Below are positions 1 through 64,000 of a stretch of 64,000 nt of DNA, piece by piece. A program made the translations under genes and the position numbers. Position 1 is the stretch's first letter. Each line of letters begins with the position of its first letter. The stretch covers positions 38,619 through 102,618 of the forward strand of contig SUUT01000001.1 in NCBI GenBank assembly GCA_015062385.1. The letters are read 5' to 3'. Under the pieces are notes generated by a model. The model was not told the DNA's origin and made no database searches. It was given only the letters and a program-made list of their open reading frames with translations. The DNA is from Alphaproteobacteria bacterium (GTDB taxonomy: Bacteria > Pseudomonadota > Alphaproteobacteria > CAAHEQ01 > UBA3637).

Positions 1-744
1 CACAATAGCAATATCTTTATTCGTTAAGGCATTCATCAAACTGGATTTTCCTACATTCGGCACACCGATAAGGGCAATCTGAAATCCTTCCCGCAAACGT
101 TGACCTCGCTCGTTATCATCCAAATGTGCCAATATTTCTACCTGTAATGCACGTATATCCTGTTCAATTTGAGCTTCTTTTTCGGGAGGAATATCTTCTT
201 CCGGAAAATCAATAAATGCTTCCAAATACGCCATATGATGTACCAATAACTTCCGCCATCGTTCATACAAGGATCCTAATTGCCCCTCTGTTTGTGCCAA
301 AGCCTGTTTGCGTTGCTGTTCCGTTTGTGCATCAATCAAATCCATAATCCCTTCAGCCGCCGTTAAGTCCATTTTACCATAAACAACAGCCCGACGGGAA
401 AACTCTCCACGTTCGGCTGGACGCACTTCTGAAAATTCACTCAATCGCTTAAAAACCGCATCTATGACACTCGGTCCACCATGTACCTGAAATTCAACAA
501 CATCTTCACCCGTAAAACTATTCGGTCCTTTAAAATACAATACAAGGGCATGGTCAATGACTTCTCCCATCTTATCCATTAACGGTTTAAAATAAGCATA
601 TCGGGGAGTCGGATTTTCAATATGGGTAATTTCCTGAATTAAATATGTCACTCTACTGCCCGACACACGAATAACGGCTACTCCGCCTTTTCCTGCTCCG
701 GATGATAATGCATAAATAGTATCTGTTAAACAATATGAATACAT
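1..744 (-). CDS. mnmE: tRNA modification GTPase MnmE (TrmE), N-terminal about 248 aa. The gene continues beyond the window start.
   Basis: Reverse-strand translation from ATG at 744 gives MYSYCLTDTIYALSSGAGKGGVAVIRVSGS...IALIGVPNVGKSSLMNALTNKDIAIV. This is an MnmE N-domain plus a G1 P-loop. It is not in the ORF track because it is truncated at the window edge. The position next to yidC is typical. Confidence 0.8.
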   Translation of the reverse strand, partial: MYSYCLTDTIYALSSGAGKGGVAVIRVSGSRVTYLIQEITHIENPTPRYAYFKPLMDKMGEVIDHALVLYFKGPNSFTGEDVVEFQVHGGPSVIDAVFKRLSEFSEVRPAERGEFSRRAVVYGKMDLTAAEGIMDLIDAQTEQQRKQALAQTEGQLGSLYERWRKLLVHHMAYLEAFIDFPEEDIPPEKEAQIEQDIRALQVEILAHLDDNERGQRLREGFQIALIGVPNVGKSSLMNALTNKDIAIV

Positions 745-840
745 TTTTATTCCTCTGCTTTGTATCGATTTAAACCTAATCGACACATCAATTTAAAAAT
801 CTGTCAATACACTCTTACTTTTTTTAATTCAGCCAACCGA

Positions 841-1497
841 TTAAACGCCCTTTAAAACTTTAACAAATTGAGCCCGCACTTCTTCAATGCCCTTATTCTT
901 TTCCGAACTCGTCAATAAAACCTCCGGATAACAGGCAACGTGCTTTTGTGCTGTTTCTTTTGTTTGAGCCCAAACGGCTTCGGCTTGTTTCAACGGAATC
1001 TTATCGGCTTTTGTCAAAACAATTTGATAACTGACGGCAGCAGAATCCAACATTTTCATAATTTTTTCATCCACCGTTTTAATACCATGACGAGAATCAA
1101 TCAATAAAAATACCCGAGCCAACTGCACTCTGCCCCGTAAATAATCGTGAATCAAACGAGTCCAACTCTGAACCGTTTTTTCAGGGGCTGCCGCATAACC
1201 ATACCCCGGCAAATCAACAATAAAAAAATCCGGCGTTTCAAAATAATTCAATGATTGTGTTCGCCCTGGGGTATTAGATGCCCGAGCCAATCCTTTAACG
1301 CCTGTCACGGCATTAATCAAACTGGATTTTCCAACATTTGAACGACCGGCAAAGGCAAATTCCTTTTTATCTCCAATCGGTAATTGTTCAACACTGTTTA
1401 CACTGAGCCGATAAACGGGTTTTTCGGTAAAAACGGCATTTCCTTCTTTTAACAGGCTTTTGGTTGTATCTTCCGGTGTTAAATGAATAATCTCCAT
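841..1497 (-). CDS. engB: Ribosome biogenesis GTP-binding protein YihA/EngB
   Basis: 218 aa with P-loop GRSNVGKSSLINAV and a DLPGYGYA G3 region. It lies immediately downstream of yidC, as in many bacteria. Confidence 0.85.
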   Translation of the reverse strand: MEIIHLTPEDTTKSLLKEGNAVFTEKPVYRLSVNSVEQLPIGDKKEFAFAGRSNVGKSSLINAVTGVKGLARASNTPGRTQSLNYFETPDFFIVDLPGYGYAAAPEKTVQSWTRLIHDYLRGRVQLARVFLLIDSRHGIKTVDEKIMKMLDSAAVSYQIVLTKADKIPLKQAEAVWAQTKETAQKHVACYPEVLLTSSEKNKGIEEVRAQFVKVLKGV

Positions 1498-3231
1498 TTA
1501 CTTAACCCCCACTTTATGCATAATGTATTTTTGTTGAAAAATGGATAAAATGTTGCTCCACGTCCAGTATAAAATCAAACCGGCAGCAAATCCACCCAAC
1601 ATAAACGTAAATAGAACAGGCATCCATTTTAAAACCTTTGCCTGAACAGGATCCGGCGGGGTCGGATTAAACTTTTGCTGAATAACCATTGTCAACCCCA
1701 TCAGAATCGGCAAAACACCCAAATTCAAAAAGGCAGGAATCGGCCAATCCAAATAACCGAATGCCGTAAAGACAGAACTCGGATCAGGAACAGATAAATC
1801 TTCAATCCATCCGTAAAATGGTGCCTGACGCATATTAATGGAAACAGATAACACCTTATACAAGGCATAAAAGACCGGAATTTGTAAAAATATCGGTAAA
1901 CAACCGGATGCCGGAGATACTTTTTCCCGTTTATACAAATTCATCATTTCAATCTGTAACCGAGACGGATCGTTTTTAAAACGTGTTTTTAATTCTGTCA
2001 AACGTGGTTGCAATTTACGCATTTTAGCCATACTTTCATATGATTTTGTTGCAACAGGTAATAGCAGTAAGCGAATGAGCGTTGCAAAAACCAAAATGGC
2101 AATTCCCATATTTCCCAACAATCCGTATAACCAGTTTAAAATGTGTAAAAACGGTTTTGTTAGGAAATAAAACCATCCAAAATCAATGGTTAAATCAAAT
2201 TTCGGAATATTATATTGTTTTTCGTAACGGGTTAACAAATCAACTGTTTTGGCTCCTGCAAAAACACGACTGGTATGCGTATAACTTTCACCGGCCGGAA
2301 TTGTTATATAAACACCTGAAAATTCTGCTTTATAAACATCATTCAGCCCTTTTTCAAATCTGATTTTTCCCCATTCTTTACCATCTAAAATCAAAGCTGT
2401 TTGCCAATATTTATCCGTTATACCAAACCAACCGCCTTTTGTTTTTTCTTCAAATACTTCATCAGCAATATCATCATATTTTTCTTCAATCAGTTTATCT
2501 TTTAAAACGGCAATAAACCCTTCATGAACTGTGGAAACAGCAGGAACATCCGATAAAGTCCGCACAATTTCACCACCAAAATAAACCTGAATCGGTTTAT
2601 CGGTTAAATTGGTTAATGTATCAGTTGTTGAAACCATATAATCATTATCAACCGTTACTTGACGGGTTAATTTCAAATCATCCGTTTGCCCTGTGGCAAT
2701 AATTGTTTTATTTGGTTGCAACATTAAATCTTTATCCGTTGCTATCGGAACAGGAATAACAGCATCCGGACTTTTCCAGCCCATTTGCGTGTAATATGTA
2801 TCTGTTAACAATGAAACTGCCGGACTATTATCCTGTGTCGTTTGTTTGTATTTTAACAAATCAACCTGAGATAATTTCCCTTTTTGTATATTATAACTAC
2901 CTTTAATTGCTTCGTTTTGAATTTGAATAATCTGATCGGGAATAATTGGTTTTAAAACAGACGTTTCCGTTTGAATGCCTTGTTCTGAATTAATCCCTTT
3001 TGAATCAACAGATGCTAAATCAATTACTCCGGAATCACTCGTTTTGGCAATGCCGATTGTTTGTTCGGCAACCGTTTGATCCGACCCTGTTAACAATGTT
3101 TCCGTTTGTGGTTTCGGAAACAAGATATTTGTCCCATACAAAACACCTGTCACTAATAAGGCAGCAATAATTAAATTTTTTCTTTCTTGTTGTTCTTCCT
3201 GCAATTTCATTTTATTTCCTTTTACAAACAA
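1498..3231 (-). CDS. yidC: Membrane protein insertase YidC
   Basis: 577 aa with an N-terminal TM, a large periplasmic domain and a C-terminal 5-TM core (GCLPIFLQIPVFYALYKVL). Synteny with yidD, rnpA and rpmH supports the call. Confidence 0.9.
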   Translation of the reverse strand: MFVKGNKMKLQEEQQERKNLIIAALLVTGVLYGTNILFPKPQTETLLTGSDQTVAEQTIGIAKTSDSGVIDLASVDSKGINSEQGIQTETSVLKPIIPDQIIQIQNEAIKGSYNIQKGKLSQVDLLKYKQTTQDNSPAVSLLTDTYYTQMGWKSPDAVIPVPIATDKDLMLQPNKTIIATGQTDDLKLTRQVTVDNDYMVSTTDTLTNLTDKPIQVYFGGEIVRTLSDVPAVSTVHEGFIAVLKDKLIEEKYDDIADEVFEEKTKGGWFGITDKYWQTALILDGKEWGKIRFEKGLNDVYKAEFSGVYITIPAGESYTHTSRVFAGAKTVDLLTRYEKQYNIPKFDLTIDFGWFYFLTKPFLHILNWLYGLLGNMGIAILVFATLIRLLLLPVATKSYESMAKMRKLQPRLTELKTRFKNDPSRLQIEMMNLYKREKVSPASGCLPIFLQIPVFYALYKVLSVSINMRQAPFYGWIEDLSVPDPSSVFTAFGYLDWPIPAFLNLGVLPILMGLTMVIQQKFNPTPPDPVQAKVLKWMPVLFTFMLGGFAAGLILYWTWSNILSIFQQKYIMHKVGVK

Positions 3232-3266
3232 AAAACATTTTTATACAATAAAAAAACTCGAAATAA

Positions 3267-3560
3267 TCAATCTTTTGGCGGAACGGGATCATATCCCGAC
3301 TTTCCCCACGGATGACACTTCAAAATACGTTTGAGCGACAGCATAGCACCTTTTATAACACCATGCAACAAAAAAGCTTCTTTTGCATATGCTGAACACG
3401 TTGGCGTAAAACGACAGCAATTCGGTTTGAGCGGTGATAAAATTTTTTGATAAATCCAAATACAGCATAAAAACACCTGCAAACATATCTGCGATAAGAC
3501 TTGTTTTATCCGTTGAAACAACATTTTATTCCCCGATTTCCGAATTGGTTGTTGATACAT
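3267..3560 (-). CDS. yidD: Membrane protein insertion efficiency factor YidD. The true start is probably internal, at Met13.
   Basis: Motifs [14 protein letters not shown]...[17 protein letters not shown]. It overlaps the rnpA 3' end, as is usual. Confidence 0.75.
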
Positions 3561-4497
3561 AAAAAAACTTATCGTTTATTTTTGTTTTTTCACTTGTCTC
3601 CTCGGATAAGGTAGAAGATTGGTTGTTTTGCTCCGCCGGTGTTATCCGTTTACCAATCAAAGTGGAAACACTGTCTTTCTCGTTTTTCCCAACCTCCTCG
3701 GATAAGGTAGAAGATTGGTTGTTTTGCTCCGCCGGTATTATCCGTTTACCAATCAAAGTGGAAACACTGTCTTTCTCGTTTTTCCCAACCTCCTCGGATA
3801 AGGTAGAAGATTGGTTGTTTTGCTCCACCGGTGTTATCCGTTTACCAATCAAAGCGGAAGAACCGTCTTTCTCGTTTTTCCCAACCTCCTCGGATAAAGT
3901 AGAAGATTGGTTGTTTTGCTCCGCCGGTATTATCCGTTTACCAATCAAAGCGGAAGAACCGTCTTTCCCATTTTTCCCGATCTCCTCGAATAAGGTAGAA
4001 GATTGGTTGTTTTGCTCCGCCGATATTATCCGTTTACCAATCAAAGTGGAAACACTGTCTTTCTCGTTTTTCCCAACCTCCTCGGATAAGGTAGAAGATG
4101 CAACCGAATCCGACTTCTCTTTACCGGATAACCGCTGTTCATAATCTGCTTGAACGGCACGCAACAAATACAGTGCATCTTTTTTCAACGCCTCAAAAGA
4201 ACGGGTTGCCGTATTAAAACGACCGATAAAAACATAATTATACCCTATGGGGGCTTCGGGAGCAAAAAACAACCGAACAACTTCTCTCATTCTGCGTCTA
4301 ACCTTGTTGCGAACAACAGCCGACCCCAGTTTTTTTGTTGTAGTAAAACCAACCTGCAAAATATCTTTTTGATTTTCAATTACCTGACAAATCAGTCCAG
4401 ATGAAACATATTTTCGTCCGTTATTAGAGGCCAATAAAAAATATTTACGCTTGCGAATACGAGACGGCAATGTAAACTTTTTTTCACTCATAAACAA
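3526..4497 (-). CDS. rnpA: RNase P protein component RnpA with an in-frame C-terminal extension of about 200 aa. The extension is built from 32-aa tandem repeats.
   Basis: The N-terminal 120 aa match RnpA ([17 protein letters not shown]...[18 protein letters not shown]). The ORF then continues in-frame through about 5.2 copies of [32 protein letters not shown]. Confidence 0.75.
3599..4100. repeat. 96-bp tandem direct repeat, about 5.2 copies (starts at 3599, 3695, 3791, 3887, 3983, with a partial copy at 4079). It lies inside the rnpA 3' coding region.
   Basis: Direct reading: the unit tcctcggataaggtagaagattggttgttttgctccgccggtgttatccgtttaccaatcaaagtggaaacactgtctttctcgtttttcccaacc recurs with a few substitutions. 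Confidence 0.9.
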
Positions 4498-4699
4498 ATC
4501 CTTATCTCCACCGGTTTAACAAACCAATTCAACAAAAATCAAAAGAACCAAACCATTAACTGTATCCGTTGATTTGATAAACACAAGGGCACTATTGTTA
4601 ACATTTTATCACTCATCCCCTCATTCAACTCACCGAATAAAAAAAGGAACGAATACACTGACACGTTCCTTTTTGCAATAGGCTAATCTCTTTAAGCAA

Positions 4700-4834
4700 T
4701 TAAGCACTTAAAACTTTACGACCTTTACGACGGCGTGCATTTAAAACTTTACGACCGCCAACTGTGGCCATTCTTGCCCGAAAACCATGACGACGTGTCC
4801 GAACAAGTTTACTTGGTTGATATGTACGTTTCAT
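4700..4834 (-). CDS. rpmH: 50S ribosomal protein L34
   Basis: Manual reverse translation gives [44 protein letters not shown] (44 aa). It is shorter than the ORF-track cutoff. Confidence 0.9.
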
Positions 4835-4982
4835 TTTCATTCTCCATCAAATAACAATTAAAAAAATGTTAAGGCTTTTATACCTTCTTTTTTTATGAAA
4901 GTCAAGTATTATTTTGTAATTTCTATAAAAAAATAAAACCAAAACCAAAATTATTTTGTTATTTAAGGTTTTTAACAATTTT

Positions 4983-5007
4983 GCGGACGGATAAAAATCC
5001 GCCCGCC
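4983..5007 (-). terminator. Candidate intrinsic terminator downstream of the 5023..5262 gene
   Basis: gcggacggat-aaaa-atccgcccgc forms a 10-bp stem with one mismatch. A T-rich run follows on the minus strand. Confidence 0.35.
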
Positions 5008-5022
5008 GTTATATTTTCATAC

Positions 5023-5262
5023 TTATTTTTTAAATAAATTACAGTGACAATGTCCCATTTCGGCAATTTCTTTTTCGTGTTCACCACATGGGCAGAAACC
5101 TCGGGATACATCACACGGACAATGACCATCACAAGCATTTAAACACCGATTAATAATCCGATCAGCAAACGGTGTTAATTGATACCCTTTTGATTTTGCA
5201 TATAATTCCAACGCATGTTTAAAATGATTGTTATTATTTAAAACGCTTTCGTCTTTTTCCAT
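5023..5262 (-). CDS. Small Cys-rich protein resembling the ferredoxin-thioredoxin reductase catalytic subunit
   Basis: 79 aa. CPCDVSRGFCPCGEHEKEIAEMGHCHCNLF matches the CPC...CPC...CHC arrangement of FTR-like proteins. Confidence 0.5.
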   Translation of the reverse strand: MEKDESVLNNNNHFKHALELYAKSKGYQLTPFADRIINRCLNACDGHCPCDVSRGFCPCGEHEKEIAEMGHCHCNLFKK

Positions 5263-5278
5263 TTTATTCTCCTTGTTG

Positions 5279-5890
5279 TTATATTAAAAACTGCAAGCCA
5301 TACAAAACAACGGATGCACATAAACCGGCCATAACATCATCCGTCATCACACCAAACGCATTTTGCACTTTTTTGTCAAAATAAGAAACCGGACCCATTT
5401 TAACAATATCAAAAAAGCGAAAAAATGCAAAACCGATTACATAATGATACCACATTATTCCCAAACCGGCAACCCATAAAAAAGTTAATGTCTGCCCGAC
5501 CGTTTCATCAATCACGACAAAACCCGGATCGTGCTTTTCTTGTGTTTTCAACACAATGTGTGTTGCCCACCAACCGATAAAAAACACAACAACCGAAACC
5601 GTCAAAATTCCCAACCATCCATACGGGGCCACAACATAAACAAGTGGCAAAGAACAAAGCGAACCGACCGTTCCGGGAGCTTTCGGGGATAATCCACTTC
5701 CGAACCATGTTGCAAAAATATATGCGATTTTTACCAAAAGCGTTTCTTTTTCTTCCGTCATTTCGGGCTTAATCCGGAGTCTCGCTTTTTCCAAAGACGT
5801 TTCTTTTTCTTCCGTCACTTCGGGCTTGGCCCGAAGCATCGTTTCTTCCAAAGGTAGTTCTTTTTTTATCTGTTGCATCCGTTTCATCAA
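5279..5890 (-). CDS. pgpA: Phosphatidylglycerophosphatase A with an N-terminal repeat extension of about 55 aa
   Basis: GSGLSPKAPGTVGSLCSLPL and TDDVMAG motifs. The N-terminus has two 17-aa repeats (LRAKPEVTEEKETSL / LRIKPEMTEEKETLL), encoded by a 51-bp DNA repeat at about 5720-5830. Confidence 0.75.
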   Translation of the reverse strand: MMKRMQQIKKELPLEETMLRAKPEVTEEKETSLEKARLRIKPEMTEEKETLLVKIAYIFATWFGSGLSPKAPGTVGSLCSLPLVYVVAPYGWLGILTVSVVVFFIGWWATHIVLKTQEKHDPGFVVIDETVGQTLTFLWVAGLGIMWYHYVIGFAFFRFFDIVKMGPVSYFDKKVQNAFGVMTDDVMAGLCASVVLYGLQFLI

Positions 5891-5899
5891 ACACTCTCT

Positions 5900-7342
5900 T
5901 TACGATTTTTTTGTCGGCATCGGAGCCCGAAACTTACTTTTGTTTTTTTCTTGAGAATCAACCGTTACTTCCGGAAGAATTTCTTTCTTCTCCTCTTTTT
6001 CCATCTCCGTTCCGGACATCATCATACTGAAATTAGCTTTTATCTGTTCCAATTCCGCCGAATAACCGACATCTTGTTGATCTTCATCAATGTCATCATC
6101 ATCCATATCAACATCATCATCCAATGGTTCCTCATCATCAAAATCATCATCTGTCGTATCATCATCTTCCTCAATAAATTCTTCATCATCTTCAACAAAA
6201 TCTTCTTCACTATCAAAATCTGACATTGATGCATCTGCATTGACTTCGGAGTCAAATGAATCTTCTGAAACGTCTGCCGATGCAGCTTGTGTTTCAGCTT
6301 GTGTGGGTTGTGCTGATTGATTCACTTGTGCTTGTTGAGTACCTTGTTCCGATTGTGCCGGCAATGCGGATTGTACCTGTTTTTGTTTTAACGGCACTTT
6401 TTGAACCGGATGCGGGGCCGGATCTGTTTCACCGGGTTTCAAATCAAAATAAGCACTTAAAAACGAAGCCAAATCCGGCAATTCGGATGATGGTTCCGCA
6501 TTATTATATCCGATTAAAAAGATGCCTTTTGATTTAAAATATTCAACAGCCTGTTTAGCATTTAAAATACGCCCATCCATAATCAAAATAGCCGATAATA
6601 TTTCCGAATTCGGTTCCGAACGAGCTAATGAAGCCGATGCCCCCAACAAATCTTTTGCCAAACGTTCCATCACGCCCCCTTCGGAATACCAACCACTTTG
6701 GGTAACATCATCCGTAAATTCAACCGACCAATTCACATTCTTTTTGTTCACAATTTCAATCAAGACGGCTCGTGCATCTGTTGAAATAGCCAACGGTACA
6801 CGATTTCCCTCCAATAAGATATGTTGAAATATTTCTACTTTATACTTTTTGGCAAGCGTTGCAACCATTCGTATCATCTGAACCAAATTGGTATGACTTT
6901 TTGCCCCTGGAGCCACAGTTTCCACCTGATTAGGTAATTTAGGAGCAACATACCGACTGGCTTGAACGGTAGAAGGCATTTTGCGAGGCATATGATAAAT
7001 CGGTTTATTTTCATTCAATTCAAATACTTTTCTTTTAATTTTCCGCCGACGAGGAGCCGGTTTAAATTTTTTCCAATTAACCCGATACAGAAAAAACCAC
7101 CCGATAAACCAAAACGGAATCCACAACAACATAACCAACAATAACCGTAATTCCGTTAACGTATTAACCCGCCATTTATAATTGATAAAATCATTGTATT
7201 TTTCTGCCCAAGCCGTGTGGGAGAGCAAATCAAAATCAACCCAATATCCGACAAACGGAACAATCAAATAAAAGTAAAACGGTGTCCAAAAAAGACCTGT
7301 CAATACCAATTTCAAAAAACTTATTTTTTTATTTTTTGCCAT
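5900..7342 (-). CDS. Hypothetical membrane protein (2 N-terminal TM helices) with a Q-rich linker and a 60-aa poly-Asp/Glu C-terminal tail
   Basis: 480-aa ORF. The TM segments are followed by a basic RRRKIKRK stretch. The tail is DDDVDMDDDDIDEDQQD...FDDEEPLDDD, encoded at about 6080-6290. Confidence 0.55.
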   Translation of the reverse strand: MAKNKKISFLKLVLTGLFWTPFYFYLIVPFVGYWVDFDLLSHTAWAEKYNDFINYKWRVNTLTELRLLLVMLLWIPFWFIGWFFLYRVNWKKFKPAPRRRKIKRKVFELNENKPIYHMPRKMPSTVQASRYVAPKLPNQVETVAPGAKSHTNLVQMIRMVATLAKKYKVEIFQHILLEGNRVPLAISTDARAVLIEIVNKKNVNWSVEFTDDVTQSGWYSEGGVMERLAKDLLGASASLARSEPNSEILSAILIMDGRILNAKQAVEYFKSKGIFLIGYNNAEPSSELPDLASFLSAYFDLKPGETDPAPHPVQKVPLKQKQVQSALPAQSEQGTQQAQVNQSAQPTQAETQAASADVSEDSFDSEVNADASMSDFDSEEDFVEDDEEFIEEDDDTTDDDFDDEEPLDDDVDMDDDDIDEDQQDVGYSAELEQIKANFSMMMSGTEMEKEEKKEILPEVTVDSQEKNKSKFRAPMPTKKS

Positions 7343-7367
7343 AAATCTCCCCTTTTAAATACAGCAT

Positions 7368-9659
7368 TTACATTGCCCGTCCGGTTGTACGTGTCGGTTT
7401 TGGGGCTTGATATGTCGGTGTTTGGCCTGAACGTCCCATTGCCAACTGACGTTGTCGTTGCCGATTTGCACTTGCTGCTTCATCATTAGCTTTTTTCTTA
7501 CGGTCAACATCACGTGCCTGTGCATCCAATTCCTCTTTTCGCCGATTATCTACCGGCATACGTGTTCCGTCCGGCATTGTCACAACCGGATTTTTAACCG
7601 TTCCCGAAATTCTAACCTCTGCCAAATCATCCATTTGAACAGATGCCAATGCCTCGGCTTTTTGACGTTCATGTTCATTATCCCGCACATTTTTCGGTGA
7701 TTGTACACCATTTGATCCATGTTGCACGGCATCGGCTTTTGTTTCCCGAACATTATTTGCATTTGATACCTGTTTCGGAGCCTTTACGCCGGTCGATGAT
7801 TGTACAATATTTGGGTTTTGAACATCGGTTGAAGCCTGCAAATCGGCAGTCGGTTGCACACCGCTCGACTGTACATTATTCGGACTTGGCATACCGTTTG
7901 GAACCTGCTCTTTTGTTGAAGACTGCAAACCGGCAGTCGGTTGCACATTGTTCGACTGTACATTATTCGGACTTGATATACCATTTGGTGCTTGCCCTTT
8001 TGTCGAAGCCTGCAAATCGGCAACAGTTTGCTCCAACTCTTGAATCTTTGCCTGTTGAACAGCAACTTGTTCATCCGGAGACATCAATGAAACATTTTCC
8101 ATTTCCTTTGAAGCCGATACGATTTGTTTCATCTCGTCATATGATTGTTTAATACCCGTCATTTCGTAAACATAATTTTTAAATTCGGGCAAATGTGCAT
8201 ATGTTGCTAAATATTGACCGTATTTCTTTCGCTGTGATGATGACATTTTATCAAAATCAACACTTCCATCCGATTTTGTCGGCAATCTTTTTGCAAACTC
8301 TCTTTTCTCCAACAATGCTTTTTCGTATTTGGTATATGGACCTTTTTCCGGAATAATGGCATAATTCGGGTCTTGCAAAATCCATTTTTGTCCGTCACGA
8401 GCCAATTTAGTCGATAAATCCAATTTGCTCAAACCACGATTTCTTAAATTATCGGCAATAAATTCACCCCGTTTTTCAACGGCTTTTTTGGCATCTTCTT
8501 TTTGACTTAAACGTTTTTGTTTTAAATATTCTTTTAAAGAATCCAACGGAACCATTATACCGGCAACAAGAATATCCAATGCAAAATCGGCCATATCTTT
8601 TTCGGATCCGATTTTATCAATATGTTTGGATACCCCTTGCTTATATACCGTTTCCCAATCGGTTTTGCGTTTATCGGCACTACCCAATTTAACACCATCC
8701 ACATAACCGTATTGACCTTTATCTGCAAAAGAATCATTTAATTTACGAATATCTTCTTCTGCTTTATCCGGCTCATTTGTACCAACCTTAAAGGCATCAT
8801 GCAAATCACGCATTTCTTTGGCTTCCTGCGACATCTCAAACGTATTACCGGAACGAATTGTTTCATTTTCCGAATGAGGCGTGCCTGTAAAATCAACTGT
8901 TTTTGTTTCTCCATCCGCCGTATTATCCGTCATCGGTTGCGGGGCAAACCCCGTTTGCATTTCCACATCCGGCGAAAAATTAACATCTGCCGTATTTCCC
9001 GTATCCGTCATATTAATCGTCGTGTCCGGCTGAGACAAATCCAAATGTTCCGTATACAACGGGGTATCCGGTTTAAATTCCACCGTTCCCGTTTCTAAAG
9101 TGCCGGTTTGCGGTTCAACCGCATCCCGATAATCCCGCATACCGGACTTTGTCTCAAACATACCATGTTGTTCATATGTATCCATACGGGCTTCATTTTC
9201 TTGCACAACAGAATTGACCTGTTCTGTTTCTGCCTGCGGTAACGGCCCTTCCTGAAAAGCCTGTGCATAATTTGTCCTCAAATAAGAAACACCGGCTTCT
9301 AATTGCGGTTTTTGTTCCATAAACTGTTCTTCTTCGGCAGAAAGAGCCTGTTCTTGTTTTTCTTTTTTATCTTGCAGATAATGATATGCTTGAACAGCCT
9401 GAACCGTCTGACGAACAAACGTATCCCTTTGAACGGTTGCCTGTACTTGTTGAAACACTTCAGGCTTTGTTTGAACGGACACCTGATTCATCGCCTGTTG
9501 AAGACGCCCCATATCGCCTGTTTGAGCAGCTACCCGTATTTCTCTAATCGGTTGAAGGACCGGCGTTCCGGAAAAAAACTCTTCCATTTCGGCCATTTCG
9601 CCATCCGTTGCCGTTAACAATTTTGCAATTTGTTCTTCACTCATTAAAGATTCAGCCAT
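7368..9659 (-). CDS. Large hypothetical protein (763 aa). It is low-complexity and Q/N/S/T-rich, and contains 31-aa repeats.
   Basis: Long ORF with no recognisable catalytic motif. About 2.4 copies of a 93-bp repeat at about 7838-8040 encode LQASTKGQAPNGISSPNNVQS-like units. Confidence 0.55.
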   Translation of the reverse strand: MAESLMSEEQIAKLLTATDGEMAEMEEFFSGTPVLQPIREIRVAAQTGDMGRLQQAMNQVSVQTKPEVFQQVQATVQRDTFVRQTVQAVQAYHYLQDKKEKQEQALSAEEEQFMEQKPQLEAGVSYLRTNYAQAFQEGPLPQAETEQVNSVVQENEARMDTYEQHGMFETKSGMRDYRDAVEPQTGTLETGTVEFKPDTPLYTEHLDLSQPDTTINMTDTGNTADVNFSPDVEMQTGFAPQPMTDNTADGETKTVDFTGTPHSENETIRSGNTFEMSQEAKEMRDLHDAFKVGTNEPDKAEEDIRKLNDSFADKGQYGYVDGVKLGSADKRKTDWETVYKQGVSKHIDKIGSEKDMADFALDILVAGIMVPLDSLKEYLKQKRLSQKEDAKKAVEKRGEFIADNLRNRGLSKLDLSTKLARDGQKWILQDPNYAIIPEKGPYTKYEKALLEKREFAKRLPTKSDGSVDFDKMSSSQRKKYGQYLATYAHLPEFKNYVYEMTGIKQSYDEMKQIVSASKEMENVSLMSPDEQVAVQQAKIQELEQTVADLQASTKGQAPNGISSPNNVQSNNVQPTAGLQSSTKEQVPNGMPSPNNVQSSGVQPTADLQASTDVQNPNIVQSSTGVKAPKQVSNANNVRETKADAVQHGSNGVQSPKNVRDNEHERQKAEALASVQMDDLAEVRISGTVKNPVVTMPDGTRMPVDNRRKEELDAQARDVDRKKKANDEAASANRQRQRQLAMGRSGQTPTYQAPKPTRTTGRAM

Positions 9660-9723
9660 ATTTCCCTCGCTTTCAATACGTTGTTTTGCACATTATATCA
9701 ATACTTGCATTAATTGTCAAACG

Positions 9724-10359
9724 CTATATTTTCAACGCTTTTAAGAATTTTGCGATTTTAGCATTTTCTTCTATGGCCTCATTCGGTGTTAAAACCATGT
9801 TCCCATTCATATCAGTTGTAATAATCGGAGAAAAATATGCCGGATTGGTAATCAATGTTTCATACGCTTTTTTAGCATCCTTCCGATACATTGTAAAATA
9901 AGAATGCATCAACTTATACCCATCCACCCGAAAATGCTGTTCCATAATCTTGTCGCCAAACGCTTTAACCAACTCTTTACGCCTGTTTTCTTCCTGTCGT
10001 ATTTCATTGAGCACACGGGTTGTTTCCTTTAATAATTCAATATTCCGATTATAAATCGATTCGGCCTGAGATTTCAATTTATATTCCAAATAATCCAAAA
10101 TAACATCCCGCCAAAAAGGCTGATCCGTATAATTATGTTGCACAATCTGAACAACATCTTTAACCTCGGCCGTATTCACATCTGTCAACCCACATAAATA
10201 AGAAACAACGGCACTCGTTTCTTTTTCCACCAATTCAACCGGAAAATTTTGTGGTGTATATTGTGTAATTTCAACAGTTAAAGCCGGTGCTGCCGTTAGA
10301 ACAGCCCGCTGTTCATACAACTTTTTATACAACACATAAAGCATATCTTTTGCTGCCAT
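9724..10359 (-). CDS. Hypothetical protein (211 aa)
   Basis: Clean ORF in an intergenic-sized gap. There are no recognisable motifs. Confidence 0.45.
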   Translation of the reverse strand: MAAKDMLYVLYKKLYEQRAVLTAAPALTVEITQYTPQNFPVELVEKETSAVVSYLCGLTDVNTAEVKDVVQIVQHNYTDQPFWRDVILDYLEYKLKSQAESIYNRNIELLKETTRVLNEIRQEENRRKELVKAFGDKIMEQHFRVDGYKLMHSYFTMYRKDAKKAYETLITNPAYFSPIITTDMNGNMVLTPNEAIEENAKIAKFLKALKI

Positions 10360-10428
10360 TTCGTCCCTCCGTTTTAAATTTTTTTTCTATTATAAACATA
10401 AAAAGATAAAATAATCTATCAAAAAGTG

Positions 10429-10457
10429 TTGTTTTTTTAAAAAAAATGATGTATCAT
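10429..10457 (+). promoter_or_regulatory. Sigma70-like promoter for the three-gene membrane-protein operon
   Basis: TTGTTT (10429-10434), a 17-bp spacer, then TATCAT (10452-10457). AGGAG lies at 10479-10483 and the ATG at 10492. Confidence 0.4.
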
Positions 10458-10491
10458 AGAGATAATAAGCATTTATCAAGGAGACAACACC

Positions 10492-12021
10492 ATGAAAAAA
10501 ATCCCCTATGTTTTTCTTTTAACTTTTCTAATGTTATTTGCTTTGCCGGCTCATGCCGGTTTTTTGGATAGCATCACAGCAACTATTTTCGGTAAAGTGA
10601 TGGAATGGATGGGATTTGGTGCAAACCTTGACGGATATTGTTGGTTTTGTCCTATTTTTACAACTCTTTTCGAAGCAGCCAACCAATTAACAACAGATGT
10701 TATCAATGCAACAAAATCCGAGATTTTAATCTTATTGGGTATCGGGGCAATGTTTTTCATTATTTTCCGTGTCAGCCAAACATTGATTAAACTGCAAGAA
10801 GTTGACTTAATGCAATTTTTAGGGGATTTATTTAAAACACTGGGTCGTGTTCTTATTGCTTCTGCCATCATTGCCGGTACAAATGTGATTATGAACAGTT
10901 TTGTGACACCGGTTTTGGCTTATTCGTTTGATTTTTCTATTGACATTATAAATCATTCCCAAGAAACAGGTTTAATTTCAAATAAAATATGGAGTTCTGC
11001 CGATAGACGACTGGAATATACAGATAATGCCGATGCTCAAATGGCAGCAGCACAAGCATCCAATTTCTTCTCCGGACAGGCATTCTCCCAAGGGTTACAA
11101 CAATCCATGATTGCCATGCTTGCCAAAATCAGTGCCAATTTAGTGGTTGGTATGGCTGTCGGTATTGTACTAATCGTAACGGGCATTTTAGGCAGTTTCG
11201 TATTTCCGGATATCCAATTAACGCTTTCCGGTGCCGTTATTTTTGCCGCATTCAGTATGATATATCTATCGGTACCGTTCCAGTTAATCAACATTGTGGT
11301 TCGTTTGGCGTTTATTACGGCCCTTATGCCGTTTTGGGTTGTATTTTGGGTTTTTAAACCGACAGAAGCATATACCAAAAATGCCTTGAATATGCTTTTA
11401 AACGTTTGTTTAACCATTATGACAACCGGTGTTCTCATGGTTTTGGTCTTTAAATTAATCGGTATGATGTTGCCGGATTCGGATGATATTTTAGCTTCAA
11501 TGGTTCCGGGGTGGGATTTAATTGCAGGTAAAAAGTCTTCCGTGTTCAAGTCCGGCATTTTAATAACCTTGGCTTTGGGTTTCTTGTGTAAAGAATTGAT
11601 TAAAGCTGCTCCGGAATTGGCATCTCGTATCATTCAATCTTATGATGTCAGTATCGGATCCAGCGTTGAAGCAGGTATTATCAAAAGTGCCGGTATCGGA
11701 TTGGGTGGTGGAGCTACGATGCTTGGTCTAGGTACCGTTTTCGGACAAAACAGTTACGATACTCTGGAAAAAGGTGCTCAAAAAATGCGTGGAAACATTG
11801 GCGGTATGCTTGGCATGAAAGGAAAAGATGATACCATTTGGAATATGGGCTCAGGATCATCCAAACCAACAACACCCGGACAATATACCGGCGGTAGTGG
11901 CGGAACCGATAACAAAGGACAACCATCCGGCACATCAACCCCCACACAACCGGCAGGAAACAATACAAATCCAACCGGCAACAACCAAAATCCGCCGGCA
12001 GGAAACAACAAAAACACTTAA
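10492..12021 (+). CDS. Polytopic membrane protein, paralog A of a tandem trio (VirB6/TrbL-like architecture). It has a signal peptide and a Gly/Asn/Thr/Pro-rich C-terminal tail.
   Basis: 509 aa. Signal peptide ...ALPAHA|G, a CWFC motif and at least 6 TM helices. The motif PFWVVFWVFKPTEAYTKNALNMLLN is shared with the next two ORFs. The tail is GNNTNPTGNNQNPPAGNNKNT. Confidence 0.7.
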   Translation: MKKIPYVFLLTFLMLFALPAHAGFLDSITATIFGKVMEWMGFGANLDGYCWFCPIFTTLFEAANQLTTDVINATKSEILILLGIGAMFFIIFRVSQTLIKLQEVDLMQFLGDLFKTLGRVLIASAIIAGTNVIMNSFVTPVLAYSFDFSIDIINHSQETGLISNKIWSSADRRLEYTDNADAQMAAAQASNFFSGQAFSQGLQQSMIAMLAKISANLVVGMAVGIVLIVTGILGSFVFPDIQLTLSGAVIFAAFSMIYLSVPFQLINIVVRLAFITALMPFWVVFWVFKPTEAYTKNALNMLLNVCLTIMTTGVLMVLVFKLIGMMLPDSDDILASMVPGWDLIAGKKSSVFKSGILITLALGFLCKELIKAAPELASRIIQSYDVSIGSSVEAGIIKSAGIGLGGGATMLGLGTVFGQNSYDTLEKGAQKMRGNIGGMLGMKGKDDTIWNMGSGSSKPTTPGQYTGGSGGTDNKGQPSGTSTPTQPAGNNTNPTGNNQNPPAGNNKNT

Positions 12022-12051
12022 AATAACAGACAAAAAACAAGGGAGAACAAC

Positions 12052-13377
12052 ATGAATACTTTTAAACGAATTTGTTTTCAAGTAAAAACCCTTTGGAAAT
12101 GGGGGCTATGTTCTCTTCTGTTTTTTGTAAGCGGTTGTTCCAATTCCATTGACCCGAAAGAAGTAGAAAATTTATTCCGCATCAAAAAAGAAAATTGTTG
12201 GCCGTGTACCATGTATAAAATTACGTGGGAAGCTATCGGCGATTTAATCATTGAGATGTTTCCTATTTTATGCAAAACGGCTCTGGATATTTTAGGAATC
12301 GGATTATTATTTTGGATTACATTTACTGTCGGAAAAATGATTTCGGCATTAAAAGAACCAAACTTAAAAGACTTTTTAACCAATATGGCAACCGTTTTAT
12401 TTAAAGCGTTTGTCGTTGCCGCTGTTTTATATAACTCTCAATTTGTTTATGACTTATTAAGCGTTATTGTTACACCTACGTTAGAAGCATTTATACAAAT
12501 CAGCCGAAACATTATGTTCGCAGACCCAAGCATTGCCAAAAACTTTGCCGCTGCCGAAACATACACGAATATTGCATCTGATTCGACTATTTTCACAACA
12601 AAAGTCGGCAATCAGTTGCAGGATTTAATTTATCGGGTCTATTTGGGATTCCATTCAGGTATCGGTTTAGGGGCAAAAATGATGGCCACACTGGATTTTA
12701 CAACACAAATGTTGGGTCTTGTGGTTATCTTTATTTTCTTTTACCTGATGCTTATGTTCCCGTTATTGTTTATTGAAGGATTTATGCTTTTGGGAGCCGT
12801 TGTCTTTTTCTTCCCATTCTTTTTGGTAGCATATGTCTTCCCTTACACAAAAGGATATTTAACCAGTGCTTGGAAAGTTTTATTTGTCAGTATGGCACAA
12901 ATTGTTTTAACATGTGTTTATATGGCTGTTATGTTAACAGTCATTCGTTCTTACGCTGATGACACATTTTCCATCGGAGCCCAGTTAACGGACCCAACAT
13001 TAATACTGGGAATGAAAAACATGCAACAGCAAGGATTGGCATTTTTTGCCTTGGTATTTGTAATGTTTAAAATGACAAGTGATATCCCGAGTATCTCGGC
13101 AAAATTAGTCAGCGACTTTAACCGTTCCGCTGTATCAAGAGGAATTCAACAGGTCGCCAATATCGGTAAAAGCTTGGGATTATTTGCTGCCGGCATGGCC
13201 ATAAGCGGAACAGGTATTGGGGCCGGAGTTGGAAAAGCTATGATGGCAAAAGCTACAAAAGATGCCGGAAAAACCATGAACGATGCTTTCTCACCAAACG
13301 GCGGAGAAAACACCGGAGACGGTATCAGCGATGCTCAAAAAGCATCTACACAAGTTGTACAGAAACAACCAAAGTAA
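12052..13377 (+). CDS. Polytopic membrane protein, paralog B of the trio. It has a lipoprotein-type signal (VSGC).
   Basis: 441 aa with CWPC and PFFLVAYVFPYTKGYLTSAWKVLFV motifs. There is an RBS, and the gap from ORF A is only 30 bp. Confidence 0.7.
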   Translation: MNTFKRICFQVKTLWKWGLCSLLFFVSGCSNSIDPKEVENLFRIKKENCWPCTMYKITWEAIGDLIIEMFPILCKTALDILGIGLLFWITFTVGKMISALKEPNLKDFLTNMATVLFKAFVVAAVLYNSQFVYDLLSVIVTPTLEAFIQISRNIMFADPSIAKNFAAAETYTNIASDSTIFTTKVGNQLQDLIYRVYLGFHSGIGLGAKMMATLDFTTQMLGLVVIFIFFYLMLMFPLLFIEGFMLLGAVVFFFPFFLVAYVFPYTKGYLTSAWKVLFVSMAQIVLTCVYMAVMLTVIRSYADDTFSIGAQLTDPTLILGMKNMQQQGLAFFALVFVMFKMTSDIPSISAKLVSDFNRSAVSRGIQQVANIGKSLGLFAAGMAISGTGIGAGVGKAMMAKATKDAGKTMNDAFSPNGGENTGDGISDAQKASTQVVQKQPK

Positions 13378-13389
13378 AGGGGAAAAAAC

Positions 13390-15501
13390 ATGAAACGGAT
13401 AATCAAATTTCTTTTACTTTTGGCAACAGCTTTAACCACGGTATTTATTGCACACATAAATCCGTTTAAGGGTGCGTTATTTCCGATTTGTTGTGCTCTC
13501 TCTATTATGATCATATTCGGAACACTCGGTTATTTTACTCTGATTAAAAAACAAAAAATCCTATTCACAATTCCGTTAATATTAAGTATTTGCTGTATGA
13601 CCATTGTTTTACCTGCTTTTGCAGACAACGCCGGAAATGTTGATGCTGCCACAAGTGAGGAATGGCGGAATAAAATATCTGCTGCCGGTGATGCCGTTGA
13701 CAGCGATTCCGAATTTAAAAAATATTATCAAACCGACGACGGTAAAAATGAAGATTATGTTGCAGGATATGAACCGACAACCTTTAATCCGGACACGGCA
13801 GATGCGGCAATCAAAGCCGAGGGTTACTGTCGTGAGCTGAAAATTCCAGATCGAAAATCCGATTCATTGCACGAAAAATGCAAAAAAATCGAACTATATA
13901 ATAATATGGTTGCTAAAATTAAAAATCTAATGGGAACCAGTTGCAGTCCCATTACATCCATCATTAAAAATCTGGTTAATAAGAATGAATGTTGGCCCTG
14001 TGATGTGACAGCATTGGTTTTGGTGTCCATTCAAAAAGTAACTGCTGCCGCATATGAGGTTTTACGCCCAGCCGCCTTATCTCTATTAGGCGTTTTAACA
14101 ATGTTGTGGTTGGCTTATGTCACATTAGCCTTTTTCGGAAAATTCGGTTTCGCCCGTATTTCGGAATATTTAACAAACGTATTAAACAAAATTGTCTTGG
14201 TATTGGTTATTTCCGCCATATTAACAAACAATCAAACAATTTCATCCTTGTATCGATTTACAATTTCACCCGTGGTTGCTTATTCTGCCTCATTAGCACA
14301 GGAATTCTCCGAAAGCGGACGACGTGCCGCTAAAAATGCCGGAAGTGTTTTGGATATGGCACAAAAAATTATGTCTCTTGGGGCTTCCACTGAATGTTCT
14401 TACTGTAAAAACAGAGGAGACACCTCATCAAATACGCTCTTTTTGGATTCGGTTGCAACGAACAGTATTTTATGTATGATATGTACGGTTTATCATCAGG
14501 TAGCCCCGATGATTGCACTGGGACAAGGCATTACCTGTTTTGCCGGAGCGGCCTCTGTTTCACAATCAGATCAATCGGCATTAAGTGCCGCAACCGCACA
14601 TGGTGTAACCCGATTAGGGGCCGGTATCGTCGGCATATTTTTAATCATTATGTTTTCACTTATTATGCTGTTAATTGCATTTCATGTCTTATCATCCATT
14701 TTACAACTGGGATTTGTGCTTATTTTACTACCGCTATGGCTCATTGCCTTTGTATTTAAAGGAACACGAGAATATCTTAAAAACGCATGGGCATTATTAA
14801 TGCATGCCGTTATCTCATTAGTAGCCATTTCCATTTCAACCGCTTTGATTATCATTGGATTTAGTGATTTATTATCCGGCAAATTAGCATTGGCCTTAGG
14901 TTGGGCAATGGTTAAAGGTTCTCCGAATGATATTTTAAGTACATTTACGGGAGAATTAGATCAAACGGCACAAGCTGCCGGTGAAGGTGGCAGTATGTTC
15001 TCCGGTTTAACGGATTCACTTATTCAATATGGCATTGACTCTTTAATCGGTGTTTCCCCGATGCAAGCTGTCTTTTTATTAGTTGCTTTTGCCTTTTTAT
15101 CCGTCAGCATGATAAATGCAGCTCCTGAGTTAGTTGAACGTTTATTCAACTTATGGCTTGGAAAATCCATTGATGCCCAAGGCATGATGATGGATAGTGC
15201 CCGTACAGCCATGAAAGGGGTCGGCGTTATGAGTAGCAGTGCTAAATTATTAGCCGGTGCCGGGGCTTTGGGATTGGGTTACATGAATTCAAAAACCAGT
15301 CAAAAGAAGGTTGAAAATGCTCAAGCAGCCCGCATTCAGAAATACGAGGAAGAACAAAAACAACGTCAAGCAGCTAAAGAACAAACGGGACAACAAACAC
15401 CTACAAATACCACCGGCGGAACAACCGGCAACAGTAGTGGGAATGCTAACGAAAACGATAGCGGTAGCGGAAATAACACATTCCCGACCGGAACAAATTA
15501 A
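13390..15501 (+). CDS. Polytopic membrane protein, paralog C of the trio. It has a periplasmic segment of about 150 aa and a Thr/Gly/Asn-rich C-terminal tail.
   Basis: 703 aa with ECWPC and PLWLIAFVFKGTREYLKNAWALLMH motifs. The tail is QQTPTNTTGGTTGNSSGNANENDSGSGNNTF. Confidence 0.7.
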   Translation: MKRIIKFLLLLATALTTVFIAHINPFKGALFPICCALSIMIIFGTLGYFTLIKKQKILFTIPLILSICCMTIVLPAFADNAGNVDAATSEEWRNKISAAGDAVDSDSEFKKYYQTDDGKNEDYVAGYEPTTFNPDTADAAIKAEGYCRELKIPDRKSDSLHEKCKKIELYNNMVAKIKNLMGTSCSPITSIIKNLVNKNECWPCDVTALVLVSIQKVTAAAYEVLRPAALSLLGVLTMLWLAYVTLAFFGKFGFARISEYLTNVLNKIVLVLVISAILTNNQTISSLYRFTISPVVAYSASLAQEFSESGRRAAKNAGSVLDMAQKIMSLGASTECSYCKNRGDTSSNTLFLDSVATNSILCMICTVYHQVAPMIALGQGITCFAGAASVSQSDQSALSAATAHGVTRLGAGIVGIFLIIMFSLIMLLIAFHVLSSILQLGFVLILLPLWLIAFVFKGTREYLKNAWALLMHAVISLVAISISTALIIIGFSDLLSGKLALALGWAMVKGSPNDILSTFTGELDQTAQAAGEGGSMFSGLTDSLIQYGIDSLIGVSPMQAVFLLVAFAFLSVSMINAAPELVERLFNLWLGKSIDAQGMMMDSARTAMKGVGVMSSSAKLLAGAGALGLGYMNSKTSQKKVENAQAARIQKYEEEQKQRQAAKEQTGQQTPTNTTGGTTGNSSGNANENDSGSGNNTFPTGTN

Positions 15502-15521
15502 TCGACACATCGAGCAAGTTT

Positions 15522-15650
15522 GAAGGAATACGAGAAAGAAAAAAGCAATGCCAACACCTGCCTAGCAGGACAACAAGCTCCCCTCAAACCACTGGCGGAA
15601 CAATCGGCAATAGTGGTGGGAATGCTAACAGAAATGGTACATCAATCGAT
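15522..15650 (+). repeat. Degenerate, frame-shifted duplicate of the 3' end of paralog C (compare 15340-15480)
   Basis: accaccggcggaacaaccggcaacagtagtgggaatgctaacgaaaac versus accactggcggaacaatcggcaatagtggtgggaatgctaacagaaat. The preceding aatacgag(g/a)aaga(a/aa) segment is also duplicated. Confidence 0.5.
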
Positions 15651-15691
15651 TATAAAAAAATCAATATTTCTACATAACGACAGAAAAAATT

Positions 15692-16090
15692 TTAAGGCAT
15701 ACATAAGACGCTCTGGCTGTTGGTTCGTGTGAGCACGAGCACACTACCATCATTGAGATAAACACGATAGGCATCACTGCTACCTGAGGTTATGTTCAAC
15801 CACATCCCGCCACTGCCTATCGAACTCAAATTCGGACATTGTTTTGTCATATCACACTTTGTTTCATCACTGCACTCACATTCACTCAATGGAACTAATG
15901 TCATCCCAATGGCATCACACCATGCATGGGCACTCCACCAATTCATACCAACCTTTGATTTACAATACGTTCCGTGATCATTTCCTTTCAATTCCGTACC
16001 ATAGCCATTTGCACAATCTGCTGCCTGAACACTTATTGGTTGAAGCATGATCAATCCGATAAGTCCCATAATCAACGTTTTTCTTTTCAT
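15692..16090 (-). CDS. Secreted Cys-rich small protein, possibly a C-type-lectin-like fold
   Basis: Signal peptide MKRKTLIMGLIGLIMLQPISVQA. W-x-x-A-x-x-x-C-x-x-x-G-x-x-L (WWSAHAWCDAIGMTL) resembles the CTLD signature. Same strand as the pilin-like gene, 35 bp downstream of it. Confidence 0.5.
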   Translation of the reverse strand: MKRKTLIMGLIGLIMLQPISVQAADCANGYGTELKGNDHGTYCKSKVGMNWWSAHAWCDAIGMTLVPLSECECSDETKCDMTKQCPNLSSIGSGGMWLNITSGSSDAYRVYLNDGSVLVLTRTNSQSVLCMP

Positions 16091-16124
16091 TTCTTTTCTC
16101 CTTTGCTTTTGGTTGATTTTTCAC

Positions 16125-17507
16125 TTATTCTGCCGGTTTCGGGCACGTTGTGTTCTTTTCATCCCACAACGCACACGCTCCATAGACTTTTCCCGTTATT
16201 CCCGCTCCCGCTGCCGTGCAATTTATGTCTTTCCACTGTAAATGGCAGTACATTTTTGGCGGACATCTCTTTTCTAACTTAAATATTCTATTATTATCTA
16301 CTACTACTTCAAAATATGGATGCGTATAAAAAACCGGTAATCTTTGACATTTACCATACAGTGTTCCTGTCGCTCCGGCACTGGCTGTCGGTATTGGCTC
16401 TCCCTTTTTCCACGACGATTTCGTCCAATTTAACGCACAATATTTTTCCGGACTGCTACACTTTTTTTGGGGTGTTACCGTGACTATATTTGCACTTACT
16501 TCTTCACGATACGCTATATTCGGATCCCCAGGCATTATCAATCGTTGACATTTTCCGTATAATGTGCCCGTTGTTCCCGCACTTGCCGTTGGTACCGTTT
16601 CTCCTTTTTTCCATGACGATTTCGTCCAATTTAAAAAACAATATTGATTTGGGACTGTACATTGTGTAGCATGCTTTACCTCTCCTGTAGAACTAACTGT
16701 ATAGGAACAATCTGTTTCGTATGTTTTTTCTCCGATACTTTTTACCTCTTGAACAGAATAACTACAATCCGTAGTGTACCCAAAATCTGTATCCGCCTCA
16801 TAAAATGTATAGATACACGCCCCGTCACTCGGAATACATTCGCCGGCTTTTGTTTCACTGCAAAATTCATCATACCGACAACACCATCCGATTTCTTCTG
16901 CCTCTATCTTGCACGATGTTATCTTTTCATCCGCTCTATCGGCACATAAATCGATACACCCGTCTTCGTCATCGTTCAGCCGTTCGTCAAACCCACATGC
17001 CTGACAAATTTCTTCATCTTCATCACAATATATCCCCTCTTGATTCGGACATTCATTGTTGTTGGCACACGGTATTAACTGTTCTGCCCCGTTAAAGGAA
17101 ACAACAACTTCCTGTGTCTCCGCCGAACAGTCCATCGGCGTATTGTCCATTGTATAAAGCGTGAGTTCGCCGGCATCTTGTGCCAATCTGTTTAAATGAA
17201 TACAGATGTTCTTTTCAACTGCTTCTATCAACACAAAATCATTTTGAGCTTTATCACGTCGAACATAATATGTATAGGGGCTCGGTAATTCTTCTCTAAA
17301 TTCTTCCCATTCATACGGAACACCATCCGTTTGTGACACAAGGTTAATTTGTATCAGCTTGATATCTTTGTAAACCTGATTCGCTTGATATTTATTAAAT
17401 GCATAGCGGTATCCCCCGACTGCGACTATCGTTAATACCCCGATAACCGCTAATACGCCGAGCATTTCTATCATACTTCGGCCTTGTTCATTCAGTTTGA
17501 TTCGCAT
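16125..17507 (-). CDS. Prepilin-leader (class III signal peptide) protein with a Cys-rich repeat ectodomain. The probable start is Met6 of the track ORF.
   Basis: MRIKLNEQGRSMIEMLGVLAVIGVL has Gly at -1 and Glu at +5. The C-terminal 380 aa are Cys-rich, with 67-aa repeats YC(F/A)LNWTKSSWKKGE.PTASAG.TGTLYGKCQRL. The matching DNA repeat is 201 bp (16341/16542). Confidence 0.7.
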   Translation of the reverse strand: MRIKLNEQGRSMIEMLGVLAVIGVLTIVAVGGYRYAFNKYQANQVYKDIKLIQINLVSQTDGVPYEWEEFREELPSPYTYYVRRDKAQNDFVLIEAVEKNICIHLNRLAQDAGELTLYTMDNTPMDCSAETQEVVVSFNGAEQLIPCANNNECPNQEGIYCDEDEEICQACGFDERLNDDEDGCIDLCADRADEKITSCKIEAEEIGWCCRYDEFCSETKAGECIPSDGACIYTFYEADTDFGYTTDCSYSVQEVKSIGEKTYETDCSYTVSSTGEVKHATQCTVPNQYCFLNWTKSSWKKGETVPTASAGTTGTLYGKCQRLIMPGDPNIAYREEVSANIVTVTPQKKCSSPEKYCALNWTKSSWKKGEPIPTASAGATGTLYGKCQRLPVFYTHPYFEVVVDNNRIFKLEKRCPPKMYCHLQWKDINCTAAGAGITGKVYGACALWDEKNTTCPKPAE

Positions 17508-17548
17508 ATTCCCCTCTCTCATAGTAACATTGCTTTATAAGAGAGTAT

Positions 17549-17699
17549 AAAAAAAGGGACCTTTTTTTCCCTATTCAAAACGCAAAAATCGGATTTTTAC
17601 AAAAATGAAAGATTATTGTTTGAGTTGAATAAGTTAATTAAAATTAAAAAAAATGCTAAAAAGTGAAAAAAAGTGTTGCATTTATACCTCCCTTTTTTT
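17549..17699 (-). promoter_or_regulatory. Conserved 150-bp upstream element, copy 1 of 4. It has complementary termini (AAAAAGGGAC ... CCTCCCTTTTT, imperfect here).
   Basis: About 85% identical to 18589-18735, 37941-38088 and 60897-61047. It lies 41 bp upstream of the pilin-like start codon. A TATACT hexamer abuts its proximal end on the gene strand. Confidence 0.7.
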
Positions 17700-17743
17700 A
17701 CGGATACGCCATAGCTCTCCACTAGCCGGTACAAGAGATATTA

Positions 17744-17820
17744 CCCCTTTCAAACTTTATTCAACGGTTCAAAAGTTTTGCAAATCTTGTGTTCGTACTG
17801 AATTTTCTACATCTGCTCAC
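17744..17820. repeat. Conserved 77-bp segment, copy 1 of 2 (repeat B)
   Basis: cccctttcaaactttattcaacggttcaaaagttttgcaaatcttgtgttcgtactgaattttctaca recurs at 18814-18890. A 1-nt indel between the copies argues for non-coding sequence. Confidence 0.6.
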
Positions 17821-17851
17821 TTACTACCGGTCATACGTCATTTGGTGCTAT

Positions 17852-17879
17852 AAAAAAATCCCGATTGTTCTATCGGGAT
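17852..17879 (-). terminator. Intrinsic terminator of the ankyrin gene
   Basis: atcccgat-tgttct-atcgggat is a perfect 8-bp stem. An A7 run precedes it on the + strand, which gives a U-run after the stem on the minus strand. It lies 23 bp beyond the stop at 17902. Confidence 0.6.
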
Positions 17880-17901
17880 TAAGGGTATTTATAAAACTAT
17901 T

Positions 17902-18528
17902 TTAATGTTCATTTCCAATCTGACTATGAACATTTACATCTCTTCGTGATGTTTCATCTATATGAACACTTTGACCATTCTCTTTCAATACAGATTTTAA
18001 ATCAACATCTGTTTTCTGATTTTCATTTGCAGAGACAACCTCATTTATATCTGCCGAATTTTCTTTTACAGAAACCTCTTTAACAACACGTGCTCCTTCC
18101 CGTTTTACGAAACTGGGCATACGAGCACTCCAAAACCCGCCTCTAATTTCCTCTGTCATTTTACCGTCTAAACTTTCAAGTTCTTTTTTCATACCACGTA
18201 CTTTTATAAAATCCGGTATAGAAAGTAGCTCACCCGCAAATCTGAGTATTCCCCATTTCCTCACTTCATATTCAAGCGTAACACGATCTAATGGCGTATA
18301 ACCACGACTATCCTGTCCATTTATATCTGCCCCTTTTTCCACCAGTTTACGTAGTGTATCTTTGTCTGTATGAATAGCAGCAACATGTACGAGCGGTTCT
18401 CCCTCTTTGTTTGGTTTATTAATATCTTCTTTAGAAAGAGTCGGTAATAAAGTATCAATTTTATTCGTATCATTATCCATAATTGCTTTGGTTAATGCTT
18501 CAATTGTTTTATTTGTATTGTTACTCAT
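17902..18528 (-). CDS. Ankyrin-repeat protein (208 aa)
   Basis: EGEPLVHVAAIHTDKDTLRKLVEKGADINGQDSRGYTPLD is a canonical ANK repeat. There is no signal peptide. Confidence 0.8.
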   Translation of the reverse strand: MSNNTNKTIEALTKAIMDNDTNKIDTLLPTLSKEDINKPNKEGEPLVHVAAIHTDKDTLRKLVEKGADINGQDSRGYTPLDRVTLEYEVRKWGILRFAGELLSIPDFIKVRGMKKELESLDGKMTEEIRGGFWSARMPSFVKREGARVVKEVSVKENSADINEVVSANENQKTDVDLKSVLKENGQSVHIDETSRRDVNVHSQIGNEH

Positions 18529-18588
18529 ATTTTATACTCCTTTTGCATATTCATACAAATGTTTCAATCTATATAATTTATATTATAC

Positions 18589-18735
18589 AAAAAGGTACGT
18601 TTTTTTCCCTATTCGAATCGGAAAAATCGATTTTTTGAAAAAACAAAAGATTATTGTTTTATTTGAATAATTTAGTCGCAATTAAAAAAAATTCAAAAAA
18701 GTGAAAAAAATTGTTGCAAAAAAACGTACCTTTTT
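18589..18735 (-). promoter_or_regulatory. Conserved 150-bp upstream element, copy 2 of 4. Its termini AAAAAGGTAC / GTACCTTTTT are perfectly complementary and carry compensatory substitutions.
   Basis: 60 bp upstream of the ankyrin start. On the gene strand TGTATAAT lies immediately adjacent to the element. Confidence 0.7.
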
Positions 18736-18813
18736 GTATAGATAGGAACCTATTTACCTTTCAAAAAAAAGCTCTTTATATAAATCTCCATACGTTAACG
18801 CATATGGAATTAT

Positions 18814-18890
18814 CCCTTTCAAACTTTATTCAGCGGTTCAAAAATTTCGCAAACCTTGTGTTCTACTGAATTTTCTACACCGCTTGCTGA
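18814..18890. repeat. Repeat B, copy 2 of 2
   Basis: See 17744-17820. Confidence 0.6.
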
Positions 18891-18922
18891 CGTTAATCGT
18901 ACCTCTTTCAATACGATAAAAA

Positions 18923-18946
18923 CCCCGCCTTTTCAGACGGGGTTTT
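18923..18946. terminator. Candidate bidirectional intrinsic terminator
   Basis: ccccg-ccttttcaga-cgggg, flanked by an A5 run and a T4 run. It lies downstream of the small DUF465-like ORF on the minus strand. Confidence 0.45.
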
Positions 18947-19001
18947 CGATAAATTCAAAAACAATCAATTATGCGTTTTTTTCAATTTGTTCAATTTCTT
19001 G

Positions 19002-19142
19002 TTTAACAGCTAATTTTTGTTTTTTGTATTCTTGGATTTTTAATGTATCCGGTAAAGGACGTGATTCTTCTTCCAATAATTTTGCATCTAAATCTGCGTG
19101 TTTTGCTTTTAATGCTGCTAAATGTTTTTCAATTTTTTCCAT
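19002..19142 (-). CDS. Small DUF465/YdcH-like protein. It is probably frame-shifted at an A7 tract, and the full length would end at 18968.
   Basis: Manual translation gives MEKIEKHLAALKAKHADLDAKLLEEESRPLPDTLKIQEYKK, then a stop after KTKISC. A -1 shift at the A7 tract continues as QKLAVKQEIEQIEKNA, which is the DUF465-like C-terminus. It is shorter than the track cutoff. Confidence 0.4.
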
Positions 19143-19204
19143 GTTATTCTCCTTATTCTACTCTAACAGTATAAGTCACTTCTTTTACAAAAGCAACTAT
19201 TCTT

Positions 19205-20296
19205 TTATTCTCCGACATAAATTCCTAACTGACGAGCGGTTTTTACCAAATCGCCTGTCGGATTAACCGGTGTATTAGCAATTTTTAAAATAACATCCAA
19301 CGCTTCGTCTTTAACCTCACCGTCTTTGTAAATAACAACCCGATTAGATTCGCCTTGTGCAATCAATTCTACGGCACGTGTCGCAAATTGAGCCGCTAAC
19401 AATCTGTCTGCCGGAACTGGTGTTCCTGCCCGTTGAATGTGACCTAATACATTACCCCGTACATTAAAGCCATCTTCATGTAATTTTTGAACCAAAGAAT
19501 CGGAAACACCTCTAAATGTTTTACCATTTCCGGCAAATGAATGTTGACCGTCAACATTTTTAACCCCTTCGGCAACAACCACTAATCCATACCGTTTACC
19601 TTGTGCCTGTACTGCCCGCAATTTTTGAACAACACCTTCATAGGTGTAATCAATTTCCGGAATTAAAATCACATCGGCATATCCGGCAATACCGGCTTCC
19701 AAAGCCAAATGCCCTGCCCCACGCCCCATTACTTCGGTGACCATAACACGATTGTGCGATGTTGCCGTTGTCGTTAATTTATCCAATGCTTCCGTCACAA
19801 CTTGAACAGCCGTTTCAAAACCGATAGCAACATCTGTCCCCGGGGCATCATTATCAATTGTTTTAGGAATACCAATCATGGAAATGCCGGCCTTTTTACA
19901 ATATTTACTGACAATAGCCATAGAACCATCTCCACCGACAACAACCAAAGCCGAAATACCTAATTCGGCAACACCATCTTGAAAACGTTTATCCAATTCG
20001 GCATCTGTTAATTCTTCCATTGTACCATCGGCTTTACGTTGTAAATGCGGATTGCCCGTATTATTACTGCCTAACATTGTACCACCTAATGATGCATACG
20101 GGAAATCAAATTCGGCAACAGTTAACGGTTTATACCGCATCGGACGGGAAAACAAACCGTCTGTGGCATCAAAAATACCAACAACTTCCCACCCTTTTGC
20201 CGTTGCGGCAAAAACCACATTTCGAATAGCGGCATTTAAACCGGAACAATCACCTCCGCTTGTTAAAATACCGATTTTTTTTACTGAACTGTTCAT
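19205..20296 (-). CDS. pfk: 6-phosphofructokinase (PFK-A family). The start is more likely MNSSVKK at 20296 than the track start at 20383.
   Basis: GILTSGGDCSGLNAAIR, VVGGDGSMAIV, IGIPKTIDND and MGRGAGHLALEAG motifs. The track start would overlap lptB by 71 bp. Confidence 0.85.
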   Translation of the reverse strand: MNSSVKKIGILTSGGDCSGLNAAIRNVVFAATAKGWEVVGIFDATDGLFSRPMRYKPLTVAEFDFPYASLGGTMLGSNNTGNPHLQRKADGTMEELTDAELDKRFQDGVAELGISALVVVGGDGSMAIVSKYCKKAGISMIGIPKTIDNDAPGTDVAIGFETAVQVVTEALDKLTTTATSHNRVMVTEVMGRGAGHLALEAGIAGYADVILIPEIDYTYEGVVQKLRAVQAQGKRYGLVVVAEGVKNVDGQHSFAGNGKTFRGVSDSLVQKLHEDGFNVRGNVLGHIQRAGTPVPADRLLAAQFATRAVELIAQGESNRVVIYKDGEVKDEALDVILKIANTPVNPTGDLVKTARQLGIYVGE

Positions 20297-20312
20297 AAAT
20301 CCTCCGTTAATA

Positions 20313-21047
20313 TTAAAGTGAAAAATTTTTACCGAGATATGTTTTGCGTACATTTTCATCTGCAATAATTTCTTCGGGAACACCCTGTTTCAAAACAACC
20401 CCGTCATGTAAAATGTAAGCCCTGTCAATAATACTGAGCGTTTCACGCACATTATGGTCCGTAATCAACACGCCCAATCCTCTGTTTTTGAGTTGTCCGA
20501 CCAACTCTTTAATTTCTCCGACCGCAATCGGATCAATGCCCGCAAGAGGCTCATCCAACAAAATAAATGACGGCTTTGATGCCAAGGCTCTTGCAATTTC
20601 CAAACGCCGTCTTTCACCGCCGGATAAAGCTCTTGACGGTGAAAAACGCAAATGTTCAATGGAAAATTCTTTTAATAACGCATCCAAATCCTGTTCCCGT
20701 TTATCTTTGTTTTTTTCAACAACTTCCAATACGGCCCGAATATTGTCTTCCACATTTAACCCCCTGAAAATAGAAGCCTCTTGCGGTAAATAGCCAATAC
20801 CTAAGCGGGCACGCCGATAAACCGGAAATTTAGTAATATCAATACCGTTTAACGTAATTTTACCCGAATCCGGAGCAATCAAGCCTGTTACACAATAAAA
20901 AGATGTTGTCTTTCCAGCCCCGTTCGGTCCTAACAAACCAACAGCTTCCCCTTGTTGAACGGATAAAGAAACGTCCTTTAAAACGGTTCTTTTTTTATAA
21001 TTTTTACTTAAATTGGATACCACCAATCCACGTTCAGGAACTATCAT
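20313..21047 (-). CDS. lptB: LPS export ABC transporter ATP-binding protein LptB
   Basis: LLGPNGAGKTTSFYCVTGLIAPDSGKITL and RLGIGYLPQEASIFR are LptB-specific. The operon includes kdsD. Confidence 0.85.
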   Translation of the reverse strand: MIVPERGLVVSNLSKNYKKRTVLKDVSLSVQQGEAVGLLGPNGAGKTTSFYCVTGLIAPDSGKITLNGIDITKFPVYRRARLGIGYLPQEASIFRGLNVEDNIRAVLEVVEKNKDKREQDLDALLKEFSIEHLRFSPSRALSGGERRRLEIARALASKPSFILLDEPLAGIDPIAVGEIKELVGQLKNRGLGVLITDHNVRETLSIIDRAYILHDGVVLKQGVPEEIIADENVRKTYLGKNFSL

Positions 21048-21053
21048 TTAACC

Positions 21054-22418
21054 TCACTTTTCCTGTTTGTCAAAATCACTTGGAATAAGACTTCCTTTAA
21101 CTCGACCCGATTGTCCCAACGCATTTTTCGGTGCCGATAAAGAACTCATTCCTGTTTTTAAATTTAATGTTGCATAATCTCCTGTTAACACACTTTCTTT
21201 CTCATGTAAAGAAACGTTTTTATAAACCTGCACAATTTTTGTTTTGGGCATATATACACCATATTCGCCCATAATCTTTTGTAATCCGTTATGGGCAACG
21301 ACTTTTCCCATAGCTATGACTTTTTGCATTGTTGAACCATCCGTATCATATAAAACAACTATTTTATCCGCCTTAATCTGCTGAATACCTTCTTGCATTT
21401 TTGCCCGACCGGAAAAAACAATTACCTGTGACGGTTGTTCATCTGTCTTGATAATATCCATTATCGGTAATTGCTGAACAACTGATGTAATTTCTGCCGG
21501 ATTCCGATAAACCGTCATTTCATCTGCCGTAATACTTTGTTTTTGTTGTGTCACGGAAACATTATCCGTTGCAACCATTTTTTGAACCTGAATATTTTTA
21601 TCTGCTGAATCGATATATGTCAAAACGGCTTTCTGGGCCAACAACTTACCGCTTTTTTGCAAAACAACCACATTTTTTAAAGCCGTAATCGTTTTATCTG
21701 TCCGATTAAGAAGTAATCCGTCTTCCGATGTGATATAGACATTATTTTTATCGTCTTCCCAATATTGTTTTTGTTGTTCAAACTTTAAATGTTCAATACT
21801 TTCAATCGGTTTTTCCTGCTGAAACAGCAACGTTGCCGTATTACCTTTAAAATGAAGCCAATTTCCTTTTTCCTTTACTAAAAAGCCCTCTGCCTGCAAC
21901 ATTCCGACAGGACCTTTAATCCAAACAGGCGAAGAACTGCCCAAAGTACCGGCTTCATACTCACACACAACACGGGAAGATAAAGCCCGATATCCCGTAG
22001 TCGTATCAGAATGGACGTTTTCTTCAAAATAAAAATATTTATCCTGTTGAAAAACCATACCATACGGTGTCACGGATGTTAATAAAACACCATCTGCCAT
22101 CCGATAAGTTGCTTTGGGTAATTCCATTAAAATAATTTGACGGATTGTATCCGTTTCCCGTACCGTATCGGCAACAACGGTTATCGGGTTATCCCGACTG
22201 TCTTTTGAAAAGAAACGCACTTCTTCCATATCCGTTTGTCCGCCCTTTAACGTTTCTTTTGTCGGAAGTGTTGCCGCAAAATCATCTTTTTGCGTTTTGA
22301 GGGCCGGCCAAGCAATCATAACACTTGTCAACAAAAACGCAAATATCGGCAAATAGCGTTTAAACAAAAAAACACGTCTGGAATGAATTTTAATTTTCAA
22401 AAGGCGTAATGTAAACAT
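21054..22418 (-). CDS. LptC/LptA (OstA-like) family LPS-transport periplasmic protein, possibly a fusion (454 aa)
   Basis: N-terminal TM anchor. The position between kdsD and lptB matches the E. coli kdsD-lptC-lptA-lptB order. The length is roughly LptC plus LptA. Confidence 0.45.
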   Translation of the reverse strand: MFTLRLLKIKIHSRRVFLFKRYLPIFAFLLTSVMIAWPALKTQKDDFAATLPTKETLKGGQTDMEEVRFFSKDSRDNPITVVADTVRETDTIRQIILMELPKATYRMADGVLLTSVTPYGMVFQQDKYFYFEENVHSDTTTGYRALSSRVVCEYEAGTLGSSSPVWIKGPVGMLQAEGFLVKEKGNWLHFKGNTATLLFQQEKPIESIEHLKFEQQKQYWEDDKNNVYITSEDGLLLNRTDKTITALKNVVVLQKSGKLLAQKAVLTYIDSADKNIQVQKMVATDNVSVTQQKQSITADEMTVYRNPAEITSVVQQLPIMDIIKTDEQPSQVIVFSGRAKMQEGIQQIKADKIVVLYDTDGSTMQKVIAMGKVVAHNGLQKIMGEYGVYMPKTKIVQVYKNVSLHEKESVLTGDYATLNLKTGMSSLSAPKNALGQSGRVKGSLIPSDFDKQEK

Positions 22419-22434
22419 TTGGTTCCTTTACCGT

Positions 22435-23406
22435 TTATGCGACACCAGCCATTAACAACGGATGAACATGTAACAATCCAATCGGTTTATGTTCACCATC
22501 AACCACGAACAGACTCGTAATTTTTTTGGTATTCATAATCCGTAATGCTTCCACACATAAAATATCCGAAATAACCGTTTTAGGATGTGCCGTCATAATA
22601 TCTTTGGCTTTTTGCTCAATAATGTTACGTGTCATATGACGGCGTAAATCTCCGTCTGTAATAATGCCGATTAACACACCGTTTTCATCAACAACGCCTA
22701 AACAGCCCCAACTTTTAGCCGTCATAACAACCAACGCATCCGACATCGGCATATCGGTAGCAACCAAAGGCAATTCATCGCCTGTTACCATAACATCCTT
22801 AGCTCGCAACAACACGTTACCTAACTTACCGCCCGGATGACGATCCCGAAATTCTTCAACGGAAAATCCTTTTTGTTCAATTAAGGCAACGGCTAAGGCA
22901 TCCCCCAAAGCCAATGTTGTTGTCGTAGAGGTGGTAGGAGCCAACCCGAGCGGACACGCTTCCGGAGCCGTTTTTTTATTCGGAATTAACAAGGTTAAAT
23001 CGGCAGCTTTTGCCATTGTACTATCCGCATTACTGGTAATAGCAATCATCGGAATACCGAAACGGCGGGAAAAAGAAATAATATCCCCCATTTCACGACT
23101 TTCACCGGAATTGGATATTGTCAGCAATAAATCATCCGATGTTAACATACCCAAATCACCATGACTGGCTTCCCCCGGATGGACAAAGAAAGCCGGTGTT
23201 CCCGTAGAGGCCAAAGTAGCAGCCATTTTTTGTCCGATATGACCACTTTTTCCCATACCGGAAATAATTAATCGTCCTTTAATACGGGTAATCATATCAA
23301 CGGCTTGAACAAAAGAATCATCAAACTGTTGTTTGAGCACTTCCAACCCATGAATTTCTGCATCAATTACCCGTTTAGCACTGCTAATTAATTCTTCTGC
23401 CTGCAT
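22435..23406 (-). CDS. kdsD: Arabinose-5-phosphate isomerase KdsD (SIS plus tandem CBS domains)
   Basis: GRLIISGMGKSGHIGQKMAATLASTGTPAFFVHPGEASHGDLGML. Confidence 0.85.
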   Translation of the reverse strand: MQAEELISSAKRVIDAEIHGLEVLKQQFDDSFVQAVDMITRIKGRLIISGMGKSGHIGQKMAATLASTGTPAFFVHPGEASHGDLGMLTSDDLLLTISNSGESREMGDIISFSRRFGIPMIAITSNADSTMAKAADLTLLIPNKKTAPEACPLGLAPTTSTTTTLALGDALAVALIEQKGFSVEEFRDRHPGGKLGNVLLRAKDVMVTGDELPLVATDMPMSDALVVMTAKSWGCLGVVDENGVLIGIITDGDLRRHMTRNIIEQKAKDIMTAHPKTVISDILCVEALRIMNTKKITSLFVVDGEHKPIGLLHVHPLLMAGVA

Positions 23407-23416
23407 AACTTACTCC

Positions 23417-24028
23417 TCAATGTGCAAAAATATCCGGCTCGGCAAAATCAGCCAAATCTAATTTTGCCCGTGTCGGTAAAAAATCAAAACAGGACAGAGC
23501 CAATTCAAAACGCCCTTCCCGTACCAACAATGCATCTAAAATTTCTTTTAAACGATGTAAATACAACACATCATTTGCGGCATATTCCTGTTGTGCCTGA
23601 TTAAGCGTTTCAGCCCCCCAATCGGATGTTTGTTGTTCTTTTTGCAACACAATACCCAACAAGTCGTTGCATAATGATTTTAAACTATGGGACGGCGATG
23701 ATGTTCGACACAATTTTGATGCAATTTTCGTACAATAAACCGGTGTAACGACAACTCCTAAATCATTTAAAATTTTAGCGACATCAAAACGGGCAAAATG
23801 AAAAATCTTCAAAACGGATTTATCTTGCATCAATCGTTTTAAATTAGGACAATCAACCCCTTTTTGAATTTGAACCAATACCGCTGTTCCATCACCAGCA
23901 GACAGTTGAACCAAACACAATCTGTCCCGATGCAAATTCAGTCCCATCGTTTCCGTATCAACGGCAACGGCATCTTTAAAATAAACCGTATCGGGTAAAT
24001 CCCCTTTATAGACTGTAATTTCTGCCAT
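23417..24028 (-). CDS. RNase D-like DEDDy 3'-5' exonuclease domain protein
   Basis: VAVDTETMGLNLHRDRLCLVQL (Exo I) and YAANDVLYLHRL (Exo III, with Tyr). Confidence 0.65.
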   Translation of the reverse strand: MAEITVYKGDLPDTVYFKDAVAVDTETMGLNLHRDRLCLVQLSAGDGTAVLVQIQKGVDCPNLKRLMQDKSVLKIFHFARFDVAKILNDLGVVVTPVYCTKIASKLCRTSSPSHSLKSLCNDLLGIVLQKEQQTSDWGAETLNQAQQEYAANDVLYLHRLKEILDALLVREGRFELALSCFDFLPTRAKLDLADFAEPDIFAH

Positions 24029-24294
24029 TTTTCAGGCTCCTTTCCCTTAATCCGAATGTTTCCTTATACAACATCTTTTTTGAAAAAGCAATGAAAAAAA
24101 CATATCTTATTATCCAAATACAAAGCAAAAAAAACCTCTTTTTGCATCCTGTATATTATGTAAAAGGCACTTAAAACCGAAAACGGATTCTCTTTTGTGC
24201 CAAACAAAACAGTCTCTTTGCATTTGAAGCAATTTAATATATAACCGGCCGTTTTTCAACACAAACGACCGGTTATCAAATGGAAACCCCGTAA

Positions 24295-25974
24295 TTAAAT
24301 ACGCATTAAATGCACTTCAACCAACGGTTTTTTTCCGTAAAATTCTTTTAAAAATTGCCGAATAGCCGTGCGAATTTCATTCTCAACCGATACATCCTGT
24401 TGTCGGGCCGTTTCATTTAAAGAAGCAATCCGTTCTTTGATTTTATCCTTTAAAATCAACTCATCTTCCCCTCCGGCTTCCAACAGTCCGAATGTTGAAA
24501 AACGCATATCGCCCAATATGTCACCGGCATTGTTTAAAACAGCCGTAATAACAAATGTTCCATCTTCAATCATTTTTCGCCGTTTTCGGATAACTTCTGC
24601 CCCCAACGGTAAAATTTTCTTGCCGTCAACCGCCAATATACCGGCCGGCACTTCTCCCAAAATCTGCGGTGTTGCATCCAATGTTAATACTTCTCCGTCT
24701 TCCAACGCAAAAGCAAACGGAACACCCCATTCTTTGGCTAAATCGGCATGTTCGTTTAATTCTTGTGCCTCTCCGTGAACGGGTAATGCAATTTTCGGTT
24801 TTGTCAAGCGATAAATTTCTCGCAATTCCGAACCGGCATAGTGTCCGGAAACATGAACCAATGCATCTCTGTTTGTAATAATTTCAACACCTTTTGCCTT
24901 AAATCTCTTTTGCAACAATTCAATAGCCTTTTCGTTCCCCGGAATAATACGGGATGAAAAAATCACAACATCATCAGGACCAAAAAACACACTGTTTTTT
25001 TGCGGGGTTAACGCCGATAATGAACTTAATGCCGAATAAGGTTCGCCCTGACTGCCGGTACAAATATATAAAACACTGCCGATTTCCCGTTCCAAGGCTT
25101 CCTGTTCGGATAAAAATGGCGGAATATCTTTAAAATAACCGGTTGCCCGTGCCGCTGCATCAATTCGCCATAAACTGCGACCCATTAAACACACTTCTCG
25201 ATTATTCGCAACAGCCGCCCGATAGATACTTTCAATCCGACTGACATTAGAAGCAAAGCATCCAACAGCAACCTGCCGTCCGTTATAAGAACCGACTAAT
25301 TCAATCAATGATTTTTGAACATCTAATTCCGTTGCTTCTTCTTTACTGCCAAAAACATTTGTTGAATCACACACCAATGCCAATACGCCTTCTTTTCCCA
25401 ACTCTTTTAAGGCTTCTCTGTCCATTTCCTGTTTTAAAATCGGGTCTGCCTCCGGTTTCCAGTCCCCTGTGTGAACAACAACCCCTTCTTTTGTACGGAT
25501 AGCCAAAGCATTCGCTTCCGGAATGGAATGGCTCATACTGATAAATTCAATTTCAAACGGAGATAAATCCAAAAATGAGCCTTGTTCAACAACGTTTAAT
25601 TCTGCACGTCCCAACAAACCATTTTCATCCAGTTTTGATTCAACCAGTTCAGCCGTAAACGGTGTTGCATAAATCGGACATTGTAATTGACGCCATAAAT
25701 AACCGACCGCTCCGATATGATCTTCGTGTCCGTGCGTTAAAACCAACCCGACAATATCGGCTTTCTTATTATCCAAAAAGGAGGCATCCGGCAACAAAAC
25801 ATCCACCCCCGGCAACCCATCCCCCGGAAAACCAACGCCACAATCAACAATCAGCCATTTTCCTTTATATCCATATAAAAAGAAGTTCATTCCAATACCT
25901 GTTGCACCGCCTAACGGAACAAATACAAATTTATCTTTTGGAATGATTATTTCCGTATTTTCCATATTTTCCAT
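24295..25974 (-). CDS. rnj: Ribonuclease J (metallo-beta-lactamase / beta-CASP). The start is probably MENMENTE at 25974, not the track start at 26034.
   Basis: VLTHGHEDHIG and a beta-CASP region. AAGGA lies 8 nt upstream of the 25974 ATG. Confidence 0.85.
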   Translation of the reverse strand: MENMENTEIIIPKDKFVFVPLGGATGIGMNFFLYGYKGKWLIVDCGVGFPGDGLPGVDVLLPDASFLDNKKADIVGLVLTHGHEDHIGAVGYLWRQLQCPIYATPFTAELVESKLDENGLLGRAELNVVEQGSFLDLSPFEIEFISMSHSIPEANALAIRTKEGVVVHTGDWKPEADPILKQEMDREALKELGKEGVLALVCDSTNVFGSKEEATELDVQKSLIELVGSYNGRQVAVGCFASNVSRIESIYRAAVANNREVCLMGRSLWRIDAAARATGYFKDIPPFLSEQEALEREIGSVLYICTGSQGEPYSALSSLSALTPQKNSVFFGPDDVVIFSSRIIPGNEKAIELLQKRFKAKGVEIITNRDALVHVSGHYAGSELREIYRLTKPKIALPVHGEAQELNEHADLAKEWGVPFAFALEDGEVLTLDATPQILGEVPAGILAVDGKKILPLGAEVIRKRRKMIEDGTFVITAVLNNAGDILGDMRFSTFGLLEAGGEDELILKDKIKERIASLNETARQQDVSVENEIRTAIRQFLKEFYGKKPLVEVHLMRI

Positions 25975-25984
25975 TTTATTTCCT

Positions 25985-26656
25985 TTACTTAATAAATATA
26001 TCTCCGGCAACAATCGTTTGATATGTGCCATCACTTTGTTTCAGGGAAATCGCCCCCTGTGGCGTTAACGCTTCAAAAACACCGAATACCGTTTTATGCG
26101 GTAAACGAACCGTAATTTCCTGTTGCAAACCGACTGCTGTTTTAAGCCATTTTTGCCGAATCGGCTCAAAACCTTTCGTTTCAAATAACTCTATATTTTC
26201 AGACAATGCCTTTAATAGCTTATCCGTTAAATCCGTTTTACTTATCCGCCCGTTTAAAGAAATAGTCGGATACAAGACATCATCACTTATCGGACACCGG
26301 CAAATATTAACACCAAATCCGGCAATAACTTTATCTGCCTGAGCCTCTAATAAAATACCGGCAACTTTTGCCCCGTTTAACAACACATCATTCGGCCATT
26401 TTAACCGAACATTAAAGTCAGATAATGCTTCACCCAATGCAACACCCGTCACAAATGACAACAAAGGCGTATTAACACCATAAGCGGGCAAAACGACACT
26501 CAAAAACAAATTACCGTCCAAACTATGCCAAACACGCCCATTTCGTCCCCGCCCATTTGTTTGGCGTTCGGCAATAACAACAGACCCGATCGAATGAGCC
26601 GTTGCAACCGTGTTTGTACTGTCCGTTTCCCTCAAATAATACTTTATCCAATTCAT
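25985..26656 (-). CDS. birA: Biotin--[acetyl-CoA-carboxylase] ligase BirA (catalytic domain only, with no N-terminal HTH)
   Basis: ERQTNGRGRNGRVWHSLDGNLFLSV matches the BirA GRGRRGRKW motif. Confidence 0.75.
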   Translation of the reverse strand: MNWIKYYLRETDSTNTVATAHSIGSVVIAERQTNGRGRNGRVWHSLDGNLFLSVVLPAYGVNTPLLSFVTGVALGEALSDFNVRLKWPNDVLLNGAKVAGILLEAQADKVIAGFGVNICRCPISDDVLYPTISLNGRISKTDLTDKLLKALSENIELFETKGFEPIRQKWLKTAVGLQQEITVRLPHKTVFGVFEALTPQGAISLKQSDGTYQTIVAGDIFIK

Positions 26657-26763
26657 TTGAACGGCACTTTACCACATTTTTTTTAAAATGAAAAGAAAAA
26701 CCTTGATTTTAATTTTATTTCGTGAATATAGTAAAAGGCCGCAAGCAAAAAAAGGGGAAAAAC

Positions 26764-26982
26764 ATGAAAAAAATAATCGGCATTATATTTGTTTTTTGTT
26801 TAGGACTTATTCTATGGACTTGCACAAAAGCAAAACAGGAATCCATCCCAACAATGCAACAAAATCAGCCGTCAACACAAGAACAGATTCCGGAAATTAT
26901 GGAAGGGATACAGCCTGAACCAGAATTTGTACCGGAGGAAGAGATGGAAAATCAATCTCCCGAAAATGCAGAACGGGATTAA
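26764..26982 (+). CDS. Small secreted protein (hypothetical)
   Basis: MKKIIGIIFVFCLGLILWTC signal or anchor, then a Q/E/P-rich segment. Confidence 0.35.
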   Translation: MKKIIGIIFVFCLGLILWTCTKAKQESIPTMQQNQPSTQEQIPEIMEGIQPEPEFVPEEEMENQSPENAERD

Positions 26983-27004
26983 ACATCATTGAAACGAGAA
27001 ACAT

Positions 27005-27412
27005 ATGGATACCGAAGAACTGATTGATAATTTTTCTTATCTGACCGATTGGGAAGATAAATACCGCTATTTAATTGAATTAGGTGATTTGATGGAACCG
27101 TTTCCGGAAAGTGAAAAAACGCCACAAAACAAAGTAGAAGGCTGTATGTCACAAGTATGGTTTACACACACCATTCAAAACGGGAAACACCACTTTAACG
27201 CCACTAGCGATGCTCATATCGTACGAGGATTAGAAGCTGTTTTGCTCATTTTAATCAACGATAAAACAGCCGAGGAAATTCGGGAAATCAATATTGAACA
27301 ATTATTCATTCAACTGGGATTGGCTGAAAATTTATCTCCGACCCGTCGAAATGGTTTTTATGCCATGATTGAACGGATTCGGACACTAACCGATAATTTG
27401 CCGATTCAGTAA
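27005..27412 (+). CDS. sufE: SufE-like sulfur acceptor protein
   Basis: DKYRYLIELGDLMEPFPESEKTPQNKVEGCMSQVWF carries the conserved Cys in the GC.SQVW motif. Confidence 0.7.
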   Translation: MDTEELIDNFSYLTDWEDKYRYLIELGDLMEPFPESEKTPQNKVEGCMSQVWFTHTIQNGKHHFNATSDAHIVRGLEAVLLILINDKTAEEIREINIEQLFIQLGLAENLSPTRRNGFYAMIERIRTLTDNLPIQ

Positions 27413-27515
27413 AACATTGTATTCATTGATACGCAAAAAACGCATCTGCATCGTGTTTCCTGACACAAACATAAAATTTTCTTATCCGAAAGCACAATTT
27501 AACAGCTGATAAAAT

Positions 27516-28406
27516 TTACACTCTCTGTCTGTCTTTTGCCAACAAGACAGGTTGTTGTGCCGATGAAACAATAACTTTTTCAACAAATAAAACACCGGCA
27601 TTTGCCCCAATCGGTTGGTCGGTTTCATCCGTTAAAACTGATTCGGTTTCATGATAATAACTATCCCCAACAAGATAAGCATTTCGATCCTGATACGGAT
27701 TGACAACTTCAACCGAAACAGTACTTTCGCTTGGAACAATGGCTTGAAATGCTTTATCACACGTTAAATCATTTGACATTGCCTGTACGGTACTCATCCG
27801 CCAAGAAGATTCATCCGGTATCGGCAAAATAGCTTCCGGTCCGGTATAATTACAGGCATTAACCGCCTGTTCGCCCAATTTTGTGGCAATCATTAATCCA
27901 CCCCGTATTTCTTTATGATGTTGTTCTTTATCCTGCCAATTAATTTTTAATCGGGTTAAATTGGCAAACGGTTTCAATATTACCTCATTAAAAAACGTAT
28001 AATGAGATATTTTATTCCGAAAAGAACTTGTCACTTCCAATGGATTAATTACCTGATGTACAGCATTTTTCAAACGTTTCGGGATATCGACAATACATCC
28101 GATTTGATTGGATAATGCCCCAATGTGCCCGCAATTTAATCCAAACACCATCGGGGCCTTATTGCACAAGGAAAGTTTGCCGATTTCATAAGCTATCCGT
28201 AACGCCCGCAAACATGCCCCATCTCCACCAACAGCAATAAACTGATTTATGTGTCCATATTGTGCCAAACGGGAAGTTGAAATAAAACTATTCTGAAACG
28301 GCACATCAATAATCTGTCCGTTTATAACAGACAGCAATTCCGCCGTTAAAACCCAAGCCTTGGGATTAGGACTGACAATTATGCCGATTGTTTCCGTCGT
28401 TTCCAT
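27516..28406 (-). CDS. nadK: NAD kinase (ATP-NAD / polyphosphate kinase family)
   Basis: AVGGDGACLRAL is a GGDG motif, and the 296-aa length fits. Confidence 0.65.
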   Translation of the reverse strand: METTETIGIIVSPNPKAWVLTAELLSVINGQIIDVPFQNSFISTSRLAQYGHINQFIAVGGDGACLRALRIAYEIGKLSLCNKAPMVFGLNCGHIGALSNQIGCIVDIPKRLKNAVHQVINPLEVTSSFRNKISHYTFFNEVILKPFANLTRLKINWQDKEQHHKEIRGGLMIATKLGEQAVNACNYTGPEAILPIPDESSWRMSTVQAMSNDLTCDKAFQAIVPSESTVSVEVVNPYQDRNAYLVGDSYYHETESVLTDETDQPIGANAGVLFVEKVIVSSAQQPVLLAKDRQRV

Positions 28407-28497
28407 AAAAACTCCTTATCGGAAAAGTATATCACAAAAATATCTTTCCGTCAAACATCAACAAAAAAACGACATAATATAAGCAACTTATTAAAAA

Positions 28498-29487
28498 TTA
28501 ATTCTCATTCTTACCCGCAAAAAACATCAAAACCCGAAAATACCGATTAAGAAACAAAAATGACTTTATTCGATTAAACAAATTCATCCGTTTCGGAACA
28601 TATATCCCTTTTTCCCGCAATGATTGTAAAATCGGACGATACTTTTCCCAACTTTCCAAACAGGCTGATTTATCCATTTGTTTTGCCAAATGTAAACAGG
28701 TTTTTAAACAAATTGTTGCCCCTTTTTTCTGTATTTCTCGCCGTGTTTTTTGTTTTAGTGGTTTATTTTCAAAAAATAAAGACATCAGCTCAACGCATTT
28801 TAAATGATCATCTACTTTTTTATGCGTTATTTCCGATCGAGTTAATGATCCCATCCGTTGACGAATATAAATTAAACTCAACGGAACATAAGCTGCCGTT
28901 TGACAGTGATACATCACTTTGACACAAAAAATCCTATCTTCCATAATATTGATATTTGTCGGAAATTCAATCCCGTCCAAAATATCCCGCCGATACAGCT
29001 TATTCCAAACCGTCACACCGGCCGATAATTTGGCACGGATAAACGAATCGAAAACATCCGTATAAACAATATGCCGAATCGGATTGGAATGATTTTCTGT
29101 TTTTATACCTCTTTGTTCTTGCGGAATTTCCTGAAAATCACACCACACAAGCGGTACGTTTTCTTCTTGTGCAACACGAGTTAATACGGATAAAAACTGC
29201 GGATGATATGCATCATCACTATCCAAAAACGCAATATATTTGCCTTGTGCCACCGCCAATGCGTTATTACGAGCAACGGAGCAACCTTTATTCTTTTGCG
29301 TTAAAATACGAATACGGGAATCTTTTTGTGCATATTGATTCAAAATATCAATACTTTTATCGGTAGAACCATCATCAACACATAACACTTCAAAATCCGA
29401 AAATGTTTGATTAAGAACACTGTCCAAACAATCCGGCAAAAAAGAAGCCACATTATAAACGGGAATAATAATTGATACAAACGGCAT
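28498..29487 (-). CDS. Family 2 glycosyltransferase
   Basis: SIIIPVYNVASFLPDCLDSVLNQTFSDFEVLCVDDGSTD. Confidence 0.8.
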   Translation of the reverse strand: MPFVSIIIPVYNVASFLPDCLDSVLNQTFSDFEVLCVDDGSTDKSIDILNQYAQKDSRIRILTQKNKGCSVARNNALAVAQGKYIAFLDSDDAYHPQFLSVLTRVAQEENVPLVWCDFQEIPQEQRGIKTENHSNPIRHIVYTDVFDSFIRAKLSAGVTVWNKLYRRDILDGIEFPTNINIMEDRIFCVKVMYHCQTAAYVPLSLIYIRQRMGSLTRSEITHKKVDDHLKCVELMSLFFENKPLKQKTRREIQKKGATICLKTCLHLAKQMDKSACLESWEKYRPILQSLREKGIYVPKRMNLFNRIKSFLFLNRYFRVLMFFAGKNEN

Positions 29488-29674
29488 TTGTTTTCCTTTA
29501 AATCAAAAATACTTCTTTTCCCCTGATACAAAGAAATAACTGAACCTCATTTAGAAACTTTTAAATTTAAATTCAAGAGTTCTCCCGATTTTATTTATCA
29601 TATAACAATGTCTTTTAACTGTCAACGAAAAAAAAGAGCGTAAAAAAACGCTCTTTTTTCAGATAGTAAACGTA

Positions 29675-31381
29675 TTAATCGGATAATTTATGCAAATATC
29701 GTTTTGCCATTTTAACGGCATTTTGGTAATTGCTGGCAATGGAAATGGTTTTCCAATTTAATTTATCTCTTAAAAACGTATTATGCAAAATCCGGCGGGG
29801 CTGTTTTTTAACATTACACAAAATAACTTTTGTATCATTTTTTTCCAGTTTGTGAATAAATTCAACAATCAAATTAGCCCCGCTTGCATCTACAAGAGGA
29901 ACTTGTCCCATACGCAAAATAAGCACTTTCGGTGTCACACGCAAATGATTGAAGAAATTTGAAATTTCATTTACACCACCAAAAAACAACGGTCCGGAAA
30001 CCCGTAAAGCAATAACCCCTTTTTCCGTTAAATGCTCGGGCAAACTTTCTCCGCCAAAAATTTCTTCGGACATTTTTTCTTCCGTTTCAATTTCAATTTC
30101 ATGACTCATCCGATGCATAAAGATAACAGCAGCCATAACAAATCCGACTGAAATAGCTGTATTTAAATCAACAAAAACCGTTAATAATAAAGTGACAATC
30201 AGTGTGTTTCTGTCTCCGGATTGAGCCCCAAGTAATTTATAAATTTTATCCAATCCCAACATATTCCATCCGATTAAAATCAACACAACCGCCAAACAGG
30301 CAAGCGGAATATATTGTGCAACACCGGCTAATACCGCCATAAATATCAATAAAAAGACCGATTGCATAACACCCGATATCGGCGAATAGGCTTTTGCCTT
30401 ATAATTGGTTGCCGTACGAGCAATGGCTCCGGTTGCAGGAATGCCCATAAAACAAGCAGACCCGATATTGGCAATGCCTTGTGCTATCAGTTCTACGTTT
30501 GAATTGTGGTTATCCCCGCTCATCCCATCCACAACTTTGGCACTCAATAAGGATTCGACACCTGCCAAAAAAGCAATGGTTAACGCACTAGGTAACATTT
30601 TACCAATCAATGCCGGATTAAAAACATCTAATGACGGCATTGGCAAAGAATGGGGTAAAGCTCCAAATTGCGAACCGATTGTATCAACGGGTAATTTAAA
30701 AATAACAACGGCCAATGTTGCTCCAACAACACTGATTAAATAAACGGGACTTTTCGGAAAAAACTTTTTACAAATAAAAATTAAACTCAAAGATAAAACC
30801 GTAATGGCAACAGCATACCAATTAAGTGTTGTTAAATGCGTAAAATACGATTCCCATTTCGGCAAGAATTCCGCAGGAACTTTTTCAATCGTTAAACCAA
30901 ACAAATCTTTGATTTGAGTTGAAATTAAGATGATACCGATACCCGTTGTAAAACCGGTCACAACCGGATACGGAATATATTTGATATATGTTCCCAATTT
31001 ACAAATACCGGCAACAATCAAAATCAATCCGGCCATAACCATTGTTGTTAATAATGCCGGATAACCATATTGATTAACGATACCGAAAATAATAATCACA
31101 AAAGCCCCTGTCGGTCCGCCAATTTGATAACGGGAACCACCCAACAACGCAATTAAAAAACCGGCAATAACCGCTGTATATAATCCTTGTGCCGGCGAAA
31201 CACCCGAGGCAATCGCCAACGCCATTGCCAACGGAATGGAAACCACCGAAACGGTTAATGCGGCAATGCAATCTCGCTTAAATTCCGTTAATGTGTATTT
31301 TTTACGCAAAACTTCTACAATTTTAGGGGTAAAATGCTTCTTGCAGGAAGCGAATAAATCTTTCCAACTGACGTATCTCAT
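29675..31381 (-). CDS. SulP-family anion transporter with a C-terminal STAS domain. The start is probably MRYVSW at 31381.
   Basis: ALTVSVVSIPLAMALAIASG is typical of a SulP N-terminus, and the STAS region is VIALRVSGPLFFG. AAGAAGG lies upstream of the 31381 ATG. Confidence 0.8.
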   Translation of the reverse strand: MRYVSWKDLFASCKKHFTPKIVEVLRKKYTLTEFKRDCIAALTVSVVSIPLAMALAIASGVSPAQGLYTAVIAGFLIALLGGSRYQIGGPTGAFVIIIFGIVNQYGYPALLTTMVMAGLILIVAGICKLGTYIKYIPYPVVTGFTTGIGIILISTQIKDLFGLTIEKVPAEFLPKWESYFTHLTTLNWYAVAITVLSLSLIFICKKFFPKSPVYLISVVGATLAVVIFKLPVDTIGSQFGALPHSLPMPSLDVFNPALIGKMLPSALTIAFLAGVESLLSAKVVDGMSGDNHNSNVELIAQGIANIGSACFMGIPATGAIARTATNYKAKAYSPISGVMQSVFLLIFMAVLAGVAQYIPLACLAVVLILIGWNMLGLDKIYKLLGAQSGDRNTLIVTLLLTVFVDLNTAISVGFVMAAVIFMHRMSHEIEIETEEKMSEEIFGGESLPEHLTEKGVIALRVSGPLFFGGVNEISNFFNHLRVTPKVLILRMGQVPLVDASGANLIVEFIHKLEKNDTKVILCNVKKQPRRILHNTFLRDKLNWKTISIASNYQNAVKMAKRYLHKLSD

Positions 31382-31562
31382 AACAACCTTCTTTGAATGA
31401 TATTTTATAAATAATTTTAAGGTAAAGAAAAATACATCCATTTATATGCTTCGTCAATCCCTTTTTGCAAAAAAAAATAATTTTTTTTAAAATTTTTATT
31501 GACAATACTTTCGGAATAAATTAGACTTTCCTTATTGAGAATAATTACTGATAAGAGGATAT

Positions 31563-31955
31563 ATGTTTAGAAATACAAAACAGAAAAGTTTGATTTTAGA
31601 GGCGACAAAAAATCTTTGTCATCCAACAGCACATCAAATTTATCTGTACGTTAAAAACAAATGTCCCTCAATCAGCAAAGGAACCGTTTATCGGGGATTG
31701 GATTCACTAATTCAAGCCGGAATGGTTCATCATATTGCTATTCCGAATGGAGCCGACTGTTTTGATTGGAACTGCATACGGCACTACCATTTGGTTTGTC
31801 AAAAGTGTGGACAAGTTGTTGATGTAAACACCCCCTATCAAAATCAGTTTGATGCGGGAGAAACGGAAAATATGTTTATTCAAAACCACACCATACTTTT
31901 TTACGGGGAATGTCCCGATTGTTATCAACAAGGAAAAAAGGAAAACAAACAATGA
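31563..31955 (+). CDS. Fur-family metalloregulator. The rubrerythrin partner suggests it is PerR-like.
   Basis: [21 protein letters not shown]...[14 protein letters not shown] with a C-terminal CPDC. Confidence 0.75.
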
Positions 31956-32500
31956 CAACACCATCATTAAAAGGTACAAAAACAGAAGAAAATTTAAAAA
32001 TTGCATTTGCCGGCGAATCACAAGCACGCAATAAATATACGTATTATGCTTCAAAAGCACGCAAAGACGGTTATGTACAAATTGCAAAAATCTTTGAAGA
32101 AACAGCAGCCAACGAAAAAGAACATGCTGAAATCTGGTTCAAATTATTGCATGACGGACAAATTCCGTCAACAGCCGAAAATTTGGCTGATGCTGCTGCC
32201 GGTGAAAATTATGAATGGACAGATATGTATGCCGGCATGGCAAAAACAGCCCGTGAAGAAGGATTTGTTCGTATTGCCGGTTTATTTGAAATGGTTGCAA
32301 AAATTGAAAAAGAACATGAAGAACGCTATCGCAAATTATTGCACAATGTTGAAAACGGATTGGTTTTCTCCCGTGAAGGCGATATGATTTGGCAATGTTC
32401 CAACTGTGGTCACATTGTAATCGGCAAAAAAGCACCGGAAGTTTGTCCGGTTTGCGATCATGCAAAAGCATACTTTATGATTAAAGCCGAAAACTATTAA
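31952..32500 (+). CDS. rbr: Rubrerythrin
   Basis: Ferritin-like diiron motifs ([14 protein letters not shown] repeated) plus a C-terminal rubredoxin CSNCGH...CPVCDH. The start is MTTPSLKG. Confidence 0.85.
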
Positions 32501-32698
32501 TTCCGGCAATAATCAACCAAGAAACACCTGTTTTATATAAATACATCCCCAGAAATCGTATTTTGTAAAACAGGTGCTTTTTTATATCACAATCCGACAA
32601 TCTAAACAGCGACAATTTCAATAAAATGATTATAAAAACAAAACAGTTATGCCCGATACAGCAGTCAAAAACAGTATTCATTATCAATTAATAAACAT

Positions 32699-33982
32699 TT
32701 ATGATACTTTTCGGCTTTTTATTTGTTCCAGCTTTTTTAATTGGACAATACTGAATACAAAAAGAAAAATAGACACGCCAAATAACATACACCAACTGGT
32801 TATATCATGTTCCGCCTGATTGGAAATCTGTTTAAAAACACTCAAACAAAAACCACCCGAAATTGCTCCGATTGCCCCTAAAAAAGAAATACCGGCACCG
32901 GTTAGCGAAAGATAAACACTACCCAACCGTTTCGGAACATACAATAACGATAAATTATTAACACCTAAAGAAAATCCTGCGGTACCGATTCCCATCAGAA
33001 CATAAGAACAAATTAAAATCATCCACATAACAAGCGGATTTAAATAACCGACATTTAAAATCAAAAATCCGATAATACTAATCACAAACGCCGGCACTGT
33101 TATATACAAAATACGTTTAGCCCCCTGCTTATCACTCCAAATCCCCAATGTTTTCATAACAAAAATGTAAGCAATTTGAGAAAGAACCGTTAATATCAGA
33201 ATAGAGGACATTTGCAATTTTAATTTTTCTAACAAAAAGACTGTAAAAAACGGCAAAACAAAATTGACGCTTAAATTTAAACAGCCCAAAATCCACACAA
33301 ACAAAATAAACGGCTTTTGTTTTAAGCAATGCATCAGTTTATGTAAAAAAGGTGTTTTTCTGTAAAATTTCAACGGAACGTCCTCTATAACAACCGAAGT
33401 ATATGCTCCATAAATCCCTATCCCAAAAGCCAACAATAACAAAATCGAATAAGCATAAATTTCATAAGCCGGATAATAAAATTGAAAAAACTTTAAAAGA
33501 AAATAAGAAAAGCCGAAACAAAAAATTTTGGCAATCATCATATATTTAAAGCGATTCGCAAAAAAACGCCCCATAATCGGAACAGGAATCAATGCTCTCA
33601 TCCAAGGACGCCAAGCTCCACCGACCATATTGCCAATTCCATAGAGTCCTCCCAAAAAGATAACCAATACAATCGGGGTCCACGATTTTCCGGCATAAAA
33701 AACCAACAATGATGCCAACAATAAAAACGGACGTGCAAAAAAGGAACAAACAACAGATATTTTTTTTACGGAAAATCCTTTTTCCAGTAAAAATGCAACA
33801 AACAAGTGCATTAAATTACTTAAATATGGAATAGCTGCCAAGAAACCGATTGTCATATCCCCTGCCCCCAATAACAATGCATATGCCGTTATTAAAGTAC
33901 CGGTTGCAAACGTATCCATTGCCGATTGAGCAATCCCACCATAACAAACATAATTTAAAGACGTTCTAAGTGTTGATTTCAT
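32699..33982 (-). CDS. MFS-type transporter (12 TM helices)
   Basis: 427-aa polytopic protein with MFS topology. Confidence 0.6.
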   Translation of the reverse strand: MKSTLRTSLNYVCYGGIAQSAMDTFATGTLITAYALLLGAGDMTIGFLAAIPYLSNLMHLFVAFLLEKGFSVKKISVVCSFFARPFLLLASLLVFYAGKSWTPIVLVIFLGGLYGIGNMVGGAWRPWMRALIPVPIMGRFFANRFKYMMIAKIFCFGFSYFLLKFFQFYYPAYEIYAYSILLLLAFGIGIYGAYTSVVIEDVPLKFYRKTPFLHKLMHCLKQKPFILFVWILGCLNLSVNFVLPFFTVFLLEKLKLQMSSILILTVLSQIAYIFVMKTLGIWSDKQGAKRILYITVPAFVISIIGFLILNVGYLNPLVMWMILICSYVLMGIGTAGFSLGVNNLSLLYVPKRLGSVYLSLTGAGISFLGAIGAISGGFCLSVFKQISNQAEHDITSWCMLFGVSIFLFVFSIVQLKKLEQIKSRKVS

Positions 33983-33985
33983 ATT

Positions 33986-34690
33986 TTATTCGTTAGATGA
34001 TCCGGTACGACGGATAGCATAACATCTCATGAAAGTTTTAACGGATTTTTCCCGTAACGCTTCTTCTTCCGTTTCTTTGTTTTGTGATGCATCTTGCATT
34101 AAATCCGTTGGAAACAAACCACATTCATCCGTTAAGCACTTTTGTAATTTCGGCAATCGAATAAATACTTTTTGTCCGTCCGGCAATTCAAAATCCATTG
34201 TTGTCCGATACGGCACATACGCCAATACACAATCCATACAACGATGAATGGCTTTATGAACGCCTTGCGAAAGCAACAACAAATTATCAAAAGAATTTTT
34301 TCCGCCCAAACTTATCGGTTGCAAGTGATGAATCTCAAAACCCTGCGGAATAATATTCTGACGGGCTTTTTGAATATCATCTTCCGACAAAACATCATCC
34401 AAAGGTCCTTTTCTTCCCTCTTTGTGTGCCAAATTATTCTGATGTGCCAAAAATCCCATTAGCGGATGAGTCGGTACTTCTTTTGCTCCGCCTTTTTTCT
34501 TTTGATACGTTTGCTTATATAATTTTCGGGCTTTTGCCGTTTCTGCCGGAGGCAAACGATAAACTTCAACAAGATCGGTTTCCAATCCGGCAGCAAAATT
34601 AAACGAAAAGATTTTATTTCCATTCTTATCCGTTTCCACACTTAAAAAACGCTCGTGTTTTTTAGAAAGCCCCATACCGATATCCTCCAT
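33986..34690 (-). CDS. HNH-motif protein (hypothetical)
   Basis: EIHHLQPISLGGKNSFDNLLLLSQGVHKAIHR. Confidence 0.5.
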   Translation of the reverse strand: MEDIGMGLSKKHERFLSVETDKNGNKIFSFNFAAGLETDLVEVYRLPPAETAKARKLYKQTYQKKKGGAKEVPTHPLMGFLAHQNNLAHKEGRKGPLDDVLSEDDIQKARQNIIPQGFEIHHLQPISLGGKNSFDNLLLLSQGVHKAIHRCMDCVLAYVPYRTTMDFELPDGQKVFIRLPKLQKCLTDECGLFPTDLMQDASQNKETEEEALREKSVKTFMRCYAIRRTGSSNE

Positions 34691-34824
34691 ATCCTAAAAG
34701 TTATATTAGTATAACATTTTTTACGTTTTTCAGCAAGAACTTTTCCCTACCAACAAAATTTATTTTACAGAAAATCACAACCTGTTAAATAATAGAAATA
34801 AAAATCTATACACCGTTAAAATAT

Positions 34825-35535
34825 TTATTTAATCGGATTTAATCCGCCAAAACGACGCTGTCTTTTCTGATAAGACTCTAACGCTTTATCAAATTCCGAT
34901 TCGTTAAAATCAGGCCAATAAACCGGCGTAAAATACAATTCGGCATAAGCCAATTCCCATAGTAAAAAATTACTGATTCGTTCTTCTCCACTGGTACGAA
35001 TAACCAAATCCGGCTCAATAATTCCGGCAGTCGATAACGAATCAGAAATCGTTTTTCCCGTAATATCTGTTGGCAACAGATGCCCTTGTTGAACACGTTC
35101 CGCTATTTTTTGAACAGCGAAAACAATATCATCTCTTGCCCCATAACTTAAAGCCAAAACAACGTGAAACGCCGTTAAATTTTTTGTTTCAGCTTCAATT
35201 TTATCCATTTGTTCTTTTATATCCAAAGCAAATTTTTGACGATTCCCGATAAAAGAAATCCGAATTCCCTGTTTAATAAGCTCTTGAACATCATTTTTTA
35301 AATAGGAGCGAAACAAATCCATCAATGTATCAACTTCTTCTTTCGGACGGTTCCAGTTTTCGGAAGAAAAAGCAAATAACGTTACCACAGAAACACCTTT
35401 TTCCCGTGCATATTTTAATATATTCTTTAACGTTTCCGCCCCTTTTTTATGCCCTGCCGTTCGGGGCAATCCCCTCTGTTTTGCCCAACGACCATTGCCA
35501 TCCATAATAATTGCGATATGTTGTGGTATTGTCAT
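34825..35535 (-). CDS. uppS: Undecaprenyl diphosphate synthase
   Basis: HIAIIMDGNGRWAKQRGLPRTAGHKKG ... ELYFT. Confidence 0.9.
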   Translation of the reverse strand: MTIPQHIAIIMDGNGRWAKQRGLPRTAGHKKGAETLKNILKYAREKGVSVVTLFAFSSENWNRPKEEVDTLMDLFRSYLKNDVQELIKQGIRISFIGNRQKFALDIKEQMDKIEAETKNLTAFHVVLALSYGARDDIVFAVQKIAERVQQGHLLPTDITGKTISDSLSTAGIIEPDLVIRTSGEERISNFLLWELAYAELYFTPVYWPDFNESEFDKALESYQKRQRRFGGLNPIK

Positions 35536-35661
35536 TTGTTATCCTTTCTATTTTTTGTCAGCATAAAGCAAAAAAAAATCAGGTGCAAGTTTTTTATATA
35601 AAAAAAGTCTTTTAATGTCCAAACATCAAAAGACTTTATTAAATTATCACATCTCTTTTAT

Positions 35662-36297
35662 TTAAGCAGTCCGCATATAGGGTTTCAAATCCATTTCTTT
35701 GCCCAAATTCATAGATGGATGTTTTTGAGCCGATTGAATCAATATGGGTAAAGATTTTTTTTCAAAAATCATTTGTGTTGAACCGGAAAGCCCCTGTAAA
35801 GACGGATTAGATACATATCCCATTTGACGCAACATTGAAATTCGTATATTGTCTAACGGATTGACCTTTACAATCAAATTAGAAGACATATTATTTTGCA
35901 TCAATAATTTTTCAGTTAAACGCAAAACCTCGGCCGTACAATTTTTTTCAACTGCACAGACCTGCATAATTTCAACCTGCTTATCATTGATTGGTCGAAT
36001 AATAACCATACCAACACAATCTCCGCTTTCCTTTTCATAAGCAAAATAAGTTGCTTTTGACCCGATTTTCCATAAAGCTTCATCATATTGAACTTGGGCA
36101 ACCAATTCCGGAATGGTCTGACCGGAAACAATCATCTCTTTTGCAGGATAATAATGAACATTTTGAGCAATTAAGTTTTGTAAAAATGAAGCTTTTGCCC
36201 GCAATCCCTTTAACGGCACATTGTTTTGATGCATTTGATGACTTAACACAAGAGATGAATCATTAATTTCGATTGATTCCGGAAATTTCTTTTTCAT
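35662..36297 (-). CDS. Hypothetical protein (211 aa)
   Basis: ORF only. Confidence 0.4.
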   Translation of the reverse strand: MKKKFPESIEINDSSLVLSHQMHQNNVPLKGLRAKASFLQNLIAQNVHYYPAKEMIVSGQTIPELVAQVQYDEALWKIGSKATYFAYEKESGDCVGMVIIRPINDKQVEIMQVCAVEKNCTAEVLRLTEKLLMQNNMSSNLIVKVNPLDNIRISMLRQMGYVSNPSLQGLSGSTQMIFEKKSLPILIQSAQKHPSMNLGKEMDLKPYMRTA

Positions 36298-36733
36298 AAT
36301 AAACCTTTCTATACTGTAAATAAACTAAATTTTGTAAAATAACGCTGTAAAATAAAAAATCTAAATGAATAACGCCCTAGCGGGCAAAATAAAAACACCA
36401 TCCCCCCAAGGGGAAATAATAAAATCGAAAATAAAAAGAGATAAAAGAAAATAAAGACATTGAATTAAAAACCTGATACTGTTGAAACGAAAAACAAAAA
36501 AACTAAATCTTTGTAAATCGATAGGTACCAAAGTTTCTAAAATAATAAAACACAGCAAAACACCGTTTTAAAAACGTGTTTACAAAAAATAAAATCTGTG
36601 TCTGTGTATTTGTCATATATTGAAAATACGCCGAACAAATTTAAAAGTCAAGAGCTATTTAAAATTTTTTTTAAATTTGATAAAATAAAAAAAAGAAAAT
36701 ACGCCAACAACACCGATAATTTTCTAATCATAA

Positions 36734-36766
36734 AAAAACGCCTTGCATCCAGCAAAGCGTTTTTTT
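36734..36766. terminator. Bidirectional intrinsic terminator
   Basis: aaaaaaacgccttgc-atccag-caaagcgtttttttg. It lies 20 bp beyond the stop of the 36787..37896 gene. Confidence 0.55.
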
Positions 36767-36786
36767 GAATATCAGGAAACAGAATA

Positions 36787-37896
36787 TTATAATTTTGTTC
36801 GACAATCATCTCCGCCCCAACCGGATATGCATTCACACCACGTTTCGCCGTTGATTTCTCGTAAAATACCGGTACTCTCATAATCATAAAGCTTTCCACA
36901 GGGTTTGGCATTTTCATCTCGTTCATCGCAATACTGTCCCGTATATCCATCATAGCACATACATTGTCCGTATCCATATGGTGTTCCGTTCCCATTACAT
37001 TCCGCTTTCTCAGATGTTTTATATTCACAGAAATTCCCCCAATAACCTCCTCCACAAGAACATCCATTTCCTTTTGCAGACCCATTTTGCCATCCATAAC
37101 CGCCCGTCTCATTACAAACATCAGTTATCCCATCGCCAAATTCACAATGTTCACCCCAATAGCCTCTTTTACATAATTCACAAACACAACGATTGTATTT
37201 ATCTACGTATACCAGTGAACCATGTCCATTACAATACTTTTCATTTGTACAATCTGAATCTGTAAAGCAATTACCGGCAGCATCCTGTGTTTTATAGCCC
37301 AATGAGGTATCACACCGATTACATAATTTTCCTGTATATCCTGTATCACAGATACAAGAATCCCCCTCTAATCTGCCATGCATTCCGCAATTTAATAATG
37401 TCGGTGTATCTTCTTCCGGCGTTTCTTCTTCCGTATTTCCGGAATCATCCGTATATTCAACGCTTTCGCCCGTCAAATCATTTTTAATCGTATAAATAAT
37501 TGCCCCACATATTTCTGCTGTTTCTCCCTCTACACGAATCGTATCCACCAATTTCATTTCTACCTGCTTTAATTGATTACAATCTTCTTTCGGCACATTT
37601 AATACCGATACTTCAAAATAATCGGCATATCCAACTGCCTGGTAGGCATATCCCATTCTTAACGTTGCATTTTCTTCACTTAATATTTCGCCTTCACTCA
37701 TCTCTTCCAATCTCTGAATTTTTAAACCCGTATCATAGGCAATAATATTTAACTCGTTGACGATTTCATTCACACGATATTTCATCATGCCGAATTTATA
37801 TCCCATAATACCGCCAACACTTAATACACCGATAACGGCTAAAACACCTAACATTTCTACCATACTTCGACCAGTTTCGTTGATTTTAGTTTGCAT
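36787..37896 (-). CDS. Prepilin-leader protein with a tandem EGF-like ectodomain
   Basis: MQTKINETGRSMVEMLGVLAVIGVLSVGG leader. At least 5 CxCxxGYxGxxC motifs follow (CICDTGYTGKLC, CSCGGGYWGNFC, CMCYDGYTGQYC, CECISGWGGDDC). Confidence 0.7.
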   Translation of the reverse strand: MQTKINETGRSMVEMLGVLAVIGVLSVGGIMGYKFGMMKYRVNEIVNELNIIAYDTGLKIQRLEEMSEGEILSEENATLRMGYAYQAVGYADYFEVSVLNVPKEDCNQLKQVEMKLVDTIRVEGETAEICGAIIYTIKNDLTGESVEYTDDSGNTEEETPEEDTPTLLNCGMHGRLEGDSCICDTGYTGKLCNRCDTSLGYKTQDAAGNCFTDSDCTNEKYCNGHGSLVYVDKYNRCVCELCKRGYWGEHCEFGDGITDVCNETGGYGWQNGSAKGNGCSCGGGYWGNFCEYKTSEKAECNGNGTPYGYGQCMCYDGYTGQYCDERDENAKPCGKLYDYESTGILREINGETWCECISGWGGDDCRTKL

Positions 37897-37940
37897 ATTC
37901 TTCTCCCTTTTTACAGTTGCTCATATATACATACTGTAAT

Positions 37941-38088
37941 AAAAGGGACCTTTTTTTCCCGCTTCAAATGACGAAAATCGGATTTTTGAGAAAACAAAAG
38001 ATTATTGTTTTAGTTGAATTATTTAGTTAAAATCAAAAAAAATCCCAAAATGTGAAAAAAAGTGTTGCAATGATACGTCCCTTTTTTT
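37941..38088 (-). promoter_or_regulatory. Conserved 150-bp upstream element, copy 3 of 4 (termini AAAAGGGAC / GTCCCTTTTTTT)
   Basis: 44 bp upstream of the start at 37896. Confidence 0.7.
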
Positions 38089-38171
38089 ACGGATAATAGC
38101 CGGTATAATCAGCAAATAAAATTAAAAACGGATAAATATTTTCTCGAATATGCCTCTATTTTTTTATCAAT

Positions 38172-38200
38172 TTGACAAAAACCGCATACAGTGTTATACT
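38172..38200 (+). promoter_or_regulatory. Sigma70 consensus promoter TTGACA-N17-TATACT for the 38260 gene, with a G7 tract in the 5' UTR
   Basis: TTGACA at 38172-38177, a 17-bp spacer and TATACT at 38195-38200. GGGGGGG lies at 38212-38218. Confidence 0.55.
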
Positions 38201-38259
38201 TTAAAAAGAAAGGGGGGGATTTTGTTTGCAAAAAAAATAGGGCAAACAAATAAAGGTAG

Positions 38260-38883
38260 ATGAAGAAAATAATTTTTATTGATTGGTATGAAACTTATTC
38301 TTTCAGTAAAATTTGGGGACATTTGGAAACCGAAAATCCATCCCTGTATCATCAAATGCAACATTTAATCTTTAATAATTCTGCTCTTGTAAATGACTGG
38401 ATGCGAGGCAATACTCGTTTTTGTAATATTTGTCATTATTTAGAAGAAAACGGTATTAATCGACTGACAACTCAAACAGAATTTATGCGGGGATTATCTT
38501 TAATACAACCGGCATCTCCCTTATTTTTACCGATTTTAATGAGTTTAAAATCCAAAGGATACCAATTATACATCGCAACGGATAATTTTGATATTTTTGG
38601 AGCATATATGTACCCATATGCACATTTAGAACAAGTATTTAACGGCTATATTTCTTCAGCAGAAGAAGGGGTTTTAAAGGAAGATTTAGGGGCAGACGGA
38701 AAGCCGGTCTTTTTTAAAAATTTCCTTATTAAAAACAAATTAACCTACAAAGACTGCATTTTAATTGATAATGATCCCTCAATAACGGCATTGTACAAAT
38801 CTTGCGGGATGGCAACATTTACACCTCAAACACCGAGTGAAACCGTTTCTGCCCTGCATTTAATCCTTAAAAATCAATTATAA
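38260..38883 (+). CDS. Hypothetical protein (207 aa)
   Basis: ORF with a strong promoter. Confidence 0.5.
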   Translation: MKKIIFIDWYETYSFSKIWGHLETENPSLYHQMQHLIFNNSALVNDWMRGNTRFCNICHYLEENGINRLTTQTEFMRGLSLIQPASPLFLPILMSLKSKGYQLYIATDNFDIFGAYMYPYAHLEQVFNGYISSAEEGVLKEDLGADGKPVFFKNFLIKNKLTYKDCILIDNDPSITALYKSCGMATFTPQTPSETVSALHLILKNQL

Positions 38884-38967
38884 TAAAGAACGTCTTTATC
38901 GTTAACTTTCAAAAAAACCATTGATACACATCTTACATCTAAAATAAAAAAATAAGGAAATAACAAT

Positions 38968-39447
38968 ATGAAAATCCGCCAAGCAACACCACTAGATGCA
39001 AAAGCTGTCAAATCCGCTCATTATCACGCCTATCAGGTCAATTATAAAGGATATTTACCGGATGATTATTTAAATAAGATGCCTTTTGATGAAGATATTA
39101 TCTCCCGAACGGCAAATTATATTCAAGAACACGAATATTACGTTGCCGAATATAACAATCGGGTCATCGGATTTGCTTCCTGTGAATATCCGGCAGATAA
39201 AACCGTTGAAATTATGGCACTCTACATTCATCCCGATTTTCAAAAACAAGGAGCCGGCTCGGCGTTGATAAAAGAAATCTGTCGATTAAAAAAAGAAATC
39301 GGATATAAAAAAATCGTATTATGGACACTTCAAAACGGTCCTTCTTTGGGATTTTATCAAAAACAAGGATTTACGCAAACAACCGGTATTTCGGCAAAAT
39401 TTTGGAAATGCAATTTACCGATTATTCAATTTGAAAAAGAATTATAA
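38968..39447 (+). CDS. GNAT-family N-acetyltransferase
   Basis: RVIGFAS...IHPDFQKQGAGSALI matches acetyl-CoA-binding motif A. Confidence 0.75.
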   Translation: MKIRQATPLDAKAVKSAHYHAYQVNYKGYLPDDYLNKMPFDEDIISRTANYIQEHEYYVAEYNNRVIGFASCEYPADKTVEIMALYIHPDFQKQGAGSALIKEICRLKKEIGYKKIVLWTLQNGPSLGFYQKQGFTQTTGISAKFWKCNLPIIQFEKEL

Positions 39448-39702
39448 TTCAACTAAATATCATATTTTTTCTCTGCATATCGGATATTTTTCCGTATTTT
39501 TTATCATTCAGTGTTTTGCACATTTCTACAAAAAAAATTCAACAATTATAACCCGCTGATTTTTATATAAAATTCAAAATAATACATTCTTTTTGACACA
39601 ACTTAAAGTATTTATTTTACAATTAAGGGTTGCATCCCCAAAAGAAAAACACTATTTAAAGTGGCATACATATGTTTATCTGAAAAGACATCGGAGTAAA
39701 AA

Positions 39703-40896
39703 ATGTTCTCAACGGCTACTGAACAATATTTGGATAAAATACAAACAAAACTGGATAAATATTCAAAAAACAAATCATCTTCTGCAAAAAAAATCGCCTT
39801 AAAACTCTTGTGGCTCAACTTAAAATTTCTTTGCAGCCCTCGGGGAACAAACAGTAAAAAATCATCTTTTTCCGATAACAAACAGCACGTTTCCATTCGT
39901 TGTTTCGGCGGTATGGGGGATTTTATTTTTGCAGCAAAATATATTGAAGCCTTATCGCATTATTTATCCGACACAGTCGAATTTGATATTTTAACGGAAA
40001 AAGAAAATCAGGCACTGTTTCAATCAATTTTTAATGGGAAACGATATATTCACAATATTATTTCACTGCCAATAAAAAAACAATATGATTTATCAATCGA
40101 AATAACCCGTTTCCCAAAAATTGTATCTTATTTTGCAGACAGACTGGATGTTAAAACACGTCATTATGTTGAAAATATCAAAACATTTTATACCGATAAC
40201 AAATTGGCATTTTACAATGATTATATTGCTCGGGGCATCACACAATTATCTGAGGGAAAACGTGAAAATCAAGCCGATATTTATCATTTGTTAAAAATGG
40301 AAAAAATACCGTTTCAATTAAAATCGGATATAGATAAACAAACGGTTTTCGAACAATTCAATATTCCCACAACCAACTTTATTACCATTCAAACCGGTGC
40401 GGGAAAACACTTTCAGCATATTACGAATGAAGTCCGCCAATGGTCACCGCTTTATTACGAACAATTAATTCGGCATTTAAAACATCGTTATCCGCATCAC
40501 ACATTTATTCAATTAGGAGAAAGTGCACACCCGTATTTAAATGGTATTGATATAGATTTAAGAAGCAAAACAACCATTTCAGAATTGTTTTGTTTACTCA
40601 AACACGCTTCTTTACACGTTTCCCAAGAAGGGGGCATGGTCATTGCCCGTCATTTTTTAAGTGGCAGACCATCTGTTGTTTTATTCGGTCCTACCGATGA
40701 AAAATTTTTCGGATTTGATGAAAATATTAACATTGCCAATCGATCCTGCCTTCATCCCTGCGAATATATTACCCCTAACTGGATGAAACAATGCCTTAAA
40801 ACAGGTTCTTGTGCCGAATGCATGCAAAATTTAACACCAAACTTCATTATTAACCGATTAAAAAAAAGCGAACATACCCATGAAAAACTATTTTGA
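39703..40896 (+). CDS. Family 9 glycosyltransferase (heptosyltransferase-like)
   Basis: The C-terminal HVSQEGGMVIARHFLSGRPSVVLFGPTD resembles the GT9 motif. It lies in the heptose locus. Confidence 0.55.
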   Translation: MFSTATEQYLDKIQTKLDKYSKNKSSSAKKIALKLLWLNLKFLCSPRGTNSKKSSFSDNKQHVSIRCFGGMGDFIFAAKYIEALSHYLSDTVEFDILTEKENQALFQSIFNGKRYIHNIISLPIKKQYDLSIEITRFPKIVSYFADRLDVKTRHYVENIKTFYTDNKLAFYNDYIARGITQLSEGKRENQADIYHLLKMEKIPFQLKSDIDKQTVFEQFNIPTTNFITIQTGAGKHFQHITNEVRQWSPLYYEQLIRHLKHRYPHHTFIQLGESAHPYLNGIDIDLRSKTTISELFCLLKHASLHVSQEGGMVIARHFLSGRPSVVLFGPTDEKFFGFDENINIANRSCLHPCEYITPNWMKQCLKTGSCAECMQNLTPNFIINRLKKSEHTHEKLF

Positions 40897-42541
40897 TACC
40901 GTTCAAAACCGTCTTGACAAATACAAAAACAAATATACGCAACATCCCCGCAAAGCTGCCATCAAAATGGCCTTATTTAACTTAGGATGCAGTTTAAAAA
41001 AACACAAAAAAACAGCAACCGCCGGACTGACAAAAACACAACTGTCTTATCCCGAAAAATTTTTACGAATTGCTATTGCCGAAGGAGGCGGTATCGGAGA
41101 TGCGTTGTTTCAATTAACGTACATTAAAGAAATCAGAAAACTGTTTAACAAACCGGTTATCATCGATTTTTATTGTCGGGCTTATCAGGCATTTCAAAAT
41201 TTTCCGTTTATTGATAACTGTTTCCCATATGATGATAATCAATCATCAAAAAAAGCATATGACGTTTATATCATTTCTCGCCGATTTTACATCATAGATA
41301 AATTTGATAAATCCAAAACAAAAAAATACAGTCCGGAATTTTATGCCTTTTGTGTGGATTGCCAAAAATTAACACATCAGATTTTAGAAAAAGAATATCA
41401 TGATAATTTATTCACTCAATATGCCTTATTATTCGGCAAAAACAGGCTTGAACAGGCGAATATTCACAATTTACTTACCGTCAACAGACATACGCCGACT
41501 TATCTACAATGGGATGAGAATGAAATGCCTGTTTTGCAAAAATATCAACTGGAAAACATCCCCTATATAACCGTTTGCCGTGCAGTTGATTCAAAATATG
41601 ATAATAAGCATCCGAAACTTTGGTCAATCGAACATTATAACACCTTAATTCAATCTCTCAAACAACGATTTCCTGAAATTAAAATCGTTCAAATCGGTTC
41701 CAATTCGGCATTTGGTCTTTTAAAAAACGTTGATTTAAATTTGGTCGGGAAAACGACACTGGAACAAACAAAAATCATTTTAAAATACAGCCTTTTACAC
41801 ATTGACGGTGAAGGCGGATTGGTTCATATGAAACACTTTTTAAACGGTAAATCCGTTGTTTTATTCGGACCAACCAGTCCCGATATTTTCGGATATAACG
41901 AAAACATTAATTTACATTCCCGTGTTTGTCCCGTCCCGTGCGAATGGGTTACCAATAAATGGACTGAAAAATGTTTACGGGGATTTTCCTTACCACCGTG
42001 TATGAAAGAATTGCGACCTGAAACAGTTTTTAAAGAAGTAGAACGTTTCTTATTAAATGTACCACAATGGCAAATCGTTCCGCTAAACGACATCAACTTA
42101 AATGATATTTTCGATAAACCGAACACAAAATTTGCTCAAATTTTACGATCCGATAATGACTTTTTAAATATGGCACACACCAAACAACATCAAATTTCCG
42201 TTTTTGATACGGATTTGAGTCTGCCGAACAAATCATTTAAAAATAATTGCTTTTATCTGCAACACGCCCGACAAAACAAAATCTCTGCCGAATATGGCAA
42301 CCTATACAACATTCCGGCAAAAGACAATTCGTTTGATATTGTGTATTGTGACCGAATTTATGAAGCAAAATATCCATCGTATGCGTTTAAAGAACTGACA
42401 CGCATTTTAAAAGAAAATGGCACGTTGATATTGGCATTTAAAACAACCGAACAGGCATTTTATGAGTTTGGACTTAACATTTATCCCAAACAAAAGTTTA
42501 TATTTCTGACAAAAAGAAAGGTTAACCATGCAACAAATTAA
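40880..42541 (+). CDS. Family 9 glycosyltransferase-like domain fused to a C-terminal class I SAM-methyltransferase-like domain
   Basis: HIDGEGGLVHMKHFLNGKSVVLFGPTSPDIFG, then FDIVYCDRIYE...LKENGTLILAF. Confidence 0.55.
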   Translation: MKNYFDTVQNRLDKYKNKYTQHPRKAAIKMALFNLGCSLKKHKKTATAGLTKTQLSYPEKFLRIAIAEGGGIGDALFQLTYIKEIRKLFNKPVIIDFYCRAYQAFQNFPFIDNCFPYDDNQSSKKAYDVYIISRRFYIIDKFDKSKTKKYSPEFYAFCVDCQKLTHQILEKEYHDNLFTQYALLFGKNRLEQANIHNLLTVNRHTPTYLQWDENEMPVLQKYQLENIPYITVCRAVDSKYDNKHPKLWSIEHYNTLIQSLKQRFPEIKIVQIGSNSAFGLLKNVDLNLVGKTTLEQTKIILKYSLLHIDGEGGLVHMKHFLNGKSVVLFGPTSPDIFGYNENINLHSRVCPVPCEWVTNKWTEKCLRGFSLPPCMKELRPETVFKEVERFLLNVPQWQIVPLNDINLNDIFDKPNTKFAQILRSDNDFLNMAHTKQHQISVFDTDLSLPNKSFKNNCFYLQHARQNKISAEYGNLYNIPAKDNSFDIVYCDRIYEAKYPSYAFKELTRILKENGTLILAFKTTEQAFYEFGLNIYPKQKFIFLTKRKVNHATN

Positions 42542-43568
42542 ACAACAGGCAGAAAAACATTCCAAAAAAAAATTAGCCTTTTTACTCGGCATTACACCTA
42601 ATCTGGCTTTTGCCGCAGGCAACGTTGCCTTGTCTATTAACAAACATATGAAATCAGATGATTACGATATCGTTATTTATTATACGGATTTACCCGATAA
42701 AGATATTCGAGCATTTAACAAAATCAACCATGTTGTATTAAAACAATTTAACCTACCGGAAAAATTTGTTCGGACAATGCTTCAAAAAATGCCGGAAAGT
42801 TCTCGTTTTAAATCAAGAAACCACCTCATGTGCTTTGCACACTTTGAGGTCTTTCCCTTACTGGATACTTATGAAAATGTCGCATGGATAGATGTTGATA
42901 CAGGCATTCAAAGAGATTTATCCGATATTATCCGCTATGCCCCATTCGGCATTAGTCCCGATACACCATGGACGGTAGGCAATCAATTTTCCCGCCCGAT
43001 TGAAGAATATGATATGGATATCACCGGACATTGTACGGCCGTTATGATTGTAAATGATTCCCTTCCCTATCAAAAAATTTATCCTTGGCTATATGAACAA
43101 GCCGAAAAATATGCCGATGCTCTGATTAATCCGGATCAAGCCATCATATCCATTATGTTACAAGAATTCAACATTACCCCCCAACTCATGCCGTTAGATG
43201 AATGGCAATGCATTTCATGGAAAGAAAAAGCACATATTGCCCGTATCGTTCACTTTGGGAATGCCCGAAAAATTTGGAAAGATATCAATATGTGTAATGC
43301 ATTTCCGGAATGGTATCGGACACATTTGGAATGGCTCAATTTAGGTGGTTCTGATTTTAATCAAAGTCAAATTTCACCACATAATATTTTAGGAACACTT
43401 GATTCCATTAACAAATCAACAACCCAAACCAATCATAAAGAATCAAGATATACCAAAAAGAAAATATACCTGTTTGGAATTATACCGCTTATCAAAATAA
43501 AAAGGCAACCCAACAAAACAAAATATTATCTTTTTTCTTGCATTCCGTTTTTAAAATTTAAAGGCTAA
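42528..43568 (+). CDS. Putative glycosyltransferase (family 8-like)
   Basis: Position in the LPS-core locus. VAWIDVDTGI is DxD-like. Confidence 0.4.
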   Translation: MQQIKQQAEKHSKKKLAFLLGITPNLAFAAGNVALSINKHMKSDDYDIVIYYTDLPDKDIRAFNKINHVVLKQFNLPEKFVRTMLQKMPESSRFKSRNHLMCFAHFEVFPLLDTYENVAWIDVDTGIQRDLSDIIRYAPFGISPDTPWTVGNQFSRPIEEYDMDITGHCTAVMIVNDSLPYQKIYPWLYEQAEKYADALINPDQAIISIMLQEFNITPQLMPLDEWQCISWKEKAHIARIVHFGNARKIWKDINMCNAFPEWYRTHLEWLNLGGSDFNQSQISPHNILGTLDSINKSTTQTNHKESRYTKKKIYLFGIIPLIKIKRQPNKTKYYLFSCIPFLKFKG

Positions 43569-43663
43569 ACAATGAAATCGTTTCAAAAATATTATCATCG
43601 CTCATCAAATAATATCAATCATCGGGTATCATTTTGTTAAAACCATCATTGAGGAACAACATC

Positions 43664-44752
43664 ATGTTAATCAACAACAAAATAACATCATTTGATTTCT
43701 TGCGATTTATTTTAGCCGTTTGTGTTGTTATCGGACACACATTTGTTGTGTTATTTCAGGTTAAGCAAACAACGATTATCATCCATAATTTAGCTGTTGA
43801 CGGTTTTTTTGTTTTATCCGGATTTTTATTGGCATTATCTTATGCCAAAACAAATAAGGATATGAAACCAGCCGACTTATTTTTAAATCAAACAAAAAAA
43901 CGAATAAAACGCCTTTGGCCGGAATTTTTCTTTGCAACCATCATTACCGGTATTTTATCGGTTATCTGTTTTAAATCAGAGGTATTTTTTCCGTTTTTGT
44001 TTAATTTGATTTTTATTGCTCAAATTGACAAAGTCCCTGCTATTGTCAACGGTTCTTGGTACGTTAGCGTTTTATTTTGGGTGGGTTGTTTTTATTCGGC
44101 ATTATTATTCTATAAAAACAAAACTGCCATTTATATTTTAATTCCACTAATTGTTTTTTTATCATTCGGCTATTTATATCCGATATACGGGCATTTAACA
44201 CTTCACGGCACAAATCATTTTATTTTAAATGCGTATCCCGTTGCTTTTTTAAAAGGATTTATGAGTATCGGAATCGGCATTTCAACGTTTTTCATTTGCC
44301 AAAGTTTGCAAACAAATCCCATCCGACTTAAACCGAAAATATTACCCGTTTTATATATTTTTGCGGAACTATCAGCACTGTTATTGTTAATTTATGCCTT
44401 TTCTCAACGGGAAACAGGCAAAACCGATTTTTTAATTTATTTTGGATATCCTGTTTTAATCGGGCTTTTATACTGCCATAAAGAAACCATTTTAAAATTT
44501 TTCAACCTGAAAATTTGGCAACCACTAACACCGATTGCTTATATGCTTTATTTAACACACGTTATTTTATTGGATATTACAAAAAAATACATTGATTATA
44601 CCGCCTATCCGCAAACAATCGTTTACATCGGCTTTCTGTTAACAAGCATCATCTTTGCATTTGCCTGTTATTACTTACAAAAATGCTTCTTTTCTTTCAT
44701 GAAAAAGGCGTTATTCATCACTCCTGCCACTTCCGTTATGCAAAAGGATTAA
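43664..44752 (+). CDS. Acyltransferase family 3 membrane protein
   Basis: FDFLRFILAVCVVIGH and 10 TM helices. Confidence 0.7.
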   Translation: MLINNKITSFDFLRFILAVCVVIGHTFVVLFQVKQTTIIIHNLAVDGFFVLSGFLLALSYAKTNKDMKPADLFLNQTKKRIKRLWPEFFFATIITGILSVICFKSEVFFPFLFNLIFIAQIDKVPAIVNGSWYVSVLFWVGCFYSALLFYKNKTAIYILIPLIVFLSFGYLYPIYGHLTLHGTNHFILNAYPVAFLKGFMSIGIGISTFFICQSLQTNPIRLKPKILPVLYIFAELSALLLLIYAFSQRETGKTDFLIYFGYPVLIGLLYCHKETILKFFNLKIWQPLTPIAYMLYLTHVILLDITKKYIDYTAYPQTIVYIGFLLTSIIFAFACYYLQKCFFSFMKKALFITPATSVMQKD

Positions 44753-44757
44753 AAATT

Positions 44758-46305
44758 ATGTCAACACTTACACAATACATTCATCGCTTTTCATCCGTTA
44801 AAGTTCTTGTTATCGGTGATATTATGCTGGACCGTTTTTTATACGGAACTGTCGAACGCATATCGCCGGAAGCTCCTGTCCCCATTTTTAAAGCCGGCAC
44901 GGAAAAACAAATGCTGGGCGGAGCCGGTAATGTGGTTGCCAACTTAACGGATTTAGGCTGTCAGGTTATGTTTATCGGCATTGTCGGAAAAGACAAAGAT
45001 GGTTTAAAAATATCCCGCTTGCTCTCACAATGCGGGGCGAAACATCATCTATTAAAATTAAATAACTATCCGACAATTGTTAAAACCCGTATTATTGCCG
45101 GCAATAATCATTTATTAAGAGCGGACCAAGAAGACATTTTACCATTTTTTGAAAACAGAATGACACAATTTAAACGCATTTTAACCCGTGCCGTTCAAAA
45201 TGCTGATATTGTCTTACTTTCAGACTATAATAAAGGTATTTTAACCCCCATAACCACCCCCGTTATTATTGACATCTGCCGACACTTAAACAAAAAAGTG
45301 ATTATTGACCCCAAAGGAAACGATTATACAAAATATACAAACGCCTTTCTGATAAAACCGAATTTAAAAGAATTTTCAGAAGCAACGGGACAAAAATACA
45401 ACCCGATTGATCCCGATTTTCAGCAAAAAATAAAAGCCGGTGCAACCCGATTGTTTTCAGCATACAACATTCAAAATTTACTGATTACATTAAGCGAACA
45501 CGGGATGATTTATGTTTCGTCACAAAACCCAAACAAACTCATTCAAATACCCACCCAAGCCAAAGAGGTTTTTGATGTTTCCGGTGCCGGAGATACGTCA
45601 CTGGCAACACTCGGTGCATCTATCGGTGCAAAAGCAAACATACATGAGGCCATGACTTTGGCCAATTTAGCCTCCGGCATTGTTGTCGGAAAATTAGGAA
45701 CGGCAACCGTTTCGGCATCAGAATTGGCAAATGTCGTCTCCAATATTCCTGTTTTGGTCAATAAATCAGCGAAAAATCAGACAGACCATTTTTCTTTTCC
45801 CAAACAACATCCCAAAATTATCACATTATCCCAAGCCAAACAAATTGTAGAATCTGCCAAACAACAGGGACTGAAAATCGGCTTTACAAACGGCTGTTTT
45901 GATTGTTGCCATTTGGGACATCTGAATTCATTTACGGAAACAAAAAAACAATGTGATATCCTCATTGTTGCAATGAATGCCGATGCATCCGTTAAACGAT
46001 ACAAAGGACCTCTTCGCCCATTACAAGACGAAAAAACACGGTCAACACTCTTGGCATCTTTGGAATGTATTGATTACGTTATTGTTTTTGAAGATGATTC
46101 CCCAATTAAAATCGTAGAAACACTTAAACCGGATATTATCGCAAAAGAAGGATATCCGTTAGATAAATGGCCCGAAGCTCAACTGGTTTTAAATTACGGC
46201 GGACAAGCCCTGACTTTAAAACGAATTGAGGGATACGCTACATCAAACATCATACAAAAAATAAAAGGAGAAATAAATGCAAACTTATCTGAACAATCAA
46301 TTTGA
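44758..46305 (+). CDS. hldE: Bifunctional D-beta-D-heptose 7-phosphate kinase / D-beta-D-heptose 1-phosphate adenylyltransferase
   Basis: N-terminal VLVIGDIMLDRFLYGTVERISPEAPVPIF. C-terminal GFTNGCFDCCHLGHLNSF. Confidence 0.9.
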   Translation: MSTLTQYIHRFSSVKVLVIGDIMLDRFLYGTVERISPEAPVPIFKAGTEKQMLGGAGNVVANLTDLGCQVMFIGIVGKDKDGLKISRLLSQCGAKHHLLKLNNYPTIVKTRIIAGNNHLLRADQEDILPFFENRMTQFKRILTRAVQNADIVLLSDYNKGILTPITTPVIIDICRHLNKKVIIDPKGNDYTKYTNAFLIKPNLKEFSEATGQKYNPIDPDFQQKIKAGATRLFSAYNIQNLLITLSEHGMIYVSSQNPNKLIQIPTQAKEVFDVSGAGDTSLATLGASIGAKANIHEAMTLANLASGIVVGKLGTATVSASELANVVSNIPVLVNKSAKNQTDHFSFPKQHPKIITLSQAKQIVESAKQQGLKIGFTNGCFDCCHLGHLNSFTETKKQCDILIVAMNADASVKRYKGPLRPLQDEKTRSTLLASLECIDYVIVFEDDSPIKIVETLKPDIIAKEGYPLDKWPEAQLVLNYGGQALTLKRIEGYATSNIIQKIKGEINANLSEQSI

Positions 46306-46843
46306 AGAATTATCTGCCGGCGTTTTAAAACTCAAAGAAAAAACACCGGAATTACTTAAAATTGCAAAAACCTGTGTTCAATCCATTCGACAAGGGAATA
46401 AAGTTATTTTTTGCGGGAACGGCGGTTCGGCGGCTCAATCACAACATCTGGCGGCAGAATTAGTCGGACGATACAAAATGGAACGCTCGGCAATGAATGC
46501 CGTTTCGTTAACAACGGATACCTCAAACATTACTGCCATCGGTAACGATTACGGATATGATGTTATTTTTTCCCGTCAACTGGAAGGAATCGGCAAAAAA
46601 GGAGATATTCTTATCGGTCTTTCAACCAGCGGAAATTCAAAAAACGTTGTTTTGGCTTTTGAACAGGCTAAAAAAATGGGCATTCAAACCGTTGCTTTTG
46701 TCGGGAACAAAGGCGGAAAAATGCAAAATTTTGCTGATTACACCCTTGCAGTGCCTGCCGAAACATCGGCACATATTCAAGAAATGCATATCACTCTCGG
46801 ACATTTATTATGTGATTTGATTGAAAGAGAAATCCATGCATAA
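46277..46843 (+). CDS. gmhA: D-sedoheptulose 7-phosphate isomerase
   Basis: VIFCGNGGSAAQSQHLAAELVGRY ... LSTSGNSKNV. Confidence 0.85.
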   Translation: MQTYLNNQFEELSAGVLKLKEKTPELLKIAKTCVQSIRQGNKVIFCGNGGSAAQSQHLAAELVGRYKMERSAMNAVSLTTDTSNITAIGNDYGYDVIFSRQLEGIGKKGDILIGLSTSGNSKNVVLAFEQAKKMGIQTVAFVGNKGGKMQNFADYTLAVPAETSAHIQEMHITLGHLLCDLIEREIHA

Positions 46844-47297
46844 AGCCCTGTTCTTGGACCGAGACGGCACAATCAACATTGATTACGGTTATGTCTATCA
46901 ACCGGAAAAATTTCATTTTATCGATGGAATTTTCGATTTGTGCCAAACGGCACAACGGTTGGGATATCTGATTATAGTTATTACCAATCAATCCGGCATT
47001 TCCCGTGGATATTTCACTGAACGGGACTTTCAAAAAATCAATACACATATGATAAATGAATTCCGAAAAAACAATATTCACATAACAGATGTATTTCACT
47101 GTCCCGATTTAATCGGACCAAATAGAAAACCCAATACAGGGATGTTTTTAACTGCTCAAAAAAAACATTGCATCAATATGAGGCAGTCGGTCTGTATCGG
47201 GGATAAAGAACAAGATATTCTTGCCGGCAAAAATGCCGGTTGCGGTAAAAATTTGTTATTTCAAAATAACTTTCAACAAATTAAGGAGGCCTTATGA
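46836..47297 (+). CDS. gmhB: D,D-heptose 1,7-bisphosphate phosphatase (HAD-IIIA)
   Basis: ALFLDRDGTIN ... ITNQSG ... CIGDKEQDILAG. Confidence 0.8.
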   Translation: MHKALFLDRDGTINIDYGYVYQPEKFHFIDGIFDLCQTAQRLGYLIIVITNQSGISRGYFTERDFQKINTHMINEFRKNNIHITDVFHCPDLIGPNRKPNTGMFLTAQKKHCINMRQSVCIGDKEQDILAGKNAGCGKNLLFQNNFQQIKEAL

Positions 47298-48280
47298 TTA
47301 TTGTAACAGGCGGAGCCGGCTTTATCGGCTCAAATATTGTTGCCAAACTGGAACAGCATGAATATAAAGACATTGTTGTCATTGATTGGCTCGGCAACGA
47401 CGATAAATGGAAAAACATTGCAAAACGGGAATTAGCAGGAATTGTTCCACCCGAACAAACACTTACTTATTTACACGAACACAAAGAAGAAATTGATGCC
47501 ATTATTCATATGGGAGCAATCTCTGCCACAACGGAAACAAATGCCGATTTGATTATCCGTTCAAATTTTACGTTAAGTTGGGATTTATGGTGTTTTTGTC
47601 GGGATAATGATGCACAATTTATCTATGCTTCATCAGCAGCAACATATGGCAACGGCGATTATGGATTTTTTGACAATGACAACATCACTTATTTAAACCA
47701 ACTAACCCCGCTCAATCCCTACGGATGGAGTAAAGCCCTGTTTGATCGAAAAATTGCACGAGAAGTTTTGGAAAAACGCCGAACACCACCCCAATATGTC
47801 GGATTAAAATTTTTTAATGTTTACGGACCGAATGAATATCATAAAGACGGACAAAAAAGCGTTGTTGCCCATATTTTTCCGGATGTAAAAGACAACAAAG
47901 AAGTCAAATTGTTTAAATCATATCATCCGCAATACAAAGATGGGGAACAACTACGGGATTTTGTTTGGGTAGAAGATATTGCCGATGTGGTTTTGTGGTT
48001 TTTGGAACACAAAGAAATCAGCGGATTATTTAACGTTGGTTCCGGTGAAGCCCGTTCATTTTATGATTTGGCAAAAGCCGTTTTTATCGCAACAAACAAA
48101 ACCCCACTTATCGGATTTAAAGAAATGCCGGAAACCTTACGAGAAAAATATCAATATTTTACCAAAGCCGATTTAACAAAACTCCGCCAAATCGGCTACA
48201 CCCAACCCATGACCCCATTAGAAGAAGGTATTCGACAATATGTGCAAAATTATTTAAATACACCGGATATTTATAAATAA
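47294..48280 (+). CDS. hldD: ADP-L-glycero-D-manno-heptose 6-epimerase
   Basis: MIIVTGGAGFIGSNIV, YGWSKALFD, SDR fold. Confidence 0.9.
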   Translation: MIIVTGGAGFIGSNIVAKLEQHEYKDIVVIDWLGNDDKWKNIAKRELAGIVPPEQTLTYLHEHKEEIDAIIHMGAISATTETNADLIIRSNFTLSWDLWCFCRDNDAQFIYASSAATYGNGDYGFFDNDNITYLNQLTPLNPYGWSKALFDRKIAREVLEKRRTPPQYVGLKFFNVYGPNEYHKDGQKSVVAHIFPDVKDNKEVKLFKSYHPQYKDGEQLRDFVWVEDIADVVLWFLEHKEISGLFNVGSGEARSFYDLAKAVFIATNKTPLIGFKEMPETLREKYQYFTKADLTKLRQIGYTQPMTPLEEGIRQYVQNYLNTPDIYK

Positions 48281-48360
48281 AATATCTGCCGTTTTTAGAT
48301 ATACAAAATCCCTGCTTTAAACATTTTCCAACATAATCGTTTTAAACAGGGATTTTAAAA

Positions 48361-48885
48361 TTATTTCCAAATTTCTTCCAATTTATAAAATTCACGGGCT
48401 TCTTTTGTAAACAAATGGATAACAATATCAATAACATCAATGACAACCCATTGACCATCACCCGTATCACCGGAAACCTGTACCCGATAACCGGCTTTTT
48501 TCAAATCGGTTGCCAAATTATTTGCCAACCCGAACACATGACGGGATGATGTTCCCGTTGCAATAACCAAATAATCGGCAAAACTTGTTTTTCCGGCTAA
48601 ATCAAGGGATAAAATTTCTTCAGCCTTTCCTTCATCCAATTTATGCACAACAAAAGACAATAATTCTTTAACCTGTTCTTGAGATAAAGCGGTCGTCCGA
48701 GGTGGCACTTTGACCGGTTTTTGTTTTTTAATTGCTTTTTTAGAGGCTGTTGTGCTTTCTTTTTTCACGATATCTTTTTTTACCGTTGCCGTTTCTTTTT
48801 TAACAGCTGTTTTTGGGGAACAAGTCCGACCCGTTGATTTTTTTTGTGTTGTTTTATCTGTTTTTGTTGTTTTTTGTGCAACCAT
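48361..48885 (-). CDS. rsfS: Ribosomal silencing factor RsfS (Iojap) with an N-terminal Lys/Thr-rich extension of about 60 aa
   Basis: The core is LSQEQVKELLSFVVHKLDEGKAEEILSLDLAGK...DYLVIATGTSSRHV. The extension is KTTKTDKTTQKKSTG...KKAIKKQKPVK. Confidence 0.75.
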   Translation of the reverse strand: MVAQKTTKTDKTTQKKSTGRTCSPKTAVKKETATVKKDIVKKESTTASKKAIKKQKPVKVPPRTTALSQEQVKELLSFVVHKLDEGKAEEILSLDLAGKTSFADYLVIATGTSSRHVFGLANNLATDLKKAGYRVQVSGDTGDGQWVVIDVIDIVIHLFTKEAREFYKLEEIWK

Positions 48886-48890
48886 TTAAT

Positions 48891-49898
<1,008 letters not shown>

Positions 49899-50011
49899 TT
49901 ATCTGCAATTAATTAATCATATTTGTATATATAACAAAAATATTCTGAAAAATCTATCTTTTTTTTATAAACATCATCTTATTTTAAAAAACGGATAAAA
50001 CTTTTAACGGA

Positions 50012-64000: not shown

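Follow-up and report, generated by a model that had tools for sequence, protein, structure and literature searches.

A ribonuclease P protein with an in-frame 96-bp tandem-repeat tail in an uncultured ruminant-gut alphaproteobacterial lineage

Few essential bacterial proteins are as small, or as conserved in length, as RnpA. Known RnpA proteins have a mass of ~14 kDa (PMC4919922). In Escherichia coli K-12, the stop codon of rnpA lies beyond the start codon of the adjoining gene yidD, and the two genes overlap by 37 nt. Coding minisatellites, in turn, have typically been reported from surface, secreted or host-interaction proteins. Intragenic variable-number tandem repeats of bacteria have been described for Legionella pneumophila (PMC2639597), H. 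pylori cagY (PMC2194252) and M. tuberculosis (PMC12817950).

Here, we analyzed a 64,000-nt stretch of DNA (the window) from an uncultured ruminant-gut alphaproteobacterium lineage, in which rnpA combines features of these systems. The encoded protein resembles bacterial RnpA (PF00825/TIGR00188; B. subtilis 1A6F, T. maritima 1NZ0 and 3Q1Q) in its core, RNR motif and gene context, but differs in being 321 aa long, with ~196 extra C-terminal residues that match nothing. As in the Legionella, cagY and M. tuberculosis repeats, the units are arranged head-to-tail, have a length that is a multiple of 3, are rearranged in frame and vary among strains in number and order; here, however, the host gene encodes a cytoplasmic essential RNA-processing subunit. 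Similarly to E. coli, rnpA stops at or beyond the yidD start, whereas ~590 nt of tail coding sequence, none of which exists in E. coli, separates the RnpA fold from this junction. The literature searched contained no paper on an rnpA with tandem repeats or with a C-terminal extension, which is not proof of novelty. The repeat array is unusual for RnpA, yet belongs to a well-known class of variation.

The ORF list and Pfam/TIGRFAM matches show that the minus strand between positions 1498 and 4840 carries the canonical rpmH–rnpA–yidD–yidC operon, and the wider gene order, rpmH-rnpA-yidD-yidC-(GTPase)-mnmE, is the canonical RnpA context. No rnpB was detected in the window with Rfam. The features of the locus are as follows.

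4700..4840, minus strand: rpmH (ribosomal protein L34), the first gene of the operon (PF00468, E 3e-23)
3526..4491, minus strand: rnpA, 321 aa plus TAA, start ATG 4491
4117..4491, minus strand: RnpA core, residues 1-125, with the RNR motif (PF00825, E 9e-18; TIGR00188 above cut-off)
4087..4116, minus strand: pre-repeat linker, residues 126-135, ending in SSTL, which is also the end of the repeat unit
3607..4086, minus strand: five in-frame 96-bp (32-aa) tandem units, residues 136-295 (Tandem Repeats Finder and register)
3529..3606, minus strand: end piece after the repeats (residues 296-321), shared by all alleles and discernible in the sister lineages
3529..3534, minus strand: Shine-Dalgarno-like GGGGAA for yidD, within the last two rnpA codons
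3267..3524, minus strand: yidD, 85 aa from the conserved ATG 3524 (PF01809, E 7e-29)
1498..3231, minus strand: yidC (PF02096 and PF14849); gene callers start it at ATG 3210, giving 570 aa
3623..4144, plus strand: antisense ORF through the repeats, a by-product rather than a gene, with no credible Pfam match

The longest rnpA ORF (3526..4497, minus strand) encodes 323 aa from TTG 4497, a start that adds 2 residues absent from the public RnpA homologues. Because these homologues begin MSEKK, ATG 4491 is the real start; an AAGGA lies 7 nt upstream of it. An exact look-up of the 323-aa TTG-start protein returned no public record, since public calls start at the ATG. Public records name these proteins ‘ribonuclease P protein component’. 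The RnpA profiles PF00825 (64.7 bits; cut-off 22.3) and TIGR00188 (49.9 bits; cut-off 38.35) are both confined to residues 11-115, and therefore the remaining ~196-200 aa past the core, uninterrupted by a stop, constitute the in-frame C-terminal extension of about 200 aa that an earlier note on this DNA had described. Core residues 3-112 align with the RnpA chains in the PDB, RNR motif included, this motif aligning to AVVRNRIKRYIRQ of a solved RnpA. AlphaFold2 predicted the core elements H10-24, E26-29, E33-39, E46-51, H58-76, E84-90 and H99-121 at a pLDDT of 75-96, a topology that corresponds to that of canonical RnpA; with an earlier 15-row alignment even the core had stayed below a pLDDT of 60, and the prediction was rerun with more diverse rows. 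Profile, core fold and gene context thus place the protein in the RnpA family, whereas its size departs from the usual ~110-130 aa and ~14 kDa. Together, the alignments and the predicted fold show an ordinary RnpA core, and this catalytic-support core is untouched.

At 3598-4099, Tandem Repeats Finder detected 5.2 copies of a 96-bp period; matches amounted to 93% and there were no indels. The fractional count arises because SSTL and SEE of the unit recur in the sequences flanking the array. The repeats follow the RnpA frame in register and differ pairwise by 1-11 nt, with units 4 and 5 of the window only 1 nt apart. The earlier description of the extension as a series of 32-aa units therefore holds for five full units in register, and the peptide it quoted is identical to unit 4. 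The tail, in which S, E, K and N are abundant, has a mean hydropathy of -0.91 and a net charge of -7, compared with +16 for the core. Residues 127-321 were modelled by AlphaFold2 without secondary structure and at a pLDDT of 31-41, which, for an orphan tail and a 16-row alignment, indicates disorder only weakly; the tail is probably disordered. When searched alone against 5.8 billion proteins, the tail had no homologue outside its own cluster, and no Pfam family scored above cut-off in it. A folded repeat domain (a solenoid or other) was considered and rejected, given no Pfam match above cut-off, no homologues and a pLDDT of 31-41, although prediction is weak for an orphan. When metagenomes were scanned for a 19-mer conserved in the unit, 8 single matches emerged, apparently due to chance, and no further arrays.

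The array or its copy-number variation could have been produced by short-read assemblers expanding or collapsing the repeat. Indeed, every source is a metagenome assembly, a single nucleotide distinguishes units 4 and 5 of the window, and one allele (P0008) equals the window allele less one of these two units. Furthermore, none of the alleles has more than 5 units, which could be an assembly limit, and the contigs without units are short and chimeric-looking. However, the identical 321-aa protein (P0004, NCBI MBE6454856.1, ‘MAG: Alphaproteobacteria bacterium’) is encoded on 17 contigs of 20 kb to >200 kb, from differing samples and assemblers, and the rnpA DNA in three independent JGI metagenome assemblies is the same as that of the window at all 966 positions. 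On this evidence the array is not an assembly artefact, a possibility that the earlier note had raised. Moreover, the alleles differ in unit sequence and order beyond what collapse can create, the one-unit alleles carry private linker substitutions (KSDSIASATL) that are identical in two samples, and the tail was seen independently in sister lineages. We thus regard an assembly origin of the array or of its variation as very unlikely.

The 90% cluster to which the protein belongs contains 24 sequences, and our survey covers the 15 listed alleles. Among these, RnpA lengths of 161, 193, 257, 289 and 321 aa correspond to 0, 1, 3, 4 and 5 units on an identical core. DNA was examined for nine contigs with other alleles; given an identity of 98-99.8% to the window in their flanks, these contigs belong to the same species. 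The earlier suggestion that the copy number may vary between strains is thus borne out for the assembled units, all of which were counted in short-read metagenome assemblies, so that the exact values, and the 0-unit allele especially, are uncertain. Some differences in unit number may reflect assembly collapse, since neighbouring units can differ by one base and P0008 lacks exactly one such unit. The one-unit alleles come from contigs of 13.8 kb and 22.7 kb in two samples, which, together with their private linker substitutions, argues that they are real. The two 0-unit contigs measure only 1.8-2.2 kb, and the prefix of one haplotype is joined in them to the suffix of another.

The 15 listed alleles are mosaics of 18 peptide unit types, in which a few polymorphic sites are recombined, and the five-unit state occurs among them in five different arrangements. 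At the DNA level, 18 distinct units were found among the fetched loci. Such a mosaic is the pattern that would be expected of unequal exchange and gene conversion in a minisatellite. The coding repeats run head-to-tail, the unit is a multiple of 3 and the number varies among strains as assembled from short reads, features which define intragenic variable-number tandem repeats. The reading frame and the same C-terminal end piece are kept in 15 of the 15 listed alleles. A phase-variable contingency locus was rejected on this account, the 96-bp unit being 32 codons long and hence preserving the frame. Within an array, the units differ by 6.5-9.7% at the DNA level, compared with 0-6 differences over 405 core positions (~1%) between strains, and the array is consequently older than the sampled strain diversity. 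This age and persistence fit tolerance of the array but also a function. Lineage-specific in-frame repeats were also observed in other genes of the window, for example, in pgpA (202 aa, against 164 aa in the sister lineages).

To place the tail among its relatives, as the earlier note had advised, we compared rnpA in related genomes. The only close clusters other than its own are two sister lineages with RnpA proteins of 193 aa (P0002) and 195 aa (P0003). P0002 is represented by five Logan contigs and by a very similar copy in the MAG RGIG7750 from water-buffalo rectum, which was also the sole match in a scan of GTDB genomes with RnpA patterns. Both proteins have the same core as the protein of the window (93% identity) and carry a non-repeated tail of 75-77 residues with a single unit-equivalent, which aligns end to end with the one-unit allele. 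This tail is recognisable in P0002 (…LSDSVGKNGKD…GQNNQSATLSEGGGEKNKINDKFFCVSTTNPEIEE) and far more diverged in P0003. These end-to-end alignments show that a tail of ~75 aa predates the expansion: the common ancestor of the three gut alphaproteobacterial lineages already possessed such a tail with one copy of the unit, and a 32-codon segment of this older tail was duplicated in tandem in the species of the window.

The next relatives have 56-60% core identity, lengths of 120-164 aa and short, unrelated polar tails; indeed, variable short polar tails (10-45 aa) are common among the nearest RnpA relatives. We surveyed RnpA lengths in the best 150 of 6010 representatives, drawn from 1.84 billion proteins. 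Nearly all of these 150 are 97-167 aa long, and the handful of longer ones owe their length mostly to N-terminal extensions. C-terminal tails of >60 aa were present in 3 of the 150, namely, P0002 from the clade under study, P0130 (299 aa) and P0155 (215 aa). Considering also that the PDB chains are all 113-119 aa long, the extension is as unexpected for RnpA as the earlier note had held. P0130 and P0155 are similar to the protein of the window in combining an RnpA core with a long, polar, domainless C-terminal tail, but their tails are non-repetitive and unrelated to it in sequence. They show that long RnpA tails arise independently and do so rarely.

The downstream end of the tail is defined by its junction with yidD. 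The yidD start codon, ATG 3524, begins one base past the rnpA TAA (3526-3528). In all three lineages, a GGGGAA, GAGGAA or GGAGAA stands directly before the TAA or TAG stop codon, and a single base separates this stop from ATG. The longest yidD ORF (3267..3560), which some gene callers use, starts at ATG 3560, encodes 97 aa and overlaps rnpA by 35 nt; this ATG is a GTG in one sister lineage and absent from the other. The earlier note had the repeats overlapping yidD, which they do not: the array stops at 3598, short of the conserved yidD start at ATG 3524. An rnpA–yidD overlap would in any case be ordinary, as that of E. coli K-12 illustrates. In outgroups with RnpA of 130 aa and 160 aa, the end of rnpA runs 4 and 8 nt, respectively, into yidD, and an untranslated rnpA–yidD spacer is absent from every relative examined. 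This constancy of geometry suggests that rnpA and yidD may be translationally coupled. Because the stop and start codons abut or overlap, and the ribosome-binding site of yidD lies within the last rnpA codons, any DNA inserted between the RnpA fold and yidD would be kept as open reading frame and translated as a tail.

Both the repeat frame and a plus-strand frame are open in the window, as the earlier note had observed, and it had concluded that the repeat was maintained to be translatable. The observation stands, but the conclusion does not follow, because duplication of a stop-free unit with a length divisible by 3 automatically leaves the frame open, and the plus-strand frame is broken in other multi-unit alleles. 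If the plus-strand ORF (3623..4144) were a real antisense gene, and the repeats were kept for it, its 173 aa and 191 stop-free codons in the window would be in its favour; however, it is open solely in the window allele. The longest open run on that strand is at most 83 codons in the other multi-unit alleles, in every one of which the ORF is interrupted, and at most 48 in the sister lineages, where it is likewise interrupted. Moreover, 5 of the 18 distinct units contain a stop in that frame, all Pfam matches are below cut-off, and the product would be a hydrophobic, low-complexity mirror of the sense frame. An overlapping antisense gene thus fails conservation across alleles and relatives and is effectively refuted, its probability being close to nil; the ORF is a by-product of duplicating a unit without stops in that frame.

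The position of the array directly upstream of yidD-yidC, in the same transcript orientation, raised the alternative that the repeat works as RNA or DNA, that is, as a structured mRNA or a protein-binding array regulating yidD and yidC, rather than as protein. The folding of the array is, however, unexceptional (z = -1.27; 12 of 100 shuffled sequences folded as well), no Rfam match was found in the window, and promoter-like matches in the units are at chance level, numbering 6 compared with 5.2 expected. It also speaks against this alternative that alleles with 0-5 units coexist and that the RnpA frame alone is stop-free in all units. No terminators were found within the array. Regulation at the nucleic acid level is accordingly improbable, at only a few chances in a hundred.

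The RnpA frame is the sole frame that is stop-free in all 18 distinct units, although with 24 variable sites this has a chance probability of ~0.36. More telling are the tails of 75-77 codons, which are open in three lineages and end at the same place in all of them, whereas stops are absent from only 0.2-0.4% of composition-matched shuffles of each tail. The better evidence for selection on the RnpA frame comes from the comparison between lineages and not from the repeats themselves. Between lineages, dN/dS is 0.05-0.06 for the core and 0.40-0.65 for the fast-evolving tail; a comparison of the 18 distinct units gave a pN/pS of 0.43 for the RnpA frame, against 0.51-0.85 for the remaining five, which gives little discrimination. 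Because tail dN/dS and unit pN/pS are both below 1, the tail peptide is under some constraint. The 18 unit types hardly vary in the second half of the unit.

This constraint bears on whether the repeat tail is functional, for instance, as a multivalent disordered module of repeated motifs that alters the behaviour of the RNase P holoenzyme, with the copy number tuning the effect. Possible routes include partner binding, solubility, localisation, partitioning into condensates, or an effect of the slightly acidic tail on affinity for P RNA or pre-tRNA. The ratios below 1 and the near-invariance of the C-terminal half of the unit are in line with a function, as are the predating of strain divergence by the array, the five arrangements of the five-unit state among the listed alleles and the charge of the tail, opposite to that of the core. 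However, gene conversion can also yield homogeneous unit halves, and pN/pS in the real frame is barely below that in the wrong frames. The tail lacks homologues outside its own cluster and a predicted fold, the sister lineages carry one degenerate unit in tails that diverge almost freely, and alleles with 1 unit (contigs of 13-23 kb), and possibly 0 units, exist within the same species. On balance, we consider a functional tail unlikely, although it is the alternative to be taken most seriously. Doubtful even by this standard is the stronger form, in which the tail would be a copy-number-tunable disordered module and an adaptive dial, altering, for example, RNase P assembly, partitioning into RNA-processing bodies or substrate selectivity. 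If that were true, the unit number of a strain would be an adaptive setting and not neutral drift, and the tail could also set YidD/YidC insertase levels through ribosome traffic to the abutting yidD start.

The reading that we favour, with a probability of about 0.68, is that of a genuine RnpA with a lineage-specific, weakly constrained and probably disordered tail, which has been lengthened by an in-frame 96-bp minisatellite and is tolerated, its frame being held by the yidD junction. Units would be gained, lost and shuffled through slipped-strand mispairing, unequal recombination or gene conversion. The resulting tail would be a tolerated addition, exposed to solvent on the RNase P holoenzyme and with little or no specific function, and its frame would be kept open mainly because translation of rnpA must reach the yidD start. 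The 321-aa RnpA is thus probably an unusual variant of a well-known protein and of low consequence, and if the tail is merely tolerated, the locus is a curiosity and not new biology. In practical terms, the array can serve as a strain marker for this ruminant-gut lineage and as a warning to annotation and assembly pipelines. The locus also illustrates how a stop codon anchored to the start of the next gene can turn inserted DNA into a protein tail. The presence of alleles of ~190-321 aa in a natural population shows that the RnpA C-terminus tolerates very large appendages, which is useful for tagging and engineering of RNase P, and provides a natural allelic series in which to ask whether disordered tails affect a ribozyme holoenzyme.

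In the neighbourhood of rnpA, the following features lie on the minus strand of the window:

about 4637-4676, minus strand, hairpin AAGGAACG-N12-CGTTCCTT followed by a T-run, seen in the sequence
5023..5262, minus strand, cysteine-rich ORF of 79 aa containing …CLNACDGHCPCDVSRGFCPCGEHEKEIAEMGHCHCNLF, between pgpA and rpmH
5279..5890, minus strand, gene for a PgpA-like protein (PF04608 in related loci)
5900..7342, minus strand, ORF for a predicted membrane protein of 480 aa
7368..9659, minus strand, ORF for a 763-aa protein with an in-frame repeat

The N-terminus of the PgpA-like protein contains an in-frame repeat (57-bp x 2.1, at 5737-5853), and the protein is 202 aa long in the window, compared with 164 aa in each of the two sister lineages; the gap of 38 aa corresponds to 2 x 19. 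Located just 1 kb away from rnpA, the repeat is a second example of a coding repeat specific to the lineage. The 763-aa protein, for which a Pfam search returned no match, also carries an in-frame repeat (87-bp x 2.2, at 7828-8022, containing …QASTKGQAPNGISSPNNVQSNNVQPTAGL…), and its size varies across strains and lineages (763, 792, 718 and 734 aa). The C-terminal region of the 480-aa predicted membrane protein is D/E-rich, extremely acidic and includes short repeats of 15-24 bp; its sister-lineage counterparts measure 475/483 aa, and that of strain L007, a same-species contig with another rnpA allele, 470 aa. Neither this protein nor the 79-aa cysteine-rich ORF has a recorded Pfam family; the ORF keeps its position and length in every strain and in the two sister lineages.

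The hairpin is located between rpmH and rnpA, 25-60 nt beyond the rpmH stop. Judging from its sequence, the hairpin with its T-run resembles an intrinsic terminator or attenuator placed between the two genes; a terminator scan made no call at this position because the loop is 12 nt long. An Rfam scan of the whole 64 kb (1-64000) yielded no family at the gathering score, with tRNA, rRNA, riboswitch and RNase P RNA all absent.

A much longer coding repeat was found in the distal part of the window:

58761..60950, minus strand, gene for a cysteine-rich protein of 729 aa
61021..62643, acidic, Q-rich, low-complexity ORF adjoining the 729-aa protein gene

The 729-aa protein combines a hydrophobic, pilin-like N-terminal segment (…GRSMVEMLGILAVIGVLSVGGI…) with a 462-bp x 2.2 repeat at 59029-60035, the 154-aa units of which are 88% identical.

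In two short same-species contigs with 0-unit rnpA, L005 and L006, the linker (KSDSLASSTL) is the variant seen in the L007 haplotype and the end piece (SEETSEK…INDK) is that of the window haplotype. Mixed strains could have yielded these contigs as chimeric or collapsed assemblies, or the contigs could be genuine recombinants.

Comparison of window positions 1-9738 with L001 and L015, the loci from the sister lineage represented by the RnpA protein P0002, revealed uneven, mosaic identity. Identity to this lineage is 95.9-96.1% over positions 1-3705, a region that runs from the last repeat unit past yidD and yidC into the sequence downstream, with identity upstream of rnpA reaching just 84-89%. 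Thus, the sequence mosaic suggests recombination between the window lineage and the P0002 lineage, with a putative breakpoint within the rnpA tail or close to it.

Follow-up and report, generated by a model that had tools for sequence, protein, structure and literature searches.

Type IV secretion systems (T4SSs) are, to our knowledge, the only context in which VirB6/TrbL proteins occur, and VirB6 homologues are present both in DNA-uptake and in DNA-release T4SSs. Rickettsiales have 4-5 tandem virB6 paralogues in synteny with virB3-virB4; in Anaplasma phagocytophilum the T4SS genes are divided among three distal clusters, and the virB6 paralogues carry terminal extensions and, in two of them, lipoboxes (PMC7648143).

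The locus described here is a 12.6-kb block (positions 5900-18528; Table 1) in a stretch of 64,000 nucleotides of alphaproteobacterial DNA, which we refer to as the window. The block is a composite of a conserved module (5900-15501; 9.6 kb, six genes) and a variable tail (15692-18528). Two divergent operons make up the module, one on the minus strand (A480-B763-C211) and one on the plus strand (V1-V2-V3), and the region between them is presumed to be a bidirectional promoter region (sigma-70-like matches within it were weak only, not above chance expectation). An earlier, sequence-only reading had listed nine ORFs in the block, with transcription converging at about 15.5-15.7 kb; the inventory proved right in every coordinate, and the convergence lies between 15501 and 15692. 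Its view that this is not a classical island also holds, because there is no tRNA in the window and no integrase or transposase domain in the block; nor was there any Rfam match across the whole window. Those flanking genes that were scanned or compared with annotated relatives are ordinary housekeeping genes.

Table 1. Features of the block and its immediate neighbours (positions in the window)
Feature	Coordinates	Strand	Description
79-aa CPC/CHC-motif protein	5023-5262	-	syntenic neighbour, just outside block
pgpA	5279-5890	-	syntenic neighbour, just outside block
A480	5900-7342	-	480 aa; two N-terminal TM helices, acidic D/E tail
B763	7368-9659	-	763 aa; Q/N/S-rich, three 29-aa repeats
C211	9724-10359	-	211 aa; soluble, new family
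Divergent intergenic region C211/V1	10360-10491		132 bp, AT-rich
V1	10492-12021	+	VirB6/TrbL-like polytopic membrane protein
V2	12052-13377	+	VirB6/TrbL-like paralogue, lipoprotein
V3	13390-15501	+	VirB6/TrbL-like paralogue, 190-aa N-terminal extension
132-aa Cys-rich protein	15692-16090	-	signal peptide; secreted; variable
465-aa Cys-rich protein	16125-17522	-	type-IV-pilin-like N-terminus GRSMIEMLGVLAVIGVL
Candidate leader cassette, copy 1	17523-17800	-	core 17536-17706 + D13 at 17740-17794
208-aa ankyrin-repeat protein	17902-18528	-	Pfam Ank_4 2.9e-10; variable
Candidate leader cassette, copy 2	18574-18863	-	core 18574-18744 + D13 at 18809-18863

The gene order of the module (A<B<C<>V1>V2>V3) was found again in almost all of approximately 35 non-redundant related loci, taken from 29 GTDB species-representative gut alphaproteobacterial MAGs and further metagenome contigs. 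C211 is present in all 35 mapped loci (29 of them were found by searching with C211 itself) and always divergently adjoins the VirB6-like array, with an identity among syntenic loci that goes down to 28%. The module usually adjoins pgpA, and this junction is itself conserved: pgpA and the 79-aa CPC/CHC gene accompany A480 in most genomes, and the flanks outside V3 and outside the 79-aa gene vary from genome to genome. In the same three genomes, orthologue identity is 68-73% for C211, 62-71% for A480 and 56-66% for pgpA, so that C211 and A480 are conserved no less than pgpA; B763 shares 27-30% identity with its positional orthologues. The sequence-only reading had taken the whole block to be accessory, had named synteny and composition as ways to check this, and had held that conservation across the whole phylum would speak against it. 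The module was present in essentially every related genome recovered, and in GC, GC3 and codon usage it cannot be told apart from the housekeeping genes of the flanks. Its synteny and core-gene-level conservation argue that it is vertically inherited and core in a clade of uncultured gut Alphaproteobacteria, that is, at the level of the clade and not of the phylum.

The proposal that the three membrane proteins are VirB6-like gains support from fold and transitive Pfam evidence, which places them in a very divergent branch of TrbL/VirB6. V1, V2 and V3 are mutually paralogous (pairwise BLASTP E 4e-11 to 3e-18). The high-probability PDB matches found by Foldseek for the AlphaFold model of V1 (pLDDT 65, medium confidence) are all R388 TrwI/VirB6 chains, at 14-17% identity (for 8rt9_F, E 5.9e-4, prob 1.00, target TM 0.61). 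Pfam TrbL is matched by 5 of the 21 close V-family members and by 38 of the 54 distant ones (best 2.9e-8); there are precomputed TrbL matches on relatives in loci L010, L040 and L041, and an unmarked Pfam TrbL match on the V2-like gene of L041. No window protein reaches the Pfam/NCBIfam TrbL/VirB6 threshold, and PDB sequence-profile searches gave no match. The family is large (1702 clusters at 50% identity, E<=1e-3), and a C[WF]xC motif is found in 95 of 98 V proteins. V1 has a signal peptide, CWFC preceding TM1 and a Gly/Asn/Pro/Thr-rich C-terminal tail; V2 has CWPC and a lipobox (FVSGC), the lipobox being present in 30 of 31 orthologues; V3 has CWPC and, behind its extended N-terminus, a low-complexity C-terminal tail.

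We propose, with moderate confidence, that the module encodes the inner-membrane core of an envelope apparatus that is related to T4SSs but non-canonical; as a candidate, the surface or secretion apparatus suggested earlier is reasonable. V1-V3 would be co-transcribed, each with its C[WF]xC motif on the periplasmic side directly ahead of the first TM helix and V2 lipid-anchored, and might together form a hetero-oligomeric channel or platform in the inner membrane, much as VirB6 does at the base of the T4SS stalk. Lineage-specific partners would come from the divergent operon, the energising ATPase would be encoded outside the locus, and the function of the whole may be secretion. No T4SS ATPase was found in the window, where the part scanned at ~24-48 kb holds LPS-core and housekeeping genes. 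In the +-10 kb around the related loci there is no VirB4-, VirB11- or VirD4-like Walker-A ORF (the single ATPase exception is T2SSE-type, in the distant L010), and no homologue of VirB3, VirB5, VirB8, VirB9 or VirB10 is linked to the module.

The triad could instead be one island of a canonical P-type T4SS, scattered as in the rvh system of Rickettsiales, with VirB4, VirB8-11 and VirD4 elsewhere on the chromosome and A480, B763 and C211 unrelated or accessory. The division of the A. phagocytophilum genes among distal clusters is a precedent (PMC7648143); the module shares with that system its tandem paralogues, extensions, V2 lipobox and housekeeping surroundings, and the source organism is an alphaproteobacterium. 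We nevertheless find this reading doubtful: virB3 or virB4 lies within 10 kb in none of the approximately 35 loci, whereas virB6 of Rickettsiales is syntenic with both (PMC7648143), and the V array comes invariably with C211 and often with an HTH regulator and the families F5, F7 and F9, all of them unknown families. The latter four come after V3 in approximately 15 loci, the V operon of sister lineages running on into a double-HTH/S24-like regulator and three unknown proteins; they are absent next to V3 in the window's own subclade, and elsewhere in the 64 kb.

The stop codon of A480 lies 9 bp from the start of pgpA, and the two genes are therefore probably co-transcribed. A480 is an inner-membrane protein whose alpha/beta cytoplasmic domain (approximately residues 150-300) is highly conserved, VEIFQHILLEG being invariant among orthologues, and the acidic D/E-rich tail is followed by a short basic motif (RAPMP). 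A480 has no match in Pfam, NCBIfam, PHROGs or PADLOC. Its model (pLDDT 63) finds XisH, Shedu, Cap4 and restriction-endonuclease PD-(D/E)xK folds as best Foldseek matches (E 1e-2, prob 0.89), which lends weak support to a nuclease-like fold for the cytoplasmic domain; in 8 of 22 orthologues, Ala takes the place of the expected catalytic Asp. B763 is fast-evolving, acidic and of low complexity (repeat families D7/D8 at 7809-8031), and its last 30 residues are Arg-rich and net-positive. Across 23 distinct proteins in the B position, mostly acidic apart from the last 30 aa, that C-terminal segment has a net charge of 0 to +6 and 1-8 Arg (at least 3 in most). C211 matches no family and no PDB entry and is thus a new family (30 clusters, nearly all of 209-217 aa, with a conserved NPAYFSPI motif). 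In the proposed apparatus C211 would be cytoplasmic and might act as adaptor or chaperone; B763 is a candidate cytoplasmic cargo or surface component, perhaps translocated or displayed; and the nuclease-fold domain and acidic tail of A480 could be a membrane docking site. These roles are guesses from architecture and charge, and the Arg-rich tail is a weak signal.

The tight linkage of A480 to a phospholipid-synthesis gene is also what might be expected if the module were an envelope-homeostasis or biogenesis complex (for lipid or peptidoglycan) that re-uses a VirB6-like fold and does not secrete. The A480-pgpA pair persists in L030 despite its split from C and B; in a second cluster type (L040-L042) a fourth V copy, or VirB6-like domain, is fused to the peptidoglycan hydrolase Peptidase_M23; and core-gene-level conservation and the lack of a linked ATPase fit as well. 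This is improbable, however, given that T4SSs are the sole context known to us for VirB6/TrbL proteins and that the fast-evolving, disordered B and the dedicated HTH/S24-type regulator better suit a secretion or interaction system.

The nuclease matches of A480, the existence of VirB6 homologues in DNA-translocating T4SSs and the HTH and S24-like (CI/LexA-type) regulator, typical of mobile elements, would all suit a domesticated conjugative remnant for DNA uptake or export, with A480 processing DNA at the membrane. We regard this as very improbable: no relaxase, coupling protein, integrase or VirB4 was found nearby, a tBLASTn search with V2 of 72,556 plasmids and 50,697 phages returned no homologue, the catalytic Asp of A480 is not conserved, and there is no compositional signature.

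The three genes of the tail are not syntenic among relatives and may encode secreted or surface proteins. Among relatives, only the near-identical contig L008 has the 132-aa Cys-rich protein, which is possibly C-type-lectin-like; the earlier label 'lectin-like' comes down to its PDB match to the mosquito C-type lectin mosGCTL-20, which is not significant (E 0.05). The 'pilin leader' of the 465-aa protein is there as G-x4-E and a hydrophobic helix, but its three pilin matches are non-significant and Pfam N_methyl does not match. A conserved upstream element of ~190 nt, a candidate leader or promoter cassette, has four copies in the window (17536-17706, 18574-18744, 37925-38095 and 60884-61054), the first two being the regulatory elements reported earlier for the block. 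Copy 1 lies upstream of the 465-aa gene and copy 2 upstream of the ankyrin gene, and these two genes belong to a separate, leader-sharing gene set (leader-bearing paralogues in the window, n=3: 16125-17522, 36787-37896 and ~58761-60950, with repeats D4 and D5). 'Host interaction' had as its sole basis the one short ankyrin protein. That the entire 12.6 kb was inserted between housekeeping segments as an accessory, lineage-specific block for host interaction is scarcely credible, since the description suits the tail (non-syntenic genes, one of them ankyrin and two with a common multi-copy leader) and the right-hand flank of the module, which differs among genomes, but not the module, which is syntenic in 29 species-level genomes and further contigs, keeps its pgpA junction and has native codon usage.

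Compared with known systems, the proposed apparatus is closest to the rvh T4SS (for example, the sodB-virB operon of A. phagocytophilum) in being alphaproteobacterial, chromosomal and apparently vertically inherited, in having tandem VirB6 paralogues with N-terminal or C-terminal extensions, some of them lipoproteins, and in lying amid housekeeping genes, the rvh T4SS genes likewise not being at one locus (PMC7648143). It differs from rvh in having no upstream virB3/virB4 at its loci, three paralogues in place of 4-5, V proteins that fall under the Pfam TrbL thresholds and carry a family-specific C[WF]xC motif, and partners from novel families (C211, A480, B, the HTH/S24-like regulator, F5, F7 and F9). 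Like TrwI/VirB6 of R388 (PDB 8rt9, 7o3v and 8rtd), V1 is predicted to be a polytopic helical inner-membrane protein; TrwI, however, is single-copy in a complete plasmid VirB1-11/D4 operon, whereas V1-V3 are chromosomal with no other VirB linked. The model of A480 has the alpha-beta-beta-beta-alpha-beta topology of XisH, the Shedu nuclease domain and Cap4, but, unlike PD-(D/E)xK proteins, its domain is anchored by two TM helices with an acidic tail behind, matches no defence-system model and, in those orthologues with Ala, has lost the canonical Asp.

All nine genes that the sequence-only reading had proposed for positions 5900-18528 are present on our ORF map (see the table), as is the convergence of transcription at 15.5-15.7 kb. 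That reading took the block to be an accessory host-interaction insertion between the rpmH-pgpA and pfk-lpt housekeeping segments. Synteny comparison leaves a small part of this standing: three quarters of the block are not accessory (synteny of the module at 5900-15501 extends to nearly all related loci, and the module recurs in almost every sufficiently long one), and the description holds for the patchy segment at 15692-18528 only. This corrects an annotation trap, in that hypothetical genes in a row beside housekeeping genes need not be an island.

Coordinates of the block genes and of associated features (in the window, unless a related locus is named)
Feature	Coordinates	Strand	Description
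A480	5900-7342	minus	two N-terminal TM helices, acidic tail
B763	7368-9659	minus	Q/N/S-rich, three 29-aa repeats (D7/D8)
C211	9724-10359	minus	hypothetical protein
V1	10492-12021	plus	membrane protein
V2	12052-13377	plus	membrane protein
V3	13390-15501	plus	membrane protein
132-aa protein	15692-16090	minus	Cys-rich, secreted
465-aa protein	16125-17522	minus	Cys-rich, pilin-like N-terminus
208-aa protein	17902-18528	minus	ankyrin (Pfam Ank_4 2.9e-10)
Leader copy	17523-17800	minus	conserved, ~190 nt
Leader copy	18574-18863	minus	conserved, ~190 nt
Leader copy	37925-38095	minus	conserved, ~190 nt
Leader copy	60884-61054	minus	conserved, ~190 nt
Pilin-like N-terminus protein	36787-37896	minus	GRSMVEMLG[VI]LAVIGVL
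Pilin-like N-terminus protein	58761-60950	minus	GRSMVEMLG[VI]LAVIGVL
Short B763-core paralogue	L003 17735-18523		
Short B763-core paralogue	L012 1429-2217		
Short B763-core paralogue	L014 1297-2082		
VirB6-like + Peptidase_M23 protein	L040 10044-14027		
VirB6-like + Peptidase_M23 protein	L041 13090-16992		
VirB6-like + Peptidase_M23 protein	L042 9026-12931		

Homologues of V1 and C211 were used to reach contigs from many metagenomes and MAGs, and a scan of the C211 alignment against one genome per GTDB species yielded 29 loci. These carry uncultured Alphaproteobacteria labels except for two (one 'Pseudomonadota', one 'Lactobacillales'); their named sources are all animal gut (buffalo, roe deer, yak and Hadza human, with rabbit indicated by isolate name), and the nearest relative is RGIG7750, from water-buffalo rectum (C211 identity 98%). 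Loci were mapped with HMMs from six orthologue sets and every ORF was clustered, and the order A480<B763<C211<>V1>V2>V3 was found in almost every locus long enough, down to a C211 identity of 28%. After A480 there usually follow pgpA and then a 79-aa gene with a CPC/CHC motif, and the neighbors past V3 and past the 79-aa gene vary by genome (RND efflux, SPOR/M50, a Tlde1-domain gene, glgA), pfk-lpt being this window's own genes beyond the V3 side. Compared with three genomes, identity is 68-73% for C211, 62-71% for the A480 core and 56-66% for pgpA; that is, C211 and the A480 core are conserved at least as well as pgpA.

In GC content (0.35-0.43), GC3 (0.21-0.40) and codon distance the block genes lie within the range of housekeeping genes, the flanks included, and in our reading the GC-skew shift at 10-15 kb, where this part of the window has its only plus-strand genes, reflects coding strand. 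The judgment that the block is not a classical island was sound: a tRNA scan of the 64-kb window found none, none of the block's proteins matched an integrase or a transposase domain in Pfam or NCBIfam, and no direct repeats flanking it occur among the largest repeat families listed. Searching 72,556 plasmids and 50,697 phages with V2 (tBLASTn) gave zero matches, which argues against a mobile-element origin. Scans of all nine block proteins with Pfam, NCBIfam, PHROGs and PADLOC returned ankyrin matches only, no Rfam family was matched in the 64-kb window, and a sigma-70 promoter and terminator scan did not exceed shuffled expectation. A defense-island reading was rejected in view of the zero PADLOC matches, the fixed position and the core-level conservation. 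We found no description of such a cluster in the literature.

The three membrane proteins V1-V3 are tandem paralogues (19-23% identity; BLASTP E 4e-11 to 3e-18) with no match in Pfam or NCBIfam at E ≤ 0.1, TrbL (PF04610) included, and PDB sequence and profile searches with their family gave nothing meaningful. Pfam TrbL is matched weakly by 5 of 21 close family members and by 38 of 54 sampled distant ones (best 2.9e-8), and precomputed TrbL matches occur on relatives in three loci (L010, L040 and L041); judged from sequence, the homology of V1-V3 to TrbL is transitive, not direct. When V1 was modeled with AlphaFold2 from an alignment with 21 homologues (pLDDT 65) and the model compared with the PDB using Foldseek, TrwI/VirB6 chains of the R388 T4SS took ranks 1-6, 8, 9 and 15 (best match 8rt9_F: E 5.9e-4, probability 1.00, target-normalized TM 0.61) and were the only high-probability matches. 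Because of this fold match and the TrbL matches in close and distant members, we place V1-V3 in a very divergent branch of TrbL/VirB6, and the VirB6-like label given to the three genes from sequence was right. The family is widespread in uncultured bacteria (1702 clusters at 50% identity in an exhaustive profile search at E ≤ 1e-3), and none of its distant clusters looked up by name is annotated. A C[WF]xC motif directly precedes the first TM helix in 95 of 98 family proteins, 30 of 31 V2 orthologues have a lipobox, V3 carries an N-terminal extension, and both V1 and V3 have C-terminal tails. The last ~50 nt of the V3 coding tail (15409-15460) are repeated at 85% identity in the downstream intergenic region (15588-15639), which looks like a duplication remnant or a shifted stop.

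The partner C211 is a new family of 30 clusters, invariant in length, with no family or structural match (PDB searches, and a Pfam scan member by member), and its gene is always the divergent neighbor of the V array, the most distant loci (L009 and L010) being no exception. In A480 the two TM helices are followed by a highly conserved domain with an invariant VEIFQHILLEG, and the acidic tail by a short basic RAPMP motif; PDB sequence searches with the family gave nothing meaningful, and member-by-member Pfam scans no consistent family. The weak best Foldseek matches of its model (pLDDT 63; 50-79 in the domain) are PD-(D/E)xK folds, namely XisH (E 1e-2, probability 0.89), Shedu, Cap4, N.BspD6I and Kpn2I. 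The domain may be a non-catalytic scaffold, because the expected catalytic Asp (D189) is Ala in 8 of 22 orthologues; no ExK occurs on the strand after D189, which reads E196-I-V. The fast-evolving B763 is 27-30% identical to its positional counterparts, or unrecognizable, and all are acidic and disordered overall. The last 30 residues of 23 distinct B-position proteins hold 1-8 Arg (at least three in most) and are net-positive or neutral, a C-terminus that resembles the C-terminal signals of VirB/D4 substrates; we treat this likeness as a lead only. In the three rabbit-gut MAG loci examined, a short (~262-aa) second paralogue of the B763 core domain lies a few kb past V3.

In ~15 loci, V3 is followed by four more genes on the same strand: an HTH protein (two HTH_3 domains and a weak Peptidase_S24 match), F5 and F7 (acidic proteins of families without known function) and F9 (a 399-aa signal-peptide protein). 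F9 was considered as a secretin and dropped, the sole support being a non-significant Secretin_N match (E 0.046) and 399 aa being too short for a full secretin domain. All four are absent beside V3 in the window's subclade, and tBLASTn finds none elsewhere in the 64 kb. In a second type of cluster (L040-L042), V1-V2-V3 precede a ~1300-aa protein in which a fourth VirB6-like domain is joined to Peptidase_M23; next come this same HTH protein (~365 bits) and a gene like F5. Two of the fusion proteins have a weak or faint VgrG3-like C-terminal match. A Tlde1-domain protein lies right beside the VirB6-like array of another locus (L004 15305-16135), and peptidoglycan-targeting domains thus adjoin such arrays in L004 and L040-L042.

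The most economical reading, to which we give about an even chance, is that the module encodes a clade-core apparatus related to T4SS; this would have a VirB6-like hetero-oligomer as its inner-membrane platform, partners specific to the lineage and an energy source that is remote or as yet unrecognized. VirB3, B4, B5 and B8-B11 were found neither in the scanned parts of the window (~24-48 kb holds LPS-core and housekeeping genes) nor within 10 kb on either side of ~35 related loci, and VirB4/VirB11/VirD4-like Walker-A ORFs are likewise missing within 10 kb of the loci, save for one T2SSE ATPase, which L010, a distant locus, has at 5 kb. The main rival, which we consider rather unlikely, is that the array belongs, as its VirB6 island, to a canonical T4SS with scattered genes of the kind found in Rickettsiales: the T4SS genes of Anaplasma phagocytophilum are split likewise, into three distal clusters (PMC7648143), but virB3-virB4 are absent from all loci examined and the array is universally paired with C211. 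It is also unlikely that the triad and its co-conserved partners form a previously unrecognized envelope translocation system without canonical VirB4, VirB11 and VirD4 ATPases; its partners would be C211, A480 and the B-position protein, joined in sister lineages by the double-HTH/S24-like regulator, F5, F7 and F9, and in the second type of cluster by the VirB6-M23 peptidase fusion. The linkage to pgpA and the M23 fusion favor a non-secretory role in the envelope, which we hold to be improbable, and the nuclease-like fold of A480 and the CI/LexA-like regulator favor a domesticated remnant of DNA translocation, which is very improbable. The original accessory-island reading survives for the 3-kb tail only.

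The three genes of that tail (15692-18528) are the truly variable part of the block. The 132-aa gene was found only in one 99%-identical contig. Matches of the 465-aa protein to other loci are confined to its ~50-80-residue pilin-like N-terminus, and those of the ankyrin protein, which passes Pfam thresholds (Ank_4, 40.6 bits against a cutoff of 22.7; Ank_2, 29.4 against 27.3), to generic repeats. By eye, the N-terminus of the 465-aa protein (QGRSMIEMLGVLAVIGVL) fits G/x4/E plus a hydrophobic helix; residues 8-63 have non-significant matches to geopilin, PilA and a fimbrial protein (E 0.04-1.3), with no N_methyl match to the protein in Pfam or NCBIfam. Of the two further proteins with such an N-terminus, one has teneurin-type EGF domains (Pfam EGF_TEN 3.5e-10) and the other three 462-nt internal repeats (58957-60180). 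In two related loci (L005 and L006), the gene directly downstream of V3, on the same strand, has a leader of the kind seen in the pilin-like proteins. The two copies of a regulatory element claimed for the block were confirmed, with two more elsewhere in the window; this ~190-nt leader precedes four genes, the ankyrin gene and three pilin-leader Cys-rich ones, at a distance of 30-50 nt. Pairing is possible between its 5' A7GGGAC and a 3' GTCCCT7 at a distance of ~130 nt, with a compensatory change (GGTAC/GTACC) in the ankyrin copy. This long-range pairing and a local GGGA-A7-GGTCCC hairpin, behind which a U run lies, compete with each other. The leader may act as an attenuator-like switch, or it may be a promoter cassette with inverted repeats; Rfam contains no match to it, and blastn finds no copy in the related loci.

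Three flanking genes show features of their own. The rnpA gene (ORF 3526-4497, minus strand) contains five to six tandem 96-nt (32-aa) repeats at 3502-4195, and its product has 323 aa against 225 aa in the near-identical contig L008; this is therefore a recent repeat expansion in an essential gene. At the 5' end of pgpA, a 57-nt tandem duplication (5729-5842) extends the ORF to 203 aa against 160-172 aa in relatives, and the true start codon may lie further downstream. The 79-aa CPC...CHC protein (5023-5262, minus strand), whose gene follows pgpA in the relatives compared, weakly matches the beta chain of ferredoxin-thioredoxin reductase (E 0.012) and is 80-87% identical in four of five relatives and 35% identical in the fifth (L007); it is a small, putatively redox-active protein with very high conservation. 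The most distant C211 relative, in L010 (GCA_024712465.1, contig JAMQYI012721115.1), adjoins TrbL-matching proteins, the T2SSE-type ATPase and a 3826-aa giant protein, and the contig numbers of that assembly run into millions, which suggests a bacterial symbiont or contaminant in a eukaryotic assembly.

Of the core components of type IV secretion, VirB6 is the one least well understood, and to our knowledge it has been described only within complete VirB/Tra machines, as one of their subunits, or in Rickettsiales as arrays of paralogues beside virB3-virB4. The module differs in that its VirB6 triad is a fixed chromosomal feature throughout a clade of uncultured Alphaproteobacteria from animal guts and is co-conserved with proteins of no known family, with no linked ATPase at the loci examined. 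If it belongs to a scattered, domesticated T4SS, it would be a second example outside Rickettsiales and would bear on T4SS evolution in free-living or gut-associated relatives; alternatively, the VirB6 fold would here be the basis of another machine. In both cases, the families of C211, A480, the B-position protein, the HTH regulator, F5, F7 and F9 can be used in metagenome surveys, with C[WF]xC plus a lipoprotein paralogue as the signature.

In Rickettsiales, four to five tandem virB6 paralogues are syntenic with virB3-virB4, and two VirB6 paralogues of A. phagocytophilum are predicted lipoproteins (PMC7648143). The module resembles such rvh-type arrays in its tandem paralogues, its terminal extensions and the lipoprotein V2, and differs from them in that the upstream neighbor of V1 is always the divergent C211, not virB3-virB4. 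Like solved VirB6, V1 is modeled as a polytopic helical inner-membrane protein, and the predicted structure is superposable on it.

Follow-up and report, generated by a model that had tools for sequence, protein, structure and literature searches.

Candidate modular type IVb-like pilins with cysteine-rich heads and putatively invertible upstream cassettes in an alphaproteobacterium

Modular type IV pilins carry an N-terminal pilin module followed by one or more C-terminal modules that are not specific to pili, and they have been proposed to act as tip adhesins. Type IVb pilins (TcpA and TcpB of Vibrio cholerae, CofA and CofB of ETEC, PilS of Salmonella Typhi, and BfpA) have a variable residue at position +1, leaders that can be long and a C-terminal region closed by a disulfide; the minor pilins CofB and TcpB are about 500 aa long and carry extra domains at the tip. 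Each known type IVb system is encoded in a compact operon that supplies its own ATPase, peptidase and secretin along with a single major and a single minor pilin. Site-specific inversion also diversifies the presentation of type IV pili, as in the R64 shufflon (PilV) and the Moraxella Piv Q/I pilin switch, in which coding segments are inverted and C-termini are swapped at a single expression locus. Invertible promoters (B. fragilis Mpi, Tsr19 and Tsr0667; E. coli fimS with FimB/FimE) are short segments flanked by inverted repeats, directly before genes for surface structures. The Bacteroides fragilis master invertases act on many dispersed promoters, and the recombinase is not necessarily adjacent (PMC4747536). 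As for the modular pilins, more than 1,200 were surveyed by Raynaud et al. (2021), with the IPR012902 N-methyl motif as a requirement; those of Streptococcus sanguinis are PilB, with a vWA module, and PilC, with a lectin module, and the word "EGF" is absent from the main text of the survey (PMC8179133).

We describe here three genes, p1, p2 and p3, from a window of 64,000 nucleotides (the whole stretch of DNA analysed) of the genome of an uncultured gut alphaproteobacterium. On balance, though with modest confidence, we take them to encode modular type IVb-like pilins with Cys-rich heads, each gene having its own invertible cassette upstream. The genes, their parts and the neighbour of p1 are the following.

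15692-16090, minus strand: gene for a small Cys-rich protein of 132 aa with a Sec signal, 34 nt downstream of p1
16125-17507, minus strand: p1, modular pilin-like gene, 460 aa; pilin module about residues 1-135 (17103-17507)
16128-17102, minus strand: Cys-rich ectodomain of p1
16461-16661 and 16260-16460, minus strand: 67-aa LNWTKSSW repeats of p1, with a degenerate third at about 16143-16265
36787-37896, minus strand: p2, modular pilin-like gene, 369 aa; pilin module 37477-37896
36802-37389, minus strand: five EGF-like repeats of p2
58761-60851, minus strand: p3, modular pilin-like gene, 696 aa; pilin module 60402-60851
58779-60338, minus strand: 9-10 CP.EKP...G.C..C modules of p3, about 51 aa each; 462-bp tandem repeat at 59029-60035

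The ORF listing places all three genes on the minus strand where the first-pass annotation had put them. Together with the motif scans, it also bears out the near-identical N-terminus that had been claimed for them (M..K.NE.G-RSM(V/I)EMLG.LAVIGVL, the hyphen standing after the last leader residue), with G at -1, R at +1 and E at +5; the C-terminal parts are Cys-rich and unrelated. Lengths are counted from conserved ATG starts. The ORF of p1 can be extended upstream to 17522 and that of p3 to 60950, and the starts at 17507 and 60851 are preferred because orthologues and a ribosome-binding site (RBS) support them. A degenerate DNA pattern for GRSM(V/I)EM has exactly three matches, namely p1, p2 and p3, against 0.02 expected by chance, and a six-frame motif scan of the window gives no fourth member. 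An exact-sequence lookup of p2 in public assemblies returned no match. The 132-aa Cys-rich protein has no Pfam or NCBIfam match; its pairing with p1 is kept beside the p1 orthologues in loci L093 and L094, which makes it a possible partner or operon mate of p1. Three genes at 10492-15501, beside p1, were suspected of encoding machinery and were set aside, having no Pfam or NCBIfam match.

Seen beyond the window, p1, p2 and p3 are not the family of three that had been described, as members run to thousands. The N-terminal domain is matched by at least 2,780 clusters at 90% identity, and the family occupies at least 584 places in GTDB species genomes, with several paralogues per genome. Nearly all these places bear the label "MAG: Alphaproteobacteria bacterium" and come from the gut of animals or humans, and the family is confined to uncultured, low-GC gut Alphaproteobacteria. 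It includes small pilins of 119-150 aa, some of them in tandem or divergent pairs, as well as long members: 49 of 115 complete ORFs reach at least 300 aa and have 14-120 Cys (with the exception of the one in L049, which has 2), and about 40% of the sampled members have Cys-rich extensions of 300-1,000 aa. Annotation of the matched members is nearly always "hypothetical" or nameless, and literature searches found no published description of the GRSM family or of type IV pilin invertons in gut Alphaproteobacteria.

The leader had been called prepilin-like, and the evidence supports a type IV prepilin signal with a complete pilin module after it. Among 19-83 aligned relatives, there is no variation at G9, R10, S11, M12 and E14 (p2 numbering) and almost none at C106 and C130. 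The G at -1 (G9) is the same in 83 relatives, at the end of leaders of 6-31 aa that are rich in K, N, E and Q (about 31 aa in P0217 and P0218). The Glu at +5 (E14) is the residue needed for filament assembly in the pilins that have been studied. Position +1 is an invariant Arg, not the Phe of type IVa or the Met, Leu or Val of type IVb pilins; to our knowledge, Arg has not been reported at this position in any prepilin peptidase substrate. The Pfam N_methyl model remains below threshold (E 0.12; 12.4 bits versus a cutoff of 21.2), as does TIGR02532 (E 0.23). When the family profile is compared with the PDB, the top sequence matches are all type IV pilins, namely TcpA (E 0.023), PilS, CofA and geopilin, and some family members have precomputed Pfam Bundlin or PilS matches. 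The AlphaFold model (pLDDT 81) has the architecture of a pilin, in which a long N-terminal helix (residues 8-62), hydrophobic in its first half, is packed on an antiparallel sheet of four strands, and by both fold and profile the closest matches of the module are type IVb pilins. A Cys pair (C102/C127 in p1, C106/C130 in p2, C110/C138 in p3) is kept in at least 90% of members and would be expected to form a disulfide.

The sub-threshold scores of the Pfam and TIGRFAM prepilin models, and a +1 residue that is Arg instead of Phe, Met or Leu, would also be compatible with a plain Sec signal peptide that signal peptidase I removes, in which case the proteins would be secreted Cys-rich proteins. 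We regard this as very improbable, given that the G-R-S-M-x-E motif in the n-region is invariant over thousands of proteins, that the hydrophobic stretch continues unbroken into a 55-residue helix and has no AxA-type site, and that the fold matches type IVb pilins. The three proteins have a pilin signal, a pilin fold and a modular build. It is the type IV prepilin signal with its complete pilin module that makes them fit the published concept of modular pilins, and it is the Arg at +1 that leaves them outside the IPR012902-based survey. We infer leader cleavage, filament assembly, location at the tip and adhesion.

Pilus machinery was sought by motif scan and by tblastn with E. coli HofB, HofC, GspD, GspE and GspF. 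Neither the window nor 1.19 Mb of related loci, all of it DNA near pilin genes, yielded an assembly ATPase, a platform protein or a secretin; Pfam scans of about 54 larger ORFs of the window gave no pilus machinery, and no prepilin peptidase gene lies within the window. In the related genome L045, a Peptidase_A24 gene (E 1.6e-14) encoding 234 aa, with no Pfam match to the N-terminal methyltransferase domain, is located 7 kb from a family gene, and L069 has a canonical GFTLAE pilin. The genes p1, p2 and p3 and those of their relatives are scattered among housekeeping genes, with neither a pilus operon nor a type IVb assembly cluster around them.

This dispersal of many paralogues per genome, unlinked to machinery, is a point in favour of a different reading, in which the pilin-like N-terminus is only a membrane anchor or export tag and the proteins are bitopic in the inner membrane or periplasmic, or are released in a T2SS-like manner, and never polymerise. 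The failure to find an ATPase, a platform protein or a secretin in the window and the 1.19 Mb of related loci goes in the same direction, as does the occurrence of the p3-type ectodomain behind plain Sec signals. Such proteins would resemble the large expansions of prepilin-signal proteins reported in Planctomycetes (DUF1559 proteins) and Elusimicrobia. We consider this reading unlikely, although it has to be taken seriously: the entire pilin head is conserved, sheet and disulfide pair included, and not the hydrophobic helix alone; the small members of 119-150 aa resemble major subunits, some of them in tandem arrays; and the Glu at +5 never varies.

The three ectodomains are as the first-pass annotation had described them. 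That of p1 contains LNWTKSSW...YGKCQ repeats with a period of 67 aa (Cys283 to Cys350), p2 has five CxCxxG(Y/W)xGxxC motifs, and the CP.EKP...G.C..C modules of p3 fall three to each 462-bp DNA repeat, which is present in 2.2 copies at 88% identity (Tandem Repeats Finder). The Cys counts are all even (28 in p1, 26 in p2 and 70 in p3). The term "eukaryote-like", which had been applied to all three, is appropriate for the EGF repeats of p2 only. A search with EGF, laminin-EGF and TNFR profiles placed p2 above threshold for Pfam EGF_Teneurin (32.8 bits, cutoff 24.3), at 22.0 for EGF_2 (cutoff 22.1) and at E 3.5e-10 for EGF_TEN, below the cutoff of that model, whereas p1 and p3 had no match at E < 1. 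Neither the p1 nor the p3 ectodomain has a match in Pfam, in the PDB or by fold (the structure model of the p1 ectodomain, from which no fold match was obtained, is of low confidence, pLDDT 58), and all their homologues belong to the same bacterial clade. Their repeat modules are clade-specific folds, and neither is eukaryote-like by any test used.

Between the ectodomains of p2 and p3 no similarity is detectable (BLASTP E 0.64). The p3 ectodomain has 79 homologues, at least 36 of them with the GRSM leader, and among the others are proteins with ordinary Sec signal peptides; the same type of ectodomain is also found behind a different anchor, G-KTFxEI. Modularity is thus apparent in the EGF_Teneurin match of p2, in the Sec-borne relatives of p3 and in the lack of relationship among the ectodomains. 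Pilin-EGF fusions are recurrent, with 3-8 EGF motifs in proteins of 346 to 714 aa, and p1 has 15 orthologue clusters, all from gut Alphaproteobacteria, some with an extra repeat (P0124 and P0128 have one 67-aa repeat more). The size variation that the internal repeats had been thought to indicate is accordingly seen between orthologues and among the pilin-EGF relatives. Any function of the ectodomains, including the host mimicry suggested in the first-pass annotation, is entirely conjectural.

A conserved cassette of about 155 bp, flanked by inverted repeats of 12-14 bp with about 127-129 nt between them, precedes p1, p2, p3 and an ankyrin-repeat gene. The first-pass annotation did not mention it. 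The four copies in the window are the following.

17545-17703, minus strand: cassette upstream of p1; proximal arm GTCCCTTTTTTTA in 17545-17560, interior 17561-17687, distal arm TAAAAAAAGGGA in 17688-17703
18583-18741, minus strand: fourth cassette, upstream of the ankyrin-repeat gene at 17902-18528; arms ACAAAAAGGTAC / GTACCTTTTTGT
37934-38092, minus strand: cassette upstream of p2; arms in 37934-37949 and 38077-38092, interior 37950-38076
60893-61051, minus strand: cassette upstream of p3; arms in 60893-60908 and 61036-61051, interior 60909-61035

These four are about 81-87% identical, copies across genomes are 82-91% identical, and the cassette is conserved far more than the coding sequence beyond about codon 45. 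Position -2 covaries between the two arms, being G/G in 15 copies and T/T in 3, with no mismatches, and in the ankyrin-gene cassette the base changes match on both sides. The gene-proximal site is a palindrome around a 2-bp centre, GAAAAAAAGG-TC-CCTTTTTTTA, which resembles the hix/gix sites of Hin-family invertases. Of 61 long family genes, 33 have a segment flanked by inverted repeats upstream, whereas the same holds for 43 of the 623 control ORFs (Fisher p = 5e-19). Analogous segments, with different arm sequences, precede family genes in many other species, and in L040 such an element is found between two divergent small pilin genes.

In L012, a cassette about 86% identical to that of p2 has its interior reverse-complemented exactly between the arms, with a gene-proximal flank almost identical to that of p2 and with RBS and start codon unchanged. 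This is the single flipped copy, against 18 forward ones, and it comes from a different genome, so that the two orientations with unchanged flanks are found in different genomes and not in one population. A metagenome scan with a pattern of the cassette interior gave two contigs, both forward, and six more orthologue contigs that were looked up are all forward. L027, compared with L009 and L032, was considered as a second flipped copy and rejected, its sites being direct, not inverted, repeats and the similarity only about 75%. By sequence comparison, the L012 copy points to the cassette being an invertible switch, which would presumably be reversible.

The cassette might instead be a fixed promoter/operator shared by these genes, or a MITE-like element, ending in inverted repeats, that has spread to sites before them, the flip in L012 being a one-off rearrangement. 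We find this possible but doubtful. The orientation relative to the gene is the same in 18 of the 19 copies, the window holds no recombinase, the arms are short and A/T-rich, and the ankyrin gene that also has the cassette is unrelated. On the other hand, the L012 breakpoints are exactly in the arms, with flanks intact, and repeats of 12-14 bp are too short for an assembly artefact; the arms co-change at the same position in three copies, which a common binding site would not need; and the segments with other arm sequences before family genes in many species, including the one between divergent pilin genes in L040, also go against a fixed element. The arm covariation is Watson-Crick compatible, and the folding energy is mildly better than that of shuffled sequences (z = -2.3), as would suit an inverted repeat that closes a structure in the 5'-leader RNA (a riboregulator or attenuator) and does not act as DNA. 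Conservation, however, starts only about 7 nt before the distal arm, which leaves no conserved promoter upstream to transcribe the cassette; moreover, the minimum-free-energy fold lacks the long-range pairing, there is no Rfam match, and a reverse-complemented copy in place, as in L012, is not expected of an RNA element. We therefore hold the RNA explanation to be most unlikely.

Returning to the invertible DNA switch, scans for sigma-70 consensus sequences gave no consistent promoter in either orientation and do not assign ON and OFF; any choice of the ON orientation is presumptive. A flip of the cassette would put a conserved TTGCA(A/T) 17 nt from a conserved TAnAnT of the fixed flank, and it may be that -35 and -10 elements are split across the cassette arm. 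As to the enzyme, no recombinase gene lies within the window. Small serine recombinases (Resolvase + HTH_7) are present in three family loci (L059, L072 and L088), and that of L059 directly adjoins a family gene, in divergent orientation. Tyrosine recombinases are present in L019 and L052. The XerC/D-like one of L019, beside a family gene, was examined as a switch enzyme and discarded, as it adjoins priA and is probably housekeeping.

The fusion of pilin and ectodomain, together with the cassette flipped in a relative, makes the three genes look like switchable pilus-borne adhesins. We propose the following mechanism. A class III (prepilin) signal, consisting of a charged leader of 6-31 aa that ends in Gly and of RSM(V/I)E, with the Glu at +5, would precede a pilin module with a long N-terminal helix and a disulfide-closed, four-stranded sheet, and this in turn a rigid array of disulfide-bonded repeats at the C-terminus. 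The protein would be inserted into the inner membrane, its leader would be removed by an A24 prepilin peptidase, and the Cys-rich part would be oxidised in the periplasm. Through its pilin module the protein would then dock into a type IV filament, most likely as a subunit of low abundance or at the tip, and the filament would show one among many alternative ligand-binding or antigenic heads. Each gene would be controlled separately by the invertible cassette of about 155 bp immediately upstream, with recombination at the core of about 10 bp, AAAAAGG(G/T)AC, of the arms by a recombinase encoded elsewhere in the genome.

A bolder reading, which we offer as tentative, is that the G-RSMxEML family provides all the subunits of a type IVb-like filament that has not been described, with major pilins and dozens of alternative disulfide-headed tip pilins, EGF-like or of novel fold, each with its own hix-like switch under a global serine invertase. 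If so, single cells would differ in the combinations of pilus heads that they display, and the system would parallel the phase variation of Bacteroides capsules, with protein adhesins in place of capsules, and would reach at least one ankyrin-repeat protein.

The gut Alphaproteobacteria of this family are uncultured and almost wholly unannotated, and if the reading of p1, p2 and p3 as switchable modular pilins is true, their main variable surface apparatus would be identified. The heads of a type IV filament would then be drawn from a large, fast-evolving library of disulfide-rich repeats, switched by DNA inversion. Arg would join the known +1 residues of prepilin signals, a variant that current profile models miss, and EGF-like and new Cys-rich folds would enter the catalogue of modular pilins. 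The AAAAAGG(G/T)AC arms, about 127 nt apart, would be a switch defined by sequence, of which the ON and OFF states could be scored in existing gut metagenomes.

Compared with the described modular pilins, whose general plan they have, p1, p2 and p3 differ in that their modules are long arrays of disulfide-bonded repeats, in the many paralogues per genome and in their location outside pilus operons. Type IVb pilins are the closest in fold and profile, yet in place of one major and one minor pilin the GRSM family has dozens of paralogues scattered over the chromosome, with Arg at +1 and smaller heads (about 100 aa after the helix). The cassettes have the layout of the invertible promoters of B. 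fragilis and E. coli, whereas here they are found in an alphaproteobacterium and would act on type IV pilin-like genes and on an ankyrin gene, and inversion is read from sequence comparison. Finally, in contrast to the R64 and Moraxella systems, with their inverted coding segments, each complete gene here seems to own a small non-coding switch.

The first-pass annotation had described three minus-strand genes joining a common pilin-like N-terminus to differing Cys-rich ectodomains, and an ORF listing found all three in place, each running from a conserved ATG preceded by a GGAG-type ribosome-binding site:

16125-17507, minus strand: p1, 460 aa
36787-37896, minus strand: p2, 369 aa
58761-60851, minus strand: p3, 696 aa

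The degenerate pattern GRSM(V/I)EM has three matches in the window (0.02 expected), which are these genes, and a six-frame motif scan gave no fourth member there. The window is ordinary Gram-negative chromosome (~37% GC), and p1, p2 and p3 lie 20 kb apart amid housekeeping genes; the gene content includes YidC, the RNase P protein, an LptA-like protein, KdsD, the heptose pathway, Obg, RNase J, UppS and an ankyrin-repeat gene. Neither pilus machinery nor a recombinase was found in the window, nor were tRNA genes or Rfam matches. Directly adjoining p1 are three consecutive large genes (10492-15501, plus strand; 509, 441 and 703 aa) with no Pfam or NCBIfam match, the last of which codes for a polytopic membrane protein whose tail is rich in Q, T and N. 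A well conserved coding tandem repeat occurs at 3598-4099 (96 bp, 5.2 copies, 93%; inside the ORF with the RNase P protein domain), and an 87-bp repeat (2.2 copies) lies at 7828-8022 within a 763-aa ORF that has no annotation. On the related alphaproteobacterial contig L006, a gene at 18278-19354 has a precomputed Pfam hit to mTERF, the mitochondrial transcription termination factor family; Sel1 and ankyrin repeats also occur near that gene or in the window.

Alignment of the three proteins holds for roughly 140 residues from the N-terminus (34-36% identity to p1), residues 1-33 being nearly identical; beyond that point they share nothing, and p2 and p3 show no real ectodomain similarity (E 0.64). 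The ectodomains proved to be as first described. That of p2 has five CxCxxG(Y/W)xGxxC motifs of EGF type and passes the Pfam EGF_Teneurin threshold in a profile search, that of p1 consists of 67-aa LNWTKSSW...YGKCQ repeats, and that of p3 of 9-10 CP.EKP modules of ~51 aa apiece, a 462-bp DNA repeat (2.2 copies, 88% identity) corresponding to three modules. Cys totals are even (28, 26 and 70 in p1, p2 and p3). The epithet "eukaryote-like", applied earlier to all three, thus suits p2, but not p1 and p3, whose ectodomain homologues (15 clusters and 79 proteins, respectively) all fall within one clade of gut Alphaproteobacteria. The suspected variation in repeat number is seen between p1 orthologues, two of which, P0124 and P0128, are longer by one 67-aa repeat and one TDCSY unit. 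A gene 34 nt downstream of p1 (15692-16090, minus strand) encodes a Cys-rich protein of 132 aa that has a Sec signal and no family match, and the pairing is kept beside p1 orthologues at loci L093 and L094. By analogy with CofJ, the secreted partner of CofB, this protein could be exported to work together with the p1 head.

The idea of a prepilin-like leader gained support. In alignments of 19 and 83 relatives, G9 (-1), R10, S11, M12 and E14 (+5) are invariant, and two head Cys are kept in at least 90% of members. When a family profile was compared with PDB sequences, only type IV pilins matched, weakly but consistently (TcpA, E 0.023; PilS; CofA; geopilin), and for some relatives Pfam hits to Bundlin or PilS were already on record. 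An AlphaFold model of p2 residues 1-165 (pLDDT 81) has an unbroken helix (8-62) that leads into a sheet of four strands; a Foldseek search with structure gave no significant match. Curated prepilin models score below threshold on this N-terminus, evidently because residue +1 is Arg. By motif, profile matches and model, signal and fold are therefore those of a type IVb-like pilin, with a predicted cut after Gly (G|R), and we hold with considerable confidence that this part of the protein is a true pilin module.

This GRSM family, as we call proteins with a leader ending in Gly followed by RSM(V/I)E, is large. The N-terminal domain retrieved 2,780 clusters at 90% identity, the named ones nearly all "MAG: Alphaproteobacteria bacterium"; full-length p2 retrieved 4,254 representatives at 50% identity (347 at E <= 1e-10). 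A GTDB scan of one genome per species gave at least 584 places, nearly all in uncultured Alphaproteobacteria of gut origin (ruminant, rabbit and human). Among the 80 loci listed, with up to nine or more per genome, 130 ORFs (115 complete) carry the leader, whose length ranges from 6 to ~31 residues. Forty-nine of the complete ORFs reach 300 aa or more (up to 1,064 aa, plus one partial of 1,642 aa), and these long ones have 14-120 Cys, except that at L049 with 2; the remainder, at 119-270 aa, have the size of pilins, and some of them stand in tandem arrays or divergent pairs. Therefore p1-p3 belong to a large repertoire, which likely includes major subunits. Divergent, nearly identical small pilin genes share one intergenic region at L040 (9340-9790; 143/147 aa) and L077 (17335-17800; 119/130 aa).

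Heads and anchors are shuffled. At least 36 of the 79 p3-ectodomain homologues have the GRSM leader, others an ordinary Sec signal peptide (e.g. P0141, P0164, P0170, P0175, P0188, P0194), and P0196-P0202 a G|KTFxEI anchor. In the latter, NETG|KTF(V/M)EI(I/V)R and a hydrophobic stretch precede p3-type Cys-rich modules; this second pilin-like anchor may be another prepilin-signal variant. Pilin-EGF fusions recur (P0215-P0219, P0228, P0231; 346-714 aa, 3-8 motifs), with eight motifs at L028. The family matches the published definition of modular pilins. The survey in question was built on the N-methyl signature, and GRSM proteins lack it (PMC8179133).

The ~200 nt 5' of p1, p2 and p3, which the first-pass annotation did not mention, surpass the coding sequence in conservation (84% mean column identity) and contain a ~155-bp cassette with inverted repeats as its borders, TAAAAAAAGGGAC ... 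GTCCCTTTTTTTA, 127-129 nt apart. A fourth copy (18583-18741, minus strand) precedes the ankyrin gene (17902-18528, minus strand), so that the putative switch regulon is not confined to pilin-like genes; the ankyrin-repeat protein lacks a signal peptide. At 82-91% identity, the cassette also precedes homologues elsewhere, both in genomes and in metagenomes. In each of 18 copies compared, the two arms share an identical 10-nt core, AAAAAGG(G/T)AC, whose G/T position changes in both together (15 G/G, 3 T/T, 0 mixed), while outer positions tolerate mismatches; a reading of the cassette as RNA structure is unlikely. The gene-proximal site, GAAAAAAAGG-TC-CCTTTTTTTA, is a palindrome around a 2-bp centre that includes the co-varying base, the same build as the hix/gix sites of serine invertases. 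Analogous segments with other arms occur in more distant relatives (e.g. 21-22 nt, 134-139 nt apart, at L019 and L052), and inverted-repeat segments lie 5' of 33 of 61 long and 12 of 58 short family genes and 43 of 623 control ORFs, paralogues not being independent. At L040 the element between the divergent genes (AAAAAAACGTAC / GTACGTTTTTTT) suits toggling between two major pilins.

One copy, L012, is naturally inverted: its interior is reverse-complemented exactly between the arms, with no change on the gene-proximal side, where flank, RBS and start codon nearly match their p2 counterparts. It comes from the same MAG as seven forward copies (18 forward and 1 flipped overall), and assembly ambiguity does not explain it, because the arms are far shorter than assembly k-mers. 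In that MAG, L011 (6600-15800) holds four tandem family genes (421, 895, 369 and 993 aa), and every one of them has a separate forward cassette. Small serine recombinases (Resolvase + HTH_7, ~190 aa) occur in three family loci, once directly beside a family gene. No consistent promoter was predicted in the assembled state of the cassette; flipping would leave a spacing of exactly 17 nt between an invariant TTGCA(A/T) and a conserved TAnAnT of the fixed flank, and the motifs hint that the common forward state is OFF. On balance we favour, with some reserve, an invertible switch. Cassette, RBS and the first ~40 codons are nearly identical among paralogues and across genomes, the rest of each gene being unrelated; L012 (1320-1680) shares only this 5' unit with p2. 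This suggests 5'-end recombination or gene conversion, or head shuffling behind a fixed expression unit.

Machinery was sought by motif scan and tblastn (E. coli HofB, HofC, GspD, GspE, GspF, GspO) in the window and in 1.19 Mb of related loci near pilin genes; no ATPase, platform or secretin gene was found. The sole relevant gene was a Peptidase_A24 prepilin peptidase (L045, 2939-3640; 234 aa, Pfam E 1.6e-14), alone among housekeeping genes (cytidylate kinase, RodZ, RF-1), 7 kb from a family gene. No N-terminal methyltransferase domain was detected in it, which would fit a non-methylated, non-Phe N-terminus. A genome with GRSM proteins also encodes a canonical pilin, MRKNIG|FTLAEILIVIG (L069, 13766-14146); these organisms thus have two pilin classes.

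The best-supported reading is of modular type IVb-like pilins with rigid, disulfide-bonded repeat heads, each under a putative small invertible switch of its own. A prepilin peptidase would cut the leader after Gly, the ectodomain would be oxidised in the periplasm, and the protein, on the model of CofB, TcpB and S. sanguinis PilB, would be built in at the filament tip and bind ligands; we rate display on a filament an even chance. The cassettes would switch reversibly through an invertase acting in trans.

Modular pilins and invertons are already known kinds. The searchable literature gave no account of four features that we consider new: a G|RSMxE class of signal, which has Arg at +1 and is missed by current models; a paralogue library on this scale within a single uncultured clade of gut bacteria; pilins whose heads are EGF-like or of unknown Cys-rich types; and a dedicated hix-like element, the putative switch, before individual pilin genes.

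Follow-up and report, generated by a model that had tools for sequence, protein, structure and literature searches.

The E. coli fimS element is an invertible promoter that lies before a pilus subunit gene, is bounded by short inverted repeats and needs DNA-bending proteins. In the mpl system of Mycoplasma penetrans, the invertible piece is about 135 bp long and is bounded by 12-bp repeats. PMC2268961, citing Horino et al. 2003, describes these mpl (P35) genes as a large surface-protein gene family dispersed in clusters, each gene with a small adjacent switch between short inverted repeats, which are thought to be turned ON and OFF independently. Among the Mpi-controlled promoters of Bacteroides fragilis, some are strongly OFF-biased (PMC10403206), and the repeats of this species are called hin-like in the title of Patrick et al. 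2003, as cited in PMC11602134. The sites of the Din family (hix, gix, cix and pix of Hin, Gin, Cin and Pin, respectively) are palindromic, each with an A-tract, two G/C pairs, a 2-bp core of AA or GA and a mirror half (PMC3241671, Table 3). Strands are cut and exchanged at the two core residues, which must match between partner sites (PMC3241671, PMC3798978), and the segments concerned are 1-4 kb long and require a Fis-bound enhancer (PMC3798978).

Here, a family of small repeats was analyzed in a 64-kb stretch of alphaproteobacterial DNA (the window, meaning the whole stretch), which is ordinary chromosome carrying yidC, rnpA, obg, lptB, pfk and heptose and LPS genes. A previous sequence-only reading of the window had described four copies of a 150-bp element, approximately 85% identical to each other, that share one orientation relative to the downstream minus-strand gene and lie 41-60 bp from its start codon. 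The copies were recovered as repeat family D3 (17536-17706, 18574-18744, 37925-38095 and 60884-61054), with 78-90% identity to the reference copy in a repeat search of the window, and orientation was uniform in 4/4 copies. The proximal termini were located 41, 60, 44 and 45 nt from start codons at 17507, 18528, 37896 and 60851, respectively. The element is thus real, but 150 bp proved too short, as the conserved unit covers about 165-175 bp from a TATC(Y)(R)(Y) flank, where the 5' boundary is sharp, to a -10-like hexamer. With these limits, and all on the minus strand, copy w1 (17544-17706, TATCCGT flank to TATACT) lies upstream of a pilin-like gene (16125-17507), w2 (18582-18744) upstream of an ankyrin-repeat gene (17902-18528), w3 (37933-38095) upstream of a pilin-like EGF-rich gene (36787-37896) and w4 (60892-61054) upstream of a pilin-like Cys-rich gene (58761-60851). 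Mean column identity was 77% for the four copies including flanks and 84% across 15 copies, and an nhmmer profile built from the four copies recovered each of them with E-values of 1e-44 to 7e-53. The first ~100 coding bases are also repeated in three of the four genes, which are paralogues (repeat family D4); conservation of the element exceeds that of this neighboring coding stretch and that of the 5' UTR between element and gene. A second conserved stretch of about 72 nt (>90% identical; 17740-17811 and 18809-18879) was observed upstream of w1 and w2, where it follows closely on the terminators of the ankyrin gene and the DUF465 gene.

The terminal inverted repeat described in the sequence-only reading is real and consists of two inverted 20-bp quasi-palindromic sites of the form A7GG-NN-C(G/C)T7. 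The interior between site centers is exactly 129 bp in the main copies (centers ~129-131 bp apart), all of which have arms of 9-23 bp flanking it. Read in gene orientation, the distal arm is TATCCGT-AAAAAAAGG-GA-CG-TATCA-TTGCAAC and the proximal arm GGG-AAAAAAAGG-TC-CC-TTTTTTT-ATACT. The proximal arm by itself forms a 20-bp palindrome with an asymmetric 2-bp center, and of the two halves of the distal arm, one is good and the other degenerate. In w1, the distal site (A7GG-GA-GGTATAAAT, 17680-17699) is centered on GA at 17689-17690, and the palindromic proximal site (A7GG-TC-CCT7, 17549-17568) is centered at 17558-17559. The same arrangement was found in w3 (distal A7GG-GA-CGTATCATT, 38069-38088, center 38078-38079; proximal A7GG-TC-CCTTTTATT, 37938-37957, center 37947-37948) and in w4 (distal A8G-GA-CGTATAAAT, 61028-61047, center 61037-61038; proximal A7GG-TC-CCT7, 60897-60916, center 60906-60907). 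In w2, both centers read TA (distal ACAAAAAGG-TA-CGTTTTTTT, 18718-18737, center 18727-18728; proximal A7CG-TA-CCTTTTTGT, 18587-18606, center 18596-18597). The double change previously recognized in this copy, from GGGAC..GTCCC to GGTAC..GTACC, was reconfirmed; w2 carries five further changes, all towards complementarity, and its inverted repeat is perfect over 23 bp (TATACAAAAAGGTACGTTTTTTT).

A strict two-block pattern scan for further copies hit a single species of the genome collection and a single metagenome contig. The species, an uncultured Alphaproteobacteria MAG from water-buffalo rectum (RGIG7750), had five exact matches on four contigs, and its sixth copy (on contig L007) was found by nhmmer. 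Further copies came from contigs carrying the window proteins or their homologues, and phage contigs were rejected as a source (six single unpaired matches resembling ordinary terminators). The resulting set comprises 23 intact and distinct sequences of the element. They come from about 20 loci of several related MAG species of uncultured gut Alphaproteobacteria and include two divergent copies with an interior of 153 bp; an additional copy with a 1-nt deletion in the proximal site (locus L010) was counted apart from these. Every copy lies directly 5' of a gene and in a single orientation relative to it, and no stand-alone, antisense or intragenic copies or isolated palindromic sites were found in ~370 kb of sampled sequence.

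The products of three of the four window genes have a leader resembling that of type IV prepilins (..GRSM(I/V)EMLGVLAVIGVL..), with Cys-rich or teneurin-EGF-like domains after it, while the fourth (17902-18528, behind w2) encodes an ankyrin-repeat protein. The prepilin leader GRSMVEMLGVLAVIGVLS occurs in the products of all element-preceded genes but two, the leaderless exceptions being the ankyrin gene behind w2 and a Cys-rich gene in L010. Prepilin-leader proteins are the kind of gene family that is usually phase-varied. The suggestion that the elements mark a regulon of surface or host-interaction genes therefore holds for a surface-protein family and is too broad beyond it, as other ankyrin genes in related loci have no element. 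In the three pilin-like genes of the window (36787-37896, 16125-17507 and 58761-60851), the leader is fused to large Cys-rich/teneurin-EGF-like domains, and internal repeats of 462 bp (58957-60180) and 201 bp (16339-16645) were observed. These proteins have more than 1500 relatives, almost all of them unnamed proteins of gut Alphaproteobacteria MAGs.

The center dinucleotide is matched between the two arms in 23/23 intact distinct sequences (GA/GA in 15 and TA/TA in eight), and reads AA/AA in the homologous repeats of two distant relatives (L021 and L032). An explicit column-pair count over 21 distinct copies, L010 included, gave G-C at the center in 13/21, T-A in 7/21 and a broken pair in 1/21 (L010). 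Other arm columns were unpaired, namely 18/188 in 14/21 copies, 28/178 in 20/21, and 23/183 and 27/179 in 2/21 each, and A.A, A.C and G.G mismatches were common in the "stem" away from the center. As mismatches are tolerated elsewhere and the centers are matched, the strict requirement is for identity of the centers and not for a helix, and a strict match confined to the center is more in keeping with a crossover core than with a helix. At markers only ~12 bp from the TA allele, either variant (GAAGCGGG or GAATAGGG) occurs beside it, and L018b combines two other copies as a mosaic; the copies therefore recombine with each other, yet their two centers, 131 bp apart, stay matched. When the proximal center changes from C to A, the change is uncompensated in the adjacent GGG and compensated 131 bp away in the other arm. 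The matching of the arms is under constraint, and their layout appears to be that of a site-specific recombination site, closest to the Hin/Gin type. The earlier argument that covariation indicates pairing rather than recognition by a protein was incomplete, since two sites that recombine with each other must match too.

A -10-like hexamer set flush against the proximal terminus, with no -35 evident, had been proposed for the gene strand. This hexamer was found on the minus strand as TATACT in w1 (17544-17549, just outside the repeat), TATAAT in w2 (18582-18587), TACAGT in w3 (37933-37938) and TATACT in w4 (60892-60897), and T, A, A and T at positions 1, 2, 4 and 6 of TAnAnT are invariant in 21 copies. 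With the element in its native orientation, CGGGAA stands at the place of the -35, and a promoter scan of the native gene strand returned no promoter for either w1 or w2. The plus strand carries a near-invariant TTGCA(A/T/G) hexamer just inside the gene-distal site, as TTGCAT in w1 (17676-17681, where it would face the gene after inversion), TTGCAA in w2 (18714-18719) and w3 (38065-38070) and TTGCAT in w4 (61024-61029). When the 129-bp interior was inverted in silico, TTGCA(A/T/G) was placed exactly 17 nt upstream of TAnAnT in 23/23 intact sequences, the two divergent copies with their 153-bp interior giving the 17-nt spacing as well. Examples of the flipped arrangement are TTGCAA-17-TATAAT (w2, L013 and L011), TTGCAA-17-TACAGT (w3) and TTGCAT-17-TATACT (w1 and w4).

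The chance of finding a TTG hexamer at exactly 17 nt is ~1.5% when estimated from shuffled interiors and 3-4% from the observed TTG frequency, and the match was met after several other promoter readings had been tried; we consider it suggestive, not overwhelming. In many copies the flipped promoter is moderate (7-8/12 consensus matches), and AT-rich DNA offers competing promoter candidates, such as TTGACT-18-AATAAT on the gene strand of w4, the -35 of which varies among copies and is missing in the divergent ones. An internal plus-strand TTGTTT-N17-TAAAAT, previously thought to be conserved, is so in part, as its second hexamer reads TAAAAT, CGCAAT, TAAAAT and CAAAAT in the four copies. Canonical promoters are present elsewhere in the window, with TTGACA-N17-TATACT at ~38171-38199 (by eye; not returned by the scan) and TTGCAA-N17-TATAAT at 61088-61116 (promoter scan). 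The proposal of an activator-dependent promoter cassette can thus be retained as regards a shared promoter cassette, and the activator is not needed, given that TTGCA(A/T/G) stands 17 nt from the -10 upon inversion. A sigma-54 promoter was rejected by eye, as GG-N10-GC (distal arm plus TTGCA) is found only in GA variants and its GG is destroyed in TA variants; MerR-type spacing and a -35 at TTGAAG were likewise rejected by eye for wrong spacing.

The explanation that we favor, and to which we assign about even confidence, is that each copy is a phase-variable invertible promoter (inverton) that switches one pilin-like surface-protein gene on and off, with all copies assembled OFF. A site-specific recombinase would exchange strands at the central dinucleotides and thereby invert the 129-bp interior; the matched 2-bp core and A-tract half-sites suggest a small serine invertase. 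In the assembled orientation, with CGGGAA at the -35 position, the gene would be OFF. Inversion would generate TTGCAA-N17-TA(T/C)A(C/A/G)T, which is a normal sigma-70 promoter comparable to others of the window, and turn the gene ON. The window type would thus have a split promoter, whose -10 stays next to the gene while its -35 moves with the invertible piece; we know of no characterized inverton with this unusual design. Short inverted repeats around ~100-800 bp beside a gene, which are expected of an inverton, are found around 129 bp here and, in relatives, as 24-28-bp arms around 99-107 bp, and a promoter facing the gene in one orientation only was obtained in silico (23/23 when flipped, CGGGAA when native). 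No flipped orientation was found among the 23 distinct sequences, on more than 35 assembled contigs from many samples, where assemblies report the majority state only and contigs sharing the same neighbors were not shown separately in the look-up. If ~10-20 loci per genome were each ON in a small fraction of cells, a consensus assembly would always show them OFF. It also counts against inversion that a loop of 131 bp is very short for a serine invertase and that the interior is conserved far beyond the needs of a -35 hexamer.

Searches that included tblastn found no recombinase gene within the 64-kb window. Two small serine recombinases of the Resolvase family are encoded in L012 and are widespread in the clade at ~70% identity; as they sit in an integrase/restriction-modification island, they are not claimed as the cognate enzyme. 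This integrative island is itself widespread in the clade (L012 1-7708; also L023, L024, L026 and L027), and its cargo comprises a DUF6538-type integrase, DUF6626, restriction-modification/defence genes and the two small serine recombinases, the second of which has opposite orientations in L026 and L027.

Each of the described systems shares part of this arrangement. As in mpl, many surface-protein genes would each have their own switch of ~130 bp, and 135 bp is close to the 129-bp interior found here. However, mpl belongs to another phylum, gene family and repeat sequence, the whole promoter lies inside its invertible piece, its candidate recombinases are of the tyrosine type, and inversion was shown experimentally there, whereas it is inferred here. 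Bacteroides fragilis is also a gut bacterium with many loci that carry one kind of inverted repeat, served by a global serine recombinase (Mpi) that is encoded elsewhere. In that species, the invertible region contains the complete promoter, genomes readily show both orientations and the targets are polysaccharide operons, in contrast to the pilin-like proteins here, for which no Mpi-like gene was identified. The fimS switch resembles the elements, as read here, in being an invertible promoter with short inverted repeats ahead of a pilus-type gene, but there is only one such locus, which is 314 bp long and has 9-bp repeats, adjacent tyrosine recombinases (FimB/FimE) and the whole promoter inside.

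With Din-family sites the elements share the layout, a matched 2-bp core (GA, TA and AA here) and a half-site that is often degenerate. The letters differ, with AAACC-AA-GGTTT there and AAAAAAAGG-GA-CCTTTTTTT with a longer A-tract here, as does half-site length (a 26-bp site with 12-bp half-sites ending in ..AAACC, compared to A7GG). The segment is also far shorter than in that family (~130 bp), and no enhancer or invertase was identified here, where a Din-type system would have an invertase of ~190 aa encoded nearby. Because the half-site letters differ and no invertase was identified, we propose what looks like a resemblance of mechanism to the Din family and not membership.

Rather more tentatively than the inverton itself, we propose that these loci form a previously undescribed multi-locus phase-variation system of uncultured ruminant/gut Alphaproteobacteria, in which 10-20 or more prepilin-leader Cys-rich/EGF-like genes would each be controlled by an inverton of ~130 bp with Hin-like A-tract sites, a split promoter and OFF as the default state. 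If true, a poorly known group of gut Alphaproteobacteria would vary a large repertoire of pilus-anchored, adhesin-like proteins via many tiny switches. The apparent lack of promoters before these genes in assemblies would also be explained, and a sequence signature would be at hand for locating the switches and their recombinase in metagenomes. Even without any flipping, a large surface-protein family would have in this element a new two-site regulatory cassette that is strongly conserved.

Two distant relatives carry homologous repeats with a different interior. In L032 (GCA_965341615.1), a 28-nt inverted repeat with 96% identity encloses 107 bp ahead of a pilin-like gene; its sites are A7GG-TT-CCT7 and A7GG-AA-CGT7, with matched centers. 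The best promoter of the L032 region (TTGACA-17-TATACT, 11/12) is located within the repeat, abuts the proximal arm and reads into the pilin-like gene. In L021 (GCA_965319345.1), a perfect 24-bp repeat (GTATCAAAAAAAGGAACGTTTTTT, center AA) encloses 99 bp and sits between two divergent paralogous pilin-like genes. The sole strong promoter of L021 (TTGACA-17-TAGAGT) reads into one of the two genes, and the promoter scan returned none for the other. Center-to-center distances are 129, 129 and 131 bp, and the interiors of L032 and L021 are unrelated to that of the window type. L021 and L032 have equal orientation relative to the orthologous gene, so that no flip is shown by this pair, and for P0090 no close orthologue was found elsewhere.

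The main rival to inversion, which we regard as unlikely, is a promoter cassette that does not move. The gal operon, where two palindromic operators ~113 bp apart flank the promoter and repression by GalR and HU involves a loop, is the model for this reading. Here, the proximal palindrome and the partial site 131 bp upstream would be two operators for the same dimeric regulator, and the intervening A/T-tract DNA would form a GalR-type loop without inversion. The single orientation in all assemblies would follow naturally, and the palindrome, which in the window type lies against or over the core promoter, is found at +1 of the complete promoters of L021 and L032, a classic position for a repressor. 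The recurrence of the ~129-131 bp center spacing across lineages with unrelated interiors also speaks for two fixed operators, as does the high conservation of the interior, which might be expected of sites for bending proteins. However, operators in gal need not match at their centers or be mutually inverted, and the promoter there is complete. Such a cassette leaves unexplained the matched asymmetric center dinucleotides, which are always inverted, the missing -35 together with a TTGCA(A/T/G) exactly where inversion needs one, and the gene of L021 that has a site but no promoter. Furthermore, no single helical phase accommodates distances of 129, 131 and 155 bp, and the 10-11-bp periodicity that binding of a protein to one face of the DNA should leave was not found in the conservation (p = 0.6).

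It is improbable that the copies are a MITE-like non-autonomous element, with terminal inverted repeats and promoter parts, that spread upstream of genes and is now immobile. Terminal inverted repeats, small size, A+T-richness and multiple copies are all compatible with such an origin, contigs often break at the element, and insertion sequences are known to carry a -35 that faces outward close to one of their ends. On the other hand, flanks read directly showed no target-site duplications, no transposase was found nearby, and conservation extends past both repeats into the TATC.. flank and the -10. Uniform orientation, a near-constant distance to the start codon and the lack of any intragenic, antisense or gene-distant copy in ~370 kb do not suit a mobile element either. 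The sequence-only reading had already argued against a transposase-recognized terminal inverted repeat, and the fixed position and orientation without target duplications agree with it in giving a scattered MITE no support.

A cis-acting RNA, in which the copies would give rise to a leader or small RNA whose termini form a long-range stem or a terminator/attenuator, is in our judgment quite improbable. One column pair covaries, the w1 proximal arm with its T-run was flagged as terminator-like by a scan, and the gene strand folded with z = -2.55 compared to -1.32 for the other strand, both of which are weak. The earlier conclusion that covariation implies base pairing as an RNA stem was not upheld, as RNAalifold on 15 copies returned no internal helices and only an A/U-rich terminal stem of -10.7 kcal/mol. 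An Rfam search gave no hits at the gathering score, with only noise up to E = 10, and no tRNA or tmRNA was detected. Ahead of the distal arm no promoter is conserved, and the arm is often separated by only ~30-60 nt from the preceding gene, a terminator or a divergent promoter, and the local GGGA/TCCC hairpin is not compensated in TA variants. As the promoter of L021 and L032 lies between the arms, these cannot pair within one transcript, and no single transcript holds both. An intrinsic terminator was rejected in its own right, because the proximal arm provides a stem of 4-5 bp only and the C-to-A change of TA variants is uncompensated in the local partner G.

Plain paralogy, whereby a functionless repeat would have been copied with the 5' ends of paralogous genes and kept alike by gene conversion, would fit the repeated first ~100 coding bases (family D4) and the conversion between loci seen in mosaic copies, but is very improbable given that the arms co-vary, that the element has a sharp 5' boundary and is better conserved than the adjacent UTR and coding stretch, and that it also precedes two non-homologous genes (ankyrin behind w2; L010). 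Two further candidates were rejected, a small ORF within the element because its reading frame is not conserved (by eye), and phase variation by homopolymer length because tract lengths are conserved among copies.

Several further observations concern individual loci. The copy at L010 (1372-1556) is the sole one with unmatched centers, its distal site reading TA and its proximal site having lost 1 nt; with a downstream Cys-rich gene that lacks the prepilin leader, this may be a decayed locus. The half-element in L026 (10872-10965) was considered as a break at a site center, which was rejected in favor of a deletion at a microhomology (TATTTTTT). Compared to L018 (9794-12900), this deletion took away the remainder of the element together with the pilin-like gene and a gene for capsule synthesis, and pilin-like loci are gained and lost between strains. 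L019 (16545-16731) and L018 (16545-16732) represent one locus from two samples and differ by one T in the interior T8 run, which may be homopolymer slippage or an assembly error. In the window, a hairpin at 4641-4686 (AAAAAAAGGAACG-N12-CGTTCCTTTTT) resembles an ordinary bidirectional terminator, with arms that are similar to the half-sites of the element. A 763-aa ORF (7368-9659) without a Pfam match contains 87-bp tandem repeats (7809-8031). Lastly, six tandem 96-bp repeats (3502-4195) were observed at the ORF at 3526-4497, the N-terminus of which matches the RNase P protein and the repetitive tail of which is unusually long for rnpA.
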